Virus record (IMG/VR): IMGVR_UViG_3300030098_004191
Span: 1-64,000 of that record
DNA: 64,000 nt
DNA from: a virus
Strand: one strand, 5' to 3'
Shown here: positions 1 through 64,000 of the stretch, one piece after another
How the letters are laid out: each line of letters opens with the position of its first letter
Position numbering within the stretch: position 1 is the first letter of the stretch
Made by a program: the position numbers and the translations under genes
Notes under the pieces: generated by a model
Databases searched by the model: none
What the model saw: only the letters and a program-made list of their open reading frames with translations
Told to the model about the DNA's origin: nothing

Positions 1-728
1 ACTGCACTTGCATTAACTCCAGATGGTGATGTAGATATGGCAACAGTAGGAACTTGTGTGTATCCAGATCCATCATTATTAAGGAATATTTCTCTAATAT
101 AACCTGTTGGTTGACTTAAAGATGCTACTGCAGTTGCAGTAGTACCAGAACCAATTAGATTAAGTGTAGTAATAAATCCAGTATCTTGTACCTGTGTATC
201 AATTTCTTCAATATCAGTATCAATAACCTCATCCTCATATTCAAATAGTTCACACTTCAATTCAAAAATATAATTCTTACCTAACTGATAGAAAGGTTGC
301 TCATGCTCTACAAACTTAACTTCAAATAACCTACCTCCTAATGGAAAATATATAAGATCTCCTTCACGAGGTCTTGTATCAACATTAATTTCCTCATCTG
401 GTAATGCAGTAAGAAATGCTGCGATAAAATCTTCAAATCTCTCTTTGGATATTGAGACTACTAATTCATCCCGTAGACTCATTCCAAATTTTGTAAGAAT
501 ATCTCCTTGTCCACCATATCCTTCAAAAGTATTTACATATGCTTCTATTGTGAAATTATCATCAAATTTAGATGCATTCACTTCTTCTATTATAGTTTTT
601 CTATTAACATATTTTCTTGGAATATAAGTTACTTCAACTCCATAAATTTGAAGTTGTTCGTTAATTAGATCTTGAACAAGACGTTGTTCCTGATCGGAGC
701 CTTGGAGAAAAAATGGATTTAATGCCAT
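1..728 (-). CDS. gp14: T4-like neck protein gp14 (3' end runs out of window)
   Basis: Hand-translated from ATG at 728: MALNPFFLQGSDQEQRLVQDLINEQLQIYGVEVTYIPR...RPREGDLIYFP...FEVKFVEHEQPFYQLGK; immediately downstream of gp13. Confidence 0.92.
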   Translation of the reverse strand, partial: MALNPFFLQGSDQEQRLVQDLINEQLQIYGVEVTYIPRKYVNRKTIIEEVNASKFDDNFTIEAYVNTFEGYGGQGDILTKFGMSLRDELVVSISKERFEDFIAAFLTALPDEEINVDTRPREGDLIYFPLGGRLFEVKFVEHEQPFYQLGKNYIFELKCELFEYEDEVIDTDIEEIDTQVQDTGFITTLNLIGSGTTATAVASLSQPTGYIREIFLNNDGSGYTQVPTVAISTSPSGVNASA

Positions 729-734
729 GACTCA

Positions 735-1613
735 CTAACCTATAAAATCATAAGGAGGTAATTCAAACTCTTCTTTCATTCTTTGTCTGAGTTCTTCTAT
801 TTCTTTTACTCCATCATCATAAATTTCTCTACCATTAAGTTCGACTCCACCTGCTAGTTTTGTTCCTCTAAATTTCAATAAATTTTGACCCCATTGTTTT
901 TTAATCAATGCAGTAACATACTGTTTTAGGAAAAGATCATTAAACATATTTTCATATACATGTGGATTTATTGCCCTATAACAATCAAGAATTAACCAAT
1001 TACCATCACTTTCAGATCCCCAATCAATATCCAGATATAATCTATTTTGCCTTTTATTGAATCTTATTTGCTTATCTGTAGTTAATAACATATCAATATC
1101 TTCAAGATATGTTTTTGTCATAGCATATTGCATCAATTCCACTGAATTGAAATAATATAGATCATTTAAGAATAATTGATATTTAATACTAAACATTCCA
1201 CCAGAAATAGAACTAGTATCAAATTTAAATATCTTTTCTACACCAAGAACTTCTTCTGGAACTTGTAAGAAATTAGAAGTTTCATACCAATTAGAAGTTG
1301 TAGTTCCATAACCAGCTATAGATGTGGATATACCAGAGGTATTAACAATACCATGACCAGTACCTGTACCACCCATTGTGGTTGTAGTTGTACCGTGTGC
1401 TTTTCCTCTATTAATATCTTCTTCAGAAATTCTATACTTAAGATACATTCTTTCAACACCATCAAAATGACGTTCATTGAAATATTGAATACCATCATCA
1501 ATAGCATCTTCTACCTGCTCATCAGCAACATTAATCTCTAATACTGGAGCACCTAATCTTCTAAGGCAATATTCTTTTAGGCCACCCCTGTTACTTACAC
1601 TATGTCCTACCAT
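735..1613 (-). CDS. gp13: T4-like neck protein gp13
   Basis: LKEYCLRRLGAPVLEINV...IKKQWGQNLLKF..GGVELNG motifs typical of gp13; synteny with gp14. Confidence 0.95.
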   Translation of the reverse strand: MVGHSVSNRGGLKEYCLRRLGAPVLEINVADEQVEDAIDDGIQYFNERHFDGVERMYLKYRISEEDINRGKAHGTTTTTMGGTGTGHGIVNTSGISTSIAGYGTTTSNWYETSNFLQVPEEVLGVEKIFKFDTSSISGGMFSIKYQLFLNDLYYFNSVELMQYAMTKTYLEDIDMLLTTDKQIRFNKRQNRLYLDIDWGSESDGNWLILDCYRAINPHVYENMFNDLFLKQYVTALIKKQWGQNLLKFRGTKLAGGVELNGREIYDDGVKEIEELRQRMKEEFELPPYDFIG

Positions 1614-1628
1614 TACTCTGCCTCGATT

Positions 1629-1856
1629 TTAGTTACTGGTTTCGCCATCTTCTTCGATATCTGCTAATAGATTGTCGTATTTTTCTTGCAATTCTGCTAA
1701 ATTAGCAAGAAGTTCTTTCTTTTCATCTAAAAAATCTTGTGTAACAGTATGTAATTTTGCTTCAAGTAATACATTTTGATTTGAAATTTGTGAAAGTTTT
1801 TGATTATAAAGTTTAATCAAAACATTCACATCAACGTCAGTTTGATTATTTGTCAT
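1629..1856 (-). CDS. Small coiled-coil hypothetical protein (cyanophage type)
   Basis: 75-aa ORF tightly packed in the late operon; heptad-like pattern. Confidence 0.75.
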   Translation of the reverse strand: MTNNQTDVDVNVLIKLYNQKLSQISNQNVLLEAKLHTVTQDFLDEKKELLANLAELQEKYDNLLADIEEDGETSN

Positions 1857-1862
1857 AATTTA

Positions 1863-3473
1863 TTAGAAAGTTCCTCCATCGAGAGTAGTTGTCCAAGTTG
1901 GTGTTCCAGCTGCATTAGTAGTTAGAACATAATTTGAGGTGCTAATACCAGCAGCAGGTGCTACTGTTGAATTTTGCAATCCATTAGCATCAAAGTATAC
2001 CACACCACTAGTGGCATAATCACCAGATTGATAGTAAATACCTTTAATATCTAGGAAACCTTTTGTTCCACTAACTACACTAGCATTGATAGTTGCATCA
2101 GGAATAAATGTCCATTTTTGTGTAGAATCATCATATCCAAAGAAACCACTCTTACTATTACCTACACCAGAACTGGTATTGTAATCAAATGAAATACCAC
2201 GATCAGTGTTAGTGTCATAAGCATGAGTAACAGTTACTTGAGTAGTAGTAACTATACCTGCAGTAGTTGTTCCGTTAATAAAGACTGTACCAATTCCTGA
2301 TCCACTAGCTGGTGGAATATATGAATGAACAGTTGTTGTACCTGCACCAGGTAATCCTGTAGCAGTAAGAGTATCATTAGTATTAATACCTACAACAGAA
2401 TCAAGTACAATTGTTGAAGTACCAGAACCAACTGCTGTCATAACAGTTCTCTTACTGGTTACATCACCAACCTTCATTATAGCATCATTAATTGTTACAT
2501 TAGTGGAATTAACAGATGTGGTTGTACCATCTACCTGTAAGTCACCTTTAACAATTACTGTACCTTCATTACTTAACCCATCTGGATATGGGTCAATGTA
2601 CATTATATTACCACCACCAGATTTGGTATGAATAACATTGGATGAAATACCAATATTATCAATTCTCACTCCACCAGTAAAGGTAGAGAATCCAGTAACA
2701 TTTACAAAATTAAATGTAGAAATACCAGTTACTTTTGCATTTCTTGCAGTGAATTCATCAAATACTAGATCATCTAGTACATATAAGTCACCACCAACAT
2801 ATAAGTCACCACCAGTAGTTGTTATACCACCACCAGATGATAATGTTGTAATACCAACAGTATGGGTCATTCCACCCACATTGAGGTTCTTCTCTATACC
2901 AACACCACCCTCAGTAATAACTGATCCTGTATCTTTACTGGTAGATTGTGTAACAATATTAAATCTAACGTCAGCACCAGTAAATGTTAATTGATCTGTA
3001 CCATTTTCATCATATTCTATCTTAGAATCTGCAGCAGCAGCTCCATCTGCACCACCACCAAATCCGATGAAAGTGTCATCAGGAATCATTACCTCACCCG
3101 ATCCATTCGGATTAAAGATAATATCACCATCAGTATTACTTGATGATAATGTATTTGAATCTAACGTTAAATTATCTACGTTCCATTGATCAACTTTTCT
3201 GTTCTGGTCAAGAATTGCAACAAATCCATTAGCAGCAGTCGTTGGGTTTGTTTGACCTGCGACTAAACCTGGTCCAGTACTTAATAAATCTGTGAAATAT
3301 CTACCACCAATTACATCAACATCTCCACCTAGACCACCCTGATCTCCAACAAATAATCTATATCCTTTATCACCGTGGGTTCCTACACCATCTGTATACG
3401 CTAATTCACCAAAATTCAGAGCAGAAGGAGCAGCCGTTCCTGTAGATCGCTTTACCCTTATAATACTTGCCAT
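1863..3473 (-). CDS. Fibre-like virion structural protein
   Basis: MASIIRVKRSTGTAAP..GELAY N-terminus, G/T/V-rich beta repeats (GGVGIEKNLNVGG), C-terminal LDGGTF. Confidence 0.8.
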   Translation of the reverse strand: MASIIRVKRSTGTAAPSALNFGELAYTDGVGTHGDKGYRLFVGDQGGLGGDVDVIGGRYFTDLLSTGPGLVAGQTNPTTAANGFVAILDQNRKVDQWNVDNLTLDSNTLSSSNTDGDIIFNPNGSGEVMIPDDTFIGFGGGADGAAAADSKIEYDENGTDQLTFTGADVRFNIVTQSTSKDTGSVITEGGVGIEKNLNVGGMTHTVGITTLSSGGGITTTGGDLYVGGDLYVLDDLVFDEFTARNAKVTGISTFNFVNVTGFSTFTGGVRIDNIGISSNVIHTKSGGGNIMYIDPYPDGLSNEGTVIVKGDLQVDGTTTSVNSTNVTINDAIMKVGDVTSKRTVMTAVGSGTSTIVLDSVVGINTNDTLTATGLPGAGTTTVHSYIPPASGSGIGTVFINGTTTAGIVTTTQVTVTHAYDTNTDRGISFDYNTSSGVGNSKSGFFGYDDSTQKWTFIPDATINASVVSGTKGFLDIKGIYYQSGDYATSGVVYFDANGLQNSTVAPAAGISTSNYVLTTNAAGTPTWTTTLDGGTF

Positions 3474-3475
3474 GA

Positions 3476-3703
3476 CTAGAAACTACCTCCGTTAATGTCT
3501 AAATTTTGAGTTGCTCCTGGAGTTAATTCTAATGTTGCATCCCACTTTCCAGTTGTTCCATTATATACAAGAACCATGCCATTCGTAGCTCCAGCCGCAT
3601 TAACATCAGATAAACCACCTAATGTCATTGATTGACTTCCTGCAATAGAAGAAACAACCTTTACAGCATTTTGCTGACCGACTCTAACTTTAATATCTGG
3701 CAT
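3476..3703 (-). CDS. Small structural protein
   Basis: LSDV..NGMVLVYN..TGKW fibre-type motif; ends INGGSF like the neighbouring protein. Confidence 0.7.
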   Translation of the reverse strand: MPDIKVRVGQQNAVKVVSSIAGSQSMTLGGLSDVNAAGATNGMVLVYNGTTGKWDATLELTPGATQNLDINGGSF

Positions 3704-4044
3704 TATTGTGTCACTCCTTTCCTAACAAGAACAGACCCTTCTACCACACTAGTTGTCGTATTACTACTATCAGTTATTAATACATTATAAACATGTCTCC
3801 CTGGAGATAAATCTGCAGTTTGAGAAGTAGTAAGTCCTACAGTTACTGTCCCATCATTAACATTTAATACGGCAGCATTCAAATCAGTAAAAGTTGGTGC
3901 TGCTGGATGCTTTCTCATCTGTGATCTAACTGTATATCCAGTCAGATTTAAAGCGGAATTTGAACCACTATCTTCTAATGTGAATGTTTGTGAAAACGTA
4001 GCACCAGTGTTTATAACAAGGTTACTAACATAAACAGCTGCCAT
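3703..4044 (-). CDS. Virion structural protein (BppU-like beta-sandwich)
   Basis: NLVINTGATFSQTF..LNLTGY..QMRK..G.HVY.V pattern; late promoter upstream. Confidence 0.7.
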   Translation of the reverse strand: MAAVYVSNLVINTGATFSQTFTLEDSGSNSALNLTGYTVRSQMRKHPAAPTFTDLNAAVLNVNDGTVTVGLTTSQTADLSPGRHVYNVLITDSSNTTTSVVEGSVLVRKGVTQ

Positions 4045-4070
4045 TTAATATAAAATCTGGATCTAAAGTA

Positions 4071-4078
4071 TATTTATA
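4071..4078 (-). promoter_or_regulatory. T4-type late promoter TATAAATA
   Basis: Exact TATAAATA on the minus strand about 27 nt upstream of the ATG at 4044. Confidence 0.85.
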
Positions 4079-4081
4079 CTC

Positions 4082-4285
4082 CTAACATCCTTTATCCCTA
4101 ACAATCTCTTTTAACAATCCTTTAATCTCAGCAATGTCTGATTTTATCTCTTCAATTTCATCCCTTTCGGTTCTTTTTTTAGATTTAGTCTTTATGTATT
4201 GAGAATATCCAATAGAATCTGTGCTAATAATAGCTCCAGATTCTTCATCTCTATATAAATTTTTATGATCTTTTACAGGGATCAT
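4082..4285 (-). CDS. Conserved T4-like hypothetical protein
   Basis: IPVKDHKNLYRDEESGAII motif plus C-terminal coiled coil; ATGA overlap with the upstream gene. Confidence 0.75.
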   Translation of the reverse strand: MIPVKDHKNLYRDEESGAIISTDSIGYSQYIKTKSKKRTERDEIEEIKSDIAEIKGLLKEIVRDKGC

Positions 4286-7200
4286 GCTAAAGCAAGAACT
4301 CTTAGATCTTGTAATTTAGGTGGATTTGCTTCATCACTTCCACTAAACACAATCTTTATTCTAAATCCAGTAAATTCATCAAGTTCATCAACACTAAATT
4401 GATACTCATTAAATTCACCATCTCTACTTGCCCCTACAAAAGCATCTGGTAATCCACTATTACGTGTTACATCGATGATTTCATCACCAAATCCATCACC
4501 ATCAGTATCTCTTAGATTATCATATCCAGGGAATAACTCATAACCTTGTTCGACTCCACCAGAATCCGTTCTAAGCAATTGATATAAAACCCTAAAGTCA
4601 GAACTATCCTTTCTATGAGCACCAACTAAAACCTTCAATGATGTTGCAGGTTGTTTTAATTCAATCATCTTAGAAATATAACAAGCAGCATGAGGATCAC
4701 CAGTAATCTGATTAGATCTAGGATCTGATGCATAATCATCAACAGGTTTGTTGAGTTTGCTTCTTTCTAAGATAAAGGATATACCTTGCTTAGTATCTAA
4801 CACTGGAGATGTTTGATTGTTACTTGAAGTAAATCTAATTGAAGCCGTTACAGATCTATTCTTAGGTAAAGCAGATAATCTAGTATTTTCATTAATTTGA
4901 GAACAAAGTAATCGTGTAGATGATAATCTATTGTATTCATTAATTTCTACATTCTCATACCCCTGATCCCTGAATGATATTTCAGATCCACCAGCACTTG
5001 TACCAGAAACTGTTCTTAATTGAGCATTAACCGTTGTACCTTCACCAGGTGTAATAATATTAAATGATGGGATAATACCATTGAATTGTAAATTTTGTGA
5101 TGCAAATATATTATTTCCACCAACAGATCTTTCATCAGTAAATGATAGTAATCCATCACCCTGAGTCATAGAATTTGCCACATTACCATTTTGTGATCCA
5201 CGATCAATTTCTAGATAATATTTGTCAATATCACTAGCATTACTTAAAGTCGCATTACTAGGTAAATTATGATCAGTATTAATACCTGTCAATGAAATAC
5301 CATTTAATTCATACTTCTTAGAAACAGCACCAATAACATGTTGTCTTGGAAGAGTTCCTTCACAACCTCTTGTTGCAATACCTAATACTCCATTTCCAAT
5401 ACTGTTATAGAACATAATTTCACTTTCAACTCTAACATATCCAGAAGTTGCAGCTTCTCCATTCCATGTTGAGAATGAGGTAGTATCTGCAAATCCTATA
5501 TTACCTGTTTCACTAATACTAATTGGAGTTGTTGTAAGAATAGGAGGACCATTTGGTTCAATATCAGCCAGAGTAACTAAGTTATTATCTGCTTCCATAC
5601 CATGATTGTATTGAGTAACCTCAATAACATTACCATTATACAGATCACTTACTACACTAGAAGATGTAATATCAGTATTTGCAGCACCAACTGCAGTTCC
5701 TGCATCGTTAAACCAGACTAGATCTTTACCAGTTGTAAATTCTTCACCTTGAACATTCGTCAAGTATAGTGTATCAATCTTACTAGTACCACTAACTGTT
5801 ATAACACATCCAGCACCTTTTTGAACATTAGAAGTTTGAATTCCAATAGTATCACCAGCCACATATCCACTACCTTCGGTTGTAGTTAAAGTAACACCAG
5901 TAATAACACCACCAGTTATACCAGTAACATTAACTAAAGCACCAGATCCACTACCAGTAATAGCATAGGTAGGAACATTATTGGCAGTAGCACCATATCC
6001 TTTACCACCATTGGCAATAGATATACTATTAGCTGGTCCACCAGTTTTCTCAATATAACCATAGATTCCTGCTCCATTATCTTCACTAACTTTTCTACCA
6101 ACATTAAGTTGTGCTTGCATATCACCACTAGTAACTGGAGTAATTCCAACTTTTAATTTTCTTGGTAAAGTTTTAATTGTATTTGGAAGCAATCTTGGTA
6201 TTACATTATTTCTCTTTCCAAGTGATGGATTGTAGAAATAAGCATTACCTGCATTTGAAGTAAACTCTGCCTTATAAAGTTTAAACTTCATATCTTCAAA
6301 CTGACTTGGAGACCAAATAGTACCATTTTGAGACTTAAATAAACTTCCTCCCAAGTACTGACGTGTAACCATAACACTCTCAGCATCTGGTAAGGTTGTT
6401 GTATTAACTGTTCTTTCACCCATCTTAGCAATCCAAGATTCATAAAGATCAGAAGTTGGTGCAAGAAGTACCAACGCATACTCAGTATCTGGCTCTAACC
6501 AAATTGGAGATGGGAATTTAACATTAGTTGCAACTGTTCCATCTGTAGATGTATTAATCTGAGATGGTTCAAGTGTAACTGCTGCAAATTCTTGAACTAA
6601 TGTAGCTGTTGGTGTTCCCAATTCTACTGTTCTAAGTTCTACTCTTAATTTCTGTGAGGCATCTTTATTCGCCATGAATATGTCAACAGAAGTCAAGAAA
6701 CATCCAGAATTAACATCGGTAGTAAATGATTGTGCAAGAGGGTCACATCTACGTGGTGGTGGGGGTGGTGGAACAACTCTAACTAAGGTTTGACTGTAAA
6801 TATCAACTATTCCACTTGTACGGTAAGTAGTTTCACCACTACTAATTAAAAGACTTCCTGGTAATGGTTCAGCATTTGATTCACTTGATGTTAATTTAAA
6901 TGATCTAGTACCAGTTCTAAATCTTAAGCTTGGGGGTGGAGTTGCTAATGGATTTCTAAACCAGAATGCTCCAAATAAGTCACCAAATGTATCTGCAACT
7001 AATTTAACATCAGAAATAGTTGCTTGAGCACCACTTGTTGCACCAATTAATACTGTACCTTTTTCAACATATCCAAAATATTTACCTTGTGCCTCTTCTA
7101 CTAATGATGCAACATCTACGTTCACAACTGTAGAAGATGCTGCATATGAAGTAGATAAATCAATTGATGTATTATATGGATTGGCATTAAATGTTGTTGT

Positions 7201-10200
7201 TGGATCTAATGCTGGACCAGTTTTATGATTTGGTTGACATGTTCTAAATGATGCAACAAGTGTTGATCCATTATATGCCTCTATAGTTTCTCCATTACTG
7301 AAAATACCAGTATCCATAGAAACTTCCAGTAACTTAGGTACAATATCAATACCACTGGTTCCATCGAAGAATGGGTAGAATTTAGCAACAGGTCTTAATG
7401 CATTTGCACTAAATGCAACGTTTCTGGAGCGAATGTGAGTATCTGGTTCACTACCAATTTGAACTGTATCAATGTATTCTCCAACAAATCCACCTCTTTC
7501 GCCAGTTACTGTTCTTTCACCACCGTCAACATAAACATTTCTAACCCAAGTATCAGTTGATGGATTTAATTCTATAAATCCAATATATTCAACCATATTA
7601 AATGGGTTTACATTCTCAACTCTAGATGCTAATGGTTGTTCAATCCAACCTTTTTCATCATATTTAAGTGTTATTAAATCTCCAGTTTTTTGTAAATTAG
7701 AATCTAAAAGATTAAGATTTGATGAGAAATCTGCAGTCTCAGTATTAATATCAGGAGATAGTGCTAATTCAGGTTTAACTGTAAAGAAATCTAGAGGAAC
7801 ACGTAATTCCTTATCATCAGTCTTAATATCAACCTTACAGTCATCATTACCAACATCTACAAATGCATTACTCTTAAAGTCATCTACAAAGAAACCAGTC
7901 TTAAATCTAGAAAGACCATCTGCATCTTGTACTTGTAAAGTTTTAGTATCAAGCTCTAAAAGACTTAAAGATGTAGTTATTTCTAAATTCTCAACCCTAT
8001 CTTCAATCTTACCAATATCTCTCATGGTATATCTTCTATTATCCACTAAAACTACTCTAGCATCGTCTGGATCATAGAGATATGCAGGTAATATGATATT
8101 TGCAACATGCATTGAATTATCAATGGTTGCTGGAACTCCTGGTTCCAATGAACCAACTCCTTGAATTATTTCAAACTGACCTCTCTTATCACGAGCAACA
8201 CCATCTTCATCTAATCCTGGTGTAAGAACTAGTTTATCGATTCTTGGTAGATAGTAACTCATTCCAAGAACAGCACCTTCACCTGGAGCAACTACTAATG
8301 TTGGATTAACACCAGCAGTACCAAATAGTCTACTTTGCCATGCAAATGGACTAGAAGTTGCAGTTGATCCCCAATCTTGAACTCTTGGTCTAAAATCAAT
8401 AGTATCAGATGCTCTTAATCCATCTTTTAAATGAGGTATATCTTGGCCAAATCTTTCATCATCATATGATGCAACAGTATAAACATCTCCAGCATCTCCA
8501 GCTGGAACTTGATATTGGTTATAGACTATCAATAATTGGCTAGTAGGAGGGGCAAATGTACTTCTTCTAACTATTCTAGAATAATCATAATACTGCTCTC
8601 TTTGACCTTTATCTAAAGTAAACTTATCAGTAATATTTAAATAACTACCTAATGTTGTATTGATTAAATTAGCAATAATATTAGATTCTTGGAATGTAAC
8701 AGTTTCCCCAATAATAAATTTCTTATCATTCAAATAACCAATTTCTATTTGTGTTGCAGAATCTCTTGATGTTATTTGAGCAACAGCACCACTTGTAGAT
8801 CCAACAACTCTTTCACCAAGAATAGAATTAGTATTTAATCCCAATCCACCAACAAAAATTAACTTGTCTAGAATAGGTACATTACCATCTAAGGATTCAT
8901 ATATGCCAACAATATTTGCAACATCAGGAACATTTAATGATATTTCTTTATCTTGAACTCTAAGCCCATAAAATTTATTTTCAGTTAATCCATTTGAAAC
9001 TGTAGATACGCCAACTATTGTCTTATTTACAGACATTCTTTCACTTCTTACATAAACTTTCTGCTTACTTTGAATAGCATCTTTTCTTATTGTCGTATTA
9101 ACTATAACATCTTTAGATGCTGTACATCCTGTAATAGTTGCTGTTAAACCACCATTAGTTAATGTAAATTGGTCTGATGTTAGATCTTCAATAGTACCAT
9201 CAGCATCATAATGTATAGAATATCTTTCTGCATCAAATGCACTATAAAATGCACTTGATATTCCACTATCAGCTATATTAAATGATAATACTCCAGTACC
9301 ACTAGTAGTTTTACCAGTTATTGCCTTTGTTACTAATAATGTAGAACCTGTAAGATTTACATCAGAAACATCATTAAAACCTAATGGTGCATAGAGTCCA
9401 GAACTCTCATTATTGAGAATAGTAGGAGTCATAACTCTAAGTCCAGTTGGAGATACTGTAGTTGTAGGTAATCCACCATCAGTAACACCTGTGATGGTAC
9501 TAACTCCAGCAACAGTCATTGAAAGACCATCTGCTTCAACAGAAACCACTCTGTTAAATGTTTCTAAACCATTATGAGCAGCATCTTGTATTGGATATGA
9601 AATAATAGAATCACTTCTAATACCTAAGAAATTCCTACCTGGTGCTGTAACTGCACCAGCTGCTGTTATGGAAATTTCATCACCAGCACCAAATCCTTTA
9701 GGAGTTTTTCCTTGTAAAACAGTATCGGCACTAAAATCTTTAGTATAACCACTATATGCTGCTGTAGCTTGATATACAGATTTAATATCTGATACTTCCC
9801 AAACTTTTACTGATACGGTACTTCTAGTAACTGATTCATCGTCATTAATTATTATTTGCTCTCCTTCAATAAAAGTACCAGAAGTTTGTGTTACATTAAT
9901 AGCAGTTCCACCACCACCTGCTCCTACAGAAAATCCAGTTGCACCACTACTTACACCTCTAATATATGAAGTAGCTGGCATTTCTGTATTAGATAATGCT
10001 AAATTTACAGTTAAATATTGATAAGTTTGAATATCAAAAAGATATAAATCCCAAGATGTAGATGCATTAGTATATGCTGCATCAGTTACACCAAAAGAAT
10101 AAACTCTAGCTTTTCCTATTACTGTTGATCCAGTTGGTTTAGCATTAGTAACACCATTCTTTTTCCTATAATTGATTAAATCAATTGTATTAGCATCATT

Positions 10201-11436
10201 ATTAACACCAATAAATGGTGTTCCAAATGCATTATTAACTCTTAATAAATTACCTAAAGTAAAGGAAACATTAGCTCTATCAATAGTTTCCTTATCTCTT
10301 GGTTTTGCAACATCTAGTATACTTGTACCATTTCTATTAACTTCCCATCCCTGAACAAATGCTTTACCTGGTGAAACTTTATAACATAAAAGATCATCAC
10401 TAGGAGTATTACCTTGATCTGTTTTTCTATCTGATGAGAAAGCACCCTCATTAGATATACCATCATTTAATGATTCTGTTGGTTGAATAGTAAATGGTTC
10501 TACTGTATAATGACCAGATTCTTTAAATGTTCTTCTGGCAAATTCTTTACCAAGATATGAATATACCGATTGATTCTGTAATTTTTTAATTACTCCTTCA
10601 TCTATTTTTACTAATTCAATAAATGTTTTATCATCATAATCATTTAATGATTTTTTAATTAAAGTTGTTGATATTTTTAATCTGTCTGCACCTGGTGCTG
10701 CATAGTTAGTAAATCCTCTAGCATTATCAAATAATGATGCATCATCTTTAGCACTAATTAACTCTTCTTGAATGTTTAATCCTATTCTATAAGATGGTAA
10801 ATTCTCATAAGGATCTAAAACAAGAACATCAGCAGCTACATCTACAAAAGTTCCTCTAATAAAATATACACCTTCTCCAATACTTACAGCACTACCAATA
10901 GCACATGCATTATCAGCAACCAAAGTAACTACAGTATCTCCAATATTAATAGGGGTATTTCCATATACAAATGCATTCTGAGTTATAAGAACTTCACCAT
11001 CATCAAGAGTTCTTATAGTATTATCTGGACCAGCATCCAAATAACTAACATAAAGTGTTAAATCTGTAATATCTGTTCCAGATGCAGGTAATGCATATCC
11101 ATTTACAGAAACAATAATACCTGATGTTTGACCTTTTAATCTTACTCCTTTTAATTGCTCTGCATATAATGCTACTGGTATACCTAAATGATCTGTTTCT
11201 ATCTTTACTGAATGATAATCTGTATCAACATTAATATTACCAGGAACCACCATTGATCCCTCTTTAAATACATGACTACCAAAAGATTCAACCTGATTCT
11301 GCAGCATAGACTGCAGGGTAGTTAATTCTCTAGCCTGTACTGGTTGACCTGGCTTAAATAATACCTTGTAAAAATTATTTGCCTTATCGAAATCATCGTA
11401 ATAAGGACTTACATTTAAATTAGTCTTTTGTGGCAT
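4282..11436 (-). CDS. vrlC: Large virion structural protein, VrlC/DUF4815-like
   Basis: 2384 aa; MPQKTNLNVSPYYDDFD..ARELTTLQS N-terminus, RYTMRDIGKIEDRVENLE, GFFVDDF, DPLAQSF motifs; follows gp8. Confidence 0.85.
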   Translation of the reverse strand: MPQKTNLNVSPYYDDFDKANNFYKVLFKPGQPVQARELTTLQSMLQNQVESFGSHVFKEGSMVVPGNINVDTDYHSVKIETDHLGIPVALYAEQLKGVRLKGQTSGIIVSVNGYALPASGTDITDLTLYVSYLDAGPDNTIRTLDDGEVLITQNAFVYGNTPINIGDTVVTLVADNACAIGSAVSIGEGVYFIRGTFVDVAADVLVLDPYENLPSYRIGLNIQEELISAKDDASLFDNARGFTNYAAPGADRLKISTTLIKKSLNDYDDKTFIELVKIDEGVIKKLQNQSVYSYLGKEFARRTFKESGHYTVEPFTIQPTESLNDGISNEGAFSSDRKTDQGNTPSDDLLCYKVSPGKAFVQGWEVNRNGTSILDVAKPRDKETIDRANVSFTLGNLLRVNNAFGTPFIGVNNDANTIDLINYRKKNGVTNAKPTGSTVIGKARVYSFGVTDAAYTNASTSWDLYLFDIQTYQYLTVNLALSNTEMPATSYIRGVSSGATGFSVGAGGGGTAINVTQTSGTFIEGEQIIINDDESVTRSTVSVKVWEVSDIKSVYQATAAYSGYTKDFSADTVLQGKTPKGFGAGDEISITAAGAVTAPGRNFLGIRSDSIISYPIQDAAHNGLETFNRVVSVEADGLSMTVAGVSTITGVTDGGLPTTTVSPTGLRVMTPTILNNESSGLYAPLGFNDVSDVNLTGSTLLVTKAITGKTTSGTGVLSFNIADSGISSAFYSAFDAERYSIHYDADGTIEDLTSDQFTLTNGGLTATITGCTASKDVIVNTTIRKDAIQSKQKVYVRSERMSVNKTIVGVSTVSNGLTENKFYGLRVQDKEISLNVPDVANIVGIYESLDGNVPILDKLIFVGGLGLNTNSILGERVVGSTSGAVAQITSRDSATQIEIGYLNDKKFIIGETVTFQESNIIANLINTTLGSYLNITDKFTLDKGQREQYYDYSRIVRRSTFAPPTSQLLIVYNQYQVPAGDAGDVYTVASYDDERFGQDIPHLKDGLRASDTIDFRPRVQDWGSTATSSPFAWQSRLFGTAGVNPTLVVAPGEGAVLGMSYYLPRIDKLVLTPGLDEDGVARDKRGQFEIIQGVGSLEPGVPATIDNSMHVANIILPAYLYDPDDARVVLVDNRRYTMRDIGKIEDRVENLEITTSLSLLELDTKTLQVQDADGLSRFKTGFFVDDFKSNAFVDVGNDDCKVDIKTDDKELRVPLDFFTVKPELALSPDINTETADFSSNLNLLDSNLQKTGDLITLKYDEKGWIEQPLASRVENVNPFNMVEYIGFIELNPSTDTWVRNVYVDGGERTVTGERGGFVGEYIDTVQIGSEPDTHIRSRNVAFSANALRPVAKFYPFFDGTSGIDIVPKLLEVSMDTGIFSNGETIEAYNGSTLVASFRTCQPNHKTGPALDPTTTFNANPYNTSIDLSTSYAASSTVVNVDVASLVEEAQGKYFGYVEKGTVLIGATSGAQATISDVKLVADTFGDLFGAFWFRNPLATPPPSLRFRTGTRSFKLTSSESNAEPLPGSLLISSGETTYRTSGIVDIYSQTLVRVVPPPPPPRRCDPLAQSFTTDVNSGCFLTSVDIFMANKDASQKLRVELRTVELGTPTATLVQEFAAVTLEPSQINTSTDGTVATNVKFPSPIWLEPDTEYALVLLAPTSDLYESWIAKMGERTVNTTTLPDAESVMVTRQYLGGSLFKSQNGTIWSPSQFEDMKFKLYKAEFTSNAGNAYFYNPSLGKRNNVIPRLLPNTIKTLPRKLKVGITPVTSGDMQAQLNVGRKVSEDNGAGIYGYIEKTGGPANSISIANGGKGYGATANNVPTYAITGSGSGALVNVTGITGGVITGVTLTTTEGSGYVAGDTIGIQTSNVQKGAGCVITVSGTSKIDTLYLTNVQGEEFTTGKDLVWFNDAGTAVGAANTDITSSSVVSDLYNGNVIEVTQYNHGMEADNNLVTLADIEPNGPPILTTTPISISETGNIGFADTTSFSTWNGEAATSGYVRVESEIMFYNSIGNGVLGIATRGCEGTLPRQHVIGAVSKKYELNGISLTGINTDHNLPSNATLSNASDIDKYYLEIDRGSQNGNVANSMTQGDGLLSFTDERSVGGNNIFASQNLQFNGIIPSFNIITPGEGTTVNAQLRTVSGTSAGGSEISFRDQGYENVEINEYNRLSSTRLLCSQINENTRLSALPKNRSVTASIRFTSSNNQTSPVLDTKQGISFILERSKLNKPVDDYASDPRSNQITGDPHAACYISKMIELKQPATSLKVLVGAHRKDSSDFRVLYQLLRTDSGGVEQGYELFPGYDNLRDTDGDGFGDEIIDVTRNSGLPDAFVGASRDGEFNEYQFSVDELDEFTGFRIKIVFSGSDEANPPKLQDLRVLALA

Positions 11437-11442
11437 TTTTCT

Positions 11443-12987
11443 TTAGAATTCCAGGATGATCTTAACGTCTTCTTTTTGTCGAGTATTTCGAGCAATCGAG
11501 GCTCTATTATCTAAGTAGATAATTTCCCCTGATCCTTTATTTATCTCAGGACTAGCAAGTCCATTTGCAAAATTAACACCCAAACTAATAACTTTATTGT
11601 TTACGGTTGTAATACCTACATTAAAGTTAGTATCTATAGCACCATTTCCACTAGGGAAATTTACTTGAGATGCTGAAGATTCAAAAGGTATTACCTTACC
11701 AGACGTAGATACTCCAACATAATCAGTTTGATCATGAGAAGTAGAGTTATAATAAAGATTTCTATCTTGATAGTATTTAACGACTAAAGTTTCCGAATCA
11801 TATGATGCAACATACCCTTTAGCAATTCCACCCGCTTGTACTTGTGTAATTAAATTTCCAGCAACAGGAGCAGTTCCAGTAATACTTGAGAATTTAATGG
11901 AATTTAATGAAGAGAATTGATTATCTATAAAAGTTGTAGCTGATCCAGCAACTGTTGGATTTTTTACTATACCAATTTGTGAGAACTTAGTGTCTATTGG
12001 AAAATCCTTATCTTTATCATCAAATCTGGCATAAATTAAAATCTTATCAGTACCTAATTCTTTGTAAATATCATATCCATGTCCTTTTGTTGGAGGAATA
12101 ATAGGAATTAGTTTTGCTGATACTGAAGCAGTAGAATTAATCCTACCTAAATCAACAAATCCCCAAGTATAACCTTTACCACCAGAAGATACTATAGCTT
12201 TAGTTATTTTTCCACTAACAACATCAAGAACGACTTTACCACCAGTACCATCACCAACAATATCAAATTCTTGACCCAATCCACCAGAATACCCAGATCC
12301 TTGATTATCAATATAAATCTTCTTAATTTGATTATTATTTACCGATGAATCGGCATTATCACGAACTGATTGTATCTGAGACTCAGTACTAGTTGCCCAT
12401 TGATTTGGAACAGTTATATACTCCGTAGAATCAAATTTTATAATATCACTTGGAGAAACGGTAAACAAATACTTCCAAAGATATCCATCTCCACTACTAC
12501 CTGCAGCAGATGGTTCTAAATCAGTAAATAATGGTTCATCTTGAGATGCATTACCAGTAGTAGTGATTCCAGAGGATCCATTATCAATACAAACATATAC
12601 ATTGTAATTTTTATTCATTACATAGTAGTTTGCATCATAAAGTCTAGTTGCTTGTGTTATTGGAGCAGGATTTGTTCCACTATAATCATGACGATACATT
12701 TCATATCGTGTTCCTTGAATCCAATTAGTTCTTCTAATTAATCTACGGATATTAGCAGCACCTACCTTTTTACCAAACATCATAGTATCAGCAGTATGAT
12801 TTACTATATCAATACTGTCTGTTGGGTTTGGTATATTATCATCCCAATTATTTGTTCTACCAAATCCAACCGTAGATGGATTTGTCAATCCTAGAAATAC
12901 ATAATAAGAATTTGCAGGACTTTCTACAGTCTCTACAAAGTTATTTGCATTTAAAATCCTAAATTGATCTGTTACAATGGCAGCCAT
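11443..12987 (-). CDS. gp8: Baseplate wedge protein gp8
   Basis: VYVCIDN, DGYLWKYLF, C-terminal SGEIIYLDNR..RNTRQKEDVKIILEF. Confidence 0.93.
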   Translation of the reverse strand: MAAIVTDQFRILNANNFVETVESPANSYYVFLGLTNPSTVGFGRTNNWDDNIPNPTDSIDIVNHTADTMMFGKKVGAANIRRLIRRTNWIQGTRYEMYRHDYSGTNPAPITQATRLYDANYYVMNKNYNVYVCIDNGSSGITTTGNASQDEPLFTDLEPSAAGSSGDGYLWKYLFTVSPSDIIKFDSTEYITVPNQWATSTESQIQSVRDNADSSVNNNQIKKIYIDNQGSGYSGGLGQEFDIVGDGTGGKVVLDVVSGKITKAIVSSGGKGYTWGFVDLGRINSTASVSAKLIPIIPPTKGHGYDIYKELGTDKILIYARFDDKDKDFPIDTKFSQIGIVKNPTVAGSATTFIDNQFSSLNSIKFSSITGTAPVAGNLITQVQAGGIAKGYVASYDSETLVVKYYQDRNLYYNSTSHDQTDYVGVSTSGKVIPFESSASQVNFPSGNGAIDTNFNVGITTVNNKVISLGVNFANGLASPEINKGSGEIIYLDNRASIARNTRQKEDVKIILEF

Positions 12988-13005
12988 ATTACTAGCTTTT
13001 TCCTA

Positions 13006-13013
13006 TATTTATA
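13006..13013 (-). promoter_or_regulatory. T4-type late promoter TATAAATA
   Basis: Exact consensus between the gp7 stop and the gp8 start. Confidence 0.85.
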
Positions 13014-13018
13014 CTAAG

Positions 13019-16000
13019 TTAAAGACTCTTTCTCAGAGGACCGTTATTTCGGAGTCCAAATCCTCTTCTTTGGATTGTTGGATATGTTGATAATCCAGAT
13101 TGTCCATTAGTAAATCCAGTAACTCCCAACCCAATTGGTGGAACTCCTGTTCTAGTAAATCCTGAAAGTTTACCCCATGAGAATTTACCAACTGGACGTG
13201 TACCCTGAGTAGATAATCCAACTACAGGAGAATCAGAATGTACATTACAAGTAATAACACCAGCATTAGTATCAAATTCAGATACTAAGTAGATATTATT
13301 TAAGAATGTAGTTCCAGTACTAACCACATCATCATCATTGGTATATATGGAAGTTACTCCAGTGCCAATGGTTGTATCACAAATATAAATTGGTTGATTA
13401 TCTGTCAATGCATAAGCACCACCAACAAAGAATCTAACTGCTAAAGTTGTACCAATACCAACAGAAGTACTAATTCCAGTAATAATACCAGTAGCTCCAT
13501 TGAAAGTGCTAATCTTAGTGACAATTTCTGATGAAAATGTAGGTGCTTGTGCAATTACTTGTGGTGGATGTGCCTGAGAATATCCAAATCCAGGATTAAC
13601 TATAGATGATCCTGTAACAACACCATTTGTTAATGAGAGTGTAGCAGTAGCAGTTGATCCAATACCACTTACAGTATTTGTACCATCAGGTACAAATGTA
13701 GTTGTCATACCAACTGAGAATGGATTAGCAATTTTAACAGTTACTGACCCACTATATCCACTACCTCCACTAGTAATATCTAATGAAGAAATTGTTCCAT
13801 TAGTAGCAACTATTGCAGTAAGACCAGCAGCAACTGGATTTGAACCATCCACAATTATTCCACCAGCACTATCAACACTTATACCAGCAGCTGATCCTCC
13901 ATTTTTTAATGTAGTATTTTCATATAGGAATAATGATCGTGCATTTTGATCAATCCATACAAAGTCATCAGTTGGTTTGAGATCACCAATAATTCTTGCT
14001 GTTGGATAAACTTGTCCTTCAATAGAATCTCTTGATTTAGAAACTAAATCACCATTAATTGTTCTATCTGTTTTCTGCTTAATCCAAGATAATGGCTTGT
14101 AATTAACATCATCTACACCCTGCTTAGAATATAAATTAGTCTCTATAGTATCTGATGATTGAATATCATAAACAGTTCTAACATCTTGATTTACAGTAGT
14201 ACTAATACCATTATGCTTGAATATTTGAACACTATCACCCATCTTTAATGTAGGTACTACATCTGTTACTTGCTCAACATCATTTGCATTACCACCATCA
14301 ATATCTGTACCTTTATAGAAGAATATTGCAATATTATCATCTGCATCTGGTGCTTCAGTGAACACAAATGAAGTTCCACCTTCAAAAGTAAATGCCTCAC
14401 CAGGTATTTGAAGAATACCATTTACGTAAATCATTAATAATGATTTTGGATCTATTAATGATGATTGAGGATCTAATTCATCAATCTCAAAACTCAATAA
14501 TTCTCCATTATAGAAAAGTGGGAATCTTGTTCTGCGTCCATTTTGAAGGTTTTTAATAGTATCAATATAGTCAAATTCACCTACATTCCACGAAGCATAT
14601 GAATCATTAAAGATTTCAAGTATTTCAAGTTCAAAATCATCTCTAATATGTGTTAGTGATCTATCAGTAACAACTCCAACAGGTCTTATAACATCACCAA
14701 CTTCAAATGAATATCCAGGATTTGTAATTCTAAATGTCTTAACATCAGATAGAGAAAGAGAACTAACAGTTCTTGTTGATGGTAATTGTGCAGCATTATG
14801 AGTAAGAACTACATCAGTTACGATTCCGACTAAAGTTGTGATTGCAGATTGAACATTTGCACAATTGCCTGGATCGTATGTAATAGTATCATCAAATACT
14901 TGGGTTCTAGTTGTAAGTGCAGTATCAGAGACACCCACATTTACAGTAAATGTATTTCCAGCAGTTGCTGCAATAGCAATATTTGTATTGTGTATAGGAT
15001 CAGTTGTTCTTGGATAATCATGATTAGTTGCATTATTATCTCTATCACATGTAAATCTTAATGAATTTGTAGTAATTCTGACAAGATTAGATGCCTTTTG
15101 GATAGAACCTGTAGAAGAAGATTTAAATGTATGAGCATACTGATTATTTGCTGCAGGTAAACCAACATCAATAGTAAATGTATTGACTGTGGTTGATGCA
15201 ATAGAAACCCAAGTATCATACTTAGGATCTGATCTTCTAGGATAAGTATGCTCTGTTGCATGATTATCTCTAGCACAAGTAAATGTCAAAGAATTTGGAA
15301 CAATTTTAACCAAATCTCCTGTATGGAATCCATGTCCATTAAGTGTTAATTTTAAATTACCAGTTGTATGGAAATATTGAGCAGTACTTGGAGTATGTGT
15401 AGATGGTGCATGAACTGGATATATGTTATTTGGAACTGTTAATACCAAATCACCAGTTTCTGCATCATAAGTTGCTGTTGTAGGTGTAGTTGCACCAATT
15501 GCAACTCCTCCATCATTTCTTATAGAAATACCACCTGCTATAGGAGCACTAACGAAAGTATGATTATATTGTGCTCCAACTTGTGCAGAAACATCTACAT
15601 TTCTAATGGCTCTATTTGCCATATCAACAGCTTCTCTAAATGCATAGATTACTTGTTGTTCTTCTCCAGTAACAGGTGCTGGAGTCGAATAAACACCATT
15701 TACAAATAGATTTGCAGCATCATATGTCTTATCATTACCACCATATCTTAAGTTGTAGGCAACTGCCTCAAGAACATCTACAACATCATCAATACAATCT
15801 TGCTCAGTAAATCCAGATGGATAGTTATAGGAAGTAAACTTATCCTTCATTCTTCTTGCAGCAAGATCACCAATAAAGAGTTTGTTCTTTTCTATCAAAT
15901 CTGCTGCATCAGCAAACTTATTATCAGATCCAATTCCAATAGATGGTCCCATTCCAAGTGTAACAGATAATCCAATACCTGTAAGAGTTGTATTTCCCAA

Positions 16001-19000
16001 TCCACGTCTAAAGACACCCTCTACAGGAAGACTTTCATAAGCTGGTTGAGGTACAATTGGTTTTGGTTTTGTATATCCACTACCAGCATTATTAATAACA
16101 AATCCTGTTATTGTTCCACCAGCACCAATATTTGCTGTAATTTGTGCAGCAGTTCCAGTATGTCCACCTGCTTTACCTACATTAACAGAGATTGTATTTG
16201 CATCTACTACAGTAATTGCTAAGTTTGCATTACCACCAGCTGGATCAGTTGATCTTGGATAATCATGTCTAGTAAGATGTCCATCTTTAGAACATGTAAA
16301 TGTTAGTGAATTCTCTACTAATTGTACATTACCACTACTTCTTCCATGACTAGGAATAGTTAAAGTTAATACACCAGTTTCAGATACGTATGTTGCATTT
16401 GTGGGTGTAAATGGACCTCCTGTACCTGTTACAGCACCAGGAGCAGCACTAATGAAGGTGTGTGCGTATGCAGGATCAGTTATTCCAATTGCAATAGTTG
16501 ATGTATTATATCCAGATCCATATGACCAATTGAATGAATTAAGAGCACCAGTTGTTGCAATACCAACAGTACTAATACCACCAGAACCATTAATCTGTAC
16601 GGTTACAGCAGCACCAACAAGAGGAGCAATACCTAATCCACCTGTAGATCCAACAGAAACAACTACACCACCTCTAGGCAGATTGTTTTGGTTTACATCA
16701 GAAGTGCTTATAACTTGAGCTCCACTTACAGCAGAACTAACTCCAGTAAAGGTAATACTTGATATTCCAGAATTCTCAATGAAAGAATAATTATTATCTG
16801 GGTTATTATCTGTAGAGGGTTTCTGGAATATACCATTTATAAGTGTAAGAGTACTTCCAGTCTCAATACCAACAGTATTACCTCCACCAACACTTACTCT
16901 ATAAGTCTGTCCTATTCCAGTAAACGCCTCAGATATGTCATCAAAAATAACGTTTTTACTATAATTATTTCTCAAATATACCATTCCACCAAAATTAGAT
17001 CTCACAATATCAAGATTAGAATTATCTTTTTTGGTATTGCTACTACCTTTTGGAGAAGATGCAAAGTATACAGTACTTCCAACAATATTAAAATCTCCAT
17101 TATATAATCTAACTGTAGCATTATGATTATGTGTTGCAGGAGCAGTTCCAACAAATCCTCTTTCTACTTCTATCAAATTTGCAGATCCTGTATTAGTAAT
17201 AGGACCAAGAGCAGTAGTTCCTAAACCAACAGAAGTAACTTGCATATATTCATTATCAATTTTAATAACATCTTCAGATGTTATTGTTGCAATACCAGTA
17301 ACTTCAAATATAGTTCTAGAAGTTGATATTGATGCACCATTATTTGTTAAATTAGTAGTTACTGGTGTAAATGCTAATGGAGCTTGGACAACATTATCAA
17401 TACTCATTAAAGTTTTTTCAGACCTTTTACTCATTTCTAATTCATGAGCATTACCACCACCAACACTTGGGAAAGTGACACCAGTTCCAGAATTAGCATT
17501 TGATTCTGTTAATGCAAGTTTAAAGGTGTCTTTAGTTAATCTAATTGCATATACTTCAGTAGGTAAATTAGTCTGAGATGCATGTTGCAAATGAGTACCA
17601 GCAATACCTATAAATGTTGAATTTGGTGTGTATACTAATTCTTCACCAGTAGCAAAGAAATGATCATTAATAGTAAATATTCCAGTTACTGGATCTAATA
17701 CATTAGTGTCTGCTGGATTAAATATCTTTTCAAAAATTGGAACTCTATTATGCTTTAATGGGAAATCTTTCTTATTAATTCTATCTCCATTGAATGCATT
17801 AAATCTAAACAAAGATAATCCTTCACGAACAGTTCCATATGTAAGTTCTGGAGCAGTATTTAAATCATCATTTAGGGTATAAACTACTTCACTAAAACGT
17901 TGAATTTCTAAAGGTTGTCCATTTACTTCAGAATCTGGTTTAAAATATAATTTAATCTTACCAGAAGCATAATCTGAAGTAAAATGTCCCAATCCACCAG
18001 TACTTCCTATTGATAAAATTGGATAACTTGTTGTATGTACCGTATCTTTATTATGTACTGTTAAAAATTGATGAACTGCACTAGTATTTCCAGAGGATAC
18101 TCTTACAATATTTTTAACCGTAGAACAAACATCAGAACTAATTCCAGTATTGATTGAATAATTAGTACTTGGATTTGCAGCTGCAATATTGTGATATTCA
18201 GCATCGTATCTTAAAGATCTTTCAGATCCATCTGATTGTCCAGACTGCTTGAATCTATAAGTTCCAATACCAGCAGAAGTTACACCAAATCCAACAATTT
18301 TAGATCTTACAAGTAATTCACTACCAGAAGTAGGGTTCTCATACTGTAATGACAAAACATTTGAAGCTAATTTAGAGGTTATTATTCCTATAGAAGGACT
18401 AGCATATCCAATATATTCTGATGTATCTGTATAATACTCAGCAATATATGAATTTGTACCATCATGAGTTACTACAACTTCAACTAAATTCTTTTCATTT
18501 GTACTCTTATTAATAACTTCAATAGAAGCAAAGTAAGATTCAACAGCAGTTGTAGCTCTTGAAATTAATTCTGCAGTTGATCCAATACCAACAGTAGCAT
18601 TTACACCAGTAAGATCAACATATCCAATAGACTGTGTACCAATACCAGGTAAATCATTATTAAATGAATTCTTAACAACCTTTAAATCAAGGTCATCATT
18701 GTATATGTCTGTAGGTGTAAATCTTATAGTTCTATTATCAACATTATTAATTGTTGATAAAATACCTAATTTCTCTGAAGAATTTGTTACAGATCCTTTT
18801 TCAAGAACAAATGTATTTTCACTATCACCAAATGTAATAAACTCAGTAGATTCAATATCATTAGTGGATGGATTAATAACCTGTACCAAAAATCTTGAAT
18901 ATCCTTCTTCTATTGAAAAATCTACATATGGATATTGTGTACCTGCCTCAGAGAATAATGGACTAATATCATCTATAGTTAATACTCTATTTGTCTTACA

Positions 19001-22000
19001 TAACACATAATTTGCTAATTTTTTACTCTTAAATTCTACAAATTTAGATCTAGTTCCTAAAATATCAACATCTTTCGTCATATCGAAAGAATGTATAGTA
19101 TCAACTCTATTTTCAACAATAAAATCACTAACTATTGTTGTTGCATTAGTATTTGCAGTAGAACCAACTCCTACTGAAGATGAAATACCAACATCAGCAA
19201 AATTCTTAAGACCACTTGTATGAAGAAGCCTATTTACTGGGTTTACTAATTCTTCATATGTTATTGGACTTTTAACTGTATATGATAAATTTTGATAATA
19301 ATTATTATCAGGTACTACTTGGAAATCTTCATTTAATTTACCAACATCATTACTCCATCCATAATCTTTTCTTAAAGAATAATCAACGTCAAATCTAGCA
19401 ACATTCTTAACTATTTCATTAACTGTTGCGACAGATCCACTAAGAGCACCTAATATCCTTTCACCAACTTCTAATTCATAGGATCCTTTAATTTTAATTG
19501 TATTAGTAATACTTTCTGTTACTTTTAAATCAACTCTTGTATATTGACTATTTGTAAGAACTAAGAGATCTTCACCAAGAAGGAATTTAGTTGGTACTTG
19601 GGATGATTTAAATCTAGGATAAGAATTATAATTAACAATAGATCCAAATCCATTTTGTGCTGTTTGAGCAAGTCCGACAATAGATGTACTAATACCAGTT
19701 GCTATTCCCGTCATGTTCCATTCTACCTTATCAGCAGCACCAGAACTATCATATCCACTTACAGTAAAGAATTTATACCCATAATCTTCAGAATTAAATC
19801 CACTTCCTTGAACATAGGACTGCAAACCTTCAACAAATATCTTATCTCCCGTATTAAAAGGTTGAATACCAAAACCAGTAATAGGTGTAACTAATGTACA
19901 AGTTGTAAGACCTGTAGTACCATCATAGTCTAAAGATTTAACAGAAACACCATTAGTATTATTAATAGCAACTATTCTCTGTTCTATAGGAGTCAATCCT
20001 TTAGGTTCTTCAATAATATCAACAGAATTGAGTGTAACTCCGTTCATTACTGCTTCTAATATTCCAGTAGAAGCTTGTTTTCCTGTAGTTGGATCTACAA
20101 TAATTAAATCAGGTTCATTAGTATATCCAGTTCCACCAAAAGTAACATCAATTGCCTTAATAGTGTATGAATTTATTAAAGAAACTTTAGGAGGAACAAA
20201 TGCTTCTGGTCTAAGAGTTTTATCTGAAGAATATTCAAAACCTGGATCAATAATCCTAACATTACCAATTCTATTAATATTCTTAGATACTGGTAAAATC
20301 TCTGCGTTTATTCCTTGTGTAGATCCAATACTTACAAAGTGTGGTAATTGATTATATCCAAATCCACCAAAATTCAACTTAAGACTATCAACACCACCAA
20401 TATCTGTTGGTGAAGTCGTTGTATACTTTAAATTCTCAGTATCTGTTTGTGTGTATGAAAGTACTTCTGGTACTTCTGGCAATGAGACACTAAACGTAGT
20501 TGATCCAACTCCGAATATTGAATATTTTCCAGTATAAGTACTATCAACATAATTAATTTCAGAATTATTAGTTACTTCAGTATCTGCAGTACTAATAAAC
20601 CCAGATTTCTCTAATGTATAATATACACGAGATGGGTTAGTGGAAGAATAATTGAAATTAGATGACGTTCCAACTCCAACTACACTAAAACTATCTGTAC
20701 TTCCTGTAGAAACAAATTCATTATTAAAATCTGCATCATGAAAGAACTTTACATTATATCCATTAAGAGAACTATCTGATGTATCAAATGTTAAATCATT
20801 ATTATTAATTACTGGTATTGGTGGATTAATTAAAGCCAATTCTTGAGAAGATCCACCAGTACTACTAAAGTTTATTACTGTTGGTGGGAAATTAGATACA
20901 TCATAATGAGTTTCTGCTAATTGAATATTGTCATCATCTACTCTATAAACAAAATATGCAGTATCTTTTGATAAATTTCCTATAGCAGTATTTGCACTAT
21001 AAAAAACTTTATCTCCTGTTTTAAATCCATGTGCAGCAAGTGTAATTTGATTAGTTGTTGAACTAACATTAGATGCAGCAAATAATACTGGATTTACTAA
21101 TAAAGTCTCATTCTTATACTTTAATTTAACAGATATTGAAGTACCAATTCCAACAGATTGATCAGAATTTGCAGTGATATGTACAATATCACCATAAGAC
21201 ATACTATGTGGAGTAGTAAGAGTTACTTTTGCATCAATCTTCTGTACTTTTGCTGTTACTTGAGTATAATCAGATTTTATAGAATATTCAAACTCATTAG
21301 AACCTTTAGTATGGAAAAATAGACCGTCTGTAGATGTTGTTAATCCAACTTCAGTAGTAACTCCAATATAATCTTTAGATTTTTTAATAACATAAAGAAT
21401 CTGATCTGAACCAGACATTGGAATACCAAATGCAGTAGCACCAGTATTTGATACTTGTAAAGCCGAAGTACCTTTTGTAAGTATTACTTTTTGATTAGTT
21501 TTAAATGGATGATTTGGTAAGTATATGGATTGTGTAGGTGTAGATGCAGTAAATTGCACTTCACCAATAGTATATGGACTTGTAGATCCAATACCAGCTA
21601 TTGTACCAACACCAAGTGCTTGTGAAGGATTGAAATAAACAATATCATCTACTTTAGATTCAAAATATGGAGATTCTACTGGTAATGTGAAATAACTTGG
21701 GATTAAATCAACTAAAGTTGAAGCTGTGTGTGCAGAACCTACAACGCCCCTCTTGACCCTTATTACCTTATTATCATCAAATGTATTAAGTACTAGTAAC
21801 TTCTCTGTTCCAATGCCTATACTACTACCTACAGAGACATTATCTGGTATATGAGATACATATATGTCAGTTATAATTCCTGCAGTTGCATTTGCAACAA
21901 TATCTTTTGTTATTACAGTTCTATCTGTAACTATACCAATTGAATGGGTGTCAGTTAATGATTTTATAAAAGTTGATACTCCAGAAATCGTTAAATTATC

Positions 22001-25000
22001 AGTTTCATTAAATGCATGAGATGTTGAAATATATCCAGATATTTGATTAGGACTATCCCATACCATTACTACATCTTGATAAGTATCAATATTTGTTTGA
22101 ATATTAAGAATTGATTTACCAGTTATAGTACTAACAGTAGCATTTAATCCACCACCAATTCCACTATTAGTAGTAAATTTAGCAACTTCACCAACTTTAT
22201 ATCCAGTTCCACCTTCAACAATATCAAATGAATCTACAGATCCTTTCTTAACAGATTCTACTAAAGAGATTTGTTCTATTGCTTCATTAGATTCAATTAG
22301 ATAATCATTATCTGCATATTTGTCTGATACTTTATATGGAAGGGTGTTTCTTATTAAAGATGATGATCCAAAATCAAAATTATTCTGATTTATTAAGAAA
22401 TTATCACTAACTGGTTCAGATCTATAAGTATCTCCTATGAAATAAGGAAATTCTGGCAAAGTACTAATACTATTAATACCTGCAACATATACATAAGCAC
22501 CCTGTGGATATTCAGGAGTTTTAGTGAAAATACCATTATTTTCATCCAAATCACCAGAATTATCAAAAGTATAATCTTCTACAAAGAATCCAGGATTAAA
22601 TCCAATTGGCCTATCACTAACAATTCCACTAGTATTAGTATAACCACTTCTTAAAATTCTTATCGGTGAGTTTCTATCAGATGGATCTGTATGTCCATAT
22701 GGACCATAAATTGGATTACCGTCATATGCCCATCCAATAATTGGTGAATGATCTGCTCCAGTATCACCAAATTCTACAGAACCAATAGAAGTTGAATATC
22801 CAATATATGAATATCCAATTCCCTTATCCGAATCTAATAAACCAGATATATTTCCATCAAAGTTATTAATAGTTAATTTCCTAACATGAGAATCTAAAAT
22901 AGCATTAGATCCTGCTGCAATAACTTTTATAGATGTATTATTTTGAGTGTAATTAATACCAGGATTAATTATAGTAACATCAGTAATCTTACCATTAGTA
23001 ATATCTGCTCTTAATTTAGCACCAATACCATCACCAACAACTTCTAATGTAGGAGCAGAACTATATTCTCTTCCACCAAATTGTATATCAATTGCAGTTA
23101 TAGACCCACTAGTTGTCCCAATACCTATTGCATTATTAGTAATAATTGGTTTTAATGAGGCATCTTTTCCATTTTTAATTGTTATTATTGGTTTTCTTTC
23201 AAGATTTAATACAGTACTACCATATCCAGTTCCACCATCATAAACATAAGTATCAATAATAGATCCACGAACAACAGGAACAGCCGTTATTATACCAACT
23301 TCACCAGAATACTCAATATCTAAATTAAGTTCTACAGGTGGATATTCAAAATTTTGTAATCCAACCCCATTAGATCCAAATTTAATATAATTTTTTCTTA
23401 CATAATTTGATGTTATTGTTCCAGCAATTCCAGCATCAGCAAGTTGGAAAGCATGATCATCAACCTTAATAACCTGATATTGATTACTTGTTGTTGTAAT
23501 TCCAGTTTTTGCTGTTAATCCAGAAATTACCGTACCAGCAGTAGAATATAATATCTTATCACCATCATTAAATCCATGATTTTCAAAATTAACTGTTGAT
23601 GTAACTGTAGAAATACCTGTTTCACCAACAATTAATTTTCTATTTGTGTATCCTTTACCTGGATTGATTACTTTAAGTGCATATAATGTATCTTTACTTT
23701 CATATATTCTAAATTTTTGAGTACCAGTATTTGTAAATGATGTAAATCCAACAGTATTAATACCTGCATTATAGTCAGATTGAGTTGGATATAATTTAAT
23801 TGTAGAAGAATTAACTATTTTTGGCCAATATTTGTTTCCTGATTGTAAAAATTTATTCTGATTTGCATTATTACTTACTTCACCAATACTAAGAGCACTA
23901 TTTCCATTACTATTATAAATCAATACTTGTCCATTAGATAAGTTATGCTGACCTATAAAGGTTATTGTATCATCTGTAAGATCAACACCACCACCTCGAT
24001 TACTCAAACGAGCATCAAAAAATACATCTCTGAATCTTTTAGTTAATACTGGTTCTAATACAGCACCATCACCATTACCACCCGAAATATTAGCAGATAA
24101 TACACGTTCAATATCATAATCTTGAGGATCTATTAGAATATCTTCAACACTACCACTAATTACTGGTTGAATTTTAGCCGTATTTCCTATACCACCTGTA
24201 CTGATTGTATCTGCAGCAGATACAACAATATCTGGAAGATTAATTACATCATACCCAGTTCCACCATTTAAAACATCTATATGTGTTATTGGACCATAAA
24301 ATATATTATCATCAGTTTTATAATTGGCAATTTGAACGCCATTAACTAGCATTCCTGTTGCCCCAGATTCAGTTTTAGTGGATTTTCCAGACTTAATATT
24401 AGTTTCTATTGGAAATTTCTTTAATAATCCTTGAGCACTAATTTTTCTATTTTGTTGTTTATTAAGTGTAAATGTATGATTACCAGTAGATGATAATAAT
24501 TGTATATTTTTTTCTGTACCATCAGCATCTGGTATTATAAAAGATCTAGATGGATATATCTTAATTTGGTTAGGTTGTGATAATATTTTAACATAATAGG
24601 TTCCTTCTTCCAATCCATCTATAGGATCTGAATCTGGAGAATAATATACAGCGTCTCCTGTAATAAATGGAACAGGTGCAGGGAAAGATAAAATATTATA
24701 TCTTAATGTAGTAGTATCTTGATCTTGTAAATATCCAGCCACAACCATATCAGTTGAGGTTGGTATAGTTGTCGATGCAAGAGATACATTTATATCATAT
24801 GATGGTAATGAATTGGATGCTACGTAAATATTTTTATCATCATCATTATATACATTAGTAATATCTGATGTAAGAATATTTTGACCATAATCAATTTCTA
24901 TACCAGAACTTGTTGCCTTATTAATTTGTCTTCTAACATCATATTCACTGTTTACTGTCTCTGGTAAAGGAGATATTCCTGGAAGAAGTGTAAAATTATC

Positions 25001-26515
25001 AATTCTTATAGTTTTATTGGTTGGAACATTACCAATTTTACCTGTTGCAACAACATTTTGCTCCCCACGACGCACAATATCAACATTATCACCTACTTTT
25101 AAGCTGGATTTATCTATTTCAGAGTATAAAGTGTATATTGAACCAGACCATTCCTTAATTTGATATCTTGAAGCAGTGTTATAAATCCATGAATTAGCAA
25201 GAATTTGCTTTTTAGTTGCATTTATTTCTGGATTTAATATACTCTCACCAAGGTTTTTAACAACAATTTCCTCACCTTCATTTGTTAATTTAATATCAGA
25301 AACAGGAACAAATTTTGATATAACTCCCGTTATACGTACCTCAGTTTTTTTAGTCAGATCTCCGTTCTCATATCCAAAATATACTTCATCAGCCCTCAAA
25401 TCTGAAGTTGTAGTAATTGCAGATCCTACATTAGTACATCCTAAGAATTGATTAATTGTCTTATCTGTGTAAGAAATTGCAGTATTAAGACCAGATATAA
25501 CAGTTCCTGTTACCCCAAATCCTATTGTAGAGTCTACAGTAATAACAGATGACCCTATAGAAACTGGTCCAATAACCTTTGTCTTACCTGGAATGGTAAA
25601 TGTACCTTGAATTAGATCTTGATCGTTATATCCAACAAATAAACCTATCTTATAATAAGATTTTGCACCTCTAGTAACAATTTCAACTTCTGATACTGAT
25701 GCTTGTGTACCAGAATCAGTGGATTTTCTAAGTGTTTGACCAACTAGATTATTAGGGTTGCCTGAAATTTGCTCTGCAAGTACGAGTTCTCGTCTAATAA
25801 ACTGAGCAGATGATGGTTTAATTAAAAATTGCTCCAAATCAACGATTTTTGGATCAATTCCGTATAAAACATTAAATAAAATCCTAAAAGATTCCTCAGT
25901 TCCTTTAGATTGGTATAAGGATCTAGCTTCTTTTATGAAATTTCCAGCATCAAGGCCAGTAACAAATGGAGTATCTTCTAACCCTGGAGTTAATTGTGCC
26001 TTGATTTTCTTATAAAATTCTTTTAAGAATAATGCACTTAAATTATGAACAACTGAATTCTGAGCATGTGCAGCAGAATCAGAGTTTGTGAACACCAATT
26101 CTCCTGGATTATTTGGTGCATGATATGTGGTAATTCCACTAAATCCACGTTGACAACCAGTAAAGGTATTGGTTGTTATACCAGTATATGTAAAAATTTC
26201 ACTGTCTACCTTAAATAGACCATATTCACTAGGAAATCCTTTTGTACTTTCAACATTTATTGTAGTATCTGCAGTACCAATACCTACGGAAAGAGTAGTT
26301 CCAGAATTAACTATTTTATCGGTAAAATTATCTAATTTTAAATATTCATTTAAATTATCAGTAAGATCAACAGTACCACCTTGAAATTCCTGAGAAATAT
26401 AATATTGTTTTAAAAAATCAACAGCCTTAGGACTTTCAGATAATACAAACTCAGGAAGCTGATTATCAATAATCTGCTGTATTTTTACCTTCTTATCAAA
26501 CCCAGTTGTGATCAT
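13019..26515 (-). CDS. gp7: Giant baseplate wedge initiator gp7-like protein (4498 aa) with YHYH-type domain and repeats
   Basis: Between gp6 and gp8; QLPEFV..FLKQYY, YQSKGTEESFRILF, DNNYYQNLSYTVKS..LLHTSG motifs; HSPIIGWAYDGNPIYGPYG. Confidence 0.88.
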   Translation of the reverse strand: MITTGFDKKVKIQQIIDNQLPEFVLSESPKAVDFLKQYYISQEFQGGTVDLTDNLNEYLKLDNFTDKIVNSGTTLSVGIGTADTTINVESTKGFPSEYGLFKVDSEIFTYTGITTNTFTGCQRGFSGITTYHAPNNPGELVFTNSDSAAHAQNSVVHNLSALFLKEFYKKIKAQLTPGLEDTPFVTGLDAGNFIKEARSLYQSKGTEESFRILFNVLYGIDPKIVDLEQFLIKPSSAQFIRRELVLAEQISGNPNNLVGQTLRKSTDSGTQASVSEVEIVTRGAKSYYKIGLFVGYNDQDLIQGTFTIPGKTKVIGPVSIGSSVITVDSTIGFGVTGTVISGLNTAISYTDKTINQFLGCTNVGSAITTTSDLRADEVYFGYENGDLTKKTEVRITGVISKFVPVSDIKLTNEGEEIVVKNLGESILNPEINATKKQILANSWIYNTASRYQIKEWSGSIYTLYSEIDKSSLKVGDNVDIVRRGEQNVVATGKIGNVPTNKTIRIDNFTLLPGISPLPETVNSEYDVRRQINKATSSGIEIDYGQNILTSDITNVYNDDDKNIYVASNSLPSYDINVSLASTTIPTSTDMVVAGYLQDQDTTTLRYNILSFPAPVPFITGDAVYYSPDSDPIDGLEEGTYYVKILSQPNQIKIYPSRSFIIPDADGTEKNIQLLSSTGNHTFTLNKQQNRKISAQGLLKKFPIETNIKSGKSTKTESGATGMLVNGVQIANYKTDDNIFYGPITHIDVLNGGTGYDVINLPDIVVSAADTISTGGIGNTAKIQPVISGSVEDILIDPQDYDIERVLSANISGGNGDGAVLEPVLTKRFRDVFFDARLSNRGGGVDLTDDTITFIGQHNLSNGQVLIYNSNGNSALSIGEVSNNANQNKFLQSGNKYWPKIVNSSTIKLYPTQSDYNAGINTVGFTSFTNTGTQKFRIYESKDTLYALKVINPGKGYTNRKLIVGETGISTVTSTVNFENHGFNDGDKILYSTAGTVISGLTAKTGITTTSNQYQVIKVDDHAFQLADAGIAGTITSNYVRKNYIKFGSNGVGLQNFEYPPVELNLDIEYSGEVGIITAVPVVRGSIIDTYVYDGGTGYGSTVLNLERKPIITIKNGKDASLKPIITNNAIGIGTTSGSITAIDIQFGGREYSSAPTLEVVGDGIGAKLRADITNGKITDVTIINPGINYTQNNTSIKVIAAGSNAILDSHVRKLTINNFDGNISGLLDSDKGIGYSYIGYSTSIGSVEFGDTGADHSPIIGWAYDGNPIYGPYGHTDPSDRNSPIRILRSGYTNTSGIVSDRPIGFNPGFFVEDYTFDNSGDLDENNGIFTKTPEYPQGAYVYVAGINSISTLPEFPYFIGDTYRSEPVSDNFLINQNNFDFGSSSLIRNTLPYKVSDKYADNDYLIESNEAIEQISLVESVKKGSVDSFDIVEGGTGYKVGEVAKFTTNSGIGGGLNATVSTITGKSILNIQTNIDTYQDVVMVWDSPNQISGYISTSHAFNETDNLTISGVSTFIKSLTDTHSIGIVTDRTVITKDIVANATAGIITDIYVSHIPDNVSVGSSIGIGTEKLLVLNTFDDNKVIRVKRGVVGSAHTASTLVDLIPSYFTLPVESPYFESKVDDIVYFNPSQALGVGTIAGIGSTSPYTIGEVQFTASTPTQSIYLPNHPFKTNQKVILTKGTSALQVSNTGATAFGIPMSGSDQILYVIKKSKDYIGVTTEVGLTTSTDGLFFHTKGSNEFEYSIKSDYTQVTAKVQKIDAKVTLTTPHSMSYGDIVHITANSDQSVGIGTSISVKLKYKNETLLVNPVLFAASNVSSTTNQITLAAHGFKTGDKVFYSANTAIGNLSKDTAYFVYRVDDDNIQLAETHYDVSNFPPTVINFSSTGGSSQELALINPPIPVINNNDLTFDTSDSSLNGYNVKFFHDADFNNEFVSTGSTDSFSVVGVGTSSNFNYSSTNPSRVYYTLEKSGFISTADTEVTNNSEINYVDSTYTGKYSIFGVGSTTFSVSLPEVPEVLSYTQTDTENLKYTTTSPTDIGGVDSLKLNFGGFGYNQLPHFVSIGSTQGINAEILPVSKNINRIGNVRIIDPGFEYSSDKTLRPEAFVPPKVSLINSYTIKAIDVTFGGTGYTNEPDLIIVDPTTGKQASTGILEAVMNGVTLNSVDIIEEPKGLTPIEQRIVAINNTNGVSVKSLDYDGTTGLTTCTLVTPITGFGIQPFNTGDKIFVEGLQSYVQGSGFNSEDYGYKFFTVSGYDSSGAADKVEWNMTGIATGISTSIVGLAQTAQNGFGSIVNYNSYPRFKSSQVPTKFLLGEDLLVLTNSQYTRVDLKVTESITNTIKIKGSYELEVGERILGALSGSVATVNEIVKNVARFDVDYSLRKDYGWSNDVGKLNEDFQVVPDNNYYQNLSYTVKSPITYEELVNPVNRLLHTSGLKNFADVGISSSVGVGSTANTNATTIVSDFIVENRVDTIHSFDMTKDVDILGTRSKFVEFKSKKLANYVLCKTNRVLTIDDISPLFSEAGTQYPYVDFSIEEGYSRFLVQVINPSTNDIESTEFITFGDSENTFVLEKGSVTNSSEKLGILSTINNVDNRTIRFTPTDIYNDDLDLKVVKNSFNNDLPGIGTQSIGYVDLTGVNATVGIGSTAELISRATTAVESYFASIEVINKSTNEKNLVEVVVTHDGTNSYIAEYYTDTSEYIGYASPSIGIITSKLASNVLSLQYENPTSGSELLVRSKIVGFGVTSAGIGTYRFKQSGQSDGSERSLRYDAEYHNIAAANPSTNYSINTGISSDVCSTVKNIVRVSSGNTSAVHQFLTVHNKDTVHTTSYPILSIGSTGGLGHFTSDYASGKIKLYFKPDSEVNGQPLEIQRFSEVVYTLNDDLNTAPELTYGTVREGLSLFRFNAFNGDRINKKDFPLKHNRVPIFEKIFNPADTNVLDPVTGIFTINDHFFATGEELVYTPNSTFIGIAGTHLQHASQTNLPTEVYAIRLTKDTFKLALTESNANSGTGVTFPSVGGGNAHELEMSKRSEKTLMSIDNVVQAPLAFTPVTTNLTNNGASISTSRTIFEVTGIATITSEDVIKIDNEYMQVTSVGLGTTALGPITNTGSANLIEVERGFVGTAPATHNHNATVRLYNGDFNIVGSTVYFASSPKGSSNTKKDNSNLDIVRSNFGGMVYLRNNYSKNVIFDDISEAFTGIGQTYRVSVGGGNTVGIETGSTLTLINGIFQKPSTDNNPDNNYSFIENSGISSITFTGVSSAVSGAQVISTSDVNQNNLPRGGVVVSVGSTGGLGIAPLVGAAVTVQINGSGGISTVGIATTGALNSFNWSYGSGYNTSTIAIGITDPAYAHTFISAAPGAVTGTGGPFTPTNATYVSETGVLTLTIPSHGRSSGNVQLVENSLTFTCSKDGHLTRHDYPRSTDPAGGNANLAITVVDANTISVNVGKAGGHTGTAAQITANIGAGGTITGFVINNAGSGYTKPKPIVPQPAYESLPVEGVFRRGLGNTTLTGIGLSVTLGMGPSIGIGSDNKFADAADLIEKNKLFIGDLAARRMKDKFTSYNYPSGFTEQDCIDDVVDVLEAVAYNLRYGGNDKTYDAANLFVNGVYSTPAPVTGEEQQVIYAFREAVDMANRAIRNVDVSAQVGAQYNHTFVSAPIAGGISIRNDGGVAIGATTPTTATYDAETGDLVLTVPNNIYPVHAPSTHTPSTAQYFHTTGNLKLTLNGHGFHTGDLVKIVPNSLTFTCARDNHATEHTYPRRSDPKYDTWVSIASTTVNTFTIDVGLPAANNQYAHTFKSSSTGSIQKASNLVRITTNSLRFTCDRDNNATNHDYPRTTDPIHNTNIAIAATAGNTFTVNVGVSDTALTTRTQVFDDTITYDPGNCANVQSAITTLVGIVTDVVLTHNAAQLPSTRTVSSLSLSDVKTFRITNPGYSFEVGDVIRPVGVVTDRSLTHIRDDFELEILEIFNDSYASWNVGEFDYIDTIKNLQNGRRTRFPLFYNGELLSFEIDELDPQSSLIDPKSLLMIYVNGILQIPGEAFTFEGGTSFVFTEAPDADDNIAIFFYKGTDIDGGNANDVEQVTDVVPTLKMGDSVQIFKHNGISTTVNQDVRTVYDIQSSDTIETNLYSKQGVDDVNYKPLSWIKQKTDRTINGDLVSKSRDSIEGQVYPTARIIGDLKPTDDFVWIDQNARSLFLYENTTLKNGGSAAGISVDSAGGIIVDGSNPVAAGLTAIVATNGTISSLDITSGGSGYSGSVTVKIANPFSVGMTTTFVPDGTNTVSGIGSTATATLSLTNGVVTGSSIVNPGFGYSQAHPPQVIAQAPTFSSEIVTKISTFNGATGIITGISTSVGIGTTLAVRFFVGGAYALTDNQPIYICDTTIGTGVTSIYTNDDDVVSTGTTFLNNIYLVSEFDTNAGVITCNVHSDSPVVGLSTQGTRPVGKFSWGKLSGFTRTGVPPIGLGVTGFTNGQSGLSTYPTIQRRGFGLRNNGPLRKSL

Positions 26516-28437
26516 CCTCTTATTAAATCTCCGTTTGTATAACTTGAAGTAACTTTATAACCAACACCCGATATTTGTTCACCAGAAGTGATGGTGTCTT
26601 TAACCATATTTATCGTACTATTAGAAATGTCAAAAACAAGGTATAAATCCTTAAGTCCAAGAACATCATTAGACTCTGGAACTGCTTGAATTTCTATAAT
26701 ATTATTAATTCTGCTCGTTTCTGTTATATTAATAGTTGTTAAAATAACTTCTCCTTTAAAATAATCTACAGTTCCAGCTGATTTAACAACTACTACTTTA
26801 TCACCAGTTTGTAAATCTTCTCTAACAATAGCAATATCACCCATATTACTACCATCTAAATTCCCATCTAGATCTTTTTTAGGTATATCTGTTAGATAAA
26901 GAAGATTGGAGTTTCCAGCAACTTTAAAACCAGTACTCTTAATATTTAATCCTTTTGGATTAATATGGAATTTATTACCGAAACAGAGTTCATATTGGGC
27001 AAATGTATTTAAAACTGCCTTTAAATTTCTTCTAATTGTAACTCTAGTAATGTTAGAAGTAATTCCTTTATCAATACCATCAATAATATTCAATACTTTA
27101 CTATATTTAAATCTACCACCAAACTTATTAATATCATTTGAATCAGCATATGTAGTCAATCCATCCATAACTCTAGTCTTAAGATCACTTGCTTTCTCAA
27201 CTGCAGCAGTATTGTAGTAAACAAAACTATCAACCTCAACATAAAGTACCTTAAGATCTAATATCTTCTGATTAATACCAGCAAGTGAATATGACTTCAA
27301 TTTAGTAAGGATTTGTTCCTTATCAAAATCAGATACTGTATCACCATTTTTTGGCTTAATTGTAAGTAGAACTGTACCAAATTGTGGTGGATCTAACTCC
27401 TCACCACCCACAACAGAGACTGATTCAGTATTTGGATAGATTGTTTGTATTATTGATTCATAATCTCTTGCTGTAACTGCTCTATATTGTGCAGAATACA
27501 GTCTAGGAGCGAAGTATTTAACAGAATCGATTGGTTCAATATCACCACCATTAATAGCACCTTGTACGGTTGTTATGGCAGGAGTAGAGTTTATTGTAAG
27601 TAAATTACCTAAAGAATCACTTATACTACCTGTATAAGAGAAATTAGCAGGTCCATTACCCGATTTTCCATTTGTAAGGATATAATCTACAGTAATTTCA
27701 TTACCATCTTCTAATTTTTTACCAAAAATACCATCACCAAAGAGTAATTCATACTTCTCATCTTGTATCTCTTGTAACAAATATGTCTCAGATGTGTTAG
27801 TAATACCTATAATATTGTCAATTTTCTTATATTCTGGTCCAATTCCAACATCTCCTACACCTTTCACGTAAACTACGATAGTAGCAGTGTCAATAAATGG
27901 ATTATCTAGTACAAATCTCTGGTCTAATGACCCATCTACTGTGAATTGATTCCTTACATATGTACCTTCATAGACTGTAATTGGATCAGTACCAGTACCA
28001 AAGGTGGCAATTCCAGTTACACTATCAACATTTGATGTAATACTTTCAGGTATAGAGAATGTATATGTAGTATCTTCTTGAGCACCAACACACACCAGAC
28101 CTGCCTGTAAGGTCGCTGTAGGAGTAGCAGTGCTTACACCAACCTCAAACGCTATATTTGCTGTAGAAGCAGTCCTAGAACGTGGTACATACCCTATATT
28201 TCTTGCTAATGATACTACATTTTCACGTAATACTGCTGAATCCAAAAAGGATTCATTAACAGTCATATTAGAGTTAAATGCAGTAATGTAAGTATTATAT
28301 GCCAGAGTATCAATTATAACCGACATATTCGACCCTTCATAGTCAAAATCAGTAAAATCTGAGTTTGCACGAAGATAATCTTTTATCGATTCTTTAATTT
28401 GATCAAAATCGAGGTTTGTGTACTTGGTAAAAGGCAT
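26512..28437 (-). CDS. gp6: Baseplate wedge protein gp6
   Basis: LDFDQIKESIKDYL..FTDFDYEGS..LAYNTY, YELLFGDGIFG, RAVTARDY. Confidence 0.95.
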   Translation of the reverse strand: MPFTKYTNLDFDQIKESIKDYLRANSDFTDFDYEGSNMSVIIDTLAYNTYITAFNSNMTVNESFLDSAVLRENVVSLARNIGYVPRSRTASTANIAFEVGVSTATPTATLQAGLVCVGAQEDTTYTFSIPESITSNVDSVTGIATFGTGTDPITVYEGTYVRNQFTVDGSLDQRFVLDNPFIDTATIVVYVKGVGDVGIGPEYKKIDNIIGITNTSETYLLQEIQDEKYELLFGDGIFGKKLEDGNEITVDYILTNGKSGNGPANFSYTGSISDSLGNLLTINSTPAITTVQGAINGGDIEPIDSVKYFAPRLYSAQYRAVTARDYESIIQTIYPNTESVSVVGGEELDPPQFGTVLLTIKPKNGDTVSDFDKEQILTKLKSYSLAGINQKILDLKVLYVEVDSFVYYNTAAVEKASDLKTRVMDGLTTYADSNDINKFGGRFKYSKVLNIIDGIDKGITSNITRVTIRRNLKAVLNTFAQYELCFGNKFHINPKGLNIKSTGFKVAGNSNLLYLTDIPKKDLDGNLDGSNMGDIAIVREDLQTGDKVVVVKSAGTVDYFKGEVILTTINITETSRINNIIEIQAVPESNDVLGLKDLYLVFDISNSTINMVKDTITSGEQISGVGYKVTSSYTNGDLIRG

Positions 28438-28438
28438 A

Positions 28439-28840
28439 TTATCTTGTTGCTTCTAGCATAAACGTAAATTCTTGGGTTGGAAAATCTTGTCCTACAATAT
28501 TAAAAAAGACATCAACTTCAAATTCATTCGTATCTGGCCTTGGTAATACCTCAATACTTACATCATCTATTCTTGGTTCAAAGTTTTGTAGTGTAATCTC
28601 TATTTCACGCTGTATTGACGATGCAGTACCATAATCACATAGGTCAAATAACTTAGAACGAACCTCAGAACCTAAGAGAGAATTAAAGAATCTTTCGGTT
28701 GGTATTGTTTGTACCAAATTCCTTACAGCCTTCTTAATTGCATTCTCATTTTTAAGGACTAACAGGTCATTAGTCACTGGATGTCTGTCAAAAGATAGAC
28801 TAATATCTTTAAATGCTCTTGATATCCGAGTAACTGCCAT
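28439..28840 (-). CDS. gp25: Baseplate wedge subunit gp25
   Basis: AIKKAVRNLVQT..ERFF..LGS..FEPRI; upstream of gp6. Confidence 0.93.
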   Translation of the reverse strand: MAVTRISRAFKDISLSFDRHPVTNDLLVLKNENAIKKAVRNLVQTIPTERFFNSLLGSEVRSKLFDLCDYGTASSIQREIEITLQNFEPRIDDVSIEVLPRPDTNEFEVDVFFNIVGQDFPTQEFTFMLEATR

Positions 28841-28862
28841 TGAATTAGAGTTTTTCCTGATT

Positions 28863-28900
28863 TATTTATGTCGGAAATATGAATTAATACTCTATTTATT
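28863..28900 (-). promoter_or_regulatory. Two late-promoter-like boxes (CATAAATA 28863-28870; AATAAATA 28893-28900)
   Basis: NATAAATA variants upstream of gp25. Confidence 0.7.
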
Positions 28901-28924
28901 AAAAAAACGCCTCTTTCGAGACGC
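28901..28924 (-). terminator. Rho-independent terminator
   Basis: GCGTCTC-GAAA-GAGGCGT followed by a T-run on the minus strand. Confidence 0.85.
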
Positions 28925-28940
28925 TTTCGGGGGTTTTCTT

Positions 28941-29087
28941 CTATTTTCCCTGCCCTCTAGACTTCTTTCGAGCCGAGTTACGGGAGGTTGCGGCATATTT
29001 CGTGTGTTTTCCTTGCCCTTGTCGAGTCTTTTTCGGGGTCGATTCCAACTCAACGGTTCCCCATGTACCTGTTTTTGCTTTTGCCAT
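28941..29087 (-). CDS. Small basic hypothetical protein (48 aa; not in ORF track)
   Basis: MAKAKTGTWGTVELESTPKKTRQGQGKHTKYAATSRNSARKKSRGQGK; packs between the 29089 ORF and the terminator. Confidence 0.75.
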   Translation of the reverse strand: MAKAKTGTWGTVELESTPKKTRQGQGKHTKYAATSRNSARKKSRGQGK

Positions 29088-29088
29088 G

Positions 29089-29289
29089 TTACTTTTTCTT
29101 AGTGACCTTTGCGATTGTGTCTGATGGTAATAGTGCCGTGACTACTATACCTAATAAAACTGAGAGTAATATCTTAGTAGACAGTAATTGTAGCACAAAA
29201 ATTACTAATGTGCTTATACCAAAGAGTCCCCACTTTTCTTTGACATATTTAATAACCTTTTCAACGGTTAATGATGACTTAGTAGTCAT
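29089..29289 (-). CDS. Small membrane protein
   Basis: Two hydrophobic segments flanked by basic residues; GGAG SD upstream. Confidence 0.7.
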   Translation of the reverse strand: MTTKSSLTVEKVIKYVKEKWGLFGISTLVIFVLQLLSTKILLSVLLGIVVTALLPSDTIAKVTKKK

Positions 29290-29455
29290 TGTTCTTCTCC
29301 TTGTTAATTTTATAAGAGATGTCGTTTGGATGTGGAGTACCTGTCTGATAAAATTCTATCGACAGATCCTCCATAAGATCGAAGTACTCCATTCTAGTCA
29401 GAGAATTGAACTTCTCTTTACCATTAATATAAACAGTGTACGTTTCGCCTGACAT
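29279..29455 (-). CDS. Hypothetical protein (58 aa; not in ORF track)
   Basis: MSGETYTVYINGKEKFNSLTRMEYFDLMEDLSIEFYQTGTPHPNDISY...; abuts the upstream stop. Confidence 0.7.
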   Translation of the reverse strand: MSGETYTVYINGKEKFNSLTRMEYFDLMEDLSIEFYQTGTPHPNDISYKINKEKNNDY

Positions 29456-30208
29456 CTAAATCACCCTTGTTTTCTCGTGACCAACTCTAATACGTGGATC
29501 ACACCAAATATCAAAGCCTGCTTCCTTAGCATCTAGGCAGAAACTCACATCTTCTCCACACATATCCTGTACTTCACCTGATTCAAAGACTTGCATCTTA
29601 GGAGCAAACCAAGGATAAGGCATACCTTCATCTTCAAATACACCTTTCTTGATTAATAACCAACCAAAACCAGTGTAGTCTACAGTGAAAGGCTTCTTAC
29701 GCTTAGTAATACTTTCAGTAGTTTCATGATTCATAACACCACCAGACTTTCTGAAGTCTTCTTCCTCTAACCAGTGTGCAACAGAAGTAGTTCTTCCATC
29801 CTCTGTAACATACCAACCACCAGCAATATCCTTATCCATAAGAACTAATTGCCAGAACTTCTCAGGACTGAATACTATATCACTATCAATCCATAACTGA
29901 TAATCATAATTAAGTTTTCCATCCCAAGGTAATTGATTAGGTCCACGTAAAACGTTCGCACCAAGACATTTACATCTTGCGAAGTTCACCATAGAACTAT
30001 AATCCTGTGAAATTTGTATTGAAGCACCACTTTGTACCAAATCAAAACAAAGTTGAACAAAAGATTTCAAGAAGGTATATGATACACCTCTTCCAGGTAG
30101 ACAGAACACCACTGTCTTACCTTTGATCATTTCTTTTGCCTTGGCATAATCCCACTCTGGTGCTTTTGTAGTAGGAGTCTTTGCTTTAACTGTAAATCCT
30201 TTTGCCAT
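29456..30208 (-). CDS. Conserved cyanophage protein, GT-A glycosyltransferase-like
   Basis: WIDSDIVF (DxD), TGFGWLLI, GEDVSFC, VGHEK. Confidence 0.7.
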   Translation of the reverse strand: MAKGFTVKAKTPTTKAPEWDYAKAKEMIKGKTVVFCLPGRGVSYTFLKSFVQLCFDLVQSGASIQISQDYSSMVNFARCKCLGANVLRGPNQLPWDGKLNYDYQLWIDSDIVFSPEKFWQLVLMDKDIAGGWYVTEDGRTTSVAHWLEEEDFRKSGGVMNHETTESITKRKKPFTVDYTGFGWLLIKKGVFEDEGMPYPWFAPKMQVFESGEVQDMCGEDVSFCLDAKEAGFDIWCDPRIRVGHEKTRVI

Positions 30209-30230
30209 GACGTATTGTAATTACCTTTGT

Positions 30231-30259
30231 ATTATACATCAATCTCTTCGTAACGTCAA
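30231..30259 (-). promoter_or_regulatory. Sigma70-type promoter TTGACG-N17-TATAAT
   Basis: Near-consensus with a 17-nt spacer, just upstream of the ATG at 30208. Confidence 0.8.
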
Positions 30260-30426
30260 TCCTTTTCTGTGATTATTACTTCCTTTCCGTCTACCTTAAA
30301 GTGAACCTCTGTATCTTCATACCAATTCATATCATTGATCACCCATTCAGGTATTTTAACATAAAACTCCCCTGTTATATTATCGACTTCTAGGGGCGAA
30401 AAATTTTCTGGGGAATTTTTTTGCAT
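30256..30426 (-). CDS. AbrB/MazE-like small DNA-binding protein (probable start 30426)
   Basis: FYVKIPEWVINDMNWYEDTEVHFKVDGKEVII swapped-hairpin pattern; the upstream extension crosses A/T tracts. Confidence 0.65.
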   Translation of the reverse strand: MQKNSPENFSPLEVDNITGEFYVKIPEWVINDMNWYEDTEVHFKVDGKEVIITEKD

Positions 30427-30540
30427 AAGACGGATTATTTTTGAATTTACGGTATATAGAATTTTTTTAAAATCAAAAAAATTTTTATATCGCTTCCGTA
30501 ACACTTTATAGCTTAGGGGATCCACGAAAATTAACATTTA

Positions 30541-30594
30541 AGGGGCATAATCACCAACGACTGTCTAATAACGAACGAATGGTGATTAGCCCCT
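30541..30594. repeat. Inverted repeat / hairpin AGGGGC-A-TAATCACCA...TGGTGATTA-GCCCCT
   Basis: 15-bp stem with one bulge, directly 3' of the DUF6267-like gene. Confidence 0.75.
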
Positions 30595-30606
30595 GCTAAG
30601 TGTTAA

Positions 30607-31584
30607 TTAAGCAACTACAATCTGTTTTGATTTCTTTTTACTTACACCTGCAAACTTATCATTATTAAAGTTATAATAAGAGAAGAGATTGCGTCTGACT
30701 AATTTATAACAACCGTATTCAGTATTCATAACAAAACCCTCTGCAATTATGGGTTGATTGTAGTTAATGAAAGAATCGAAATTACCCTCATGGAAACAAT
30801 CACTTAGTGCCATACGTTTTATATCCCTAACTATTAACCAGAGTTCAATTAGGTTTGTATCACATAGACCCTCAAATAATTCGGGTTTAATATCATTTTC
30901 AGTACGGATCAAATAGTTAAGATTGATCTTTAATTTCTTTGCTTTATTATCATCTACGAACTGAACAGTTTGTGATACTTTCTTTGCCCAATCTATCCAC
31001 CCTTTAAGATCATAAAAGGCATCTAATTTCTCTCCATAATTAGCACCGTAACCAGGGCGAATATATGCCTTTGGTTGTACATAATGTACGAAGGAATTAC
31101 TCTCTAATGTATTAGTTAATGGAGAGGCGATTGCATCACGTAAATTATTAGTTTGTGTATGATATTGTGTATGTGGGGCTATTACTAACTTAGCATCAAT
31201 TTGCTCTGGAAACTTATAAGTTATTGTGTTAGGTCTGTAATTCTTAGCACCACCTAACCCGATGAAATCACCCTGATAAATGTTATTAGTTATGGGCAAA
31301 TATGAGAGGCAATGATATAATATATGGCGTAAACTTCCAGTGTAATACTTATCAATATCTTCAGTAGATTCGCATATCTTAATTAACTTTTTATTGAACA
31401 CGGATTTAGTGCCTACAAATTGTCTATTAGTGGCAGGATTACGTCCCCAAACTATACTTGGAGCACCGTCAATCTTAACGCTAAGTATTAATGAAGGCAG
31501 TAAAAAAGCATCTAATACTGATAAATTACCAGTTAAGATGCTGTCTTCGGGGTGTTCAATGTGAAGGTTTAAGTTTTTAGTCAT
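30607..31584 (-). CDS. DUF6267-like protein, covalent nucleotidyltransferase (ligase-like) motifs
   Basis: HIEHPED N-terminus; SVKIDGAP (KxDG), YQGDF, AEGFVM, YKLV in ligase motif order. Confidence 0.7.
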   Translation of the reverse strand: MTKNLNLHIEHPEDSILTGNLSVLDAFLLPSLILSVKIDGAPSIVWGRNPATNRQFVGTKSVFNKKLIKICESTEDIDKYYTGSLRHILYHCLSYLPITNNIYQGDFIGLGGAKNYRPNTITYKFPEQIDAKLVIAPHTQYHTQTNNLRDAIASPLTNTLESNSFVHYVQPKAYIRPGYGANYGEKLDAFYDLKGWIDWAKKVSQTVQFVDDNKAKKLKINLNYLIRTENDIKPELFEGLCDTNLIELWLIVRDIKRMALSDCFHEGNFDSFINYNQPIIAEGFVMNTEYGCYKLVRRNLFSYYNFNNDKFAGVSKKKSKQIVVA

Positions 31585-31613
31585 AGAAAAAACGAAGGTA
31601 AAAAAACTGTTGT

Positions 31614-31701
31614 AGGTTGATTAAGTCTTTATCAGTCTAGCAATACACACTTCTGAAAGAGTGGCATGTATGCCCCTGATAACCTAACTTAACCCCCCCA
31701 C
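31614..31701 (-). ncRNA. Putative structured leader/small RNA upstream of the DUF6267-like gene
   Basis: Nested stems GGUUAAGUU/GACUUAAUC, UUAUCAG/CUGAUAA, GCAUACA/UGUAUUGC, CACU/AGUG right after an early -10. Confidence 0.6.
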
Positions 31702-31754
31702 TCTTTTATAATACCAATAAAAAACCCCCTGTGGGGGGTTTAGTGGACACTTTC

Positions 31755-31985
31755 TTAAGTGGTTAGTGCGTCAAGTGTTTCCTGGGGAACTGTGGTAGCA
31801 TTAACGCCCTGTAACCACTTGTTAATGTGACGGGATGTTGTGACGGACCATTTGGTAGCAGTTCTTACGTATTTTGCCTGATCTGCTAGGTATGCTGCCA
31901 CGGGTGTTCTGTAAGAGAAAAATACCTGTGTGCCGTTACTGAGTGTGAGTTCAGTTTGGTTTGCTGCAATAGGGCGAAGTTGCAT
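31755..31985 (-). CDS. Conserved phage early hypothetical protein
   Basis: FFSYRTPVAA..WSVTTSRHINKWL motif; AGGAG SD. Confidence 0.8.
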   Translation of the reverse strand: MQLRPIAANQTELTLSNGTQVFFSYRTPVAAYLADQAKYVRTATKWSVTTSRHINKWLQGVNATTVPQETLDALTT

Positions 31986-32066
31986 AGATGCTCCTTTTGA
32001 TTACTTTCTTATAATACCAATAAAAAAACCCCCTGTGGGGGTTCGGTGGTCAGTTTGTGAACTGGT

Positions 32067-32471
32067 CTACTTAGAGACTAATTTCACTAACTGTGCGTGG
32101 TAGGGTTTCACTGCCTCAAATCCTTTGATAAGATCTGAAATCAATTCTTGGATTTCAAAATTGTGGATTTGCCAACGGGTCTGTATATCTTTGATATAAC
32201 GATCCGTTGAAATAAGACGGGCAGTAGAAGGGCGTTTGAGAGTTGTTTTCTTTGCAACGACCTTGCCACCTTTGAAAGTTGTGACAGTAACACGGGGTGA
32301 AACTGGTTTTTTTGCCTTTGCTGGTTTGGTTTCTCTTGGAGCGTCAAGCACTGCCTGAACTTCTTTGATTACCTTATCAACTCTAGCAGATTTGGTTGAA
32401 GTCTTACGGGTTCTGGTCTTACGTGCTTTAGGGGCAGTTACAGACTTAGAAGCGGTTGACTTAACAGGCAT
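32067..32471 (-). CDS. Highly basic K/T/A/P-rich protein (histone H1-like composition)
   Basis: Low-complexity basic N-terminal two-thirds, helical C-terminus; has its own promoter cassette. Confidence 0.7.
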   Translation of the reverse strand: MPVKSTASKSVTAPKARKTRTRKTSTKSARVDKVIKEVQAVLDAPRETKPAKAKKPVSPRVTVTTFKGGKVVAKKTTLKRPSTARLISTDRYIKDIQTRWQIHNFEIQELISDLIKGFEAVKPYHAQLVKLVSK

Positions 32472-32556
32472 AGGAATGAGTTCCGATGTTTACTCCCCTA
32501 TTATAAACATAAAAAAACCCCCGTAGGGGTTTTAGTGGACACTTTGTCAACTGGCT

Positions 32557-32793
32557 TTAGCAGTCGTTTAGGGGTGATCTGCCACGGTATGCCGTAAACG
32601 GTCTCTGTAACTGATCTTCCTGGCGAGCAAACTCACTTAGGAAGTAATCCACTGTGAATTCATTTTCATTACAAAATGTTTCAATTTCAGAGTAGATAGA
32701 TGCTGGATAGGAATTCATGTGAAAATCAATTGTGTTTACTTTAGGGAAAGAATTCATATTAGGCAAATGATAAGAACGAAGAGAATTAACCAT
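32557..32793 (-). CDS. Hypothetical protein (start uncertain)
   Basis: IETFCNENEFTVDYFLSEF motif; lies inside a cassette. Confidence 0.6.
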   Translation of the reverse strand: MVNSLRSYHLPNMNSFPKVNTIDFHMNSYPASIYSEIETFCNENEFTVDYFLSEFARQEDQLQRPFTAYRGRSPLNDC

Positions 32794-32807
32794 TCAGTTT
32801 GTTTCAT

Positions 32808-32939
32808 TTACCAATCAAAGTTTGAATTTTCGATGTAACTTTCTACATCAAATTTGTCATCTTTCATTTCAGGTAAATCAAAGATTTCACCTGGAGAGTC
32901 CATTAACTCCTGGAGAATTGTGTCTTCGTAATCATTCAT
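32808..32939 (-). CDS. Small acidic hypothetical protein (43 aa)
   Basis: MNDYEDTILQELMDSPGEIFDLPEMKDDKFDVESYIENSNFDW, directly after a promoter element. Confidence 0.65.
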   Translation of the reverse strand: MNDYEDTILQELMDSPGEIFDLPEMKDDKFDVESYIENSNFDW

Positions 32940-33014
32940 AATTGAGTGAAATTTGGTTGACTATTTAATAATAACAAAAAAATGCCCACTGTGGTGAAAC
33001 AGTGGACACTTTGT

Positions 33015-33194
33015 TTACTGGCACATGTCTTGGAATTTCTTCCATGCCATCGCTTCAACTGCGTCAAGTGTGCCAGTTGAAATTCTGCACAGTTCGCTCA
33101 TCTGATCACCCGTGAGTTTGTTAGACTTCATAAACTCATCAAATGACTCGTCAAAACAAGTTTCATAGAGTGCTTCGTGATGTAGGGTGCTCAT
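33015..33194 (-). CDS. Hypothetical protein (59 aa)
   Basis: MSTLHHEALYETCFDE...AMAWKKFQDMCQ; AAGGA SD; stop lies within the next element. Confidence 0.7.
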   Translation of the reverse strand: MSTLHHEALYETCFDESFDEFMKSNKLTGDQMSELCRISTGTLDAVEAMAWKKFQDMCQ

Positions 33195-33266
33195 AATTGG
33201 TTCCTTTACTACTCTTTAATAATACCAATAAAAAAACCCCTTTGGGGCTTTTGTGTGACAGTTTCT

Positions 33267-33461
33267 TTACTGTCCGTTACGGTACTCACCCATTAGGCAT
33301 TTACCGTACCAAATTTCAGAGTGTCCGTACTCTTCAGATAAATCGAGGCATAGACCCCAACATTCATCTAAAGTTCTGAAAACTGTGTTTTCATGTGGTG
33401 CCGATGCACACACGACAGCATAAGGGAATGCTGGATTGAAAGTGGTATTAGGATTAAACAT
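33267..33461 (-). CDS. Hypothetical protein (start corrected to 33461)
   Basis: MFNPNTTF...CWGLCLDLSEEYGHSEIWYG; the longer start overlaps the promoter element. Confidence 0.65.
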   Translation of the reverse strand: MFNPNTTFNPAFPYAVVCASAPHENTVFRTLDECWGLCLDLSEEYGHSEIWYGKCLMGEYRNGQ

Positions 33462-33524
33462 AAACACATTATACACACAAAACGACCCCTTTTGCAAGGG
33501 GTCTTGTGTCAGTTTGTGAATTGT

Positions 33525-33674
33525 CTAGAATCGGGGGTCGTCGTTTACCCTGATCAGTTCAGAGTTTGGGGGTGCTTGACACAGTGCGGTGTCAAGATCA
33601 TATGCACTGAATGTGGTTTCCTTTCCATCGGATGTTCTGAAAGTGTAATCAGTGGGGTCTTGAAATTGTCCCAT
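33525..33674 (-). CDS. Hypothetical protein (49 aa)
   Basis: MGQFQDPTDYTFRTSDGKETTFSAYDLDTALCQAPP...; abuts the upstream stop. Confidence 0.55.
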   Translation of the reverse strand: MGQFQDPTDYTFRTSDGKETTFSAYDLDTALCQAPPNSELIRVNDDPRF

Positions 33675-33842
33675 TTAATTATACTCCCAAAATGCGGGTT
33701 CGCAAATCTTTTCACATAGGGTGTCATAATCCTCTGAATTAATATCATCGGGGAGACCCAAATCGTTGAAGTATTTAATAATTTCAACGAGTGCAGTTTC
33801 TTCTGCTTCAGTGATACTTAGTGTTCGTACAGTTTGTGACAT
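33675..33842 (-). CDS. Hypothetical acidic protein (55 aa)
   Basis: MSQTVRTLSITEAEETALVEIIKYFNDLG...FWEYN, downstream of a promoter element. Confidence 0.65.
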   Translation of the reverse strand: MSQTVRTLSITEAEETALVEIIKYFNDLGLPDDINSEDYDTLCEKICEPAFWEYN

Positions 33843-33917
33843 TTAGTGCCTGTGATTTGTGTACAATGTTATAATAACAAAAAATCCCCACGAATGGGGG
33901 ATTTGTGTGACAGTTTC

Positions 33918-34166
33918 TCAACTGGTTGAATTGTTTACATTTTCTGAAACATATTGTGGTAAGGTGTTATTACAAATGACCTTGTAATTCCTGGCAAGTC
34001 TTCTATTAATACCATCAATCATCTGATCTTTAGTAACAACTTCTTTCTTCATAGTTTCGCCACTAAATGTTAATACCTTGAGAAACTTGTCTGGATTAAT
34101 AACATCATCCAACCAAGATTTAGTGGGATAAAAGTCAACAACCATGCTTCCAGATTGTAATCTCAT
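33918..34166 (-). CDS. Hypothetical protein
   Basis: 82-aa ORF bounded by two elements. Confidence 0.7.
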   Translation of the reverse strand: MRLQSGSMVVDFYPTKSWLDDVINPDKFLKVLTFSGETMKKEVVTKDQMIDGINRRLARNYKVICNNTLPQYVSENVNNSTS

Positions 34167-34257
34167 AAGGGTGAAATCCGTGGGACAAATGTAATATAAA
34201 CGATTTCAACCACGAATAGGAAAAATGTGTGCCACTTTGTCAACTGGATTCCAGCCT

Positions 34258-34293
34258 AAAAAAAATCCAGCTGACCGTGGGACGGTAGCGGAA
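34258..34293 (-). terminator. Probable intrinsic terminator
   Basis: TCC-GCT-ACCG/CGGT-AGC-GGA bulged stem followed by a T-run on the minus strand. Confidence 0.6.
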
Positions 34294-34466
34294 TTGTCAC
34301 AACATAGGGATTACGATGCCCCTGTGCCGATCTACGAATTGTCATATCTTGTTTATTACTATCTCGAAATTATGTTATAATATTATATTAATTACAAACA
34401 CCATAAGTTATTAACACATAGTGTGCTATATTGCATGTCTAGTTGTTATACACAATGCTCGTGCAA

Positions 34467-34634
34467 TTAGGCATAATGTATGTAAGCTAGTGCCTGATAG
34501 TCTGTACTATCTCGTGCATAATCATCATCTGATGTGTATGTATCTTGTTGCGTGTGCATGTGATACATCTCGTCGAGATAATCATGTGATGACATCTCGT
34601 AATCCCACACGAATTCGCAATCGTAATCTTGCAT
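34467..34634 (-). CDS. Small acidic D/Y/H-rich protein (55 aa) inside the iteron region
   Basis: MQDYDCEFVWDYEMSSHDYLDEMYHMHTQQDTYTSDDDYARDSTDYQALAYIHYA; perfect sigma70 promoter upstream. Confidence 0.6.
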   Translation of the reverse strand: MQDYDCEFVWDYEMSSHDYLDEMYHMHTQQDTYTSDDDYARDSTDYQALAYIHYA

Positions 34635-34791
34635 GTTTCTAGTCGAGATTGTTATTTGATTATATGATTATTATACATGAATCTCGTTGAAATGTCAAGT
34701 GCAAATCTAGTCGAGATTGTATAATGCTGATAGTATATATGTATTCTAGTCGAGATTGTTACGAAACGTGAACATAAGATCTAGTCGAAAT
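34567..34791. repeat. Six 13-bp quasi-palindromic iteron-like repeats (A/T)TCT(C/A)GT(C/T)GA(G/A)AT
   Basis: Copies start at 34567, 34637, 34681, 34705, 34744, 34779; ATCTCG half-sites at 34361, 34509, 34594. Confidence 0.85.
34670..34698 (-). promoter_or_regulatory. Perfect sigma70 promoter TTGACA-N17-TATAAT
   Basis: Exact consensus; one iteron-like repeat lies in the spacer. Confidence 0.85.
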
Positions 34792-34828
34792 TTTATGTGA
34801 CTCTGTGTAAAATTTTGCGTCCTGTGTG

Positions 34829-34857
34829 TTGACAAATCGCCTTCCTCATGGTACGCT
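34829..34857 (+). promoter_or_regulatory. Plus-strand sigma70-type promoter TTGACA-N17-TACGCT
   Basis: Consensus -35 with 17-nt spacer and TGG before the -10; points into an AT-rich non-coding tract. Confidence 0.6.
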
Positions 34858-35043
34858 CGGTAAGGTCGCATAAGATATGAAGTTTAACAGCGTATAAGAA
34901 GCGTATTTAGACAGTAAATAAGACCCTATAACCCTATAAAGATACTATAGGATACTATCCTTATAAAACACGAAGATATATTTATAAAGGTATTTAAAAC
35001 GTTATTTTTAACATAAATGGTATAAATTGATACAGAATACTTA

Positions 35044-35826
35044 TTACATTACCAACTTACGTCTTTCTATGTCATTCTCATTTAACAGTGCTGATTCACC
35101 CCTCCAAATCTCTATAATATGGGCAGGATTATCACTCTCATTTATACCTTTGTGCCATGTATTTACAGGGATGAATATACCTTTATGTTCCTTTAGTTTG
35201 TGCTTAATTATATTTGGCTGATTAATACCATTATCCATTATTACATAACATTCTCCTTTTACCACATTCCATGTTTCAGTCCTGTGTTCATGTTTTTGCA
35301 TTGATAGAGAACTATGAGGATTAATCACTAATTCTTTTACCTTATAACCTTCTCCTTCATACAGTACTCTATAGTATCCCCATGTTCTTATTGTCTTTGG
35401 ATTACTATACTCATTCAATAGAATACTACTACTATTCTTCTTATCATTTCCTCCTATTCCCCACTTGAATACTACTCTTGCATCACACCAGTACTTATCA
35501 TGTTCTGGTACATTATCCTTTTCTCTATCTCCACCATTACAGAATATAATAGGACTGTGTTGTATTAACTGTTCTATTGCATCATTACTACTGTCATCAT
35601 CATCATTAAAGGAAATTACTTCATCGACACATGACAATGATAGAAGGATTTCTTTCCTTTCATCATAGTCCATGAAGTATCTTCCCTTCTTACGGATTAA
35701 CCATTCATCGGAATTTAATCCTACTACTAAGTGTGTACCATATGCTCTGGCATGTTTAAACAGTGCAATGTGACCACTGTGTATTGGATCAAATCCACCT
35801 GTGACTAATACTTTACTCATTTCCAC
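35044..35826 (-). CDS. Cytidylyltransferase (HIGH-family) fused to a mannose-6-phosphate isomerase-type cupin
   Basis: TGGFDPIHSGH, VGLNSD, NGGDR; C-terminal RTWGYYRVL..LSMQKHEHRTETW. Confidence 0.85.
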   Translation of the reverse strand: MEMSKVLVTGGFDPIHSGHIALFKHARAYGTHLVVGLNSDEWLIRKKGRYFMDYDERKEILLSLSCVDEVISFNDDDDSSNDAIEQLIQHSPIIFCNGGDREKDNVPEHDKYWCDARVVFKWGIGGNDKKNSSSILLNEYSNPKTIRTWGYYRVLYEGEGYKVKELVINPHSSLSMQKHEHRTETWNVVKGECYVIMDNGINQPNIIKHKLKEHKGIFIPVNTWHKGINESDNPAHIIEIWRGESALLNENDIERRKLVM

Positions 35827-36138
35827 TTATATCATCATATTGTGACCAGTGTTGTACCTCTCTGGTACTTCTTCTTTTTACAAATTTTAATTCGTGCCAA
35901 TACGTGTCATAGCACAACAGTAGAGTATGAATGTATTTGTGCGGATCATTTTTAGTGTGCTCACAATATGGTTTCGGTCTTATACCAGTCTCTATGGTAA
36001 TGTACCTTGCAACAGGATTCCACCCTTGTTTGATTCTGAGATCATTATCTACTGGGTCTCCTTTGAAATACACCCATCCTTCATCAGTACTTCCATTCTC
36101 ATGTTTCCAGATGACATAATCATCTACCTCTGGCTCAT
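35813..36138 (-). CDS. Conserved cyanophage hypothetical protein (start uncertain)
   Basis: YEPEVDDYVIW..EGWVYFK..YITIETG..H.LLLCY. Confidence 0.6.
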
Positions 36139-36326
36139 AGGGGGTACTTTCCATCTTCATCATGGACTGCACGTAGTCTATCGGTTGGAAGACCTTCTGC
36201 CATGTATGCTTCAAGTCTTACTTTTGCATCCTCTCTGGACAATCTTAGATCTCTTTTAGGATCAATGACTTCCCATCCAGTTGTAGTAAATTCCTCTATG
36301 CGATAGAGTTTATTTCGTGCCTTCAT
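36135..36326 (-). CDS. Conserved cyanophage hypothetical protein
   Basis: LYRIEEFTTTGWE..L..EG...RLR motif. Confidence 0.7.
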   Translation of the reverse strand: MKARNKLYRIEEFTTTGWEVIDPKRDLRLSREDAKVRLEAYMAEGLPTDRLRAVHDEDGKYPL

Positions 36327-36559
36327 AATATCTCTCCAAGATTAATTTCGGGAACTGATGTATCTATTTCAGTTATTATACTGTTCTTTTCTTCTATTGT
36401 CAATCGGGTCAAAATTTGCGTTAACTCGATTCGGAGATCTGAAAGATTCTTGGAAACAGTAGGAGAATTGAATGATGTACAAACATTCATCAACTCAGTA
36501 ACCTTCTGTAGTGCAAAAAATGCCTTCTGTCTCTCTGTGACATTTTCATCTAGGATCAT
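36323..36559 (-). CDS. Hypothetical protein
   Basis: ATGA-coupled operon member. Confidence 0.6.
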   Translation of the reverse strand: MILDENVTERQKAFFALQKVTELMNVCTSFNSPTVSKNLSDLRIELTQILTRLTIEEKNSIITEIDTSVPEINLGEIL

Positions 36560-36625
36560 AATACCTCACTATTGCATAGGTCGAAATGATAGTGAGAATT
36601 AATAGGACTGCCAATACTTGAAAAA

Positions 36626-36814
36626 TCATTGTTCAATACTCCAGTGTGATTTGTCGATACAGGTCTTACACTGTTGGCACTGTAGACCAGACCAACTGAA
36701 ATGGTAAACCTTACTAATTGATCTGCAATTAGGACACATAATGTGCTTACCCCATTTACCAGCACGTGCATACTTGGTAATTGGTTTGAATTCGATTGTT
36801 GTGCTAATCATCAT
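36626..36814 (-). CDS. Zinc-ribbon protein
   Basis: CPNC..VYHFSWSGLQCQQC (two CxxC). Confidence 0.7.
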   Translation of the reverse strand: MMISTTIEFKPITKYARAGKWGKHIMCPNCRSISKVYHFSWSGLQCQQCKTCIDKSHWSIEQ

Positions 36815-37037
36815 TTTCCTCCTTTACATAACATGGGACACAATCAGGATCTAACCATTTCGTATATTCAAAATCCTCAATGGCTTGGGTTAGTTGCATA
36901 CCATTATCACATAGATACATGTCACTGTACCTATTGGTATAACTTCCCATCTTTTGAATACGGAAATCAGGTTTTCCATTCTCTAATGTACCTACTTCCA
37001 CATAACGATATGGAAAGCGTTCCATAATTACAATCAT
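36804..37037 (-). CDS. Conserved cyanophage hypothetical protein
   Basis: RFPYRYVE.G.L.NGKPDFRIQK..DMYLCDN..EDFEYTKWLDP. Confidence 0.75.
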   Translation of the reverse strand: MIVIMERFPYRYVEVGTLENGKPDFRIQKMGSYTNRYSDMYLCDNGMQLTQAIEDFEYTKWLDPDCVPCYVKEENDD

Positions 37038-37283
37038 TTAATTACCCTCCCAGTACAGTGCATTAAACTCTGCAATGTTCAAGTACTCATCATCATGTAA
37101 ACGGTCACTGAATCCACCGTCCTCATCAATGAAAATAAACTCTTCACAAAAATGCTCAACAGATGCAATACCCAAACGTTCAATACATCTGAGCATCTCA
37201 CCAATTTGGTCATCATTCATCTCACATTGGTCAATACAAAATCCAATGTTCTTTTCAAGTTGTAGTTTGACTTGCTTTTTCAT
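37038..37283 (-). CDS. Hypothetical acidic protein
   Basis: Packed operon; GGAGG SD. Confidence 0.65.
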   Translation of the reverse strand: MKKQVKLQLEKNIGFCIDQCEMNDDQIGEMLRCIERLGIASVEHFCEEFIFIDEDGGFSDRLHDDEYLNIAEFNALYWEGN

Positions 37284-37603
37284 TAGGAAACCTCCTTCAT
37301 AAGATCGGATACTTGAATGTTCTCTATCAATTCCTCATACAATTCACCATCATCATAAACTGTGATTCTCTCTTCTAATTCATTATCATCAAACTTACTA
37401 TAATCATCAATCAGTAAATCGGTCACAAACTCAACCAAAGTTTGAGTGTCCATGTTGTCAACCTGTATCTCTACAAATTGTTCGATTAGTTCATCTCTCT
37501 GTTCGGATGTAAGAGATCTGATCTTACTGGGTTTGATAATCACCTTTGCATCCAATTCACTATTGGTTGCATTTGGATTTGCGATGAATAGTTTTTTGGT
37601 CAT
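37283..37603 (-). CDS. Hypothetical acidic protein
   Basis: IVDNMD-like motif; coupled overlaps. Confidence 0.65.
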   Translation of the reverse strand: MTKKLFIANPNATNSELDAKVIIKPSKIRSLTSEQRDELIEQFVEIQVDNMDTQTLVEFVTDLLIDDYSKFDDNELEERITVYDDGELYEELIENIQVSDLMKEVS

Positions 37604-37809
37604 GTCAGTAATTGAACCTCATAGTTAATGTTTTTGATGCACCACCCTGTCGCAGTGGTAATTTCTTCAATTAAATCATCCTCATCCTCTGCTTCCCAAC
37701 ATCCAATACTATCTTGAATGATTTGGGATTGTTCATCTAATGTGAGTTGATACTCTTCTGATAAACTATCATTGAAATCAAACTCAATGTCAGTAACTAA
37801 GTAAGTCAT
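37600..37809 (-). CDS. Conserved phage hypothetical protein
   Basis: VTDIEFDF..WEAEDEDDLIEEITTATGWCI. Confidence 0.7.
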   Translation of the reverse strand: MTYLVTDIEFDFNDSLSEEYQLTLDEQSQIIQDSIGCWEAEDEDDLIEEITTATGWCIKNINYEVQLLT

Positions 37810-38036
37810 TAAACCCCCTGAAGTGAAAGTGAATTGTAATGATCCTGTTTGTTGAAAATACAGGTTTTGTAGATCTTAAAGAGTAAATCCATGTTTACTC
37901 CTTCCCAATCTGTCCAGTCTGATACATAATCTTCACATGTGAAGTCACCCGTACCATCTATATTCTGTGGGCATGACATAAAATCGAAATCATCATTAAC
38001 CCAGAATAGTCTTCCAAATGTTTCTGAAGAATACAT
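37809..38036 (-). CDS. Hypothetical protein
   Basis: Coupled overlaps; GGAG SD. Confidence 0.65.
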   Translation of the reverse strand: MYSSETFGRLFWVNDDFDFMSCPQNIDGTGDFTCEDYVSDWTDWEGVNMDLLFKIYKTCIFNKQDHYNSLSLQGV

Positions 38037-38038
38037 GA

Positions 38039-38290
38039 TTAAACTCCTCCATGAGATAGTGTGAACTTTGGATTTTCAAGAATAATATCTCTGACTCTCT
38101 CTCTGTCTAAACTGTCTCCACCACCCCATGAATAATGTACATACTCAAGATCACCCTTCTCAATCCTGTTAATATACTCAAGGATTGCTTTGCGAGTGAT
38201 TTTCCTTGTTAATCCTGTAATAGGATAGAGTGGATCTTCATTACCATAGAATGACCAAACATAATCCACAAACTCATCTAAACTGTTCAT
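38039..38290 (-). CDS. Conserved phage hypothetical protein
   Basis: FVDYVWSFYG..LYPI..WGGGDSLDRERVRDI. Confidence 0.7.
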   Translation of the reverse strand: MNSLDEFVDYVWSFYGNEDPLYPITGLTRKITRKAILEYINRIEKGDLEYVHYSWGGGDSLDRERVRDIILENPKFTLSHGGV

Positions 38291-38715
38291 TAGTGGTCTC
38301 CTTTGTTGATTACATTAGTATTATAACCCATATTCGTCCAAGGCGTAACAAAGAATGTGCCACTTCCATAGCTGTCCCAGAACTCCTTGGCAAGGATCTC
38401 TTCCATGACGTATGCTTCTTCTTCTCTTAGATCATGGTCTTTCAATCCTTCTATGGTCTGTCTTACATGGACTAACTCATGGCATAGAGTCTCAGCATAC
38501 CCAGTTGGTACTTGGTCATTATGAATATGAATCAAAAACTCTCCATCCTCATCCACCTGACAGAATCCCAGACCATATTCATCTGTCAGATCAACTTGAT
38601 TAACTTCTACTACAACATCATTCAACTGTGGATATTTCTTACACATGAAAAGATATATTTCCTCTGTAAGGATCTTACTTTGATCGCAATGCCAGTCTCC
38701 AGATGTTAATAACAT
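38290..38715 (-). CDS. Putative zinc metallopeptidase
   Basis: TLCHELVHVRQ (HExxH) plus downstream EEEAY. Confidence 0.7.
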   Translation of the reverse strand: MLLTSGDWHCDQSKILTEEIYLFMCKKYPQLNDVVVEVNQVDLTDEYGLGFCQVDEDGEFLIHIHNDQVPTGYAETLCHELVHVRQTIEGLKDHDLREEEAYVMEEILAKEFWDSYGSGTFFVTPWTNMGYNTNVINKGDH

Positions 38716-38852
38716 TAGTCTACCTCCATAGAAAAATCAATAGCAAACTCAGTGGAATTGTCCTCATAATTTGTGATCTTAATCGGACACTGATTTAACC
38801 ACTCTTGGAACTGTTCATACTGTTCCTCTTGACTCTCTTCTGAAACGTACAT
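38715..38852 (-). CDS. Small hypothetical protein (45 aa)
   Basis: MYVSEESQEEQYEQFQEWLNQCPI...; TAATG coupling at both ends. Confidence 0.6.
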   Translation of the reverse strand: MYVSEESQEEQYEQFQEWLNQCPIKITNYEDNSTEFAIDFSMEVD

Positions 38853-39019
38853 TAAACTTCCTCCACTAAATTGATTTCATAGTCCTGAACTCTTTCATAG
38901 ATTACCTCATACTTGTTTACATCTGCATTAACAAGATCTCTTGCTTGATCTTCATCTTCTGCCTCAACTTCTACAATAAATGTAGTAGTTTCCATGCACT
39001 CAACTTGAAATGTTTTCAT
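38852..39019 (-). CDS. Small hypothetical protein (55 aa)
   Basis: MKTFQVECMETTTFIVEVEAEDEDQA...; common phage VEAE-EA motif. Confidence 0.65.
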   Translation of the reverse strand: MKTFQVECMETTTFIVEVEAEDEDQARDLVNADVNKYEVIYERVQDYEINLVEEV

Positions 39020-39199
39020 TTACTTAACCTCCATCCATTTGATAGGGTTCCCCTGAGTCAGTTTCCAGATGAAAACTGATCCTACTTCTTCACTCCAGTT
39101 CTTAGCATAGTGTTTTGCACTTCCAAACTCATAGAAACCGATAGAAGTTGCCTTCTCCCAGTTATATGTACTTGTTAATGCCCAGTTGAATGATTCCAT
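39020..39199 (-). CDS. Small hypothetical protein (59 aa)
   Basis: MESFNWALTS...AKNWSEE..VFIWKL..GNPIKWMEVK. Confidence 0.6.
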   Translation of the reverse strand: MESFNWALTSTYNWEKATSIGFYEFGSAKHYAKNWSEEVGSVFIWKLTQGNPIKWMEVK

Positions 39200-39204
39200 T
39201 GTGA

Positions 39205-39318
39205 TTAAAATGCAAGTTTGGTTATTGCTAAGTCAATTATATTTACACCCCAGTGCATGAACCAAAAGAATGAAAGGAGAAAAATTAATTTCTCCTTTGC
39301 TGTCATGTTTTTTGCCAT
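39205..39318 (-). CDS. Small membrane peptide (37 aa)
   Basis: MAKNMTAKEKLIFLLSFFWFMHWGVNIIDLAITKLAF. Confidence 0.5.
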   Translation of the reverse strand: MAKNMTAKEKLIFLLSFFWFMHWGVNIIDLAITKLAF

Positions 39319-39319
39319 A

Positions 39320-39817
39320 TTACCTCATGTATAAGTATCCACCTGCCCATCCGCAGTTTTGTGGATTAAGTACATACTCACGCTCTTTAATCACTCTCAT
39401 ATCATATCTTACATACTTTGCTGGAGACTTCCATGATGCTGCCTTGTAAATCTCTCCTGTTTTCTTATCAACAAAAGCATGAACACTTCCATCACGATAC
39501 TCATTTCTATCTTGGAATGTATCATAATCCTGTTGGATGATCTTATAATACTTCTTACCATTCTGTATTCTAAATCTCATCAACTTAGCAGTTCCATTAT
39601 CCATTGCATCTAACTGATCCTGAGCATACTTGGATAGTTCTTTCTTACTATCATCACCATTGAAGTATGCACTGTTTCTTTCAATCATTCTTCTGTGATA
39701 CAACTTGTAGTTCTCTGCAAGTGATTCACATAATTGCTCTGTCCACTCCAACACTCTTGTTTCAAGAGTTTTTGTCTCATACTCAGCACTTGTAAGTGTT
39801 GTTGTTTGAAATGCCAT
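39320..39817 (-). CDS. Conserved cyanophage early hypothetical protein
   Basis: GKKYYKI..SVHAFVDKKTGEIYKAASWKSPAK..WAGGYLY. Confidence 0.8.
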   Translation of the reverse strand: MAFQTTTLTSAEYETKTLETRVLEWTEQLCESLAENYKLYHRRMIERNSAYFNGDDSKKELSKYAQDQLDAMDNGTAKLMRFRIQNGKKYYKIIQQDYDTFQDRNEYRDGSVHAFVDKKTGEIYKAASWKSPAKYVRYDMRVIKEREYVLNPQNCGWAGGYLYMR

Positions 39818-39900
39818 AAATGCTCCCTTGATTGTTTACTCTTATATTATAGCAGTAAAAAACCCTCTGTGAAGAGGGCTTGTACCACTTATTCAAGTGT

Positions 39901-40014
39901 CTATAGATCGGTTCCTCCTGTCTCTACTACCTCTACAATGTCCTCAAGAACTGCTAGGATCTCATTTCCATTGTTAGTAGTGTCCAAAAGGAATTCTGCG
40001 AAATTAGGTGACAT
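39901..40014 (-). CDS. Small acidic peptide (37 aa)
   Basis: MSPNFAEFLLDTTNNGNEILAVLEDIVEVVETGGTDL; stop abuts the next element. Confidence 0.5.
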   Translation of the reverse strand: MSPNFAEFLLDTTNNGNEILAVLEDIVEVVETGGTDL

Positions 40015-40037
40015 GACTAAATTAGTGTCGGGTTTAC

Positions 40038-40250
40038 AAAAAAAGTATTGAGAGAGTGGGGCATCGACATAGGTTTCACCTATATGCCCAAATTTACCCT
40101 ATAGGAATCGCTTACACCTGAACCCCTACTAACACAACTCCTAACCAAAAATGGATGTATGTTGGTTTACAAGGACTTACAACAATAAGAGCGAATCGTT
40201 GATGTACGCCTTGTGCTTTTGGGTATAGGAACCACTTATCTCTCAACTTC
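40038..40250 (-). ncRNA. Putative ~210-nt multi-stem structured RNA
   Basis: No credible ORF; 13-bp closing helix, several internal hairpins, possible loop-loop pairing, promoter element upstream and U-tract downstream. Confidence 0.7.
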
Positions 40251-40299
40251 TATAGTATAGCAGTTTTACGTCATGCTTCAAGGACGGATGTTACAGTTC

Positions 40300-40734
40300 T
40301 TAAGCTGGCACACCAGATGGAATTTCCTTCGGAACTACGTTAGTCTGAAGAACCTCTGTGAAATCCTCATTATACTTCTGATCTATGGCAAAACATTCCC
40401 ACTGATGATCTAATGTAAAGATGTAAACAAATTCTGCATCATTAGCAGGATTCTCTACATAATCATCAAAGTTTAGATCCAAACGTGGTTCAGTATTGTC
40501 TCCTCTGTCATTATAATATTGAACATGAGGTTCTACCTCATTTCTATCCCAATCTGTATCAGAATCACAGCATGAAATGTCTCCACCATCAAGTAACTCT
40601 GCAACCTTCTCTCTTGTGTTAAACTTTGCATTTAAAGTAACACCTAGCCATTGAGGATAACCATCCCAATGATGATACACAGATAGAATAGCACCATCCG
40701 CAAGTTGTAATCCAATCCTTGATCTTGTTGCCAT
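40300..40734 (-). CDS. Conserved phage hypothetical protein
   Basis: MATRSRIG..SVYHHWDGYP..L..GGDIS..Y..RG..EFVYIF. Confidence 0.8.
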   Translation of the reverse strand: MATRSRIGLQLADGAILSVYHHWDGYPQWLGVTLNAKFNTREKVAELLDGGDISCCDSDTDWDRNEVEPHVQYYNDRGDNTEPRLDLNFDDYVENPANDAEFVYIFTLDHQWECFAIDQKYNEDFTEVLQTNVVPKEIPSGVPA

Positions 40735-41062
40735 TTAAAAAAAGGGGGTTAAAAAACACGTGGGATGTTAGTTCTTTCTTCGGTTGCGAACCGAGAGGCA
40801 CATCCATCTCCTCGTTTTTGTGTGTGGGACTTACAACTTCAAAACTGTCTTTTCAGATGTCTAGGACATCAGCAGTACAAGAGGTCTCCAAACATAAAGA
40901 GCAGTTTTCCACAGAATGAATCAAAGATCATCTGATTGTTGCTCACCCCTGCCTTGCGTTTGCCCAATGGTGAGAGAAACAAAAAACGGAGACAGTGCAT
41001 TACTCTTTCGGTCATGTGTCTGCTTCTGAGTCAGACTAGAAAGAAACCGTCTTTGTTTCCCA
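40735..41062 (-). ncRNA. Putative ~320-nt three-domain structured RNA (or tandem RNAs)
   Basis: No credible ORF; 15-bp, 13-bp and several shorter helices; 8-nt long-range complementarity; promoter element upstream, U-tracts downstream. Confidence 0.7.
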
Positions 41063-41070
41063 TGTGCTTA

Positions 41071-42057
41071 TTATAGTGCATCAAGCAATGGATTCCACTC
41101 AACCTGTGACTCTTTCTCAAGTGGCACAAGCCCCACTAGCGATTTGTTGAATAATGCTCTACCATCATCATTCAGATCAAATAGTATGTAGTTTCTACCA
41201 TTCAGTATGGCAGATCTACCTACTGTTCCACTACCAGCACAAGGATCTAATACTGTTGATCCTTCATTACTAAACATGTTCACAATCCTATTCAACAGTG
41301 ATATAGGTTTCTGTGTAGCATAATCTAACTTCTCTATACCTTGAATCTGTTTAATATCAGTCCATACATCCTTAACAGGAATACCATCCATTTCATCAAA
41401 ATACTTCTTGACTCTTGGAATACCTGTCTTTGGTGAATATTCAAGTCTATTATCTTCATCTAACATTATCATTCTTTCTTTTGATATATGCCATTGAAGA
41501 TTATTACCCTTCCATGTATATCTTAAGTTAGGTCTTGATACTACATTAGGTTGTCTATTAACTAATGCACTCGTTTGATATTTCTTATTACGATATGGAC
41601 AAGTCTTAGCTTTCTTAATAGTTTCAGGATCATATTCTTTATGTTCAGGATTGTAAATTGATTCTTTACCTTTCTGATAAACAATTATACTATCATGGTG
41701 ACGTTGTAATTGTTTCTTAGACTTGTGATTCCCACCTGAAACCCATACTATCTCGTTCTTAAATCTATTCTCACCAAATATATCATCTAGTACAATTCTA
41801 ATGTGGTGAGATACTTTTGGTTCAACATGTACTACGATATTACCAACATCACTCAACACTCTATAACATTCTAGTAGTAATGGTCTTATCAATAATTCCC
41901 TATAATCACTACTAGATTTAAACTTGTCATCAAAGTGATAAAAGTCTCTTCCAGTACAATAGGGTGGATCAACATAAATGAGATCCACCGAATTAGAATC
42001 TACTTGCTTAAGTAGTTCTCTACTGTCACCTATTCTATACTCGTTTAGCATTTTCAA
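41071..42057 (-). CDS. DNA methyltransferase, N6-A/N4-C beta class
   Basis: DLIYVDPPY, FKNEIVW, YATQKP, VLDPCAGSGT. Confidence 0.92.
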   Translation of the reverse strand: MKMLNEYRIGDSRELLKQVDSNSVDLIYVDPPYCTGRDFYHFDDKFKSSSDYRELLIRPLLLECYRVLSDVGNIVVHVEPKVSHHIRIVLDDIFGENRFKNEIVWVSGGNHKSKKQLQRHHDSIIVYQKGKESIYNPEHKEYDPETIKKAKTCPYRNKKYQTSALVNRQPNVVSRPNLRYTWKGNNLQWHISKERMIMLDEDNRLEYSPKTGIPRVKKYFDEMDGIPVKDVWTDIKQIQGIEKLDYATQKPISLLNRIVNMFSNEGSTVLDPCAGSGTVGRSAILNGRNYILFDLNDDGRALFNKSLVGLVPLEKESQVEWNPLLDAL

Positions 42058-42598
42058 GTGAGAGTACCGTTTCCTTTGCTTTACCTCTATACTTATCCAT
42101 TATAGCAGCAGGAACATTCTTTAACAATATGTCGGGATGATTAGGATTAACCAACTCATTCACTGGAATAGCAATGACTTCAAATCCATTTGTATTCATA
42201 AAGTCAAACTCACTTGTAGGTACTACAAATAATGCAGCATCAAATTCATCTGAACCGTAGGCAACATGACCTGATGCACTCTTAGCACCAGCGTTCTTCT
42301 GACTATTTCTACGTGTTGTCTCTAAGAATAGTTTTGGTCTTCCTGATTTCTGCTTACCACCACGATACTTAACTTGATCTCTTACTGTTGCTTCAGTTAA
42401 TATATCCCATGTGGATTCATTACCATTAGCATCATTCTCTGCACCTTCACTATTGATGCCACACTCTTCTTTCAACCAACGTCTAGCATATCCTTCAGCA
42501 ACAAACTGAAGAAACTTGCCGATGTCTCTTATATTATTTTCTTGGACTTTCTCTTGATATGCTTCAAGAATCAAGTCCTGTATGCTGTAATTACGCAT
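42035..42598 (-). CDS. Putative PD-(D/E)xK-type restriction endonuclease
   Basis: AE...WDIL-x6-DQVKYR pattern, Y..DEFD; overlaps the methyltransferase start by 23 nt. Confidence 0.55.
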   Translation of the reverse strand: MRNYSIQDLILEAYQEKVQENNIRDIGKFLQFVAEGYARRWLKEECGINSEGAENDANGNESTWDILTEATVRDQVKYRGGKQKSGRPKLFLETTRRNSQKNAGAKSASGHVAYGSDEFDAALFVVPTSEFDFMNTNGFEVIAIPVNELVNPNHPDILLKNVPAAIMDKYRGKAKETVLSLENAKRV

Positions 42599-42679
42599 TG
42601 AGGATTAAATGATTTCTATAGGCATTATAATACCTCTCACATAAAAATGCAAGAGGTATGTGAAGCTTTTTAAACTGTC

Positions 42680-42946
42680 CTATTCGTCGTACACTCTGCA
42701 CTCAAATGCGTCAGGATGATTATCACAGTAAACTTCTAAGTGTTGATCTTGGTGTCTAGTGTGATAGTCATTAATAGCACCATCATTTGAATCTACCTTA
42801 TCATCTTTATGATACTCATCATAATTAGCATGAACATCTTTCAGATCTGCTTCTGTGTACTCTAACATTCCATGATTAACATGTTCTTTATGATCTTTAG
42901 GATCAAGATATACTTCGTGTTCTAAATCGTGTTTGATTTCAGACAT
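42680..42946 (-). CDS. cp12: CP12-like Calvin-cycle inhibitor, His-rich
   Basis: C-terminal LEVYCDNHPDAFECRVYDE is the CP12 signature. Confidence 0.85.
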   Translation of the reverse strand: MSEIKHDLEHEVYLDPKDHKEHVNHGMLEYTEADLKDVHANYDEYHKDDKVDSNDGAINDYHTRHQDQHLEVYCDNHPDAFECRVYDE

Positions 42947-43157
42947 CTAGTAAGACCTCCCTGAGTGGTTCCATTTTAAGGAATTGTTCATCCATATTAT
43001 AATATAATTTATAGTTTTCTGTCGTCAAATAGTATCCTTTTATGTCATTTCCATCACAATGCCAACCATAGGCATTAAGACGTTCATCAACACCATCTAT
43101 TCTTAACTTTTTACCACCTGAAAGGTAGTCGTGATATCTTTCGTCTAAGTTAATCAT
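42939..43157 (-). CDS. Conserved cyanophage hypothetical protein
   Basis: MINLDERYHDYL..RIDGV.E...YGW.CDG..I.GYY. Confidence 0.7.
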   Translation of the reverse strand: MINLDERYHDYLSGGKKLRIDGVDERLNAYGWHCDGNDIKGYYLTTENYKLYYNMDEQFLKMEPLREVLLDV

Positions 43158-43243
43158 TGCCTCTGGAAGTATGTGTTGGTATTATAACATAAGTGCTATA
43201 TCTTATCTATAAACTTTATATTTGCTTTATACTACCTACACAT

Positions 43244-43762
43244 TTATTCATCATCTTGCTTTGGCCACCAAAAACCGTCTGCTGTCATCTCGTAACCAGC
43301 ATCAATCATTTCTTGATATGATTTATGTGCTGTATGTGGATCTTGTTCCATAGCATTATATGAATCTAATGTATATGGTGGTGCTATTCCATCCTCATTA
43401 GGATGTAAGTTTGGTGAATCTAACTTAAATCTTTTTTTATCTTCAGATGTTGGTGTATATTCATATCCATACTTCTGCAAGTATTTGTTAAACTCTCTTT
43501 CAGGTACTTCACCATTCCAATATTCACTCTCAGTATATTCTTTATCCAAATTGACATCATCAGAATTTCCATTTAACTTAGAATATAATCTCACACTTGT
43601 ATTAAAACATGCCTTATGATATCTCATGTTATTTCTAACAGTTTCTAAGATAGTATTATATATTTCATCAGAATCACAATCAGACTCTATTGCATCATTC
43701 ACCCACATTTTTAGGTTTTCGAGAGAATAACTTTTTGGATCAGATTCTTGAGTCATTGTCAT
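43244..43762 (-). CDS. Hypothetical protein
   Basis: YSLENLKMWVNDA N-terminus; MIDAGYEMTADGFW C-terminus. Confidence 0.65.
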   Translation of the reverse strand: MTMTQESDPKSYSLENLKMWVNDAIESDCDSDEIYNTILETVRNNMRYHKACFNTSVRLYSKLNGNSDDVNLDKEYTESEYWNGEVPEREFNKYLQKYGYEYTPTSEDKKRFKLDSPNLHPNEDGIAPPYTLDSYNAMEQDPHTAHKSYQEMIDAGYEMTADGFWWPKQDDE

Positions 43763-43934
43763 ACTTAATTGCTTGATCTATAATAACTTGTATCTCTTTA
43801 CTTGTCAAGTCATTTAAGAATTTCCAATTAGGATCTTGTCTGTCCCATTCAAGAGAAAATGAACCATCTTCATTCTGATTCACTTTTAGACTGTCGTTCA
43901 TCATCTTTGATTTGTTTTCTAACCTGTTTAGCAT
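43740..43934 (-). CDS. Conserved cyanophage hypothetical protein
   Basis: QNEDGSFSLEWDRQDPNWKFLNDLTSKEI. Confidence 0.7.
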   Translation of the reverse strand: MLNRLENKSKMMNDSLKVNQNEDGSFSLEWDRQDPNWKFLNDLTSKEIQVIIDQAIKYDNDSRI

Positions 43935-43960
43935 AATATACTTCCTGTTCTGTGTACCAG

Positions 43961-44218
43961 TCAGGGTGTTTCTTGGCTCTCTTTATTAATTTCTTTGCTG
44001 CTTTCTTGGTACTCCAATCTGCTGACATATTTACGGATTTGTGATATTCTACTGAATAAGGTATTTATATCTGATTCTAATGTGTATAATTGCTTAGAAT
44101 AATACATATTCTCTTCAGTCAAATACTCAACTTCATCCTCAAGTATCTCAATCCTAGTCAGTAGTTGATCTCTCATCAACAACATCTCATCATAGAGGTT
44201 ATTTCTTCTTAAGTTCAT
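43961..44218 (-). CDS. Coiled-coil hypothetical protein (start uncertain)
   Basis: Heptad pattern. Confidence 0.55.
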   Translation of the reverse strand: MNLRRNNLYDEMLLMRDQLLTRIEILEDEVEYLTEENMYYSKQLYTLESDINTLFSRISQIRKYVSRLEYQESSKEINKESQETP

Positions 44219-44342
44219 CTAATACCTGTGTTGACTTATCTAATTGGTCTAATGCTTCCAACACCTCAGATGTTTCTTCCCAACTCCATTCTTGGTTGTG
44301 CTGTTCATTCTTCTTTTCAATCTTATGTGTTTTAGTTGACAT
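44199..44342 (-). CDS. Small hypothetical protein (47 aa)
   Basis: MSTKTHKIEKKNEQHNQEWSWEETSEVLEAL... Confidence 0.55.
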   Translation of the reverse strand: MSTKTHKIEKKNEQHNQEWSWEETSEVLEALDQLDKSTQVLDELKKK

Positions 44343-44499
44343 TTCTCTTCTGAGTAGTTACATCATACTCTATCACAATCTTTTTAGATTGTCTACCTGT
44401 ACTATCGTAGGTTGTAAAACTTTGCAGTGTACCACCTAACTCATTTACTCCCATGTGAGTAAATGCTGCTAGTATTTCCTTTTCATTTCTTTTGGTCAT
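44332..44499 (-). CDS. Small hypothetical protein (55 aa)
   Basis: MTKRNEKEILAAFTHMGVNELGGTLQSFTTYDSTGRQSKKIVIEYDV...; ATGA overlap with the ho1 stop. Confidence 0.6.
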   Translation of the reverse strand: MTKRNEKEILAAFTHMGVNELGGTLQSFTTYDSTGRQSKKIVIEYDVTTQKRNVN

Positions 44500-45173
44500 G
44501 TTAATTTACCTTTAATGAATCCTATGATAATCTGGATGAATGACTTTAAAGAATTACCTTCTAATTGATCGAACATGTGCATGTTTAATCTAAATGCCCA
44601 GTTTGCCTCAACAATTATTGCATTTTGTTGTGCTTCTGTCAATGGTAGTTCATCAAGTATGCTACGATACTTAGTCTTGTACTCCTTGGCATTATCTATC
44701 TTATCAAACTCATAGAAGTATAATCCTTCACCATTTAAGTTCATTGCCTTTTCAGCAATATTCTTAAGTATCTGTCCACCTGATAGATCACCCAAGTATC
44801 TGGTATAATGATGACCAACTAATAGTTCGGGTTCAGTTTTTGCAACCTCATGTATTCTATCAACATATCTCTGACATGCTTCAGTTGGTTGAATCAATGA
44901 CCTCCACATTGGACCATAATAATATCTCAAATCCCGTTCAAGGCTATTAACTCTCTCTAACTCTGGTAGATATAATTTACCAATAACAGGATCATTCTTA
45001 AATATCCTGAAGTCTTCCTCTATTGCAGTATAAACAAAGTATAGGTCAGCAACCAATACTTTATAACTGTCCTTACTAACAACACCACGTAAGAATGATT
45101 TTACAAATGCTGTATTCTCTGCTGCTGAATGTGATTTTTTAGTTCCTTCTTTAATCTCTTTTGAAAATGTCAT
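44496..45173 (-). CDS. ho1: Heme oxygenase (auxiliary metabolic gene)
   Basis: EGTKKSHSAAENT, LVGHHYTRYLGDLSGGQIL, EANWAFRLN; start 45173 is ATGA-coupled to the upstream gene. Confidence 0.95.
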   Translation of the reverse strand: MTFSKEIKEGTKKSHSAAENTAFVKSFLRGVVSKDSYKVLVADLYFVYTAIEEDFRIFKNDPVIGKLYLPELERVNSLERDLRYYYGPMWRSLIQPTEACQRYVDRIHEVAKTEPELLVGHHYTRYLGDLSGGQILKNIAEKAMNLNGEGLYFYEFDKIDNAKEYKTKYRSILDELPLTEAQQNAIIVEANWAFRLNMHMFDQLEGNSLKSFIQIIIGFIKGKLT

Positions 45174-45562
45174 TTCTTTTTCCTGACTGGTACTTCTAGT
45201 GTCCATGATGATGATTCCAATTTAACCATATCAAAGTTCTTTTTAAACTCTTTCTCTCTTGCCTTCCTCTCTTTCTCCATTGTTAGTTCAATGGTTTCAA
45301 TACTTCTCTCACCATAATGAGATTTCTGTGGATGTTGCAAACCCATGTAATCATAGATCGCAGTATCTACCATAAAGTAAAGTGTATCCCAAGTCAAAGT
45401 ATCTCTCAAGTTAGATGCAATTCTATCTACATCATTTTCATCAAGATACTCACCAGTTGCTACTGCCTTTGAGTAATCTTCATATTGAGTCAAGAGTTTT
45501 GCTCTAATCTCTACCAACTTATTAAGGTTGATAGTAATTTTCACATCATCGTCTATAGCCAT
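45170..45562 (-). CDS. Conserved cyanophage hypothetical protein
   Basis: MAIDDDVKITINLNKLVE; perfect promoter upstream. Confidence 0.7.
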   Translation of the reverse strand: MAIDDDVKITINLNKLVEIRAKLLTQYEDYSKAVATGEYLDENDVDRIASNLRDTLTWDTLYFMVDTAIYDYMGLQHPQKSHYGERSIETIELTMEKERKAREKEFKKNFDMVKLESSSWTLEVPVRKKK

Positions 45563-45584
45563 GATAAGTTACATGTGTCTGTAT

Positions 45585-45613
45585 ATTATAAAACCCCTGA
45601 CACGATGTGTCAA
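45585..45613 (-). promoter_or_regulatory. Perfect sigma70 promoter TTGACA-N17-TATAAT overlapping a hairpin
   Basis: Exact consensus; AACCCTTGACAC/GTGTCAGGGGTT inverted repeat. Confidence 0.85.
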
Positions 45614-45696
45614 GGGTTGTTGTGATTCTTTAATTACCGTTAAGGTGGATGCGTGTATTTTATCATTTGTTTGTTAAGATTAAACGTGTACTCGTT

Positions 45697-45855
45697 TTAG
45701 ATTAAAACCTCCTTACATATACGTTTACAAACATGTTGGTCGTCTTCACAGTCAATTAGACACTCGTAGTATTCTGTGAGTAAATCATCTTGTGAATCTG
45801 CATATTCCATATGTTTTGATCCAGCGAGTTGATTAAATGAAATTAAGTTGTGCAT
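45697..45855 (-). CDS. Small Cys-rich protein of cyanobacterial/cyanophage type (start 45855)
   Basis: MHNLISFNQLAG..EYYECLIDCEDDQHVCKRIC; GGAGG SD; TCTAAATA box at 45922-45929. Confidence 0.7.
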   Translation of the reverse strand: MHNLISFNQLAGSKHMEYADSQDDLLTEYYECLIDCEDDQHVCKRICKEVLI

Positions 45856-45986
45856 AATTGCCTCCAATGAACTACAATAACAAAGAGTTTTAGTGCATCT
45901 TGTTATTCCTAATTCTATCACTATTTAGACAAATAGTGTCTGTATTCCCTGATACATTTAACAAAAATTTATGCCTATTAGTAATA

Positions 45987-46295
45987 CTAATACTCTCTTT
46001 TCTCTGACATATAATATGCACCCAACGCTCCACTCATTAGAGTTTCACTAATATCACCATTAGGAGTTTCAACTGTAGGTGTTACATAATTATTCTTCTT
46101 ACCAAATGGTATTGGATCAGCATGTGGATTAGGTATATCTTTAATATACTCAATGACACTATCTCTTAGTGCCATCATTTCATCATAACACCCTTGATTA
46201 TAAGCACATCCTCTGAGCTTACTGTCAGGTTTATATAATGACTCTAATAATAGAGTCTTACCACGATCCCATTTTTCAATCTCAGTCTCTTTCAT
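45987..46295 (-). CDS. Hypothetical protein
   Basis: KWDRGKTLLLESLYKPD..LRGCAYNQGCY. Confidence 0.65.
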   Translation of the reverse strand: MKETEIEKWDRGKTLLLESLYKPDSKLRGCAYNQGCYDEMMALRDSVIEYIKDIPNPHADPIPFGKKNNYVTPTVETPNGDISETLMSGALGAYYMSEKREY

Positions 46296-46504
46296 TTCTT
46301 CCTAGATTCTTTTAGTATGTATGATCTGGCAGAGTCAAAGTTTCTGCAAGTATGTACCCATTCACCATTATGGATGATGGCAAGTTTCTTACCACCCTCC
46401 ATAGTTGGTATTGCTGCCCATGTTCCATCTTTGGTTACATAACCTTGTTTCTTTTGGATGGCATCTTTATAGAATGTTTGATAATTAGAATTTCGCATTA
46501 ACAC
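46292..46504 (-). CDS. Conserved cyanophage hypothetical protein
   Basis: GYVTKDGTWAAIP..IIHNG. Confidence 0.7.
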   Translation of the reverse strand: MLMRNSNYQTFYKDAIQKKQGYVTKDGTWAAIPTMEGGKKLAIIHNGEWVHTCRNFDSARSYILKESRKK

Positions 46505-46625
46505 TCACTACTCTGGCAGTTGGGTTCCTTGCAAGTGCAGTCTGTCTTGCCTCATCATAATTTCTGGCATAAACTTCTTCCTTGAAAAGTGTACCAGCAA
46601 CATAGAGTTGGACTTCACATTTCAT
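46485..46625 (-). CDS. Small conserved hypothetical protein (46 aa)
   Basis: MKCEVQLYVAGTLFKEEVYARNYDEARQTALARNPTARVVSVNAKF; AAGGAG SD. Confidence 0.7.
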   Translation of the reverse strand: MKCEVQLYVAGTLFKEEVYARNYDEARQTALARNPTARVVSVNAKF

Positions 46626-46651
46626 AGTGTTCTCCTTTTGATGTACCCATA

Positions 46652-47611
46652 TTATATAATATCCAATATGTTTACGGTGGCTTCTTGTGACACTTCTTCA
46701 ACTGGATGATATTCTTCAATTCTTTTCTGAATTAGATTACCATAGTCTTCATGTAACTCACACCCTATGTAATCTCTACCTAATGACTTAGCAACCATAG
46801 CAGTGGTTCCTGATCCCATGAATGGATCTAATACACAATCACCTTCCTGACTACCTGCCTTGATACATGGTTCAATCAAATCAGGTGGAAATACTGCAAA
46901 GTGTGATCCTCTGTATGGTTTATTGGTTATTGACCATACACTTCTCTTATTCTTAGTTGGATATGATTTAGAAAGACCTGAATGTGGTTGTAGTCCTGTT
47001 CCTTCATTGTGATACTTACCATTAGTTCTATCTCTGGTTCCCCAGTCCTTTGCTGGTTCCTTTATTGCTTCATTATCATAGAAGTATTTCTTATTCTTAC
47101 TCAACAGAAAAATATACTCATGTGACTTGGTACATCTATCTCTCACACTCTCAGGCATAGGATTAGGTTTATGCCATATAATATCCTGTCTCAAATACCA
47201 TCCATCTGCTCTCAATGCAAACGCAAGCATCCAAGGAATACCAATGAGATCCTTCTCTTTGAGTCCATCTAATCTATTACTACGTTTAGGTGAATACTCT
47301 GGTAGATCCTGATTATTACTTGCAACAGTCTGTTTAACGTATGCTTTTCCAGGTCTATAGTTATAATAACTATCACCAATGTTTAACCACAATGTACCAT
47401 CATCAGTCAGAACATCTCTAACACCTCTGAATACCTCTACAAGGTTTTGTATGTACTCTTCAGGTGTATTTTCCTGTCCTATCTGTTTATCCTCATCTCC
47501 ATAGTTCCTCAGACCGTAGTATGGTGGAGATGTAACACACATTCTGGCAGTCTTTGGTAGAAATGCCGACAGTGTTTCTTTACAGTCACCAAATAATATT
47601 GTATCTCTCAT
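46652..47611 (-). CDS. DNA methyltransferase, beta class (SPPY, probably N4-cytosine)
   Basis: CVTSPPYYGLR, WLNIGDSY, IIWHKPNPMPES, HFAVFP, VLDPFMGSGTT. Confidence 0.93.
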   Translation of the reverse strand: MRDTILFGDCKETLSAFLPKTARMCVTSPPYYGLRNYGDEDKQIGQENTPEEYIQNLVEVFRGVRDVLTDDGTLWLNIGDSYYNYRPGKAYVKQTVASNNQDLPEYSPKRSNRLDGLKEKDLIGIPWMLAFALRADGWYLRQDIIWHKPNPMPESVRDRCTKSHEYIFLLSKNKKYFYDNEAIKEPAKDWGTRDRTNGKYHNEGTGLQPHSGLSKSYPTKNKRSVWSITNKPYRGSHFAVFPPDLIEPCIKAGSQEGDCVLDPFMGSGTTAMVAKSLGRDYIGCELHEDYGNLIQKRIEEYHPVEEVSQEATVNILDII

Positions 47612-47892
47612 TTTGTCTGTTCTGATACTATTGCCTTCAACTTACCATCATCAATGGTAATGTTTATTTGATGTTGTAGATCCTTATCAGTATTCATAAG
47701 TCTAATATCTATTGCAGCACCCTTCCCATAACATTGCATGAATAACTTATTACACTTGACCTCCCATCTCTCTGGACTCTCAGCATGTTTATATACAGGA
47801 TTTGAGTGCTTGTCCTCATATCCCTTCACCCAAGGTGTATTATCATTTAAGTTTAACCAGTTCTTCATGTTGTCCTCCATGCCACATAACAT
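47608..47892 (-). CDS. Hypothetical protein (start uncertain)
   Basis: Coupled overlap with the methyltransferase. Confidence 0.6.
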   Translation of the reverse strand: MLCGMEDNMKNWLNLNDNTPWVKGYEDKHSNPVYKHAESPERWEVKCNKLFMQCYGKGAAIDIRLMNTDKDLQHQINITIDDGKLKAIVSEQTK

Positions 47893-48110
47893 ATAAAACC
47901 TAATCCTAATAGTATTGCAAAAGGAATAGGAAAGAATGGTAATACCATCATAGCATGAATTACTTGTACAAGCACAATACCATAAAATAGGAACATGATA
48001 GTCATGCCTATTTTATTGTGCCTACTTCCACGTTTATATGGGTGACAGCCAATCGGTCCTCTGTCCCATCCATCCACCATGTATTCTTTTGTAGGAATTT
48101 CTTTGCTCAT
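47865..48110 (-). CDS. Membrane protein
   Basis: Two hydrophobic helices in the C-terminal half. Confidence 0.65.
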   Translation of the reverse strand: MSKEIPTKEYMVDGWDRGPIGCHPYKRGSRHNKIGMTIMFLFYGIVLVQVIHAMMVLPFFPIPFAILLGLGFICYVAWRTT

Positions 48111-49285
48111 TTTCTTACCACACTAATTGCAGGTTCGCCCCTCTCAAATACAGTATCAACTACTGCCTGTACTCTACGTGCTGTACTAATACCAACCTTA
48201 GAATACACAGGAATACATACTAACCCATGAGTCTTCTCTTTGCCACCCTTACGAATCACTCTACCGATTGTTTGACTAATGCCAATGTAATCCATAGATC
48301 TTAAGAATAAGACTGCTTCAAGTCCTTTTACATTGATCCCTTCTGCTAAGATGCTATGATGTAAAACAACAAACTTCTTATCAGGATCTTGACCCCATGC
48401 ACTCAGTACATTAAAGAACTCATCTCTGGTTACTTTTTCACCATCAATGACTGCACCAGTCTTGGATGTAATATACATGCAAGTATAACCTCTCCATGCC
48501 AGTTCGTCAAGAAACTTGTCATATGATACTAATCCTGTGATCTGTCTGGTAGACTTAGCACATACTAGAATCTTCTTAGTATTGTGGTCATCAATATTAT
48601 CCATGATCTGATTACATTCTACATCAAATGTAATTTCATCCTTCTGTCTTATGTCACTCTTATATACTTTCACCTTTGGTGGTAGGATGTAACCCTCATC
48701 CACTAACTTAGGTGCTGGTACATTACAAATAACCTGACCAAATATATCAGGTTCATTCATACCCACCTTGAATGGTGTTAAACTATGCTTTGGTGTTGCA
48801 GTAAAGAAGTATGATCTCTCAGCATACATTGAGAAATACTCTACTGATGGGATAAAGTTTTTCCTAACTGAGTTGTGTGCTTCATCAAAGTATATTGTAT
48901 CAACATGAGCATAACTCTGTTGTATTCTATGAAGTGAATGATATGTTGTAAAGATGATCTTTCTACCTTTACTGAACTTACACCACTCAGCAATTTCTAC
49001 TGGTTTAGTAGTGCTGAAATACTTTGTATCACCACTATGAACGTGCATTACCTGAACATATTTGTATTTCTCTCTTATGACTTCCATGAACTCAGAACAT
49101 AATTGCTCTGCTAATAGGAGACGTGGAGCGACTACAACAATAGTCTTCCAACCCTTATCAAATTCTCTAATAGCATCCTGAATAGCAATAAGAGTCTTAC
49201 CACCACCTGTAGGTACGATGACTTGTCCCTTAGAATGTCTTGCTAGTGCTTCCAGTGCTTTATTCTGGTGAGGACGTAACTGCAT
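48107..49285 (-). CDS. Superfamily 2 (DEAH/ResIII-like) helicase
   Basis: LRPHQ, PTGGGKT, DEAH, TATP, EGIN, QTIGRVIR. Confidence 0.92.
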   Translation of the reverse strand: MQLRPHQNKALEALARHSKGQVIVPTGGGKTLIAIQDAIREFDKGWKTIVVVAPRLLLAEQLCSEFMEVIREKYKYVQVMHVHSGDTKYFSTTKPVEIAEWCKFSKGRKIIFTTYHSLHRIQQSYAHVDTIYFDEAHNSVRKNFIPSVEYFSMYAERSYFFTATPKHSLTPFKVGMNEPDIFGQVICNVPAPKLVDEGYILPPKVKVYKSDIRQKDEITFDVECNQIMDNIDDHNTKKILVCAKSTRQITGLVSYDKFLDELAWRGYTCMYITSKTGAVIDGEKVTRDEFFNVLSAWGQDPDKKFVVLHHSILAEGINVKGLEAVLFLRSMDYIGISQTIGRVIRKGGKEKTHGLVCIPVYSKVGISTARRVQAVVDTVFERGEPAISVVRK

Positions 49286-49417
49286 CTATGCTCTATTAAT
49301 ATGAAGATATTATAGCATAAAAAAAGACCCTACATGGGGTCTTGTGACACTTTCGCCACTGGTTGCCTTAAAGTATTATAGAACTTGCCTTGCAACCATA
49401 CAAAGGTATGTATAACT

Positions 49418-49750
49418 TTATGATTTTTGACTGTCTTCTACTTTCTGTGCGATCTCATCAAACTTACCGTTCATCCAATCATCACTATGCTCAGACCATG
49501 AACCAATAGGACAACTCTCTATTGATATTTTTGCTTTCATTTCTAATGGACATCCACAATGCTTACACATGTGTGGTCCTATATCATACCATTCACATTG
49601 CTGACATATCTTCAGTCTCTTTGTTAATACTTCTTCAGATACAAAGAAATCTTGTTGATTAGCTAAGGCATGTTTAATAACATCCCATGTAAATTTTGCC
49701 AAATTCTCACCTCTTTTAGGAAGTGACGGATAATCATGTTCAGTAGTCAT
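49418..49750 (-). CDS. DUF6171-like Cys-rich protein
   Basis: RLKICQQC..CKHCGC..KAK...CPIGSW; ACTAAATA late box at 49771-49778. Confidence 0.75.
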   Translation of the reverse strand: MTTEHDYPSLPKRGENLAKFTWDVIKHALANQQDFFVSEEVLTKRLKICQQCEWYDIGPHMCKHCGCPLEMKAKISIESCPIGSWSEHSDDWMNGKFDEIAQKVEDSQKS

Positions 49751-49773
49751 AATTATATAATCTAGTGTACTAT

Positions 49774-52700
49774 TTAGTACCCTCCTTTGATATTACCTGT
49801 AGACCCTGCCACCGCATATCCTGTACCTCGTACTGCTCTACCAGCAGATCCACCACCTCCACCAGCTTGTGGTCCAGGTCCAGTATTTCTTCCATAATCA
49901 TTAGGTGGAATTATATCATTTCCACCTGCCGTACCAGGTTGACCCCAATCTCCACCTGCTCCACCAATACCACCTGTATTACCTACACTTGCATAAGTAG
50001 GACAATTCTTTGGAGTTCCAGCAAGACCATTCATTCCATTAGTTTCTCGATTTTGATTACCACCTTGTCCTAATCCACCATATCCACCAGCACCACCTGG
50101 AGCACCTGGTTTTTGTGCTGGATCATCAACAGTACAATAAGCTGCTTTTATACATGTTTTATGACATACAGCTCTCCAACCCCAACAATCACATCCTATA
50201 CCTGATTGATGACTCGCATAAGTTCCATTACCAACGGTTAAACTATCTCCTACACTATCACCATTACTATCATGTGTTTGCGTGTCATAAATTCTTCCAT
50301 GTAAGTATCCACCAGGATCATTAATTGTTATTTGATTATTTCCAGCTTCATCTAAGAAGTTTCCACATCCAATATACCATTCACACTGACAATCACCACC
50401 TCTTGAGTATGAATACCATTCACCATAACCATTATTAACATTACCTACTGTCACTTTTGGCAACCAACAAGGACCATCTGGACCTTTAGTACCACCGCCT
50501 CCACGACCTCCACCGCCTCCTCCTCCAAAGAGTTCGGAATTAGATCTTAACCATACTCCAAAATTATTACTATTGGCAGTACCAGTCATTCTAACTGCAT
50601 CACCACCAGGTCCACCCTCAGTGATAGAATTTGGCCAATTAAATGCAGAACTAGAAGGAGTCTCACCACCTCTAAGTCCACCAGCACCATGAACAATCGC
50701 TGCAATATCTAGTGTGAAATTAACTACTTCTTCATTAATATTAAATGCAGGTTGATTTGGATTGAATGACTCACAATCATGTTTAATATAATACCACTTA
50801 CGAATATTCTTATTCATATTACTATTCCATGCCAATCCACCAATATTAATAGTGGATGTAGATGTACTAGAAGTCTCTATCATATAATACTTTCTACTAT
50901 TCTGGAATTGTGATACTTTCCAATTAACAGTAGTTGCAATAGGAGTATTCTCAGTTGAATCAGGAACAACAGGATCCATATTAGTTTTAGATGTTCTCCT
51001 TCTTAATTCAGATGCTTTAATAGTTCCTGATGGATTCTTATCTCTAAAAGTATTTCTTAACTGACTAAATTTAACATTAGACATCACTGGAAAATGTACT
51101 GTATTAAGTACATCCTTTTGTTCTAAATTATTATTACCACCTGGTGCATATACACAACTACCATCATCAATAGTAGCATTAGGATTATAGTTTGTTGCAT
51201 TAGGATCGGTACATCCTGAAATTGGACCATAAGTACAACTACCATCATCCACGTTTGCATTTGGATCATAGTTTGTTGCATTAGGATCAGTACATCCTAG
51301 AACCTGAGTATTTGGTGTTGGTGTTGGTTGTTGACCAACATTCAATGATGTTTTTAATACAGTACCAGAAGCATTTGTAGCTACAAATGCAACACCACCT
51401 GGATTTGCTGGCCATGTATTAGGGAATGAAGTAGCAGAAGTATTGTTAATTCTAACTGTTAATTTACGATTTCCAGCAGGTACTCCATTTTGGAATGAAG
51501 ATATTAAACTATTACCAAACCCTGAACCTCCAACAGTAATAATATCAGATGTTAAAGGATTACTCGTAGATCCTACTATAACATCATCAATGAGAAATGT
51601 TGCTTCACCATCAGCAGCAACTTCTAATATAACTTGTCCACCTTCATGTGTAAACACATAAGTTGTTTCTATTGTCTGACCTACTAATGGATCAGTGGTA
51701 GATGGGAACACAGCATAGGTATTCATAAATGATCCCCATGCACCACTAGCAGTTTGTGGGAAAGAATCACTTGATCTAGCAACTATATCTCCAAAGGTTG
51801 GTAGTCCATTTCTTGCGTCCTTCAATATCCATGCAACACCACCTGGATTCATATTCCATACAGATCCACCACCAATATTGTTTATAGTGGCAGTAATCCA
51901 ATGATCTCTATGTGAAGTTGTACTAACTCCAAAATTTGTAGATGTATTATGAGGACCAATAGGTAAAGCACCCGAAGTAATAGTTCCTAATGTTTCCTCT
52001 GTATCCCATACAAATGTTGCTCTACCATCACACTGACATTCAAGTGTATAATCTCCAGGTTGTCCAGGAAGATTAAATCTCCAAGTAGCTGTATGATCTT
52101 GATCTGGTAATGGATTAGTATTAGAAGGGAACATTGCATAGTCCTTCATAAACTGTGACCAACCTTGAGGATCAGTCAAATACCAACCAGAAGCACCTTC
52201 AGAAGCCTTAACCCATGCAGTTTGTGGTGTCCATTTTTCCCAACCAACAAACCAATCTGATGGAGCAAATTCACAACTACCATCATCTACAGTAGCATTT
52301 GGATTATAGTTTGACGCATTAGGATTAGTACATCCATAAACAACAGGATCATCATCTGGTATAGTAACAGTAGAAGCATCCCAAAGTACTTTTGGAGTTC
52401 CACCCATTAAACTTTCTAAATCTGCCCATCTAATATCTGTTGCCGTATTTGGTTCTTCACCATAATAAAAATCATCTTCAGATTGAACACCACATTTATC
52501 ATTAATCCAATCTTTTATTTCAGACCATCCCCAAGATCTATTTGATTGTAATTTAGTGGCAATTATACCAGCAGCAGTAGGACATGCTGAACTCGTTCCA
52601 TCAAAATATCTATCATAAGGAGTTAAACTAAGTCCAGAATAACTATCCTGTCTTTGATAAACTGAACTATTAGTACCAGAAGTTGCAGCAAGAGTTCCAT

Positions 52701-54489
52701 CTCCAGGAGTATAGCAATCAACTGCTTCTCCCATTACACTATAATCTACCTTTCTTTCCTTTCCAGTTGGGGGGTAATGATAATTACCATCATCATCGTG
52801 CTGGTCATCTAATGCACCAACATTAATTACTGGATAAACAACTTTACCAGTGTTACTATCAGTATATTTTCCTGCTGCTTGTGGCCATCCCCATCTACTT
52901 ATAGATCTATAAAAACCATCATAACTAACAGCCTCATTGTATGGTGTACCAGGTCCTTCTGCATTGGTAGAGTAATAGTTGTTGTAATCAGGATGATCCG
53001 AATTAACCATTTTTTGATTACTATTACCAGCAGCAACAAGTACAATAACACCTTCTTCAATACATTCATCAGCTGCTGCTGAAGTAGCATCAGGTACTTT
53101 TTCTTTTTGACATCTCCCTCCATCTCCTGGTACACCAATATCAGCCAAAAATGCAGGTTTGGAACTAAAAGCTACACCACCACTTCCATCAAGTCCTTGT
53201 CTATAATAATACGTTGCAGGAGTGAAGATATGAGATCTAAATCCCCAACTATTACTACAAACTGTTGGATTCTTTGTATTATCTGAAGGTCTATTTGGTT
53301 TGTGTTTGTGAAATACATTCACTATTTCCCAATAAGAGTCTTCTCTTATGTTTCCAATTCTATGAGCGTGCCATTTATTAGCATTAAATGCCCATCCCTG
53401 TGTTCTACCACATGCTTGTGCCATACATGGAGTACCATGAGTTGCAGTGCTAGTAGGATATGCTGTATTACTACCATTACATCGAGCTCTAGTATAAGTT
53501 TGATCGCTTACACTAATACTACCAAAGTCGGGAAAAGTATAACTAAATCCACCGTCAATAATATCATTACCTGGTCTAATTATGGGATCTACATGAGATC
53601 TAGCATAATTATTTTGCCACCATCTTCTAGCCCATACCTCTTTAGGAACTATAGTTCCATCCCAACGAGTCTCTAACTTCTCAGGATCATTATTATCAAA
53701 AATAGCGTAAAGAAAATAATAACCAGGTTGTCCAGGAGAATTAGGTGTTTGAAAAAATTCTGGGTCAAGGTAGTATGGAGCATCTAATACTAAATCTAGT
53801 ATATCACATGTACCATTTCCTGGTAAAACATTACCTCCAGTATATAATTGTGGACCATCTCCAGTATTATTACAAAATTCTGGATGACCATACCAAACAC
53901 CATTATCTCCAACAATTACATCAATATCTTTACCATCACCAATATATTCAATCTTATCCTCAATCACATCAGTAGGTGCTTTACCCTTCCACGGATCAAC
54001 CTTTGCCGTACTTCTTAATATTTGAAATCCAGATCTATTAGTAGAATAACCACCTAAACTTTGTCCATTATTATGAACTCTATAATTCTTAACATTACTA
54101 GAATATCTATCCAAGTATAACAGATCATCTGGAAACGGCTCAAATGAACCTGGATATGCACTTTGATCTATACGAACAAATTTTACTTTTGGGTGATTCC
54201 TTAAGGATTCAACTTCAGCATCATCAAGTAAATATACTGCTCTAGTCTTACTAATTTTTTTATCATTAACACATTCAATACTATCCTTTGGAATATTATC
54301 TTCTAATGTTCCATCTTCCATTAATACTTTATGAATATGATCCCAATCTTCTGGAGTATGACATCCAACAGCATATTGTTTTTTACCACTACCAGATGGA
54401 ACTTTTGGTAATGTATCCAAATATTCTTGCCAATACGACCTTCTCTCTTCTTCAGTAAAATCTGGAGATAAAGCTTTATCAAGACTCAT
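49774..54489 (-). CDS. Modular S8 (subtilisin) peptidase / virion structural protein
   Basis: DVIVGDNG, HGTPCMA, AAGNS, GTSSACP catalytic motifs; three GCT(D/N)PNA.NY...DDGSC repeats; Gly-rich C-terminus. Confidence 0.8.
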   Translation of the reverse strand: MSLDKALSPDFTEEERRSYWQEYLDTLPKVPSGSGKKQYAVGCHTPEDWDHIHKVLMEDGTLEDNIPKDSIECVNDKKISKTRAVYLLDDAEVESLRNHPKVKFVRIDQSAYPGSFEPFPDDLLYLDRYSSNVKNYRVHNNGQSLGGYSTNRSGFQILRSTAKVDPWKGKAPTDVIEDKIEYIGDGKDIDVIVGDNGVWYGHPEFCNNTGDGPQLYTGGNVLPGNGTCDILDLVLDAPYYLDPEFFQTPNSPGQPGYYFLYAIFDNNDPEKLETRWDGTIVPKEVWARRWWQNNYARSHVDPIIRPGNDIIDGGFSYTFPDFGSISVSDQTYTRARCNGSNTAYPTSTATHGTPCMAQACGRTQGWAFNANKWHAHRIGNIREDSYWEIVNVFHKHKPNRPSDNTKNPTVCSNSWGFRSHIFTPATYYYRQGLDGSGGVAFSSKPAFLADIGVPGDGGRCQKEKVPDATSAAADECIEEGVIVLVAAGNSNQKMVNSDHPDYNNYYSTNAEGPGTPYNEAVSYDGFYRSISRWGWPQAAGKYTDSNTGKVVYPVINVGALDDQHDDDGNYHYPPTGKERKVDYSVMGEAVDCYTPGDGTLAATSGTNSSVYQRQDSYSGLSLTPYDRYFDGTSSACPTAAGIIATKLQSNRSWGWSEIKDWINDKCGVQSEDDFYYGEEPNTATDIRWADLESLMGGTPKVLWDASTVTIPDDDPVVYGCTNPNASNYNPNATVDDGSCEFAPSDWFVGWEKWTPQTAWVKASEGASGWYLTDPQGWSQFMKDYAMFPSNTNPLPDQDHTATWRFNLPGQPGDYTLECQCDGRATFVWDTEETLGTITSGALPIGPHNTSTNFGVSTTSHRDHWITATINNIGGGSVWNMNPGGVAWILKDARNGLPTFGDIVARSSDSFPQTASGAWGSFMNTYAVFPSTTDPLVGQTIETTYVFTHEGGQVILEVAADGEATFLIDDVIVGSTSNPLTSDIITVGGSGFGNSLISSFQNGVPAGNRKLTVRINNTSATSFPNTWPANPGGVAFVATNASGTVLKTSLNVGQQPTPTPNTQVLGCTDPNATNYDPNANVDDGSCTYGPISGCTDPNATNYNPNATIDDGSCVYAPGGNNNLEQKDVLNTVHFPVMSNVKFSQLRNTFRDKNPSGTIKASELRRRTSKTNMDPVVPDSTENTPIATTVNWKVSQFQNSRKYYMIETSSTSTSTINIGGLAWNSNMNKNIRKWYYIKHDCESFNPNQPAFNINEEVVNFTLDIAAIVHGAGGLRGGETPSSSAFNWPNSITEGGPGGDAVRMTGTANSNNFGVWLRSNSELFGGGGGGGRGGGGTKGPDGPCWLPKVTVGNVNNGYGEWYSYSRGGDCQCEWYIGCGNFLDEAGNNQITINDPGGYLHGRIYDTQTHDSNGDSVGDSLTVGNGTYASHQSGIGCDCWGWRAVCHKTCIKAAYCTVDDPAQKPGAPGGAGGYGGLGQGGNQNRETNGMNGLAGTPKNCPTYASVGNTGGIGGAGGDWGQPGTAGGNDIIPPNDYGRNTGPGPQAGGGGGSAGRAVRGTGYAVAGSTGNIKGGY

Positions 54490-54498
54490 AAGTAATAC

Positions 54499-56499
54499 CT
54501 AGAATAGATCTTGCCAACCCGTAGGTGTATAGCATTGAAGTTTATTTGTAGTAGAGTTATAAACAACGCCACCAAAGACAGTCTGGAGTCCTACCTGATT
54601 TGCTGTTGTTATAACTGGAGGAAGCATATAACCAACAGTTCCAATACCACCAACCATACTAAAGTCAACTACTGCTCTTGTCATAGTAGTACCAATACCA
54701 ACAAATGATTTAGATGTACCATCAAGATTAATTCCACCATTTCTTATAACAATATCATTGTTATGTACTTGTATTGCTCCTGTACTTCCAATAATATCTG
54801 GATTAGGAGCAGTCGTTCCAAATCCTACAGTAGATGAAAATGCTGCATTTCCCTGTACTAACAATTCATTGCCATATAATCCGACAGTATCAGTATTAAT
54901 ACCAATACCACCAAGTAATGCTTTTTTACCTTTACCATCCAAATCTGTTGTTGGAAGAGCAGAAGTAAGACCTACTTTATTGGTTATATTTACATTATAA
55001 AATGTAGAAATACCAGAAGTATTATTAAGATTAGTTCCTGTAAGTATAGATGGCCAATTAAATGTACCACTTATAGATCCACGAACATCAAGATTTCCAC
55101 CAACCCAAGCATTACCTGTAACAGTAGAAGTACCAACCACATGTAATGTATTAGTTGGAACAGTCTGATTAATACCTAACTTACCATCATAAGTAAGAGA
55201 CATTAACTCATTATTAGTCTGTCCATATTTCCAACCAAATCTACCTGTACTCAAACCAGCAGGTCCATTATGAAGAACCATATTAAGACTACCAGTGTCA
55301 TTATTAATAACTTCTAGTGTCTTATTAGTACTACCATATCGTATATAACCAACACTACTACCAGCACCAACAGTCTGACCAATACTAACTTGTGCAACAC
55401 CTGAATCTGCAACAACTTCTATCTTACTTCCATTAGACTTTCTAACTTGGAAGTCAGTTGTTGGAGTTGCAGTTCCTACACCTGCCTGGCCTGTTGCTAA
55501 TGTTGTAAATGCAGTACCACCAGTTCCAACTTTTACTTGTCCATTCGCATTAACAACACCAGTGAATGTTGATACACCAGATATACTTAGATTAGTTGTA
55601 TCTAATTGAGATGTTATAGTAACACCAACTCCAGAAGTTGATAATACTTTAGTAGGTGTACTTCCATAATATAATTCAACTGAACCACCTGCATACGCTC
55701 TCAAAGCATCTTTAATTGTTCCTGTACGCAGTCTTACATCATTAACAGAATCAAGATATAATGTTCCAGAACTGTTCAATATAGATGAACCAGTATTCCA
55801 ATCACCTCTAAGTTCTAATAGATTAGTAGATCCAAATAGAACATGAGCATTTCCAGCAAATTTTAAACTATTAGCAGACTTATCCCACTGTGCATTATGT
55901 GATGTGCCAATAAATTTTGCATCATCATTAAATGTAGAAATACCAGTTGCATTTAATGTAGATGCTGTTATATCACCAGTAATATCACCAGTTACATTAC
56001 CAGTGAGATTTCCAGAGAAAGTAGTAGCAGTTACAACACCAGTTGCATTAATATTACCCGTTGAATCTATACCAACACCCGTAGAATTATCAGGATTCTT
56101 ACCAACTTGGAATTGATAAACTGGATCGGTAGTACCTACACCAACCGAACCTGAATTGTATATTGAAGTAACACCAGCACCTATATTAACATCCGTCCAT
56201 TGTGAAGTTGGTAGATTAGAAAGAGTAGAACCATCACCTTTAAAACTCGTAGCAGTTATAACACCACTCGAATTCATATTAATACCAGTACCAAGTTTAA
56301 CTTCAGCAAAAGTTGAAACTCCAGTAACATTTAATTCTGTTGTAGTAACCAGTCCTGCAACAGCAATATTTCCTTTTACATCTAACCTTTCTGTAGGAAC
56401 TGTAGTACCAATTCCAACCAGATTACCTCTGACGATAAAATCATCGTCATCAACCTGGACACCATCTCTAAAGCTAAAGCTCTTCCTTATATTAGGCAT
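54499..56499 (-). CDS. Tail fibre-like structural protein
   Basis: FSFRDGVQVDDD..VGIGTT.P; repeated VGIGT/GVSTF beta motifs. Confidence 0.8.
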   Translation of the reverse strand: MPNIRKSFSFRDGVQVDDDDFIVRGNLVGIGTTVPTERLDVKGNIAVAGLVTTTELNVTGVSTFAEVKLGTGINMNSSGVITATSFKGDGSTLSNLPTSQWTDVNIGAGVTSIYNSGSVGVGTTDPVYQFQVGKNPDNSTGVGIDSTGNINATGVVTATTFSGNLTGNVTGDITGDITASTLNATGISTFNDDAKFIGTSHNAQWDKSANSLKFAGNAHVLFGSTNLLELRGDWNTGSSILNSSGTLYLDSVNDVRLRTGTIKDALRAYAGGSVELYYGSTPTKVLSTSGVGVTITSQLDTTNLSISGVSTFTGVVNANGQVKVGTGGTAFTTLATGQAGVGTATPTTDFQVRKSNGSKIEVVADSGVAQVSIGQTVGAGSSVGYIRYGSTNKTLEVINNDTGSLNMVLHNGPAGLSTGRFGWKYGQTNNELMSLTYDGKLGINQTVPTNTLHVVGTSTVTGNAWVGGNLDVRGSISGTFNWPSILTGTNLNNTSGISTFYNVNITNKVGLTSALPTTDLDGKGKKALLGGIGINTDTVGLYGNELLVQGNAAFSSTVGFGTTAPNPDIIGSTGAIQVHNNDIVIRNGGINLDGTSKSFVGIGTTMTRAVVDFSMVGGIGTVGYMLPPVITTANQVGLQTVFGGVVYNSTTNKLQCYTPTGWQDLF

Positions 56500-56516
56500 T
56501 ACTCGATATTTTTAGT

Positions 56517-56524
56517 TATTTATT
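56517..56524 (-). promoter_or_regulatory. Late promoter variant AATAAATA
   Basis: Just upstream of the ATG at 56499. Confidence 0.7.
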
Positions 56525-59500
56525 AGGATAGTGCATCGACCTTTGCAGACAATTCCTTAATTGCTTCAATTAGCAATGGAACAAGTCTCTTATAGTCAAC
56601 GGCTTTAAGTTCATTACCTAGACTAGGATCATAACCTTCTGCTTCACTCAAATCTCTTGTTTGAGTAACACCAGGTAATCCAAGTTTTTCAACTTCTTGT
56701 GCAATAACACCAGTATCAGTTTGGCCACGCAAATGTTCATAGTTTTTATCATTCCAAGTAAATGTATTACCTGAAATTGATTTAACCTTATCAAGAGCAT
56801 TAGGAATAACTGTGATATTATCTTTTAATCTTTCATCAGAACTGGAGAAAGCAGTAATGTCACCACCAACGTATAGATCATTATTAATACCAACACCACC
56901 AGATACTACAAGAGAACCTGTAGTCTTACTGCTAGAGTTTGTTGTTGCTTTTGCTCTCAACTGTCCATTAGATTCAAGTATATCATCAACTGTTGTAGTT
57001 CCACCAGCAGAATCAATCGTTAAATTACCAGTAGAAGTATCAAGTTCATTGGCTCCAGTAAGACCAACTTGGATATTACCAAATGTAGCACCATTACCAC
57101 CACCAATTTGATTGAATGTGGCAATACCAGCAACATTCAAATCTCCACCAATGTTGACATTCTTAGCAACACCGAGTCCACCTTTAAGTACAAGGCAACC
57201 TTCATTAATATTATTGGACTGCTCAGTACCAGCAATCTTCAAGGTACTATTCATAACAGTAGTACCATTCAACCTAACTTCTGAGTTGAATGTAACAGGT
57301 CCATCAAACTGAGATAGAATCTTATCAGATGTACCACCCTCAACAATTAATCTGTCTTTAATTACAACTTCATCAAAAATAACACTAAGTTTTGATGGGT
57401 CTTGTCCAGTGACAGTAGGAAGAGGAGCATCATATGTTTGTTCTGTACCTGTTGCAGAACTTACTCTCTTATTACCAATAAAGAAATCACCTCTGTTATT
57501 CATACCAGTATAGACAACAGCACCACAAGATCTTTCTTGTGCTTGAACTAAGAACTCTTCTCTTTCAGATAGAGTTGTAGTCTGAATCTGTGGTAAACCA
57601 GTTGAATAGTTTCCTGGTCCATAACCAAGGTATTCAAATGTATGACCAGAAGCACGAATAATAGATGGTCGTCTAAATTCAACTGCTAATGGATCAATCT
57701 TCTTAATCTTTGTTTTATCAACATGATTAGTTCTAGTAGTTCCTAAGTAACCACGAATTACTGTAAGTTCATTATTACCAGAACCACTAAGATTATTACT
57801 AACTACCCTTACTATTTCATTGTCAATCTGTAATAAAGATCCAAGTGAGAACTTAGATCTTAAATTAATCTTATCAGCAGCAGTAGGAATATCATTAATA
57901 ACAATCTTATTACCACTTCCTAATGCTGCACCAAGATCATATGTAGAACCTTGATAGAAAGAGAATCCTCTTGCACCTACACTCTCATTACCTGCATCAG
58001 AAATTGCATCAGCAGCAGACATTCCATGAGGTATATAACGAGCAGGAGTTATATTTGTATCAGTTTTAACAGAGAAATTAGAGGCACTTACTTTCTCTTT
58101 TACATAAAAATCTCCAAGACTAACATTTGAAGAGTTAAGTAATCTTACTTTACTACCAGATACTAATCCATGAGCTGCGACACCACCACTACCCCAAAAT
58201 GTAGATATTCCAGTTGTTGCATCAAACTGAGTAACACCTATTGATCCTGCAGGTCCAGTATTGGCAGCATATTGGCCAACAATAATAACAGGATCAGCAG
58301 CAGCATGAGCAATAGCAACTTTATTCTTAGCAGGAACGTCTGTAATTCTATATTGTCCACTAGCAGTAGTACCAATACCAGTAATTTCTAGACCATCACC
58401 AACATTAGATATAATTTGTTCACCTGAAATAGTATATCTTGCAGCACCATTACCACCACCAACTTTAGTTTGATCAAAATATAATGGAGTTGTAACACTA
58501 GCATTATAACCAGAACCTGGGTCAATAATTTCTACATTAGAAATACCACCACCAGCTACAACTACTCTTGCAGTTGAACCATTCCATGCGTTTGTTGCTG
58601 GATTTGCTCCACCACTTAATAACTTAACATCCTGATATGTTCCATTATCATAATTTGCACCAGCAGTAACTGTTCCAGTAGCAATACCATTAAAGTTATG
58701 ATTCTCAGTAAATGTAATAGTACTAATACCAGCAGTATTATCTCTACCAACTGCACTAATCTTCTTACCTACAGCAAAATCAGTTAAGAATTGATCTACA
58801 CATTCTCTAGTAATACTCTTCTTAAGGTCATTAGTTACAACTTCACCAAGAGGATCTCTTTTTGCATAAGAAACTGCTGCATTTGGGTTGTCGTCTGGAT
58901 TATCCTTATCTTGTTGTGGATAAAGATCAGTAACATTCTGACCATACTTAAGTTCAGTAAATTCTTCACTAACACCTTGATCTGCTTTTAATACAAATAG
59001 ATGATATACACCATCCTGAACATTATATTCATATTCACTTATAACTTCAGTTCTATAAACATAGTAATTGGATTGAATATCATTCCTTTCAAATCTTGGT
59101 AATGCAAGATCTCTAGTAGTTACATCACTGGTAAATGTTCCAGGATCATGTGTAACTCCTACTATATCAGTTGTTGAATAAGTAAATGTCTTATTATCAG
59201 CAGTTGTAGTAACTTTAAATGTACTGTTATATCCACTATTACCAGCACCAATAGTATTATTTGTACTCTTTACATTTACTATTTTAACTAAATCATTAGC
59301 CTTTAAATTATGTGGTAATGCAGTTCGTACAGTAACTACATTAGAAGATTCTGTACATGTACTAATAAACCTATGATTTCTCTTATAGGCATAATCAGTT
59401 GCATCAATAGTATTATCTGTAAAGTCAGTAGTTGCTTTAGCACCAGTAAAGCTTGAATCCTGAATTACAAAACCTTCATTTGGATTTCTTGCATTGAATG

Positions 59501-61913
59501 ATTCTTTAGGAACAACAACACGCATCTTATAGATCTTATCATCTAATGATCTACCATCCTCTTTTCTTGTTAAGTAAGATACTTCTGTTTTAACATCAAC
59601 AGCAGGTAATGTATTAATTTTAGTATAAAGATTACTATTAGTACCTACATGAACAAACCAATTATTATTTGCGGAGTCCCACTGAATTGGTGATCCAAGA
59701 TCACCTGATTCTTTATCATGTACTCTACTTGTAATATAAAGATCCGAACCACCATATACTGTAAGGTCTTTTGAATTATCAGCATTAGTTTTAGATGATG
59801 CTAATTTAATACCAGTACCATTTCCTAATCTAATAGCATAATATGTTGTTTCATCTTCTAAATTTTCTGGAAGATCACCAATATCACTATAAATTCTTAC
59901 ACTTTCACCTGTTTGTATAGTGTGTCCACCAACAGCACCAATAGTAAACTCATTATTTGTTGGACCAGATGTAACTTTATATGATTTTTGAGAAGTATCA
60001 GTACCTATGGCAACTGTTGCTGAATTCATATCAACATCAAGCATATGCACAGGTGCTTGATAAACAGTTCCATCTATACTTACTGAAACTACTTCATCAT
60101 TCTTTGCACCAATTCTATATCCTCTTAAAGTAGCTGGTGGTGCATCATCTTTATCATCGTATCCATAGAGATAAAGATGACTTGAAATACCAACACCAGT
60201 AGATCTCGTCTTAGCTACGTCAATGGCAATCCAATCAACAGCTTGGTCTGTTTTGGTAATTGCTTTTGGTGTAATAATATTGGTTACAAATGCATTATCA
60301 TCCTTAGTAAATGCTTTATTCTTGAATCCTTCAGCAGAAAGTGAGATCTGACCAAAGTTGGAGTTAGAGTTTGTAATTGAAGCATCAGATCCAGATTGTA
60401 TATCAAAATGTTTGTTATAACCAATAGCAAACACAGAAACTATCTGAAGAACAGCATCATTTGTAATCTTAATATGACTTGTTTCCCATCCACTTCTATA
60501 AATCGCATTAGGATCTGAATGATAAACAGTATCTGGGTTTAATGAAGATGCTCCTTGAGATAATGCAGATCCTTTTACAACTTGAATTGCAATATTATCA
60601 TATTGTCTAGAAGATTTATTATACTTAACAAATGCTCTATCATCTTTTTGTAGTGAGACACCAGTAAACTGTGCAACAACCATTGATCTGAAACCAGATG
60701 CCTTATGGCCATCTGCTTTCATACCATTCATACCCCATACAGAACGTAAAGAGCAGTTGAATATATATGGAGATGCACCAGATACAGTATCAGTTTCAAT
60801 TTCTACTGAAGCAGCAGATACGGTAGGTTGAGGTGGTAAATTATCTCGTACAAATGGTAATAAGTAAGTAAACTCAGTAGCACTAACAACACTTTGTACT
60901 ATAGTAGAAATATTATAATCTAAAGTATCAACACCCTTAACCTTAATAGGTGTTCCTGCATTTAAATTATGATCTGCTGTTGCAGTAACAGTTACAACTG
61001 TACCAGGTGTAAATCCATCTCCAGATTTAATATTAGAAATTTGAATAGGATCTGTGGCAAATGCACCAACAATTTCCCACTCAGGTCTTTGCTTGGAAAA
61101 TCCACCAGAAGCACTAGGGAATTTCTGATCAATATCCCTTGTAGATGCAAGGTTAAATGCGTTTGATAATTTACTATAATATTGATCTAAATCACTTATA
61201 TCGAATCTCTGAGGAATAGTAACACCATCAGCATATTCAAAACAAGTTAATTTATGGTGAGAGAAAGTAGGTTTGGCTTGGTTATTAGAAGAGAAATCAG
61301 ATTTATCTGTATATACTAGACTATCTTCACTACCATCAAAGAATGTAAACTGGAAGAAATAACAAGAACCAGTAACTCTGAAAAGAGCAGTTGGTGGAGC
61401 TGCACTATCTGAAGCAGTTGGATTTGGTACATATTTTGGTCTAATCTTAGTTTTTCTAAGATCCATACCAACAATAGAAGTACCACGAGGAATTATTACA
61501 CCACCATGAATACTATTAAACTTATAAAGATCATTATTTTCTTGATTTAAATCAAAATTAGAATCTAATGTTAATGAAAGAATATTTTGTGCGTTCTGAG
61601 TATCATCTCCTGCTGGTGTTACTGCTTTTGCTACACCACCTACATCTCTGACTCCATAACCAGGTCTATTATCAACAAAATGTTCTCCAGGATATACAAG
61701 TATTGTTGTCTTCTCTACTATATCATTATCATTACCCTTTAAATATGAAAATCTTGCCGATTCAAGCAATGCTCTCTGAATCGTCTTAAACGGTTGTGTT
61801 AATGAATTACCCTGATTCGTGATCGCATCAGTTGCATCAAGATCACTCGGATTGACGTAAAGAATACGTCCTTCCGTATTCTTCACAAAATTCTCTAATT
61901 TATTAAGAGGCAT
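56523..61913 (-). CDS. Long tail fibre with C-terminal S74 intramolecular chaperone
   Basis: MPLNKLENF..ILYVNPSDLDATD..PFKTIQRAL N-terminus; SSDERLKDNI..GVIAQEVE..VDYKRLVPLLIEAIKEL. Confidence 0.88.
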   Translation of the reverse strand: MPLNKLENFVKNTEGRILYVNPSDLDATDAITNQGNSLTQPFKTIQRALLESARFSYLKGNDNDIVEKTTILVYPGEHFVDNRPGYGVRDVGGVAKAVTPAGDDTQNAQNILSLTLDSNFDLNQENNDLYKFNSIHGGVIIPRGTSIVGMDLRKTKIRPKYVPNPTASDSAAPPTALFRVTGSCYFFQFTFFDGSEDSLVYTDKSDFSSNNQAKPTFSHHKLTCFEYADGVTIPQRFDISDLDQYYSKLSNAFNLASTRDIDQKFPSASGGFSKQRPEWEIVGAFATDPIQISNIKSGDGFTPGTVVTVTATADHNLNAGTPIKVKGVDTLDYNISTIVQSVVSATEFTYLLPFVRDNLPPQPTVSAASVEIETDTVSGASPYIFNCSLRSVWGMNGMKADGHKASGFRSMVVAQFTGVSLQKDDRAFVKYNKSSRQYDNIAIQVVKGSALSQGASSLNPDTVYHSDPNAIYRSGWETSHIKITNDAVLQIVSVFAIGYNKHFDIQSGSDASITNSNSNFGQISLSAEGFKNKAFTKDDNAFVTNIITPKAITKTDQAVDWIAIDVAKTRSTGVGISSHLYLYGYDDKDDAPPATLRGYRIGAKNDEVVSVSIDGTVYQAPVHMLDVDMNSATVAIGTDTSQKSYKVTSGPTNNEFTIGAVGGHTIQTGESVRIYSDIGDLPENLEDETTYYAIRLGNGTGIKLASSKTNADNSKDLTVYGGSDLYITSRVHDKESGDLGSPIQWDSANNNWFVHVGTNSNLYTKINTLPAVDVKTEVSYLTRKEDGRSLDDKIYKMRVVVPKESFNARNPNEGFVIQDSSFTGAKATTDFTDNTIDATDYAYKRNHRFISTCTESSNVVTVRTALPHNLKANDLVKIVNVKSTNNTIGAGNSGYNSTFKVTTTADNKTFTYSTTDIVGVTHDPGTFTSDVTTRDLALPRFERNDIQSNYYVYRTEVISEYEYNVQDGVYHLFVLKADQGVSEEFTELKYGQNVTDLYPQQDKDNPDDNPNAAVSYAKRDPLGEVVTNDLKKSITRECVDQFLTDFAVGKKISAVGRDNTAGISTITFTENHNFNGIATGTVTAGANYDNGTYQDVKLLSGGANPATNAWNGSTARVVVAGGGISNVEIIDPGSGYNASVTTPLYFDQTKVGGGNGAARYTISGEQIISNVGDGLEITGIGTTASGQYRITDVPAKNKVAIAHAAADPVIIVGQYAANTGPAGSIGVTQFDATTGISTFWGSGGVAAHGLVSGSKVRLLNSSNVSLGDFYVKEKVSASNFSVKTDTNITPARYIPHGMSAADAISDAGNESVGARGFSFYQGSTYDLGAALGSGNKIVINDIPTAADKINLRSKFSLGSLLQIDNEIVRVVSNNLSGSGNNELTVIRGYLGTTRTNHVDKTKIKKIDPLAVEFRRPSIIRASGHTFEYLGYGPGNYSTGLPQIQTTTLSEREEFLVQAQERSCGAVVYTGMNNRGDFFIGNKRVSSATGTEQTYDAPLPTVTGQDPSKLSVIFDEVVIKDRLIVEGGTSDKILSQFDGPVTFNSEVRLNGTTVMNSTLKIAGTEQSNNINEGCLVLKGGLGVAKNVNIGGDLNVAGIATFNQIGGGNGATFGNIQVGLTGANELDTSTGNLTIDSAGGTTTVDDILESNGQLRAKATTNSSSKTTGSLVVSGGVGINNDLYVGGDITAFSSSDERLKDNITVIPNALDKVKSISGNTFTWNDKNYEHLRGQTDTGVIAQEVEKLGLPGVTQTRDLSEAEGYDPSLGNELKAVDYKRLVPLLIEAIKELSAKVDALS

Positions 61914-61946
61914 CTTCTTATAATGGCCAAAATATTTCTATGTTTC

Positions 61947-61954
61947 TATTTAGT
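61947..61954 (-). promoter_or_regulatory. Late promoter variant ACTAAATA
   Basis: Upstream of the long fibre gene. Confidence 0.6.
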
Positions 61955-62253
61955 TAGGTAAATTCTTCCTCTTGATAATAGAACTCCATATCAGGTGGTA
62001 ATTCCTCTGGATTTTCTATTTCAAGAGGAAAAAATTCTGGATGAACTTCTTCTTCTACCAAATAACTAAAAGACTTGTACATATCTAATGGGTCATATGT
62101 ACGATTTTCATCTGCTATTTTACACAGATCCTCATCCCATAAATGACCGTCTGGTAATTCGTCAAATGTAAATGGCATTTCATTTATTAAGAACATCTTT
62201 ACGATTTTCTTACCATCATCAAACCAACAGAATCTAGTAGTGATTTTATACAT
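61954..62253 (-). CDS. Conserved cyanophage hypothetical protein
   Basis: IVKMFLINEMPFTFDEL..YLVEEEVHP; TCTAAATA at 62276-62283. Confidence 0.75.
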   Translation of the reverse strand: MYKITTRFCWFDDGKKIVKMFLINEMPFTFDELPDGHLWDEDLCKIADENRTYDPLDMYKSFSYLVEEEVHPEFFPLEIENPEELPPDMEFYYQEEEFT

Positions 62254-62285
62254 AAAACCCCTGCAGAATTAACGTTATTTAGATA

Positions 62286-62438
62286 TTAAGTTTCAGCACC
62301 ACCGCCAGTCCTTTGAAGACGGATCCATTCATCCTCTTCTTTCTGAGGATCATCAACTAATCCTTCTTCTTTTAACTTCTTATAATTATAACACCCATCA
62401 AATGTAAGTTTTATTTTAGGGTCATTTTGTTTTTTCAT
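62286..62438 (-). CDS. Small hypothetical protein (50 aa)
   Basis: MKKQNDPKIKLTFDGCYNYKKLKEEGLVDD... Confidence 0.5.
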   Translation of the reverse strand: MKKQNDPKIKLTFDGCYNYKKLKEEGLVDDPQKEEDEWIRLQRTGGGAET

Positions 62439-62622
62439 GAATGGAAAGTCCAGCGTACTCTATTCGCTCTGGTTCAAGTAACTTAGTCACCACTTCTTTA
62501 ACATCCATAAATTGCTCAGTTGTTTCGCATGTTATAATTCTCTCCTCACCATCATCAGAGATAATGAGAAAAGATCTATTACATACATCAATAACCGTGC
62601 GGTTTACCCAATCATCTTCCAT
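62422..62622 (-). CDS. Conserved cyanophage hypothetical protein
   Basis: VIDVCNRSFLIISDDGE...CET.EQFM.V. Confidence 0.7.
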   Translation of the reverse strand: MEDDWVNRTVIDVCNRSFLIISDDGEERIITCETTEQFMDVKEVVTKLLEPERIEYAGLSIHEKTK

Positions 62623-62668
62623 AATCTAACCTCTTACCAGAGCACCATAGCATATGTAGCCAAGTTTG

Positions 62669-63487
62669 TCAAGACCAACCAGTTATTTCAATCTTTGCTC
62701 CAAAGTCTGTTCTACCATAAGTATTAAGATCTCCACAACATGCACCATTATCATGTACTGATAGATGTTGTCTTGTATGAGATGCTATACCAGCACCTCC
62801 ACCTTGGTCTTCTCCACCACAGTAAATACCAGAAACTCTTCTACTGTGATCATGTGTTCTAAACATATAATACAATCCACCCTTTAAATAATAAGTAGCT
62901 GAAGATTGATTTTCACTAAAAGTTGCCCATAGTGTTCCACCAAGATTATTATTATAAATATCAGAATTTCCTTGAAAATTATATCCACCAGTAAAGGGTG
63001 TAGATCCACCAGAAGAATTTTGAGGACCATAAAGTCTAATATCTAAAAAATGACCAGAATTATTTTCCCATTTAGTAAATCTTACATTAACTGTTTGAGA
63101 TGTTGTCCATCCCGTAAGATCAAGATATAAACCATTATGTTGAACATCTGCCTCTAAAGTTGTAGGAAATAATTGATGTGGTTTTCTTATGATTCTTCCA
63201 ACTTTATGATTGAACCAATCGGCAAATCCAATTTGAACATCATAAGGTAATGTAGTATCTTGAGGAATACTACAAAAATTACCATCAAATCCATTAGTAC
63301 CATTACAAGGAACTAAACCATTACATTTGTAATATGCATAAGTATTATAACCATTCCACTGATGTCCACCACCTCCAAATTGTTTCTCCATCTCAACCAT
63401 ACTGATTCCTAAATGAGCACTCGATAAAGCATCAGCTGCTGATGTTGGAATCCAACCTCCTACACAACTACCATTTCCACCAGCCAT
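62669..63487 (-). CDS. Hypothetical Gly/Cys-rich protein, probably fibre-associated
   Basis: 272 aa, directly follows an S74-bearing fibre. Confidence 0.65.
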   Translation of the reverse strand: MAGGNGSCVGGWIPTSAADALSSAHLGISMVEMEKQFGGGGHQWNGYNTYAYYKCNGLVPCNGTNGFDGNFCSIPQDTTLPYDVQIGFADWFNHKVGRIIRKPHQLFPTTLEADVQHNGLYLDLTGWTTSQTVNVRFTKWENNSGHFLDIRLYGPQNSSGGSTPFTGGYNFQGNSDIYNNNLGGTLWATFSENQSSATYYLKGGLYYMFRTHDHSRRVSGIYCGGEDQGGGAGIASHTRQHLSVHDNGACCGDLNTYGRTDFGAKIEITGWS

Positions 63488-64000
63488 TTACTTACCCTCC
63501 AGTTTTTCTAATCTAGATTTAAGATCATCTATAGTACCTTGCTGTTCTTTTATAGCTTCAATCAATAAAGGTACTATTTTTTCATACTGTACTGTCATAT
63601 ATTCTTCATTGCCAGGTGCAGGTTTAATTGCTTCTGGTAATACTTTCTGTACATCTTGAGCAATGACACCTACCTGTACATCATCACAATCATATCCAAG
63701 TTCTTTTGCCTTCTCATTCTCCTTATAATATACACCCTTAAGATTCAATACTTTTGATATTGGATTGTCTATTTTACCTATAACATCCTTTAACCTTTCA
63801 TCAGAGTAGTAAGCAATGACGTTTCCTTGGAATTGTCCTTCTCCATTAGACCTAAGTTTTATTTTCCAAGTTCCACCTTGACTTGCAGAATAAACTGTAA
63901 CTCCTTCACCAAATCTAAATGCACAAGTATTATCACCAGGATCAACAATATCGCCTTTATTGCTGAGTTTTATTCCAACCCAAGCAGATGCTTGTGTATC
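63488..64000 (-). CDS. C-terminus of a tail fibre with S74 chaperone (start outside window)
   Basis: Frame open to the window edge: GNVIAYYSDERLKD..GVIAQDVQKVLPEA..VQYEKIVPLLIEAIKE. Confidence 0.88.
   Translation of the reverse strand, partial: DTQASAWVGIKLSNKGDIVDPGDNTCAFRFGEGVTVYSASQGGTWKIKLRSNGEGQFQGNVIAYYSDERLKDVIGKIDNPISKVLNLKGVYYKENEKAKELGYDCDDVQVGVIAQDVQKVLPEAIKPAPGNEEYMTVQYEKIVPLLIEAIKEQQGTIDDLKSRLEKLEGK

Follow-up and report, generated by a model that had tools for sequence, protein, structure and literature searches.

A structured RNA family of P-SSM2-like T4-type cyanophages that is absent from RNA catalogues, with a copy that carries two conserved modules in one arm

In a 64,000-nucleotide stretch of viral DNA (positions 1 to 64,000 of IMG/VR record IMGVR_UViG_3300030098_004191; hereafter the window), positions 40,038 to 40,250 had been proposed, from the letters alone, to encode a discrete structured RNA of about 210 nt with probable pseudoknots. 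This preliminary description considered the size compatible with known marine motifs such as manA, which an Rfam search was to exclude. Is this RNA real and new, and what could it do for the virus? A large share of the ocean's main primary producers falls victim to T4-like cyanophages, whose early host-takeover region is mostly unannotated. The window is part of the genome of a P-SSM2-like T4-type cyanomyovirus. Our analysis showed that its positions 40247-40047, on the minus strand, hold a copy of a structured RNA family of such phages that no catalogue lists and for which we coined the name M1.

A covariance model, R1, was built from 32 relatives. Upon cmsearch it matched 40248-40043 on the minus strand with 113 bits and an E value of 3.6e-35, covering all 124 model positions (1-124), with 89 nt inserted in the loop of helix P3. 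This match and the compensatory pairs described below bear out both the strand implied earlier and the existence of a conserved structured RNA. M1 is carried by more than 140 IMG/VR contigs, by P-SSM2 and P-SSM5, and by four single-cell-associated viruses, always in the orientation of the flanking genes. Its exact 21-mer GGUUCAGGUGUAAGCGAUUCC is present in more than 120 IMG/VR contigs and was found in none of 185,579 prokaryote species genomes by identity search, on which ground a cellular origin or mimicry was rejected. There is one M1 in the complete 252-kb genome of P-SSM2 and one in the 85.9-kb record from which the window is taken, and an R1 search of about 0.74 Mb of related contigs for extra or diverged copies gave nothing beyond those already fished. 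One contig, L022, has two copies, an exception to the single-copy pattern.

No catalogued family accounts for this RNA. A search of the whole window against Rfam 15 at gathering score gave nothing, and a search at E ≤ 10 of 39700-41200 and of the minimal P-SSM2 form found no manA (RF01745), wcaG (RF01761) or other family. M1 is therefore not in Rfam, and manA is excluded. The sole Rfam rows with E < 10 were chance-level hits to tsr31 and SNORD96, both lying outside the RNA. ARAGORN predicted no tRNA or tmRNA in the window and no tRNA gene closer than 2.6 kb to M1 at any of 149 loci. The RNase P RNA model (RF00010) had no match across the 85.9-kb record, and only a GGUGAAA heptamer is common to the RNase P consensus and M1. 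Likewise, the T-box model (RF00230) did not match, and neither a specifier loop nor an antiterminator bulge was seen by eye. We found no description of M1 in the literature, although it may figure anonymously among the more than 10,000 candidate RNAs of viruses surveyed in 2023 (PMC10690425).

The family core is about 125 nt long and forms a three-way junction, in which P1 closes the 5′ and 3′ ends, P2 runs on into P3, and P4 is a hairpin. The P-SSM2 copy, at 56698-56822 of its genome, is this minimal form of 125 nt. In the family alignment 97.7% of the cells are paired, compensatory changes occur in 18 of the 30 pairs, and none of 500 shuffles was as good. All pairs of P1, P2, P3 and P4 are possible in the window copy in the family register, as the R1 alignment showed. 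The G-U pairs occur on the minus (RNA) strand only, their counterparts on the opposite strand being C-A mismatches; their frequency, together with the compensatory changes, calls for selection on a single-stranded transcript of the minus strand. About 45 unpaired nucleotides are almost invariant. Since the single-sequence folding energy is only modestly below that of shuffles (z = −2.06), the support for the structure is comparative, not thermodynamic. The sole RNA-strand ORF across M1 is a 44-codon TTG frame, and the compensatory pairs, together with insert lengths that are not multiples of three, argue against a protein.

From one strand of P1 to the other, the window copy occupies 40047..40247 on the minus strand (as do all features below) and comprises the core plus 89-97 nt inserted in P3. 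The 5′ strand of P1 (40233..40247) consists of P1a GUUGAGAGA (40247-40239), a UAA bulge and P1b GUG (40235-40233). Its 3′ strand, CAC-UCUCUCAAU (40047..40058), was assigned by family covariation, 40247-40239 pairing with 40055-40047 and 40235-40233 with 40058-40056. The 13-bp end helix noticed earlier is this P1, which has 12-13 bp with 8 of the 11 counted pairs compensatory. After P1b and an invariant junction G-UU (40232-40230) come the 5′ strands of P2 (CCUAUA, 40229-40224) and P3 (CCC, 40223-40221), together 40221..40229. The 3′ strand of P3, GGG, and the near-invariant single-stranded GGUUCAGGUGUAAGCGAUUCC (40124-40104) make up 40104..40126; this 21-mer contains GGUGUAA (40118-40112) and AGCGA (40112-40108), and positions 2-5 and one U/C were its sole variable sites in sequences fished with an independent anchor. 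Next come the 3′ strand of P2, UAUAGG (40103-40098), and an invariant junction GUAAAUUU (40097-40090), which together span 40090..40103. P2 is 100% paired with compensatory changes in five of its six pairs, while P3 showed one compensatory event in alignment A1 and a second in L138. P4 (40059..40089) has the base GGGCA/UGCCC, the top AUAGG/CCUAU and an invariant loop region GGUGAAACC (40080-40072). Four of its pairs show compensatory change, and its loop was identical in 32 of 32 sequences fished via a different anchor. The hairpin GGGCAU-AUAGG-UGAAA-CCUAU-AUGCCC read earlier at 40089-40059 is thus a genuine, covarying element. Both GUAAAUUU and GGUGAAACC are present in the window copy and invariant in A1. 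Two readings of single motifs were dropped. In one, SD-like AGGUG motifs would serve as a 16S sponge, but in the P4 copy the GG is paired. In the other, GGUUC...GAUUCC would be a split tRNA T-arm, but by covariation the flanking runs of G and C belong to P3 and P2.

The size of about 210 nt, previously taken as a property of the RNA, comes from the P3 insert, whose length ranges from about 10 to more than 230 nt across the family. The window copy is long (about 200 nt) because two independent conserved modules, M5 and M4, are nested in its P3 loop. M5 (40169..40215) has a closing stem ACAAGG/CCUUGU (40214-40209 / 40174-40169), a 38-mer (40210-40173) and, inside, a hairpin CAACGAU/AUUGUUG with the loop UCGCUCUU. 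Its closing stem covaries over 14 contexts (AA/UU, GU/AC, UU/AA, CA/UG, GG/CC). The 38-mer is 97% identical in S-SSM7 and MED4-213, both of which lack M1, and M5 occurs in 24 IMG/VR contigs, often alone directly behind a promoter. M4 (40135..40164) is a covarying stem CAAC/GUUG (40164-40161 / 40138-40135) around AUACAUCCAUUUUUGGUUAGGA; in relatives the stem reads ACAC/GUGU, CAUC/GGUG or AUC/GAU. M4 was found in 14 other M1 loci, each time inside or adjoining P3, and most M1 copies carry neither module. Such modules adjoin one another, separated by spacers of 3-5 nt, and their arrangement is shuffled from phage to phage; in other phages the same ones lie upstream of, within or downstream of M1. 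Nesting of this kind in one arm is unusual and points to these phages recombining a stock of portable RNA domains. It bears on the evolution of non-coding RNAs and suggests a natural scaffold for the display of RNA modules.

Three of the helices proposed earlier (P1, P4 and ACAAGG/CCUUGU, the last as the closing stem of M5) therefore hold, and three are replaced by covarying alternatives. UACCC/GGGUA was in the wrong register, the conserved helix being P2; the UAGGGGUU/GAUUCCUA helix is incompatible with P2 and P3; and AACAUA/UGUGUU gives way to the stem of M4. The suggested pseudoknots UCGCU-AGCGA and UUCCUA-UAGGAG are matches of 5-6 nt that join invariant segments, so that covariation cannot test either pairing. 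They are not features of the family, as most M1 copies lack M5 and M4 and M5 is equally conserved where M1 is absent.

The RNA was also said to have its own promoter, and a promoter scan found one. An early promoter cassette (40254..40298) contains a box AACTGTAACA (40298-40289), a small hairpin, a −35 element and an extended −10. The −35 TTGAAG (40281-40276) is separated by a 16-nt spacer from TGc-TATACT (40262-40254), a 9/12 match with TG. The predicted transcription start, at about 40248-40246, falls at the first base of P1: the −10 ends at 40254 and P1 begins at 40247, a gap of 6-8 nt as in most relatives. Of 123 distinct family contexts, most have the same layout immediately 5′ of P1, and in 89 a −10-like hexamer ends 18-30 nt before the junction.

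As for the 3′ end, the U-tract reported behind the RNA does exist (U7, 40044-40038), but it is part of the conserved leader that precedes the next gene, of 37 codons, rather than of the RNA. This spacer (40015..40046) continues after the U-run as GUAAACCCGACAC. In relatives a Y-rich or U-run stretch with the leader GUAAAC(N)GACAC precedes the gene whether M1, M2 or M8 lies upstream, and the U-run varies from 2 to 7 in length. A U-run follows P1 in just 19 of 101 distinct downstream contexts, and a stem with U-run terminator is not a family feature. The 37-codon ORF (39901..40014) encodes an acidic peptide, is a homologue of P-SSM2 PSSM2_071 (T4-GC 67) and probably shares the M1 transcript; read-through from M1 into this gene and a discrete transcript of about 210 nt are equally possible. 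A hairpin CCCUCU...AGAGGG with U6 (39857..39878) is a likely terminator of this short unit and overlaps the −35 of the next promoter predicted by the scan (TTCACA-16-TATAAT, 39873-39846). Homologues of the acidic-peptide gene lie directly downstream of M1 in 33 of 149 loci. ORF clustering over ±2.7 kb around 149 copies gave no constant neighbour, the largest cluster being a single-linkage artefact. In some copies a fresh promoter follows directly, and start codons, where present, lie 15-35 nt past P1 and are unsequestered. Assembled contigs from four marine RNA libraries of four studies contain the M1 core at a summed depth 5-100 times that of the flanking ORFs, a figure that sums many strains sharing the core and may include DNA carry-over. 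This depth hints that M1 is expressed.

Our proposal, to which we give about an even chance, is that M1 is the product of a single-copy, early RNA gene, stable and bound to a putative conserved partner. Host RNA polymerase would make it early from the extended −10, sigma-70-type promoter, as the 5′-terminal domain of a short transcript that perhaps continues into the 37-codon gene. The folded domain would accumulate as a stable RNA and function independently as an RNA gene. A compact tertiary core, formed by its invariant loops and junctions, might bind one conserved host or phage macromolecule, with P3 serving only as a peripheral docking arm for accessory modules. One copy per genome, the lack of a conserved downstream gene and the unsequestered start codons suggest something gene-like rather than a generic signal. 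That M5 and M4 are found alone or in other positions, and that the insert varies in length, suggests P3 as a plug-in site. The constant orientation and the 33 loci sharing a downstream gene also fit a cis-acting leader.

Such a leader could be an orphan riboswitch, with M1 as an aptamer in the 5′ leader of early messages: a metabolite or ion would stabilise P1, which together with the U-run or downstream modules would set transcription or translation of early genes. The anatomy is that of a classical aptamer: the two ends form P1, the unpaired nucleotides of a multi-stem junction are invariant, and a peripheral stem varies. M1 also sits between the predicted transcription start and the genes, U7 stands behind P1 in the window copy, and orphan leader motifs (manA, wcaG, glnA) are known in cyanophages (PMC2864571, PMC9964418). 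We nevertheless hold this reading to be possible rather than likely, given that no expression platform is recognisable. The U-run is infrequent, variable in length and part of the next gene's leader; the start codons are free; the downstream genes are mutually unrelated; some copies are followed by a fresh promoter; and each genome has a single copy. Less probable, though still worth weighing, is that M1 and its neighbours are generic protectors that shield the 5′ ends of early messages from RNase E/J without a specific partner, or, in a variant counted under the same estimate, that the modules mark cleavage sites which split a multi-module precursor. A P1 starting at the predicted +1 would leave the 5′ end base-paired, and the closely spaced, shuffled modules agree with this. 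However, protection would need no more than a simple hairpin, whereas about 45 unpaired nucleotides of M1 hardly vary, and M1 is present once per genome instead of once for each early transcript. We regard as very improbable a recombination or regulatory cassette acting at the DNA level, comparable to the promoter-early stem-loops of T4-type phages, with an incidental RNA fold. M1 does lie at cassette boundaries, and the modules and genes around it are shuffled between phages, but compensatory changes keep four helices across a variable insert of 10 to >230 nt, and on the opposite strand its frequent G-U pairs would turn into C-A mismatches.

Rather unlikely, and drawn from motif likeness, is an RNA that binds tRNA: two T-loop-type pentads, built from the invariant GGUGUAAGCGA and GGUGAAA segments, would interdigitate and stack on the elbow of a tRNA or pre-tRNA, whether from host or phage. 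M1, made early, might then capture, sense or shield tRNAs in the first minutes of infection. The invariant unpaired segments hold AGCGA and two G-G-U-G-N-R-A heptamers (40118-40112, 40080-40074). In glycyl T-boxes AGCGA is the AG-bulge motif and the conserved apical-loop positions are G,G,U,G,-,G,A (PMC11404447). In addition, the Rfam consensus of class A RNase P conserves GGGUGAAA, the sole variant within UGUAA falls at pentad position 3, and reviews have predicted such motifs in viral RNAs (PMC4810234, PMC4919913). At least one AGVGA with at least two GGUGNRA occurred in 0.1% of dinucleotide shuffles, although this match was found post hoc. Against the reading, the topology is unlike all three known cases, the GUAA to GCAA change would equally suit a GNRA tetraloop, and the G-C pairs that close UGAAA adjoin it directly, where two linker nucleotides would be usual. 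Neither a specifier nor an NCCA-binding element was seen, the 149 loci have no tRNA gene nearby, and the Rfam T-box and RNase P models do not match. If true, it would be a fourth, viral use of interdigitated T-loops after T-boxes, RNase P and the ribosomal L1 stalk, with the P3 arm as a natural plug-in site for further RNA modules.

Among described RNAs, the interdigitated double T-loop is known from T-box stem I, the RNase P S-domain and the 23S L1 stalk (PMC4810234, PMC4919913, PMC11404447). M1 resembles it in bearing AGCGA and two GGUGNRA-type heptamers in invariant unpaired segments, but these lie in the P2/P3 internal loop and a separate hairpin instead of the bulge and loop of one stem; M1 has no specifier loop, antiterminator or catalytic domain, and the corresponding Rfam models do not match. 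The manA (RF01745) and wcaG (RF01761) motifs of T4-like cyanophages (Weinberg et al. 2010, PMC2864571; PMC9964418) are likewise strongly conserved orphans of about 100-200 nt in early or hyperplastic regions of marine T4-like cyanophages. Like M1, they follow gene orientation, have heterogeneous downstream genes and lack an assigned function; M1 differs in showing no sequence or structure match to them and in being a single three-way junction with a plug-in arm.

T4-type phages offer two further comparisons. The position of M1 directly after an early promoter cassette (box, hairpin/T-run, −10), in units reshuffled among related phages, recalls the promoter-early stem-loops (PeSLs), simple hairpins acting as promoter/terminator boundaries. 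PeSLs and the modular shuffling that they mediate in T4-type phages were reportedly described by Arbiol et al. in 2010. M1, however, is a 125-nt multi-helix RNA with invariant loops, downstream of the promoter rather than inside it.

The stable RNAs C and D (species 1 and 2) of phage T4 are small non-coding RNAs with no assigned function, cut from a multi-unit precursor; they are embedded among tRNA genes and co-processed with them. By description they resemble what is proposed for M1, a small stable non-coding RNA of a T4-type phage; M1 has no tRNA gene within 2.6 kb. M1 is abundant in marine viromes, present in marine RNA libraries, well defined in fold and absent from catalogues, and this abundance, fold, lack of an entry and near-invariance of the loops suggest that it marks an uncharacterised step of early infection, one testable in culture with P-SSM2 on Prochlorococcus NATL1A/NATL2A.

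The alignment A1 of 32 distinct short-form copies of M1, the structured RNA family whose copy in the window lies at 40247-40047 on the minus strand, was produced by MAFFT without structural guidance, and the layout of the helices came from RNAalifold with manual refinement. In this layout the two ends of the RNA form helix P1, which consists of P1a (8-9 bp), a 3-nt bulge, and P1b (3-4 bp), and whose 5′ strand is followed by the junction G-UU. P2 (6 bp) runs on into the arm P3 (3-4 G-C pairs), with an asymmetric 19-nt loop separating the 3′ strands of P3 and P2. The second junction is GUAAAUUU, and P4, a two-part hairpin with the loop region GGUGAAACC, abuts the 3′ strand of P1.

Our analysis showed that standard pairs fill 97.7% of the 945 cells of A1 and that 18 of the 30 pairs have changed on both sides. 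None of 500 shuffles matched A1 for percent paired, both-side-changed pairs, both-side-changed cells, or covariation score; 9 of the 500 did match it for the number of further pair types. When the partners were slid by 1-3 columns, pairing fell from 97.7% to 29%-59%. P2 was 100% paired, with five of its six pairs compensatory. G-U pairs were common in P1 (e.g., 11 of the 32 copies at one pair) and would show as C-A mismatches on the opposite strand, which indicates selection on the transcript of M1's own strand. The covariance model built from A1, R1, matched the window once and at full length (40248-40043, 113 bits, E 3.6e-35), the P3 loop holding an insertion of 89 nt. About 45 unpaired nucleotides of M1 are nearly invariant, whereas all helices drift. 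The single-sequence folding energy of the window RNA was just 2 SD better than that of shuffles, the opposite strand folded equally well by this measure (z = -2.44), and the MFE and centroid folds reproduced some helices of the preliminary description; thermodynamics on its own would not have decided the fold.

The window belongs to an 85.9-kb IMG/VR virus fragment. Upon blastn against phage records, 39000-42000 matched T4-like cyanomyoviruses only, and the top matches were Prochlorococcus phages P-SSM2 and P-SSM5 (Kyanoviridae, Salacisavirus) and single-cell-associated 'Marine virus AG-345' contigs. A 231-nt stretch matched P-SSM2, P-SSM5, and four AG-345 viruses over the 3′ ~90 nt and the first ~30 nt only, because, as reading of the loci revealed, the relatives share a core of ~125 nt and the middle of the window RNA is an insertion. 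The core 21-mer GGTTCAGGTGTAAGCGATTCC occurs once in the window and was found exactly in at least 120 IMG/VR contigs, but no exact occurrence turned up in the genomes of 185,579 prokaryote species. A second scan of contigs with the independent anchor TAAATTTGG-N6-9-GGTGAAACC gave about 20 further copies, in which variation of the 21-mer was limited to positions 2-5 or one U/C change and AGGUG(U/C)AAGCGAUUCC was constant. M1 is single-copy both in P-SSM2, whose complete genome is 252 kb, and in the window's record. M1 lies on the minus strand, like every gene near it. Also on this strand are a host-like heme oxygenase (44496-45206, Pfam E 8e-79), a fusion of cytidylyltransferase and mannose-6-phosphate isomerase/cupin (35044-35826), a DUF7717 protein immediately downstream of the M1 RNA unit (39320-39817), and two very long ORFs of 4498 codons (13019-26515) and 2384 codons (4282-11436), presumably structural or fibre proteins of this large cyanomyovirus.

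Among ~140 copies of M1, the gap between the 5′ strand of P2 and the conserved core ranged from 17 to 234 nt, so the P3 loop accommodates anything from a 10-nt loop to an insert of more than 200 nt. In the window the P3 insert is made up of two units, M5 (40215-40169, minus strand; a 38-mer inside a variable, covarying stem) and M4 (40164-40135, minus strand; AUACAUCCAUUUUUGGUUAGGA within a covarying 4-bp stem). Fourteen other M1 loci contain M4, which in some phages lies upstream of M1, fused to a tail ending in GUGUAAGUCC. The 30-mer core of M5 was found in 24 IMG/VR contigs, and its position varies by phage, being 5′ of M1, within P3, or 3′ of M1. It is often solitary, beginning 6 nt past a -10 element with the long closing stem GGGAAACAAAAC/GUUUUUGUUUCUC, and often sits by itself right behind an early promoter as a ~65-nt RNA. 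M5 was also located at L003 1488-1556 and L004 1490-1552. The 38-nt core is 95-97% identical over three cyanophage genera, represented by the window's Salacisavirus-like phage, S-SSM7, and MED4-213, and M5 has no Rfam match. M5 is a separate RNA family in its own right.

Of the helices in the preliminary description, the end pairing (P1), the GGGCAU...AUGCCC hairpin (P4), and ACAAGG/CCUUGU, which is the closing stem of M5, all covary. Three others had to be replaced: UACCC/GGGUA is a shifted P2/P3 register that cannot form in relatives, UAGGGGUU/GAUUCCUA takes residues which covariation gives to P3 and P2, and at AACAUA/UGUGUU covariation supports the M4 stem CAAC/GUUG. The loop-loop pairings UCGCU-AGCGA and UUCCUA-UAGGAG found no support, being short matches with both segments invariant. 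Both M5 and M4 are absent from most M1 copies, and M1 is absent from the complete genomes of S-SSM7 and MED4-213; since M5 is equally kept in these M1-less phages, pairing with M1 is not the reason for the conservation of its loop.

The promoter element proposed at 40255-40308 was recovered by a consensus promoter scan of the minus strand, as TTGAAG (40281-40276) separated by a 16-nt spacer from TATACT (40259-40254), which has TG ahead of it. This predicts a transcription start at ~40248-40246, the first base of P1. A -10-like hexamer ended 18-30 nt ahead of G-UU in 89 of 123 distinct upstream contexts, with the main peak at 21-23 nt, i.e., 6-8 nt ahead of P1. The TG extension was present in 46 of the 89, and a cassette of AACTG(G/T)CACA box, hairpin, and T-run, already noted for this region, precedes most of the contexts. 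A second upstream class, ...GGGGGGACGCATAAAGTGTCC..., has a TAAAGT hexamer ~11 nt ahead of a longer P1, and may represent either another promoter type (with TAAAGT as a possible -10) or a transcript-internal element. In L018, L083, L093, and other loci, ...GGGGGGACGCATAAAGTGTCC-TTAAGGT stands right behind a stop codon.

No constant downstream partner of M1 was found in the relatives' loci. On its 3′ side there is a gene at 15-35 nt or further RNA modules, and in one group of loci a small hairpin comes next, with a new sigma-70 promoter. In the window M1 is followed on the minus strand by UAC-U7, GUAAACCCGACAC, an acidic ORF of 37 codons (40014-39901; homologue of PSSM2_071), and a hairpin with U6 (39878-39857). 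The U-tract described behind the paired ends is thus present, as U7, but belongs to the leader of the next gene: a Y-rich stretch or U-run (of 2 to 7) with GUAAAC(N)GACAC is conserved ahead of the 37-codon gene whichever RNA module lies upstream, and a T5+ run behind P1 was seen in just 19 of the 101 distinct M1 contexts. P1 with U7 may terminate some transcripts in the window; this is not a property of the family. In other phages a second family of acidic peptides, of ~41 codons (...VTVDYYLAEF), often follows M1.

Parts of 39300-41100 are contained in 13 runs recorded as RNA. Contigs, not reads, of four marine RNA libraries from four studies were placed on this region. Summed contig depth over the 3′ core of M1 (40032-40153) was 2100-3600 in library X1, against 20-500 over the flanking ORFs, and 445-527 in X5, against 0-54. 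This pattern is weakly suggestive of a stable, abundant RNA, with the reservation that many strains have the core in common but not the flanks, and that DNA carry-over is possible.

We give about an even chance to the reading that M1 is made early, as a promoter-proximal, stable structured RNA, that it binds one conserved macromolecule of host or phage, and that P3 would be a tolerated docking arm. An RNA gene with a specific partner is favoured over a generic signal because P-SSM2 and the window's record each carry a single copy, because unpaired nucleotides stay near-invariant as the helices drift, because M1 is followed by unrelated genes whose start sites are not sequestered, and because some copies have no gene in their own unit. 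An orphan riboswitch-type leader, which the classical aptamer anatomy would suit, is unlikely, as there is neither an expression platform nor a coherent regulon. The paired 5′ end might also point to a 5′-end protector or processing unit; M1 is too conserved in sequence and too rare per genome for this to be other than improbable. Strand-specific covariation contradicts a cassette acting at the DNA level, which we consider barely credible.

A lead to tRNA was given by the invariant segments GGUGUAAGCGA (40118-40108) and GGUGAAA (40080-40074). In stem I of glycyl T-boxes, AGCGA is the AG-bulge motif and G-G-U-G-N-G-A are conserved apical-loop positions, and the two elements interdigitate as a double T-loop, which stacks on the elbow of tRNA (PMC11404447, PMC4810234). 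The AGCGA and GGUG-type segments of M1 resemble these motifs. In bacterial RNase P RNA, GGGUGAAA is a conserved part of the Rfam consensus, as seen when a cyanobacterial rnpB was aligned to it. When the minimal M1 RNA was dinucleotide-shuffled 20,000 times, 0.1% of the shuffles had at least one AGVGA with at least two GGUGNRA. The sole variant within UGUAA falls at pentad position 3. That M1 binds the tRNA elbow through T-loop motifs would nevertheless be a long shot: the match was spotted post hoc, the topology is unlike every known case, GUAA to GCAA is compatible with a GNRA loop too, UGAAA does not have the usual linker nucleotides, and none of 149 M1 copies has a tRNA gene inside 2.6 kb.

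No Rfam family matched anywhere in the window upon cmscan at gathering score. A permissive cmscan (E <= 10) gave just two chance-level rows for 39700-41200, both outside M1, and zero rows for the short P-SSM2 homologue; ARAGORN found no tRNA or tmRNA. RNAs reported from cyanophages are manA, wcaG, glnA, PhotoRC, and abiF (PMC9964418, PMC2864571). These scans ruled out all five, including manA, whose exclusion the preliminary description had called for. Our literature search found no paper describing M1, which a 2023 survey of IMG/VR candidate viral structured RNAs may include unnamed (PMC10690425). The present analysis newly shows that the long window copy is the M1 core with two independent modules nested in it, puts every proposed helix and pseudoknot to the test, places the U-tract in the leader of the following gene, and brings up the T-loop lead.

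Three further structured units lie beside M1 on the minus strand, upstream of the MATRSRIG gene (40752-40821, 40825-40966, and 40972-41061). In relatives they recur on either side of M1, upstream or downstream depending on the phage, so these RNA modules are shuffled as units. Such recurrence in varied positions indicates that P-SSM2-like phages carry a stock of portable RNA domains, for which P3 of M1 is one lodging place. Directly 3′ of M1 in L010, L089, L044, and other loci is a unit of ~55 nt with two interleaved, pseudoknot-like covarying stems (CAACCC/GGGUUG and GGUAGUUUC/GGAAACUACC), often followed by a U-run ahead of the small acidic-peptide gene. Another module, closed by GUGGUAUG/CAUACCAC (L001 1590-1668 in P-SSM2, where it is 3′ of M1; L002 ~1905-2035), contains conserved UUAGUACCUG...CAGGUGAAGCACCUCUUGA as well as a variable central insert of its own. 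The motif UGUAAGUCC stands at the end of several different modules (40827-40835, 40173-40181, and 11405-11413, all on the minus strand; L001 ~1440-1460), and its three copies in the window compare with 0.5 expected. GGCAUC-[variable hairpins]-UGUAAGUCC is a frame found repeatedly in relatives and suggestive of a second scaffold with plug-in hairpins. Among relatives, M1 copies with long inserts retain GAA across from AGUA where P3 begins its insert (CCC-GAA...AGUA-GGG), the consensus of the bulged-G (S-turn) motif; in the window, AGUA (40127-40130) faces AAA.

Follow-up and report, generated by a model that had tools for sequence, protein, structure and literature searches.

Few ocean viruses are as abundant as T4-like cyanophages. 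Very few of their non-coding RNAs are catalogued (CfrI, PhotoRC-II, manA, wcaG, glnA, and abiF). The RNA motifs manA (RF01745), wcaG (RF01761), and PhotoRC-II (RF01717) were described in T4-like cyanophages (Weinberg et al. 2010, PMC2864571), where each is a lone 5'-UTR element associated with certain classes of genes. The abiF RNA (RF03085) is reported in cyanophage S-CREM1 (PMC9964418). At the DNA level, T4-type phages shuffle modules at PeSLs, short conserved motifs in which an early promoter is fused to a terminator stem-loop (PMC2839356, PMC4122927). PeSLs act as regulatory signals in DNA, on the flanks of protein genes, and cyanophages are not mentioned in the PeSL paper.

The RNAs analysed here resemble manA, wcaG, and PhotoRC-II in being conserved structured RNAs of cyanophage non-coding stretches and marine metagenomes, known by comparative genomics alone. 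In contrast to those elements, one closing motif is found on many unrelated, exchangeable, and nestable hairpins, which have no covariance-model match. What is new here is the closing motif common to the cassettes, together with the way it pairs and the exchange that takes place at its boundaries; no prior description of the cassette family was found in literature or Rfam searches.

Two composite RNAs with a shared sequence

The window, the 64-kb stretch of DNA analysed here, is a segment of an 85.9-kb contig from a P-SSM2-like T4-type cyanomyovirus. The original prediction, that an 11-mer occurs twice on the plus strand, is borne out by exact matches: GGACTTACAAC is present at 40173-40183 and 40827-40837 and nowhere else in the whole window or in the 85.9-kb contig. 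The genes flanking the two RNAs are on the minus strand; therefore, the 11-mer reads GUUGUAAGUCC in the RNA. Two dinucleotide-shuffled segments of 231 and 336 nt have an 11-mer in common in 1.5% of 5000 trials (~0.015), a probability that is suggestive and, alone, not decisive. Neither copy (40173, 40827) overlaps a start codon, the ATG of the 144-aa gene being at 40734.

The 144-aa gene between the two copies, which encodes the protein GC66, has a gene-free gap on each side. BLAST of each gap against 80 comparison loci (fetched via the GC66 protein; 234 kb in total) yields separately conserved modules, the positions of which shift between phages. Each of the two RNAs of the window is a composite of such separately conserved modules, one of which bears the motif (Table 1). 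Single-sequence folds of the two gaps give weak z-scores (-1.9 and -0.5) and are uninformative. ARAGORN detects no tRNA or tmRNA gene in the whole window. Rfam 15 gives no match at the gathering score in the 64-kb window, only two chance-level matches to unrelated families at E up to 10 in positions 39700-41200, and, in nine relative loci with T1, E38, and other cassette classes, nothing at E up to 1.

Table 1 Features of the locus in window coordinates
Feature	Position	Strand	Basis or remark
RNA1 scaffold, structured RNA with paired ends	40038..40250	-	Covarying helices, 14 distinct relatives
E38 cassette, 38 nt, hairpin in the P2 loop of the RNA1 scaffold	40173..40210	-	Copies elsewhere
Core of motif copy 1, GUAAGUCC	40173..40180	-	Exact match; the 11-mer runs to 40183 with a context-specific GUU
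5' partner of copy 1, GGCG	40207..40210	-	Direct reading, descriptor scan, analogy to T1 covariation
144-aa protein gene, T4-GC66 / phrog_1987 (PSSM2_070 in P-SSM2)	40300..40734	-	Frequent, non-obligate cassette neighbour
Module C, hairpin GGAUGU...ACAUCC followed by a U-run	40751..40819	-	Just upstream of the 144-aa gene
Type II cassette ("module B"), 140 nt, closed by GGGCA...GUAAGUCCC	40826..40965	-	Separate conservation, 90-94%
Core of motif copy 2, GUAAGUCC	40827..40834	-	Exact match; the 11-mer runs to 40837
5' partner of copy 2, GGGCA	40961..40965	-	Direct reading; RNAalifold pairs UGGG with CCCA
Module A, promoter plus leader stem GGGAAACAAAGACGG / CCGUUUUUUGUUUCUC where the transcript starts, inner hairpins	40973..41061	-	Relatives

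In both RNAs, the motif forms the 3' strand of a closing helix opposite a 5' GGC, as had been proposed: ACAAGGCG...GUAAGUCCUUGU at 40214-40169 and UGGGCA...GUAAGUCCCA at 40966-40825.

The RNA1 scaffold is preceded by a promoter-like site at 40281-40254; another promoter-like site of the locus lies at 39873-39846. The scaffold has an insert site at one loop, which holds 28-216 nt in the relatives and E38 plus a second hairpin here. The helix of E38 is lengthened by ACAA/UUGU to 40169-40214. Copies of E38 that are 95-97% identical are present in S-SSM7, S-SSM6a, and MED4-213, where the flanks are unrelated. In total, 24 viral contigs and 3 isolates contain E38; the contigs place it in 5 or more distinct contexts, and its sites are leader stems, the RNA1 insert site, and terminator-like stems. 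Every E38 copy has the motif core in the form G/A-UAAGUCC.

In RNA2, the motif belongs to the type II cassette, the interior of which is probably multi-branched. Type II is found in 20 loci, either upstream or downstream of GC66 (downstream in L024, L026, L013, and L028, among others), and some copies hold a nested UUAAGUC unit. The motif core is unchanged in 11 type II copies. RNAalifold detects no covariation in these 11 copies, because the sequences are too similar, and its inner pairing differs from the AAC/GUU pairing of the original prediction. In relatives, the leader stem of module A or the loop of its GUCUG hairpin encloses E38 or T1. Module C lies outside the motif and usually adjoins closing-motif cassettes on their right-hand side.

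Sequence, pairing, and covariation of the closing motif

The conserved unit is two-sided and shorter than the 11-mer: 5'-N-GGC-R ... N-UAAG-U-CC-N'-3'. GG pairs with CC, the C of GGC pairs with the G of UAAG, and one U is bulged. R is positioned opposite N-U-A-A in a 1x4 internal loop, and N and N' extend the helix into the surrounding RNA. The position preceding UAAG is variable (G, U, or C in T1; A or G in E38), and the bulged U is occasionally A. The letters before the core differ among carriers (CCU-GUAAGUCC, UUAU-GUAAGUCC, and GUU-AUAAGUCC). Thus, of the 11-mer that had been put forward as the motif, the N-UAAGUCC core is conserved, and the leading GUU belongs to the inner helix of each RNA.

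In the 80 GC66 loci (234 kb), GTAAGTCC occurs 33 times on the sense strand and 3 times on the antisense strand, with ~2 expected per strand. Nearly all of the sense copies have GGC-A or GGC-G 20-140 nt upstream, with the helix extended by the flanking bases. We describe the family by a 3' N-UAAGUCC that is preceded, 20-200 nt upstream and on its own strand, by a 5' GGC-R, the flanks continuing the helix; both window copies fit this descriptor. A loose descriptor (GC-R ... TAAGTC) gives 207 sense versus 65 antisense matches, mostly in coding sequence, and was too noisy, so the stricter one, with the GGC-R partner and helices, was used instead. The latter gives 159 sense versus 11 antisense matches in a data set partly chosen by T1 and E38 patterns, so that 33:3 is the unbiased count. 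The core and its 5' partner recur in >100 contigs, confirming the conservation in related phages that was to be checked. In the 85.9-kb contig, the 11-mer itself is confined to its two copies, and the remaining GTAAGTCC matches in the P-SSM2, S-SSM7, and MED4-213 genomes lie in apparent coding stretches with no GGC-R partner pattern, indicating that the motif is local to the early region and is not a genome-wide signal.

The same closing motif is found around ~12-15 classes of unrelated interiors (at least about 12), with sizes from ~22 to 140 nt. The classes comprise the 54-nt T1, E38, type II, the P-SSM2 downstream unit, and further types in individual loci (L052, L064, L065, L070, L076, L080, L195, L222, L227, L230, L171, and L206).

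T1 provides the covariation. The alignment holds 66 distinct copies from at least 120 viral contigs, and pairs were counted for a structure that we specified. In this structure, 94% of the cells are paired, versus 87% in the shuffled control and 44-49% with the partner slid by one column. The inner helices show 17 and 21 double changes. In the closing helix, pair 3:58 is found as AU, GU, GC, and UA, and pair 4:57 changes from GC to AU (6), UA (2), and CG (1). Pair 6:54 changes once from CG to UA (L131), supporting the C-G pair between GGC and UAAG that leaves the U bulged. T1 also has an invariant U:G pair and many G.U variants. These pairs make the fold specific to the sense strand, which argues for an RNA and against a DNA cruciform. 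GCA and UAAGUC are 97-100% conserved in T1 although they are outside the search pattern, and the positions just outside them vary freely. The compensatory changes in the closing helix are those of T1; the closing pairs of E38 and type II in the window are invariant, and only the outer N:N' differ. The mean identity of T1 is 90% and copies within each cassette class are very similar; therefore, part of the conservation may reflect recent spread.

Among isolates, only P-SSM2 and P-SSM5 carry T1, together with another closing-motif cassette, on the flanks of GC66. The T1 pattern has no match in 185,579 prokaryote genomes (one per species), so there is no evident host origin. From these data, the closing motif is very probably a real RNA module. 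The earlier idea of a common module is supported in its RNA part, with many unrelated interiors, T1 covariation, and the 33:3 strand bias behind it, and to that extent the two RNAs are members of a single element family. Its second part, a dedicated system with the 144-aa protein, is not supported in the form proposed.

Exchange and nesting of cassettes

In marine T4-like cyanophages, the cassettes reside in an early region that is poor in genes and bounded by the methylase (GC65) and DUF7717 (GC68) genes. They occur there as single units, as tandem units, or nested, the loops of other structured RNAs then holding them. T1 has ~60 distinct flank pairs, which by reading fall into some 20 kinds of site. 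It is found directly within the leader stem, at the insert site of the scaffold (closed by CGCA..UUAAGUCG), in the loop of the GUCUG hairpin of module A (closed by AGCA..GUAAGUCU), in a third RNA, and free-standing in tandem. E38 and T1 occupy the same kinds of site. In particular, between the identical flanks AGACATCA|X|TGTAAATC, X is E38 in 3 contigs and T1 in 2. Which cassette is present also varies from phage to phage at three places, namely the leader stem, the RNA1 insert site, and the position upstream of module C, and an RNA-library contig has type II at the RNA1 insert site (joint 40161 to 40827). The swaps between identical flanks and the nesting indicate that the boundaries of the exchanged unit are the closing motif itself.

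Both RNAs are covered by contigs from the metatranscriptome libraries of four studies. The summed contig depth peaks at 40035-40128, in the core of the RNA1 scaffold; in run X15, it is 5287 at 40082-40128 versus 12-88 across most of the 144-aa gene. These data are assembled contigs, which cannot give strand, ends, or true abundance, and the shared modules draw contigs from many phages and inflate the depth. Therefore, we take them only as evidence of presence.

Possible roles and comparison with known elements

The closing motif shuts independently folding hairpin cassettes with unrelated interiors, two of which, E38 and type II, are carried by the window, and we propose that one common factor, a phage or host protein, may bind the closing motif of many cassettes. 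Such a factor could be recruited to a wide range of early-infection cassette RNAs, or could stabilise or process them. Sequence-specific RNA-binding proteins or tertiary receptors read features of this kind: unpaired adenines that are fixed, and a bulged base next to fixed G-C pairs. Near-fixed sequence is seen at the inner two base pairs, at the UAA, and at the bulged U, while the flanks covary freely, a pattern for which sequence-specific docking would be the most likely cause. As a whole, a cassette superfamily with a common closing motif that docks one factor is a fairly probable explanation. The step that makes the motif a docking site for one putative trans-acting factor, taken by itself, is plausible and distinctly more tentative. 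All cassette classes could also descend from one ancestor and simply have retained their ends.

Several other readings were weighed. The ends could act in DNA, as joints or recognition sequences of cassette exchange or of a mobile element (MITE-like or site-specific), the RNA fold being incidental. The near-identical E38 and T1 in different phage genera with unrelated flanks, the exchange boundaries exactly at GGC and GUCC, the precise insertion of cassettes into the loops of other elements, with nesting, and the shuffling of modules at PeSLs in T4-type phages all suit this reading. However, the G.U pairs, one of them invariant, would be A.C mismatches on the other strand, the closing helix is kept by compensatory changes, filled and empty sites differ by no target-site duplication or terminal inverted repeat, the 4- and 8-nt ends are too short for homologous recombination, and a recombinase or transposase gene is absent from the recurrent neighbours; we regard a DNA-level role as unlikely. 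Equally unlikely in our estimate is a processing signal at which an endoribonuclease (RNase III or E of the host, or an enzyme of the phage) frees the cassettes as separate stable small RNAs. Tandem cassettes with 12-15-nt linkers (e.g., in L013, L024, L064, and L005) and the very uneven contig depth along the locus would suit such processing, and RNase III sites of phage early transcripts have a helix-internal loop-helix geometry, which the motif resembles. On the other hand, the RNA-library evidence consists of contigs without read-level ends, and excising a nested cassette would destroy its scaffold RNA. We give slightly more weight, although still little, to a structural clamp that needs no trans factor, or to an intramolecular tertiary contact (A-platform, receptor-like loop). 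The motif is always at the base of a cassette, where it would insulate the insert from the host helix, and unpaired adenines adjoining a G-C pair are typical of tertiary-contact motifs. But stable pairs would suffice for a clamp, whereas GG:CC, C:G, UAA, and the bulged U are fixed across unrelated interiors, and cassettes of 22-38 nt have nothing else to dock with in a tertiary contact. Finally, the ~0.015 from shuffling has to be read against the many implicit comparisons of a 64-kb scan, which would leave room for two AT-rich non-coding stretches having 11 letters in common by chance. This reading is already refuted by the comparative data, with the core and its 5' partner on one strand in >100 contigs, the unrelated interiors, and the covariation, and we consider its probability negligible.

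The motif could instead be the binding site of the 144-aa protein, with the RNAs and the protein forming one system, as was originally suggested. About half of the T1 and E38 copies are indeed close to GC66: 40 T1 and 10 E38 copies have the gene on their own strand at no more than 700 nt, far more than random placement would give for one gene in ~250, and in P-SSM2 and the window, one motif copy lies on each side of the gene. However, around 34 T1 and 9 E38 copies, GC66 is absent for at least 1.5 kb (a further 2 and 1 copies, respectively, have it beyond 1.5 kb), and GTAAGTCC is present in only ~25 of the 80 GC66 loci, leaving about two thirds without it. No motif is found within 1.5 kb of GC66 in five isolates that have the gene in tightly packed gene rows (S-SSM4, P-RSM1, S-BM3, S-PM2, and S-SM2), and the cassette of S-SSM7 is 6 kb away from its GC66. 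Clustering of neighbour genes identifies no gene that always accompanies the cassettes, and DUF7717 is the commonest neighbour (32 of 64 loci, versus 24 of 64 for GC66). The GC66 protein has no Pfam domain, no PDB sequence match, and no recognisable RNA-binding fold; for its AlphaFold model (pLDDT 77), Foldseek gives no match below E 0.4, and the best VIA-align match has a Z of 3.8. The rows for an aaRS anticodon domain and a Brix-like fold are at noise level. The linkage between GC66 and the cassettes is real but positional only. Since DUF7717 is an even commoner neighbour, the linkage seems to reflect that gene and cassettes live in the same plastic early region. The single-system claim is therefore not upheld, and an operator of GC66 is very unlikely.

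One short closing motif ties together at least 12 otherwise unrelated, strongly conserved RNA hairpins and turns many orphan RNAs into one question: what recognises the closing motif? These hairpins are probably transcribed from early promoters. The descriptor is a simple annotation aid for currently unannotated gaps in cyanophage genomes and viromes. It is a rather doubtful idea that cyanomyoviruses keep a library of RNA cassettes with aptamer- or decoy-like interiors under one closing-motif tag. If so, a single protein could load, protect, or deploy any cassette, and new ones could plug into any scaffold RNA, an RNA counterpart of domain shuffling in early-infection host takeover or counter-defence. 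In a stronger variant, the closing motif would also signal the movement of cassettes between genomes.

Among known elements, PeSLs are similar in that short motifs bound swapped modules in early hyperplastic regions, and promoter-like elements are present between the units of the window. In contrast to PeSLs, the closing motif is inside transcripts and flanks RNA hairpins; it has a bulge and an internal loop and shows RNA-type covariation with G.U pairs. The motif was rejected as a PeSL element, as it has no -10 or -35 and the promoter-like sites are elsewhere. The cassettes are also reminiscent of the ToxI arrays of type III toxin-antitoxin systems, which are phage-borne small structured RNA units with conserved unit boundaries. 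However, the interiors of the cassettes differ and are not identical repeats, there is no match to the abiF model, and no toxin-like gene was found among the cassette neighbours that were checked. By reading, a CRISPR repeat or RNA anti-CRISPR mimic was rejected (its interiors are conserved, and base pairing joins the two halves over the "spacer"), as were an integron attC site (no core-site pattern), a CsrA-type GGA loop (the GGA sits in a covarying helix), and an anticodon-arm mimic.

The RegA operator of T4 has the SELEX consensus aaAAUUGUUAUGUAA and is unstructured, A/U-rich, and overlapping with start codons (PMC3014915). RegA-type repressors act on T4-like early messages, and the 3' strand of E38, UUAUUGUU-G/A-UAAGU, resembles this consensus. 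The resemblance is limited to E38; T1 and type II have only UGUAA in common with it. Because RegA sites are unstructured and at start codons, whereas the motif is part of a covarying helix context and lies at a distance from start codons, a RegA operator fits poorly and was rejected.

The kink-turn, the 11-nt receptor, and the S8 site are docking modules that are reused across RNAs as protein or tertiary docking sites. A kink-turn consists of a three-nucleotide bulge and, after it, tandem sheared G.A / A.G pairs; the 11-nt GAAA-tetraloop receptor is CCUAAG/UAUGG, and the site of ribosomal protein S8 in helix 21 of 16S rRNA contains the same UAAGUC hexamer as the closing motif. When its sequence is read against these definitions, the motif does not fit any of the three: it has a single purine on the short strand and no GA/AG tandem of a kink-turn; its UAAG is followed by a 3' CC and faces C-R, with no UAUGG of the 11-nt receptor; and it has no three-nucleotide A-N-A insert for the base triple of the S8 site. 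With these modules, the motif has in common a helix-asymmetric loop-helix arrangement, invariant unpaired adenines, and an extra-helical pyrimidine beside fixed G-C pairs. By this analogy, we think that the closing motif may work like such recurrent RNA docking modules.

Leader stem, nested cassettes and another early promoter type

The leader stem (module A of the RNA2 array upstream of GC66) encloses, depending on the phage, the 38-nt cassette E38, the 54-nt cassette T1, or a larger two-hairpin content. Because the interior differs in this way, the leader stem serves as a generic holder at the 5' ends of early transcripts. In L233, L234, L241, and L173, GUGU/ACAC lengthens the E38 helix and UUUUUU follows; with this extension and U-run, some phages may also use E38 as a hairpin for intrinsic termination. 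The inner UUAAGUC unit of some copies of the 140-nt type II cassette is GCAAGGCAGGGGUGAG...CUCUUUAAGUCG. The window copy has UUUAUGUUUGG at this position, and its cassette-within-cassette is degenerate.

In L065, L070, L076, and L080, GGGCA..AUAAGUCCC units, down to 17-22 nt, stand directly 3' of the ..AAAGUGUCCCUAUAGUGUAC promoter. These are followed by a second conserved RNA, AGAUGGUG..CCACCGAGCAAGGCAAUGUAGCG..GAUAAGACCUUGCUC, which contains GGCA/AUAAG(A/U)CC, resembling the closing motif of the cassettes.

Coordinates of the cassette-associated features
Feature	Location	Strand	Remark
37-aa ORF (MSPNFAEFLL...)	window 39901-40014	-	shorter than ORF listing cut-off
RNA1 scaffold core	window 40038-40135 and 40222-40250	-	strong covariation
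Leader stem GGGAAACAAA../..UUUGUUUCUC	window 40973-41061	-	begins directly 3' of -10 box
Leader stem, other carriers	L081 1165-1269; L117, L208, L120, L236-L248		
Type II with inner UUAAGUC unit	L118 1928-2078; L059 about 1195-1290		
Different early promoter type (..AAAGUGUCCCUAUAGUGUAC)	L065, L070, L076, L080, about 1240-1500		

Module C and the start of GC66

Module C carries GAGGAG and then the AUG of a 62-aa frame (window 40619-40807, minus strand), which overlaps the 144-aa protein gene GC66 in another reading frame. The module C hairpin covaries in relatives, which points to a structured RNA more than to a coding sequence. Ahead of GC66 lie a terminator-like hairpin and U-run (window 40735-40760, minus strand), and the gene has no promoter-like site of its own there. 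Its expression may come by read-through from the RNA2 promoter.

RNA1 scaffold core and the neighboring ORF

The RNA1 scaffold core is an uncatalogued RNA in its own right. Its long-range helix is CCUAUA:UAUAGG, CUACUG:CAGUAG, CUACG:CGUAG, or CUCUAG:CUAGAG, depending on the phage, and summed depth in RNA-library contigs peaks at the core. The 37-aa ORF (T4-GC67) is found again near cassettes in 19 of the 64 loci; its homologues are PSSM2_071 of P-SSM2 and an annotated gene of P-SSM7.

Follow-up and report, generated by a model that had tools for sequence, protein, structure and literature searches.

Predicted RNA modules downstream of an early-type promoter in P-SSM2-like cyanomyoviruses

T4-like cyanophages carry structured RNA motifs such as manA (RF01745), wcaG (RF01761), PhotoRC-II (RF01717) and glnA (RF01739) (Weinberg et al., 2010, PMC2864571; PMC9964418). 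The RNA analysed here resembles these motifs in that all of them are conserved, covarying RNAs of intergenic regions or 5' UTRs of marine cyanomyoviruses and are known only from comparative genomics. Unlike them, it appears to be started by a promoter and is organised as an end-paired scaffold with nested, exchangeable modules and unrelated genes behind it, and none of their models matches it at E <= 10. T4-type phages also possess promoter-early stem-loop cassettes, known as PeSLs (Arbiol et al., 2010, PMC2839356; Comeau et al., 2014, PMC4122927), whose stem-loop, a GC-rich terminator, lies between the -35 and -10 elements or over them and is followed at once by a Shine-Dalgarno sequence and ATG (PMC2839356). 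PeSLs and the present element share an early sigma70-type promoter in the hyperplastic early region, represented here by TATAAT, a 16-nt spacer and, in relatives, the -35 hexamer TTGAAT, as well as conserved non-coding break-points for modular shuffling. In contrast to the PeSL stem-loop, the structure in the gap is situated downstream of the promoter, appears to be transcribed, measures 94-336 nt, has conserved internal loops and is not itself a terminator. It is considered distinct from PeSLs because the RNA lies downstream of its own promoter, and PeSL membership was rejected, as the 16-nt spacer contains no hairpin and the start codon follows only after 336 nt. PeSL-like promoter-terminator cassettes with a hairpin are found at 31.7-33.9 kb and 39838-39871 of the window (the whole 64,000-nt stretch of DNA that was analysed), and those at 31.7-33.9 kb agree with the published PeSL description (PMC2839356).

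The window comprises positions 1 to 64,000 of an 86-kb IMG/VR record (IMGVR_UViG_3300030098_004191), and BLAST places the locus among the P-SSM2-like Prochlorococcus myoviruses (Kyanoviridae), which are T4-type cyanomyoviruses. A gap of 336 bases without genes (40735-41070, minus strand) separates a DNA methyltransferase gene upstream from a 144-aa gene downstream, and the surrounding genes are all on the minus strand, as are the promoter, the modules and the other features of the gap described below. The methyltransferase is an N6/N4 DNA enzyme of 328 aa (41071-42057; PF01555, E = 1e-38). The 144-aa gene (40300-40734) is a homologue of PSSM2_070 (phrog_1987) for whose product no Pfam family was found, and it is predicted to share a transcript with the gap RNA. 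The same gene order, namely methyltransferase, about 300 nt without any annotated feature and PSSM2_070 homologue, is common to P-SSM2 and P-SSM5. The gap had originally been described as lacking a credible ORF, and our analysis agrees. Its ORFs are of 32-62 aa only and are not conserved, and a PHROG and Pfam search with them matched no family. The frame of the 62-aa ORF gains a UAG stop in L058-type relatives, and its apparent codon changes are compensatory RNA changes that alter the amino acids, while the 48-aa ORF straddles a mosaic junction. Neither frame nor amino-acid conservation among homologues was found for any of the gap ORFs. ARAGORN detected no tRNA or tmRNA genes in 39500-41500.

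Relatives were collected as 80 IMG/VR loci fetched via the downstream protein, irrespective of upstream content, and further loci were retrieved via DNA patterns. Placed side by side, their upstream regions form a mosaic of sharply bounded blocks. On the basis of this comparison, the gap encodes a conserved folded RNA that consists of a chain of three autonomous modules, designated A, B2 and C. The original prediction of a structured RNA rather than a spacer is supported by covariation, which is present among the collected homologues in module A, in the hairpins of B2 and in the inner helix of module C. Its description as one folded RNA of three domains fails, given that the domains are conserved separately, have sharp mosaic boundaries and occur apart from each other.

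Module A (94 nt, 40969-41062) is a long irregular hairpin, P1-P2-P3, according to a covariance model and covariation. The closing helix P1, GGGAAACAAAGACGG/CCGU(U)UUUUGUUUCUC (41061-41047 with 40989-40974), is followed inwards by P2, UUCUUUC/GAAAGAG (41045-41039 with 41009-41003), and P3, GUCUG/CAGAC (41036-41032 with 41022-41018), all three with covariation. P3 is capped by the loop L3, ACUCAGAAG (41031-41023), which serves in relatives as an insertion site for other modules. The junctions are J3/2, ACAUGACC (41017-41010), and J2/1, UAAUGCACUGUCU (41002-40990), and the module ends in the 3' tail UCACC (40973-40969). Its consensus reads UGGGAAACAAA-nnnGG-U-[P2]-UA-[P3]-AC..AGAAG-[P3']-ACAUGAY-[P2']-GUAA-(10-25 nt)-CCnnn-UUUGUUUCUC-UCACC. 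About 20 unpaired bases of the core are invariant, in the segments UA, GAC...AGAAG, ACAUGA and GUAA.

The covariance model of module A was built from 16 sequences and gave 61 matches in 84 sources, with 28 more in loci fetched by the core pattern. Among 55 distinct module A sequences, 90.7% of the cells were paired, compared to 73.2% in column shuffles and 44-56% with slid partners, and 26 of the 27 pairs across P1, P2 and P3 were changed on both sides. Examples of such swaps are CG:33/GC:15 in P3 and AU:32/UA:20 in P2. Since the 55-sequence alignment had been fitted to the model, two independent checks were added. RNAalifold on a plain MAFFT alignment recovered P2 and P3, with eight of 11 pairs compensatory. 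In an alignment-free duplex test of the distal part of P1, the sequences paired with their own partner at a mean of -7.25 kcal/mol and with foreign partners at -3.62 kcal/mol (permutation p<1e-4). G-U pairs are abundant (GU:35 and UG:34 at two pairs), indicating that the functional RNA strand is the gene strand. In P1, the 5' strand alternates between A and G opposite a 3' strand that remains U-rich. The 15-bp closing helix and the GUCUG/CAGAC pairing that had been proposed for this domain are thus borne out, the former by covariation together with the alignment-free test and the latter by covariation, whereas the GAAA-loop hairpin proposed alongside them was wrong, GAAAGAG being the 3' strand of P2. 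Module A occurs as a single copy in the window's own record, in P-SSM2 and in P-SSM5, and it is also present in the Synechococcus phages S-SSM4 and S-SSM6b.

Module B2 (142 nt, 40825-40966) is bounded by UGGG...CCCA, with CAAACGC at the 5' side and GUUGUAAGU at the 3' side, and its limits are UGGGCAAACGC and GUUGUAAGUCCCA. The block at the corresponding place in P-SSM2 differs from it. An exact 24-mer of B2 is common to 15 distinct contexts in other phages, where the module is located in the next intergenic region, behind other modules, or nested in the loop of module A (L331). As the 14 distinct copies are 86% identical, only the variable sub-hairpins could be tested. In the hairpin CAG-UGAUC-UUU-GA(U)UCA-CUG (40934-40912), four pairs are changed on both sides. 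In GAUGUC/GACAUC (40870-40856), which lies inside ACUG/CAGU (40876-40873 with 40847-40844), two pairs are changed on both sides, and two replacements of the whole hairpin keep the enclosing ACUG/CAGU-type helix; this element of the earlier domain B is therefore supported by covariation. Two other helices suggested there, AAUCAGA/UCUUUGAUU and AAAACUG/CAGUUUU, were rejected: neither has a compensatory change, and at several pairs 4-7 of the 14 sequences break them. The hairpin at 40934-40912 competes with the helices proposed earlier. GCAAC/GUUGU never varies informatively.

Module C (52 nt, 40763-40814) starts with CGAGGAGAU and shares 100% identity with P-SSM2 across 54 nt. It comprises an invariant outer helix GGAUGU/ACAUCC (40805-40800 with 40768-40763) and a covarying inner hairpin UCGG/CCGA (40794-40791 with 40783-40780). 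In 69 distinct contexts, four of the five pairs of the inner helix were found changed on both sides, while the outer helix and the flanks CGAGGAGAU and AAAGAACUAAC never vary; the UCGG/CCGA part of the helix first proposed here is thereby upheld. On its 5' side the module has an invariant AGGAG and two AUGs, and the short frames from these AUGs are not conserved as peptides. Coding was tested seriously for this module because P-SSM2 and P-SSM5 differ in it at three positions, all of them third-position synonymous in the frame MDVPLGSQPKK. With wider sampling, the idea that a small protein (MDVPLGSQPKK...) begins in module C was rejected. Across the 69 contexts the variable positions change pairwise, keeping the hairpin (UCGG/CCGA, UGGG/CCCA, GUGG/CCAC, GUGGGU/ACCCAC or GUAG/CUAC) and altering the amino acids, and one variant brings UAG into the frame.

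Directly 3' of module C lies the palindrome CACGUG (6 nt, 40757-40762). A 6-nt palindrome is present at this place in all 69 contexts, in six versions (GCUAGC 30, CACGUG 16, CUAUAG 10, CCUAGG 7, CCAUGG 5 and UCUAGA 1). It is possible that it serves RNA dimerisation or is a site at the DNA level. A role as target of the adjacent methyltransferase was considered and dismissed, given that the enzymes of P-SSM2 and P-SSM5 are 99% identical while their palindromes differ (CCAUGG and GCUAGC, respectively).

The modules are found apart, reordered, nested in one another and ahead of other genes in related phages, and modules A and C each occur without the other. Module A ranges from 49 to 172 nt among 39 distinct versions, and all inserts, which measure 20-150 nt, are located in the loop of P3, with GAC(A) before and (U)AGAAG after them. 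The block that trails module A in P-SSM2 is nested inside module A in P-SSM5. Two loci (L056 and L034) keep only the base of P1, around a plain loop or another interior, and in five loci (L237, L240, L254, L264 and L287) the P2-P3 core is placed inside a different end-paired scaffold, GUUGAGAGGA...UCCUCUUAAC. The RNA of the window conforms to this organisation. It begins at an early-type promoter, its ends pair as a scaffold helix, and swappable or nested modules fill the interior and the downstream part. A second end-paired RNA, of another scaffold type and with a B-type block bearing the same GUUGUAAGUCC, was observed in the next gap (about 40038-40250), where the consensus scan identified a second promoter, TTGAAG-16-TATACT. 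This second RNA is followed by a conserved 37-aa ORF and a terminator. In the window, the word GTAAGWCC occurs 11 times compared to three expected, an excess regarded as a weak or chance signal, and all copies except two in the RNAs are within coding sequence.

Module A begins 7 nt past a perfect -10 hexamer, TATAAT (41070-41075), which overlaps the TAA stop of the methyltransferase ORF. A -35-like hexamer, TGGAAT (41092-41097), was read from the sequence at a spacing of 16 nt; it matches the consensus at three of six positions, and the consensus scan does not call the promoter because of this weak element. Many relatives, as well as P-SSM2 and AG-345-L05, have TTGAAT at the same position. Of 69 distinct module A contexts, 51 have a TAnnnT hexamer upstream of UGGGAAAC at a distance of 5-8 nt (mostly 7), and therefore the transcript should begin 0-2 nt before P1. 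This conserved spacing supports the original view that the RNA begins just after the TATAAT of an early promoter, which is of the sigma70 type. In the remaining 18 contexts CTAAAGTGTCCTTATAG precedes the RNA in place of a spaced -10, so the RNA of module A is not always the first transcribed element.

At the other end, the U-/C-rich stretch UUUUUUAACCCCCUUUUUUUAA (40735-40756) leads up to the AUG of the 144-aa gene and constitutes its putative translation initiation region, without a Shine-Dalgarno sequence. The motif ACCCCC-U(6-7)-AA-AUG precedes this gene regardless of which module sits upstream, and some phages (L035, L038 and L045) have a homologue of the gene without the RNA. An ORF always starts 14-30 nt past the last module. 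Module A stands ahead of at least eight unrelated ORFs, among them phrog_1987, a DUF7717-like protein and basic small proteins. The consensus scan revealed no intrinsic terminator between the RNA and the 144-aa gene, nor anywhere on the minus strand in 40735-41070. An intrinsic terminator after module A or module C was likewise rejected, as the scan calls none at either place. A short GC-rich hairpin with an immediate U-run was not found, and the stem ahead of the U-rich 3' strand of P1 is weak, with about 60 nt enclosed.

Thermodynamic stability does not set the RNA apart. Compared to dinucleotide shuffles, its folding energy gave z = -1.08 for the whole gap and -1.39, -0.20 and -1.18 for its parts. 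It had been proposed that folding no better than shuffled controls would count against the RNA, and by that measure taken singly the finding would fail; the case thus rests on comparative evidence. A search of the whole window against Rfam 15 (4227 families, including manA, wcaG, PhotoRC-II and glnA) returned nothing at gathering scores, and the same holds for Downstream-peptide, Yfr1/Yfr2 and the self-cleaving ribozymes. Lowering the threshold to E <= 10 in 40600-41200 and 39800-40700 gave only chance matches to snoRNAs, lncRNAs and sRNAs, in line with the original remark that the RNA belongs to no catalogued family. The literature searched for cyanophage non-coding RNAs, transcription start site maps and modular RNAs does not describe the modules either. 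Modules A, B2 and C are thus new to Rfam and to the literature searched. Mimicry of Yfr1 (ACUCCUCACAC, PMC2190773) was also considered, and the motif is absent from the gap; in a few relatives, the neighbouring RNA type has a look-alike with one insertion at its 3' end, within a helix. Scanning 185,579 genomes for an exact pattern, a check that requires an exact 18-base match, gave six chance matches in unrelated bacteria, none of which fits the model.

The modules are also represented in RNA libraries. Twelve of the 22 listed runs holding parts of the stretch are on record as RNA. Modules A, B2 and C are covered, at 0-2 differences (0-1 for B2), by Logan contigs of four marine RNA libraries that stem from three studies, data that are also compatible with carried-over DNA or read-through. 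Loose contig ends at 40762/40763, 40815 and 40966 coincide with the module borders deduced from genome comparison. The modules have a much greater summed word depth than the methyltransferase gene, with a drop to background across the -10 element, which may be taken as a weak hint only, and one RNA-library contig reaches 32 nt upstream of the predicted start.

Cis-acting RNA structures at the head of phage and bacterial messages offer points of comparison. The 5' stem-loop of E. coli ompA is a 5'-terminal stabilising leader, and the early mRNAs of phage T7 contain irregular hairpins that are RNase III sites, the gene 10 leader being another T7 example. By analogy, the most likely mode of action of the gap RNA would be similar, with a 5'-end structure or long irregular hairpin setting the life-time and translation of the mRNA. 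Unlike these leaders, to which it has no sequence or model relationship, the gap RNA possesses conserved unpaired bases and swappable inserts that have no counterpart there. The put RNAs of phage HK022 are promoter-proximal, cis-acting antitermination RNAs composed of two short stem-loops. The gap RNA resembles them in being structured, in lying just past an early promoter and in that its action in cis would need no dedicated protein of the phage. In contrast to put, no terminator is found up to the next two genes, so control of read-through is not obviously needed.

We consider it about an even chance (roughly 0.5) that the gap is an untranslated, cis-acting 5' leader of an early mRNA which protects or insulates that message. 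Such a leader fits best because of the predicted start at the promoter, the closure of the 5' end, the start region 14-30 nt behind the RNA and the many different genes that follow it. According to this model, module A would start 0-2 nt past the predicted transcription start, and P1 would form between its first bases and a U-rich segment located about 75 nt further on, closing the 5' end around the conserved P2 and P3 core with its invariant unpaired bases. The closed 5'-terminal structure may guard the early message from decay that depends on the 5' end, while the leader may insulate and present the U-rich start region, devoid of a Shine-Dalgarno sequence, 14-30 nt past the last module. Phages would keep the scaffold and exchange the plug in the P3 loop and the trailing part, the modules evolving as recombining cassettes. 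The conserved internal loops are probably sites for a host or phage protein. A plain stabiliser would need neither the approximately 20 invariant unpaired bases nor a P1 base conserved in sequence, so something more specific is likely, and the invariant loop bases together with the trade in modules suggest specific partners.

It is conceivable that such partners are bound in trans, the modules being stable non-coding RNAs, released from or accumulating beside the mRNA, in which each swappable module is a separate site that binds or sequesters a factor of host or phage, for instance a nuclease, ribosomal protein or defence sensor. Internal loops that are asymmetric and conserved, with invariant strands rich in purines, are typical of sites bound by proteins, the exchange of modules does not depend on which gene lies downstream, module fragments are well represented in RNA-library contigs, and the palindrome 3' of module C, conserved in six versions, could mediate RNA dimerisation. 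We nevertheless regard action in trans as unlikely, since neither a terminator nor a processing signal is present between RNA and gene and an ORF start is always encountered within 14-30 nt. It is a still more speculative idea, and in our opinion a doubtful one, that the locus exemplifies an RNA 'cassette' system in which promoter-proximal scaffolds display interchangeable aptamer-like modules as trans-acting sponges or decoys that are swapped like genes; that these decoys are directed at nucleases, ribosomal proteins and defence sensors, and that module C could dimerise via its palindromic tail, is likewise rather doubtful. Module A could also be a signal for processing or attenuation, i.e., a substrate of RNase III or RNase E or a promoter-proximal attenuator acting via UUUUUUGUUUCUC. 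About 27 stacked base pairs broken by asymmetric loops, a 3' strand of P1 that is kept U-rich while its partner toggles A/G, and the simplest relative (L056), a plain hairpin followed by UUUUGUUUCUCU, would all suit such a signal. This appears improbable given that the consensus scan found no terminator on the minus strand, that a weak stem, with 60-150 nt enclosed, stands beside the U-run, and that TGAGAAAC-class relatives have a poor U-run.

The unrelated genes downstream weaken the proposal of a riboswitch, in which module A or just the P2-P3 core would be the aptamer for a metabolite of the infected cell; we hold this to be quite improbable. Covarying stems around invariant junction bases do form an aptamer-like fold, a peripheral insert of variable length is tolerated, the position is that of a 5' UTR, and the P2-P3 core recurs in the different scaffold of the five loci named above. 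However, the genes behind it do not belong to one pathway, P1 extends over 15-17 bp, neither an alternative pairing nor a sequestor or expression platform was found, and no known riboswitch class was matched. Conservation of DNA-level recombination linkers (PeSL-like shuffling) or of small proteins, without a functional RNA structure, would account for mosaic junctions at short conserved boundary motifs and for the open frames of 32-62 aa, and PeSL-like promoter-terminator cassettes are frequent in the window (PMC2839356). Linkers leave the compensatory changes and the strand-specific G-U pairs unexplained, and the frames are broken or altered non-synonymously in relatives and have no PHROG match, which makes this explanation very improbable. 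Finally, the original prediction tied the domains into a single integrated RNA of about 320 nt by a long-range pairing of UUCUUUCU (41045-41038) with AGAAAGAA (40779-40772). The 8-nt complementarity does exist and is exact, but about 1.4 exact 8-mer complementarities are expected by chance in 431 nt, and modules A and C are separable. The contact itself was rejected because UUCUUUCU is a strand of P2 that covaries with its local partner and changes while AGAAAGAA stays constant, reading UUCCUAAC or ACUCAC in P-SSM2, P-SSM5 and most relatives. We thus find an integrated RNA of this kind barely credible.

T4-like cyanophages are among the most abundant viruses of the ocean, and their early regions are treated as strings of small genes. 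At this locus, several hundred bases that are predicted to head early messages are conserved RNA structure of an unusual architecture, composed of scaffolds and nested recombining modules. The 94-nt core hairpin, the 52-nt module that is identical between distant isolates and the covarying palindrome provide concrete objects for further work, and P-SSM2, P-SSM5, S-SSM4 and S-SSM6b are cultured and carry elements of this system, which makes experiments possible. These objects can be of use in studying how phages control or protect their early transcripts in hosts with few regulators.

A second promoter-proximal RNA with paired ends was found in the next intergenic gap of the window, at approximately 40038-40250 on the minus strand, with its promoter at 40281-40254 on the same strand. 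Its termini pair as GUUGAGAGA.../...UCUCUCAAU, and its scaffold differs from that of module A, the first module of the leader RNA between the methyltransferase and phrog_1987 genes; the RNA includes a B-type block as well as a GGUGAAACC hairpin. Homologues of this second RNA in P-SSM2 and in the related loci L003, L016 and L029 carry additional modules, among them the module B2 of the window's leader. Downstream of it, on the minus strand, lies a 37-aa ORF (39901-40014; MSPNFAEFLLDTTNNGNEILAVLEDIVEVVETGGTDL), which is PSSM2_071-like, is retained in L003, L016 and L029 and matches no PHROG family; it probably encodes a genuine small early protein. The window also holds six to seven copies of a cassette of ~68 nt on the gene strand (31695-33925 and 39838-39871), in each of which AAAGTGTCCAC is accompanied by a GC hairpin plus U-run and by a TATAAT-like hexamer, a layout that agrees with the published PeSL, the promoter-early stem-loop cassette of T4-type phages.

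Module A itself occurs in a second class (UGAGAAACAG...), which accounts for 18 of the 69 distinct related-phage contexts of this module (L021, L059, L075, L082, L235, L255, L260 and L283). Upstream of it there is a conserved CTAAAGTGTCCTTATAG and no -10 hexamer at 7 nt; the conserved sequence may represent another promoter type or a piece of an upstream RNA. On one contig (L223, 3243-3560), a basic ORF of 47 aa and, after it, a tRNA gene lie inside ~250 nt downstream of module A.

The methyltransferases of the window and of L001 are otherwise unrelated, with 32% identity only across the C-terminal 87 aa, yet their final ~20 residues are similar (...VPLEKESQVEWNPLLDAL vs. ...VPVEEVAHTQLNPLEQVL; window 41071-41130, minus strand, and L001 1215-1278). 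This stretch of the ORF coincides with the conserved cassette that holds the promoter's -35 region and -10. At the other end of the leader, a 6-nt palindrome immediately 3' of module C (window 40757-40762, minus strand; L001 1556-1561; L002 1563-1568) was always present in the 69 contexts of this module. It varies by phage (GCUAGC, CACGUG, CUAUAG, CCUAGG, CCAUGG, UCUAGA), does not track the adjacent methyltransferase, and may function either in RNA dimerisation or as a site on the DNA.

The conserved AAGUUGUAA of module B2 (40831-40839) is a perfect 9-nt complement of UUACAACUU (40702-40710), codons 9-11 of the downstream gene. Since B2 also precedes other genes, this match is probably due to chance. 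Mimicry or chance could account for sequences resembling the host sRNA Yfr1. In some relatives the neighbouring RNA type ends 3' in ACUCCCUCACAC (L003 2400-2411, L055 1393, L332 and L161), one insertion apart from the Yfr1 motif ACUCCUCACAC (PMC2190773). In L041, L098, L102 and L103, leaders begin with AUCCUCACAC immediately 3' of a TATAAT.
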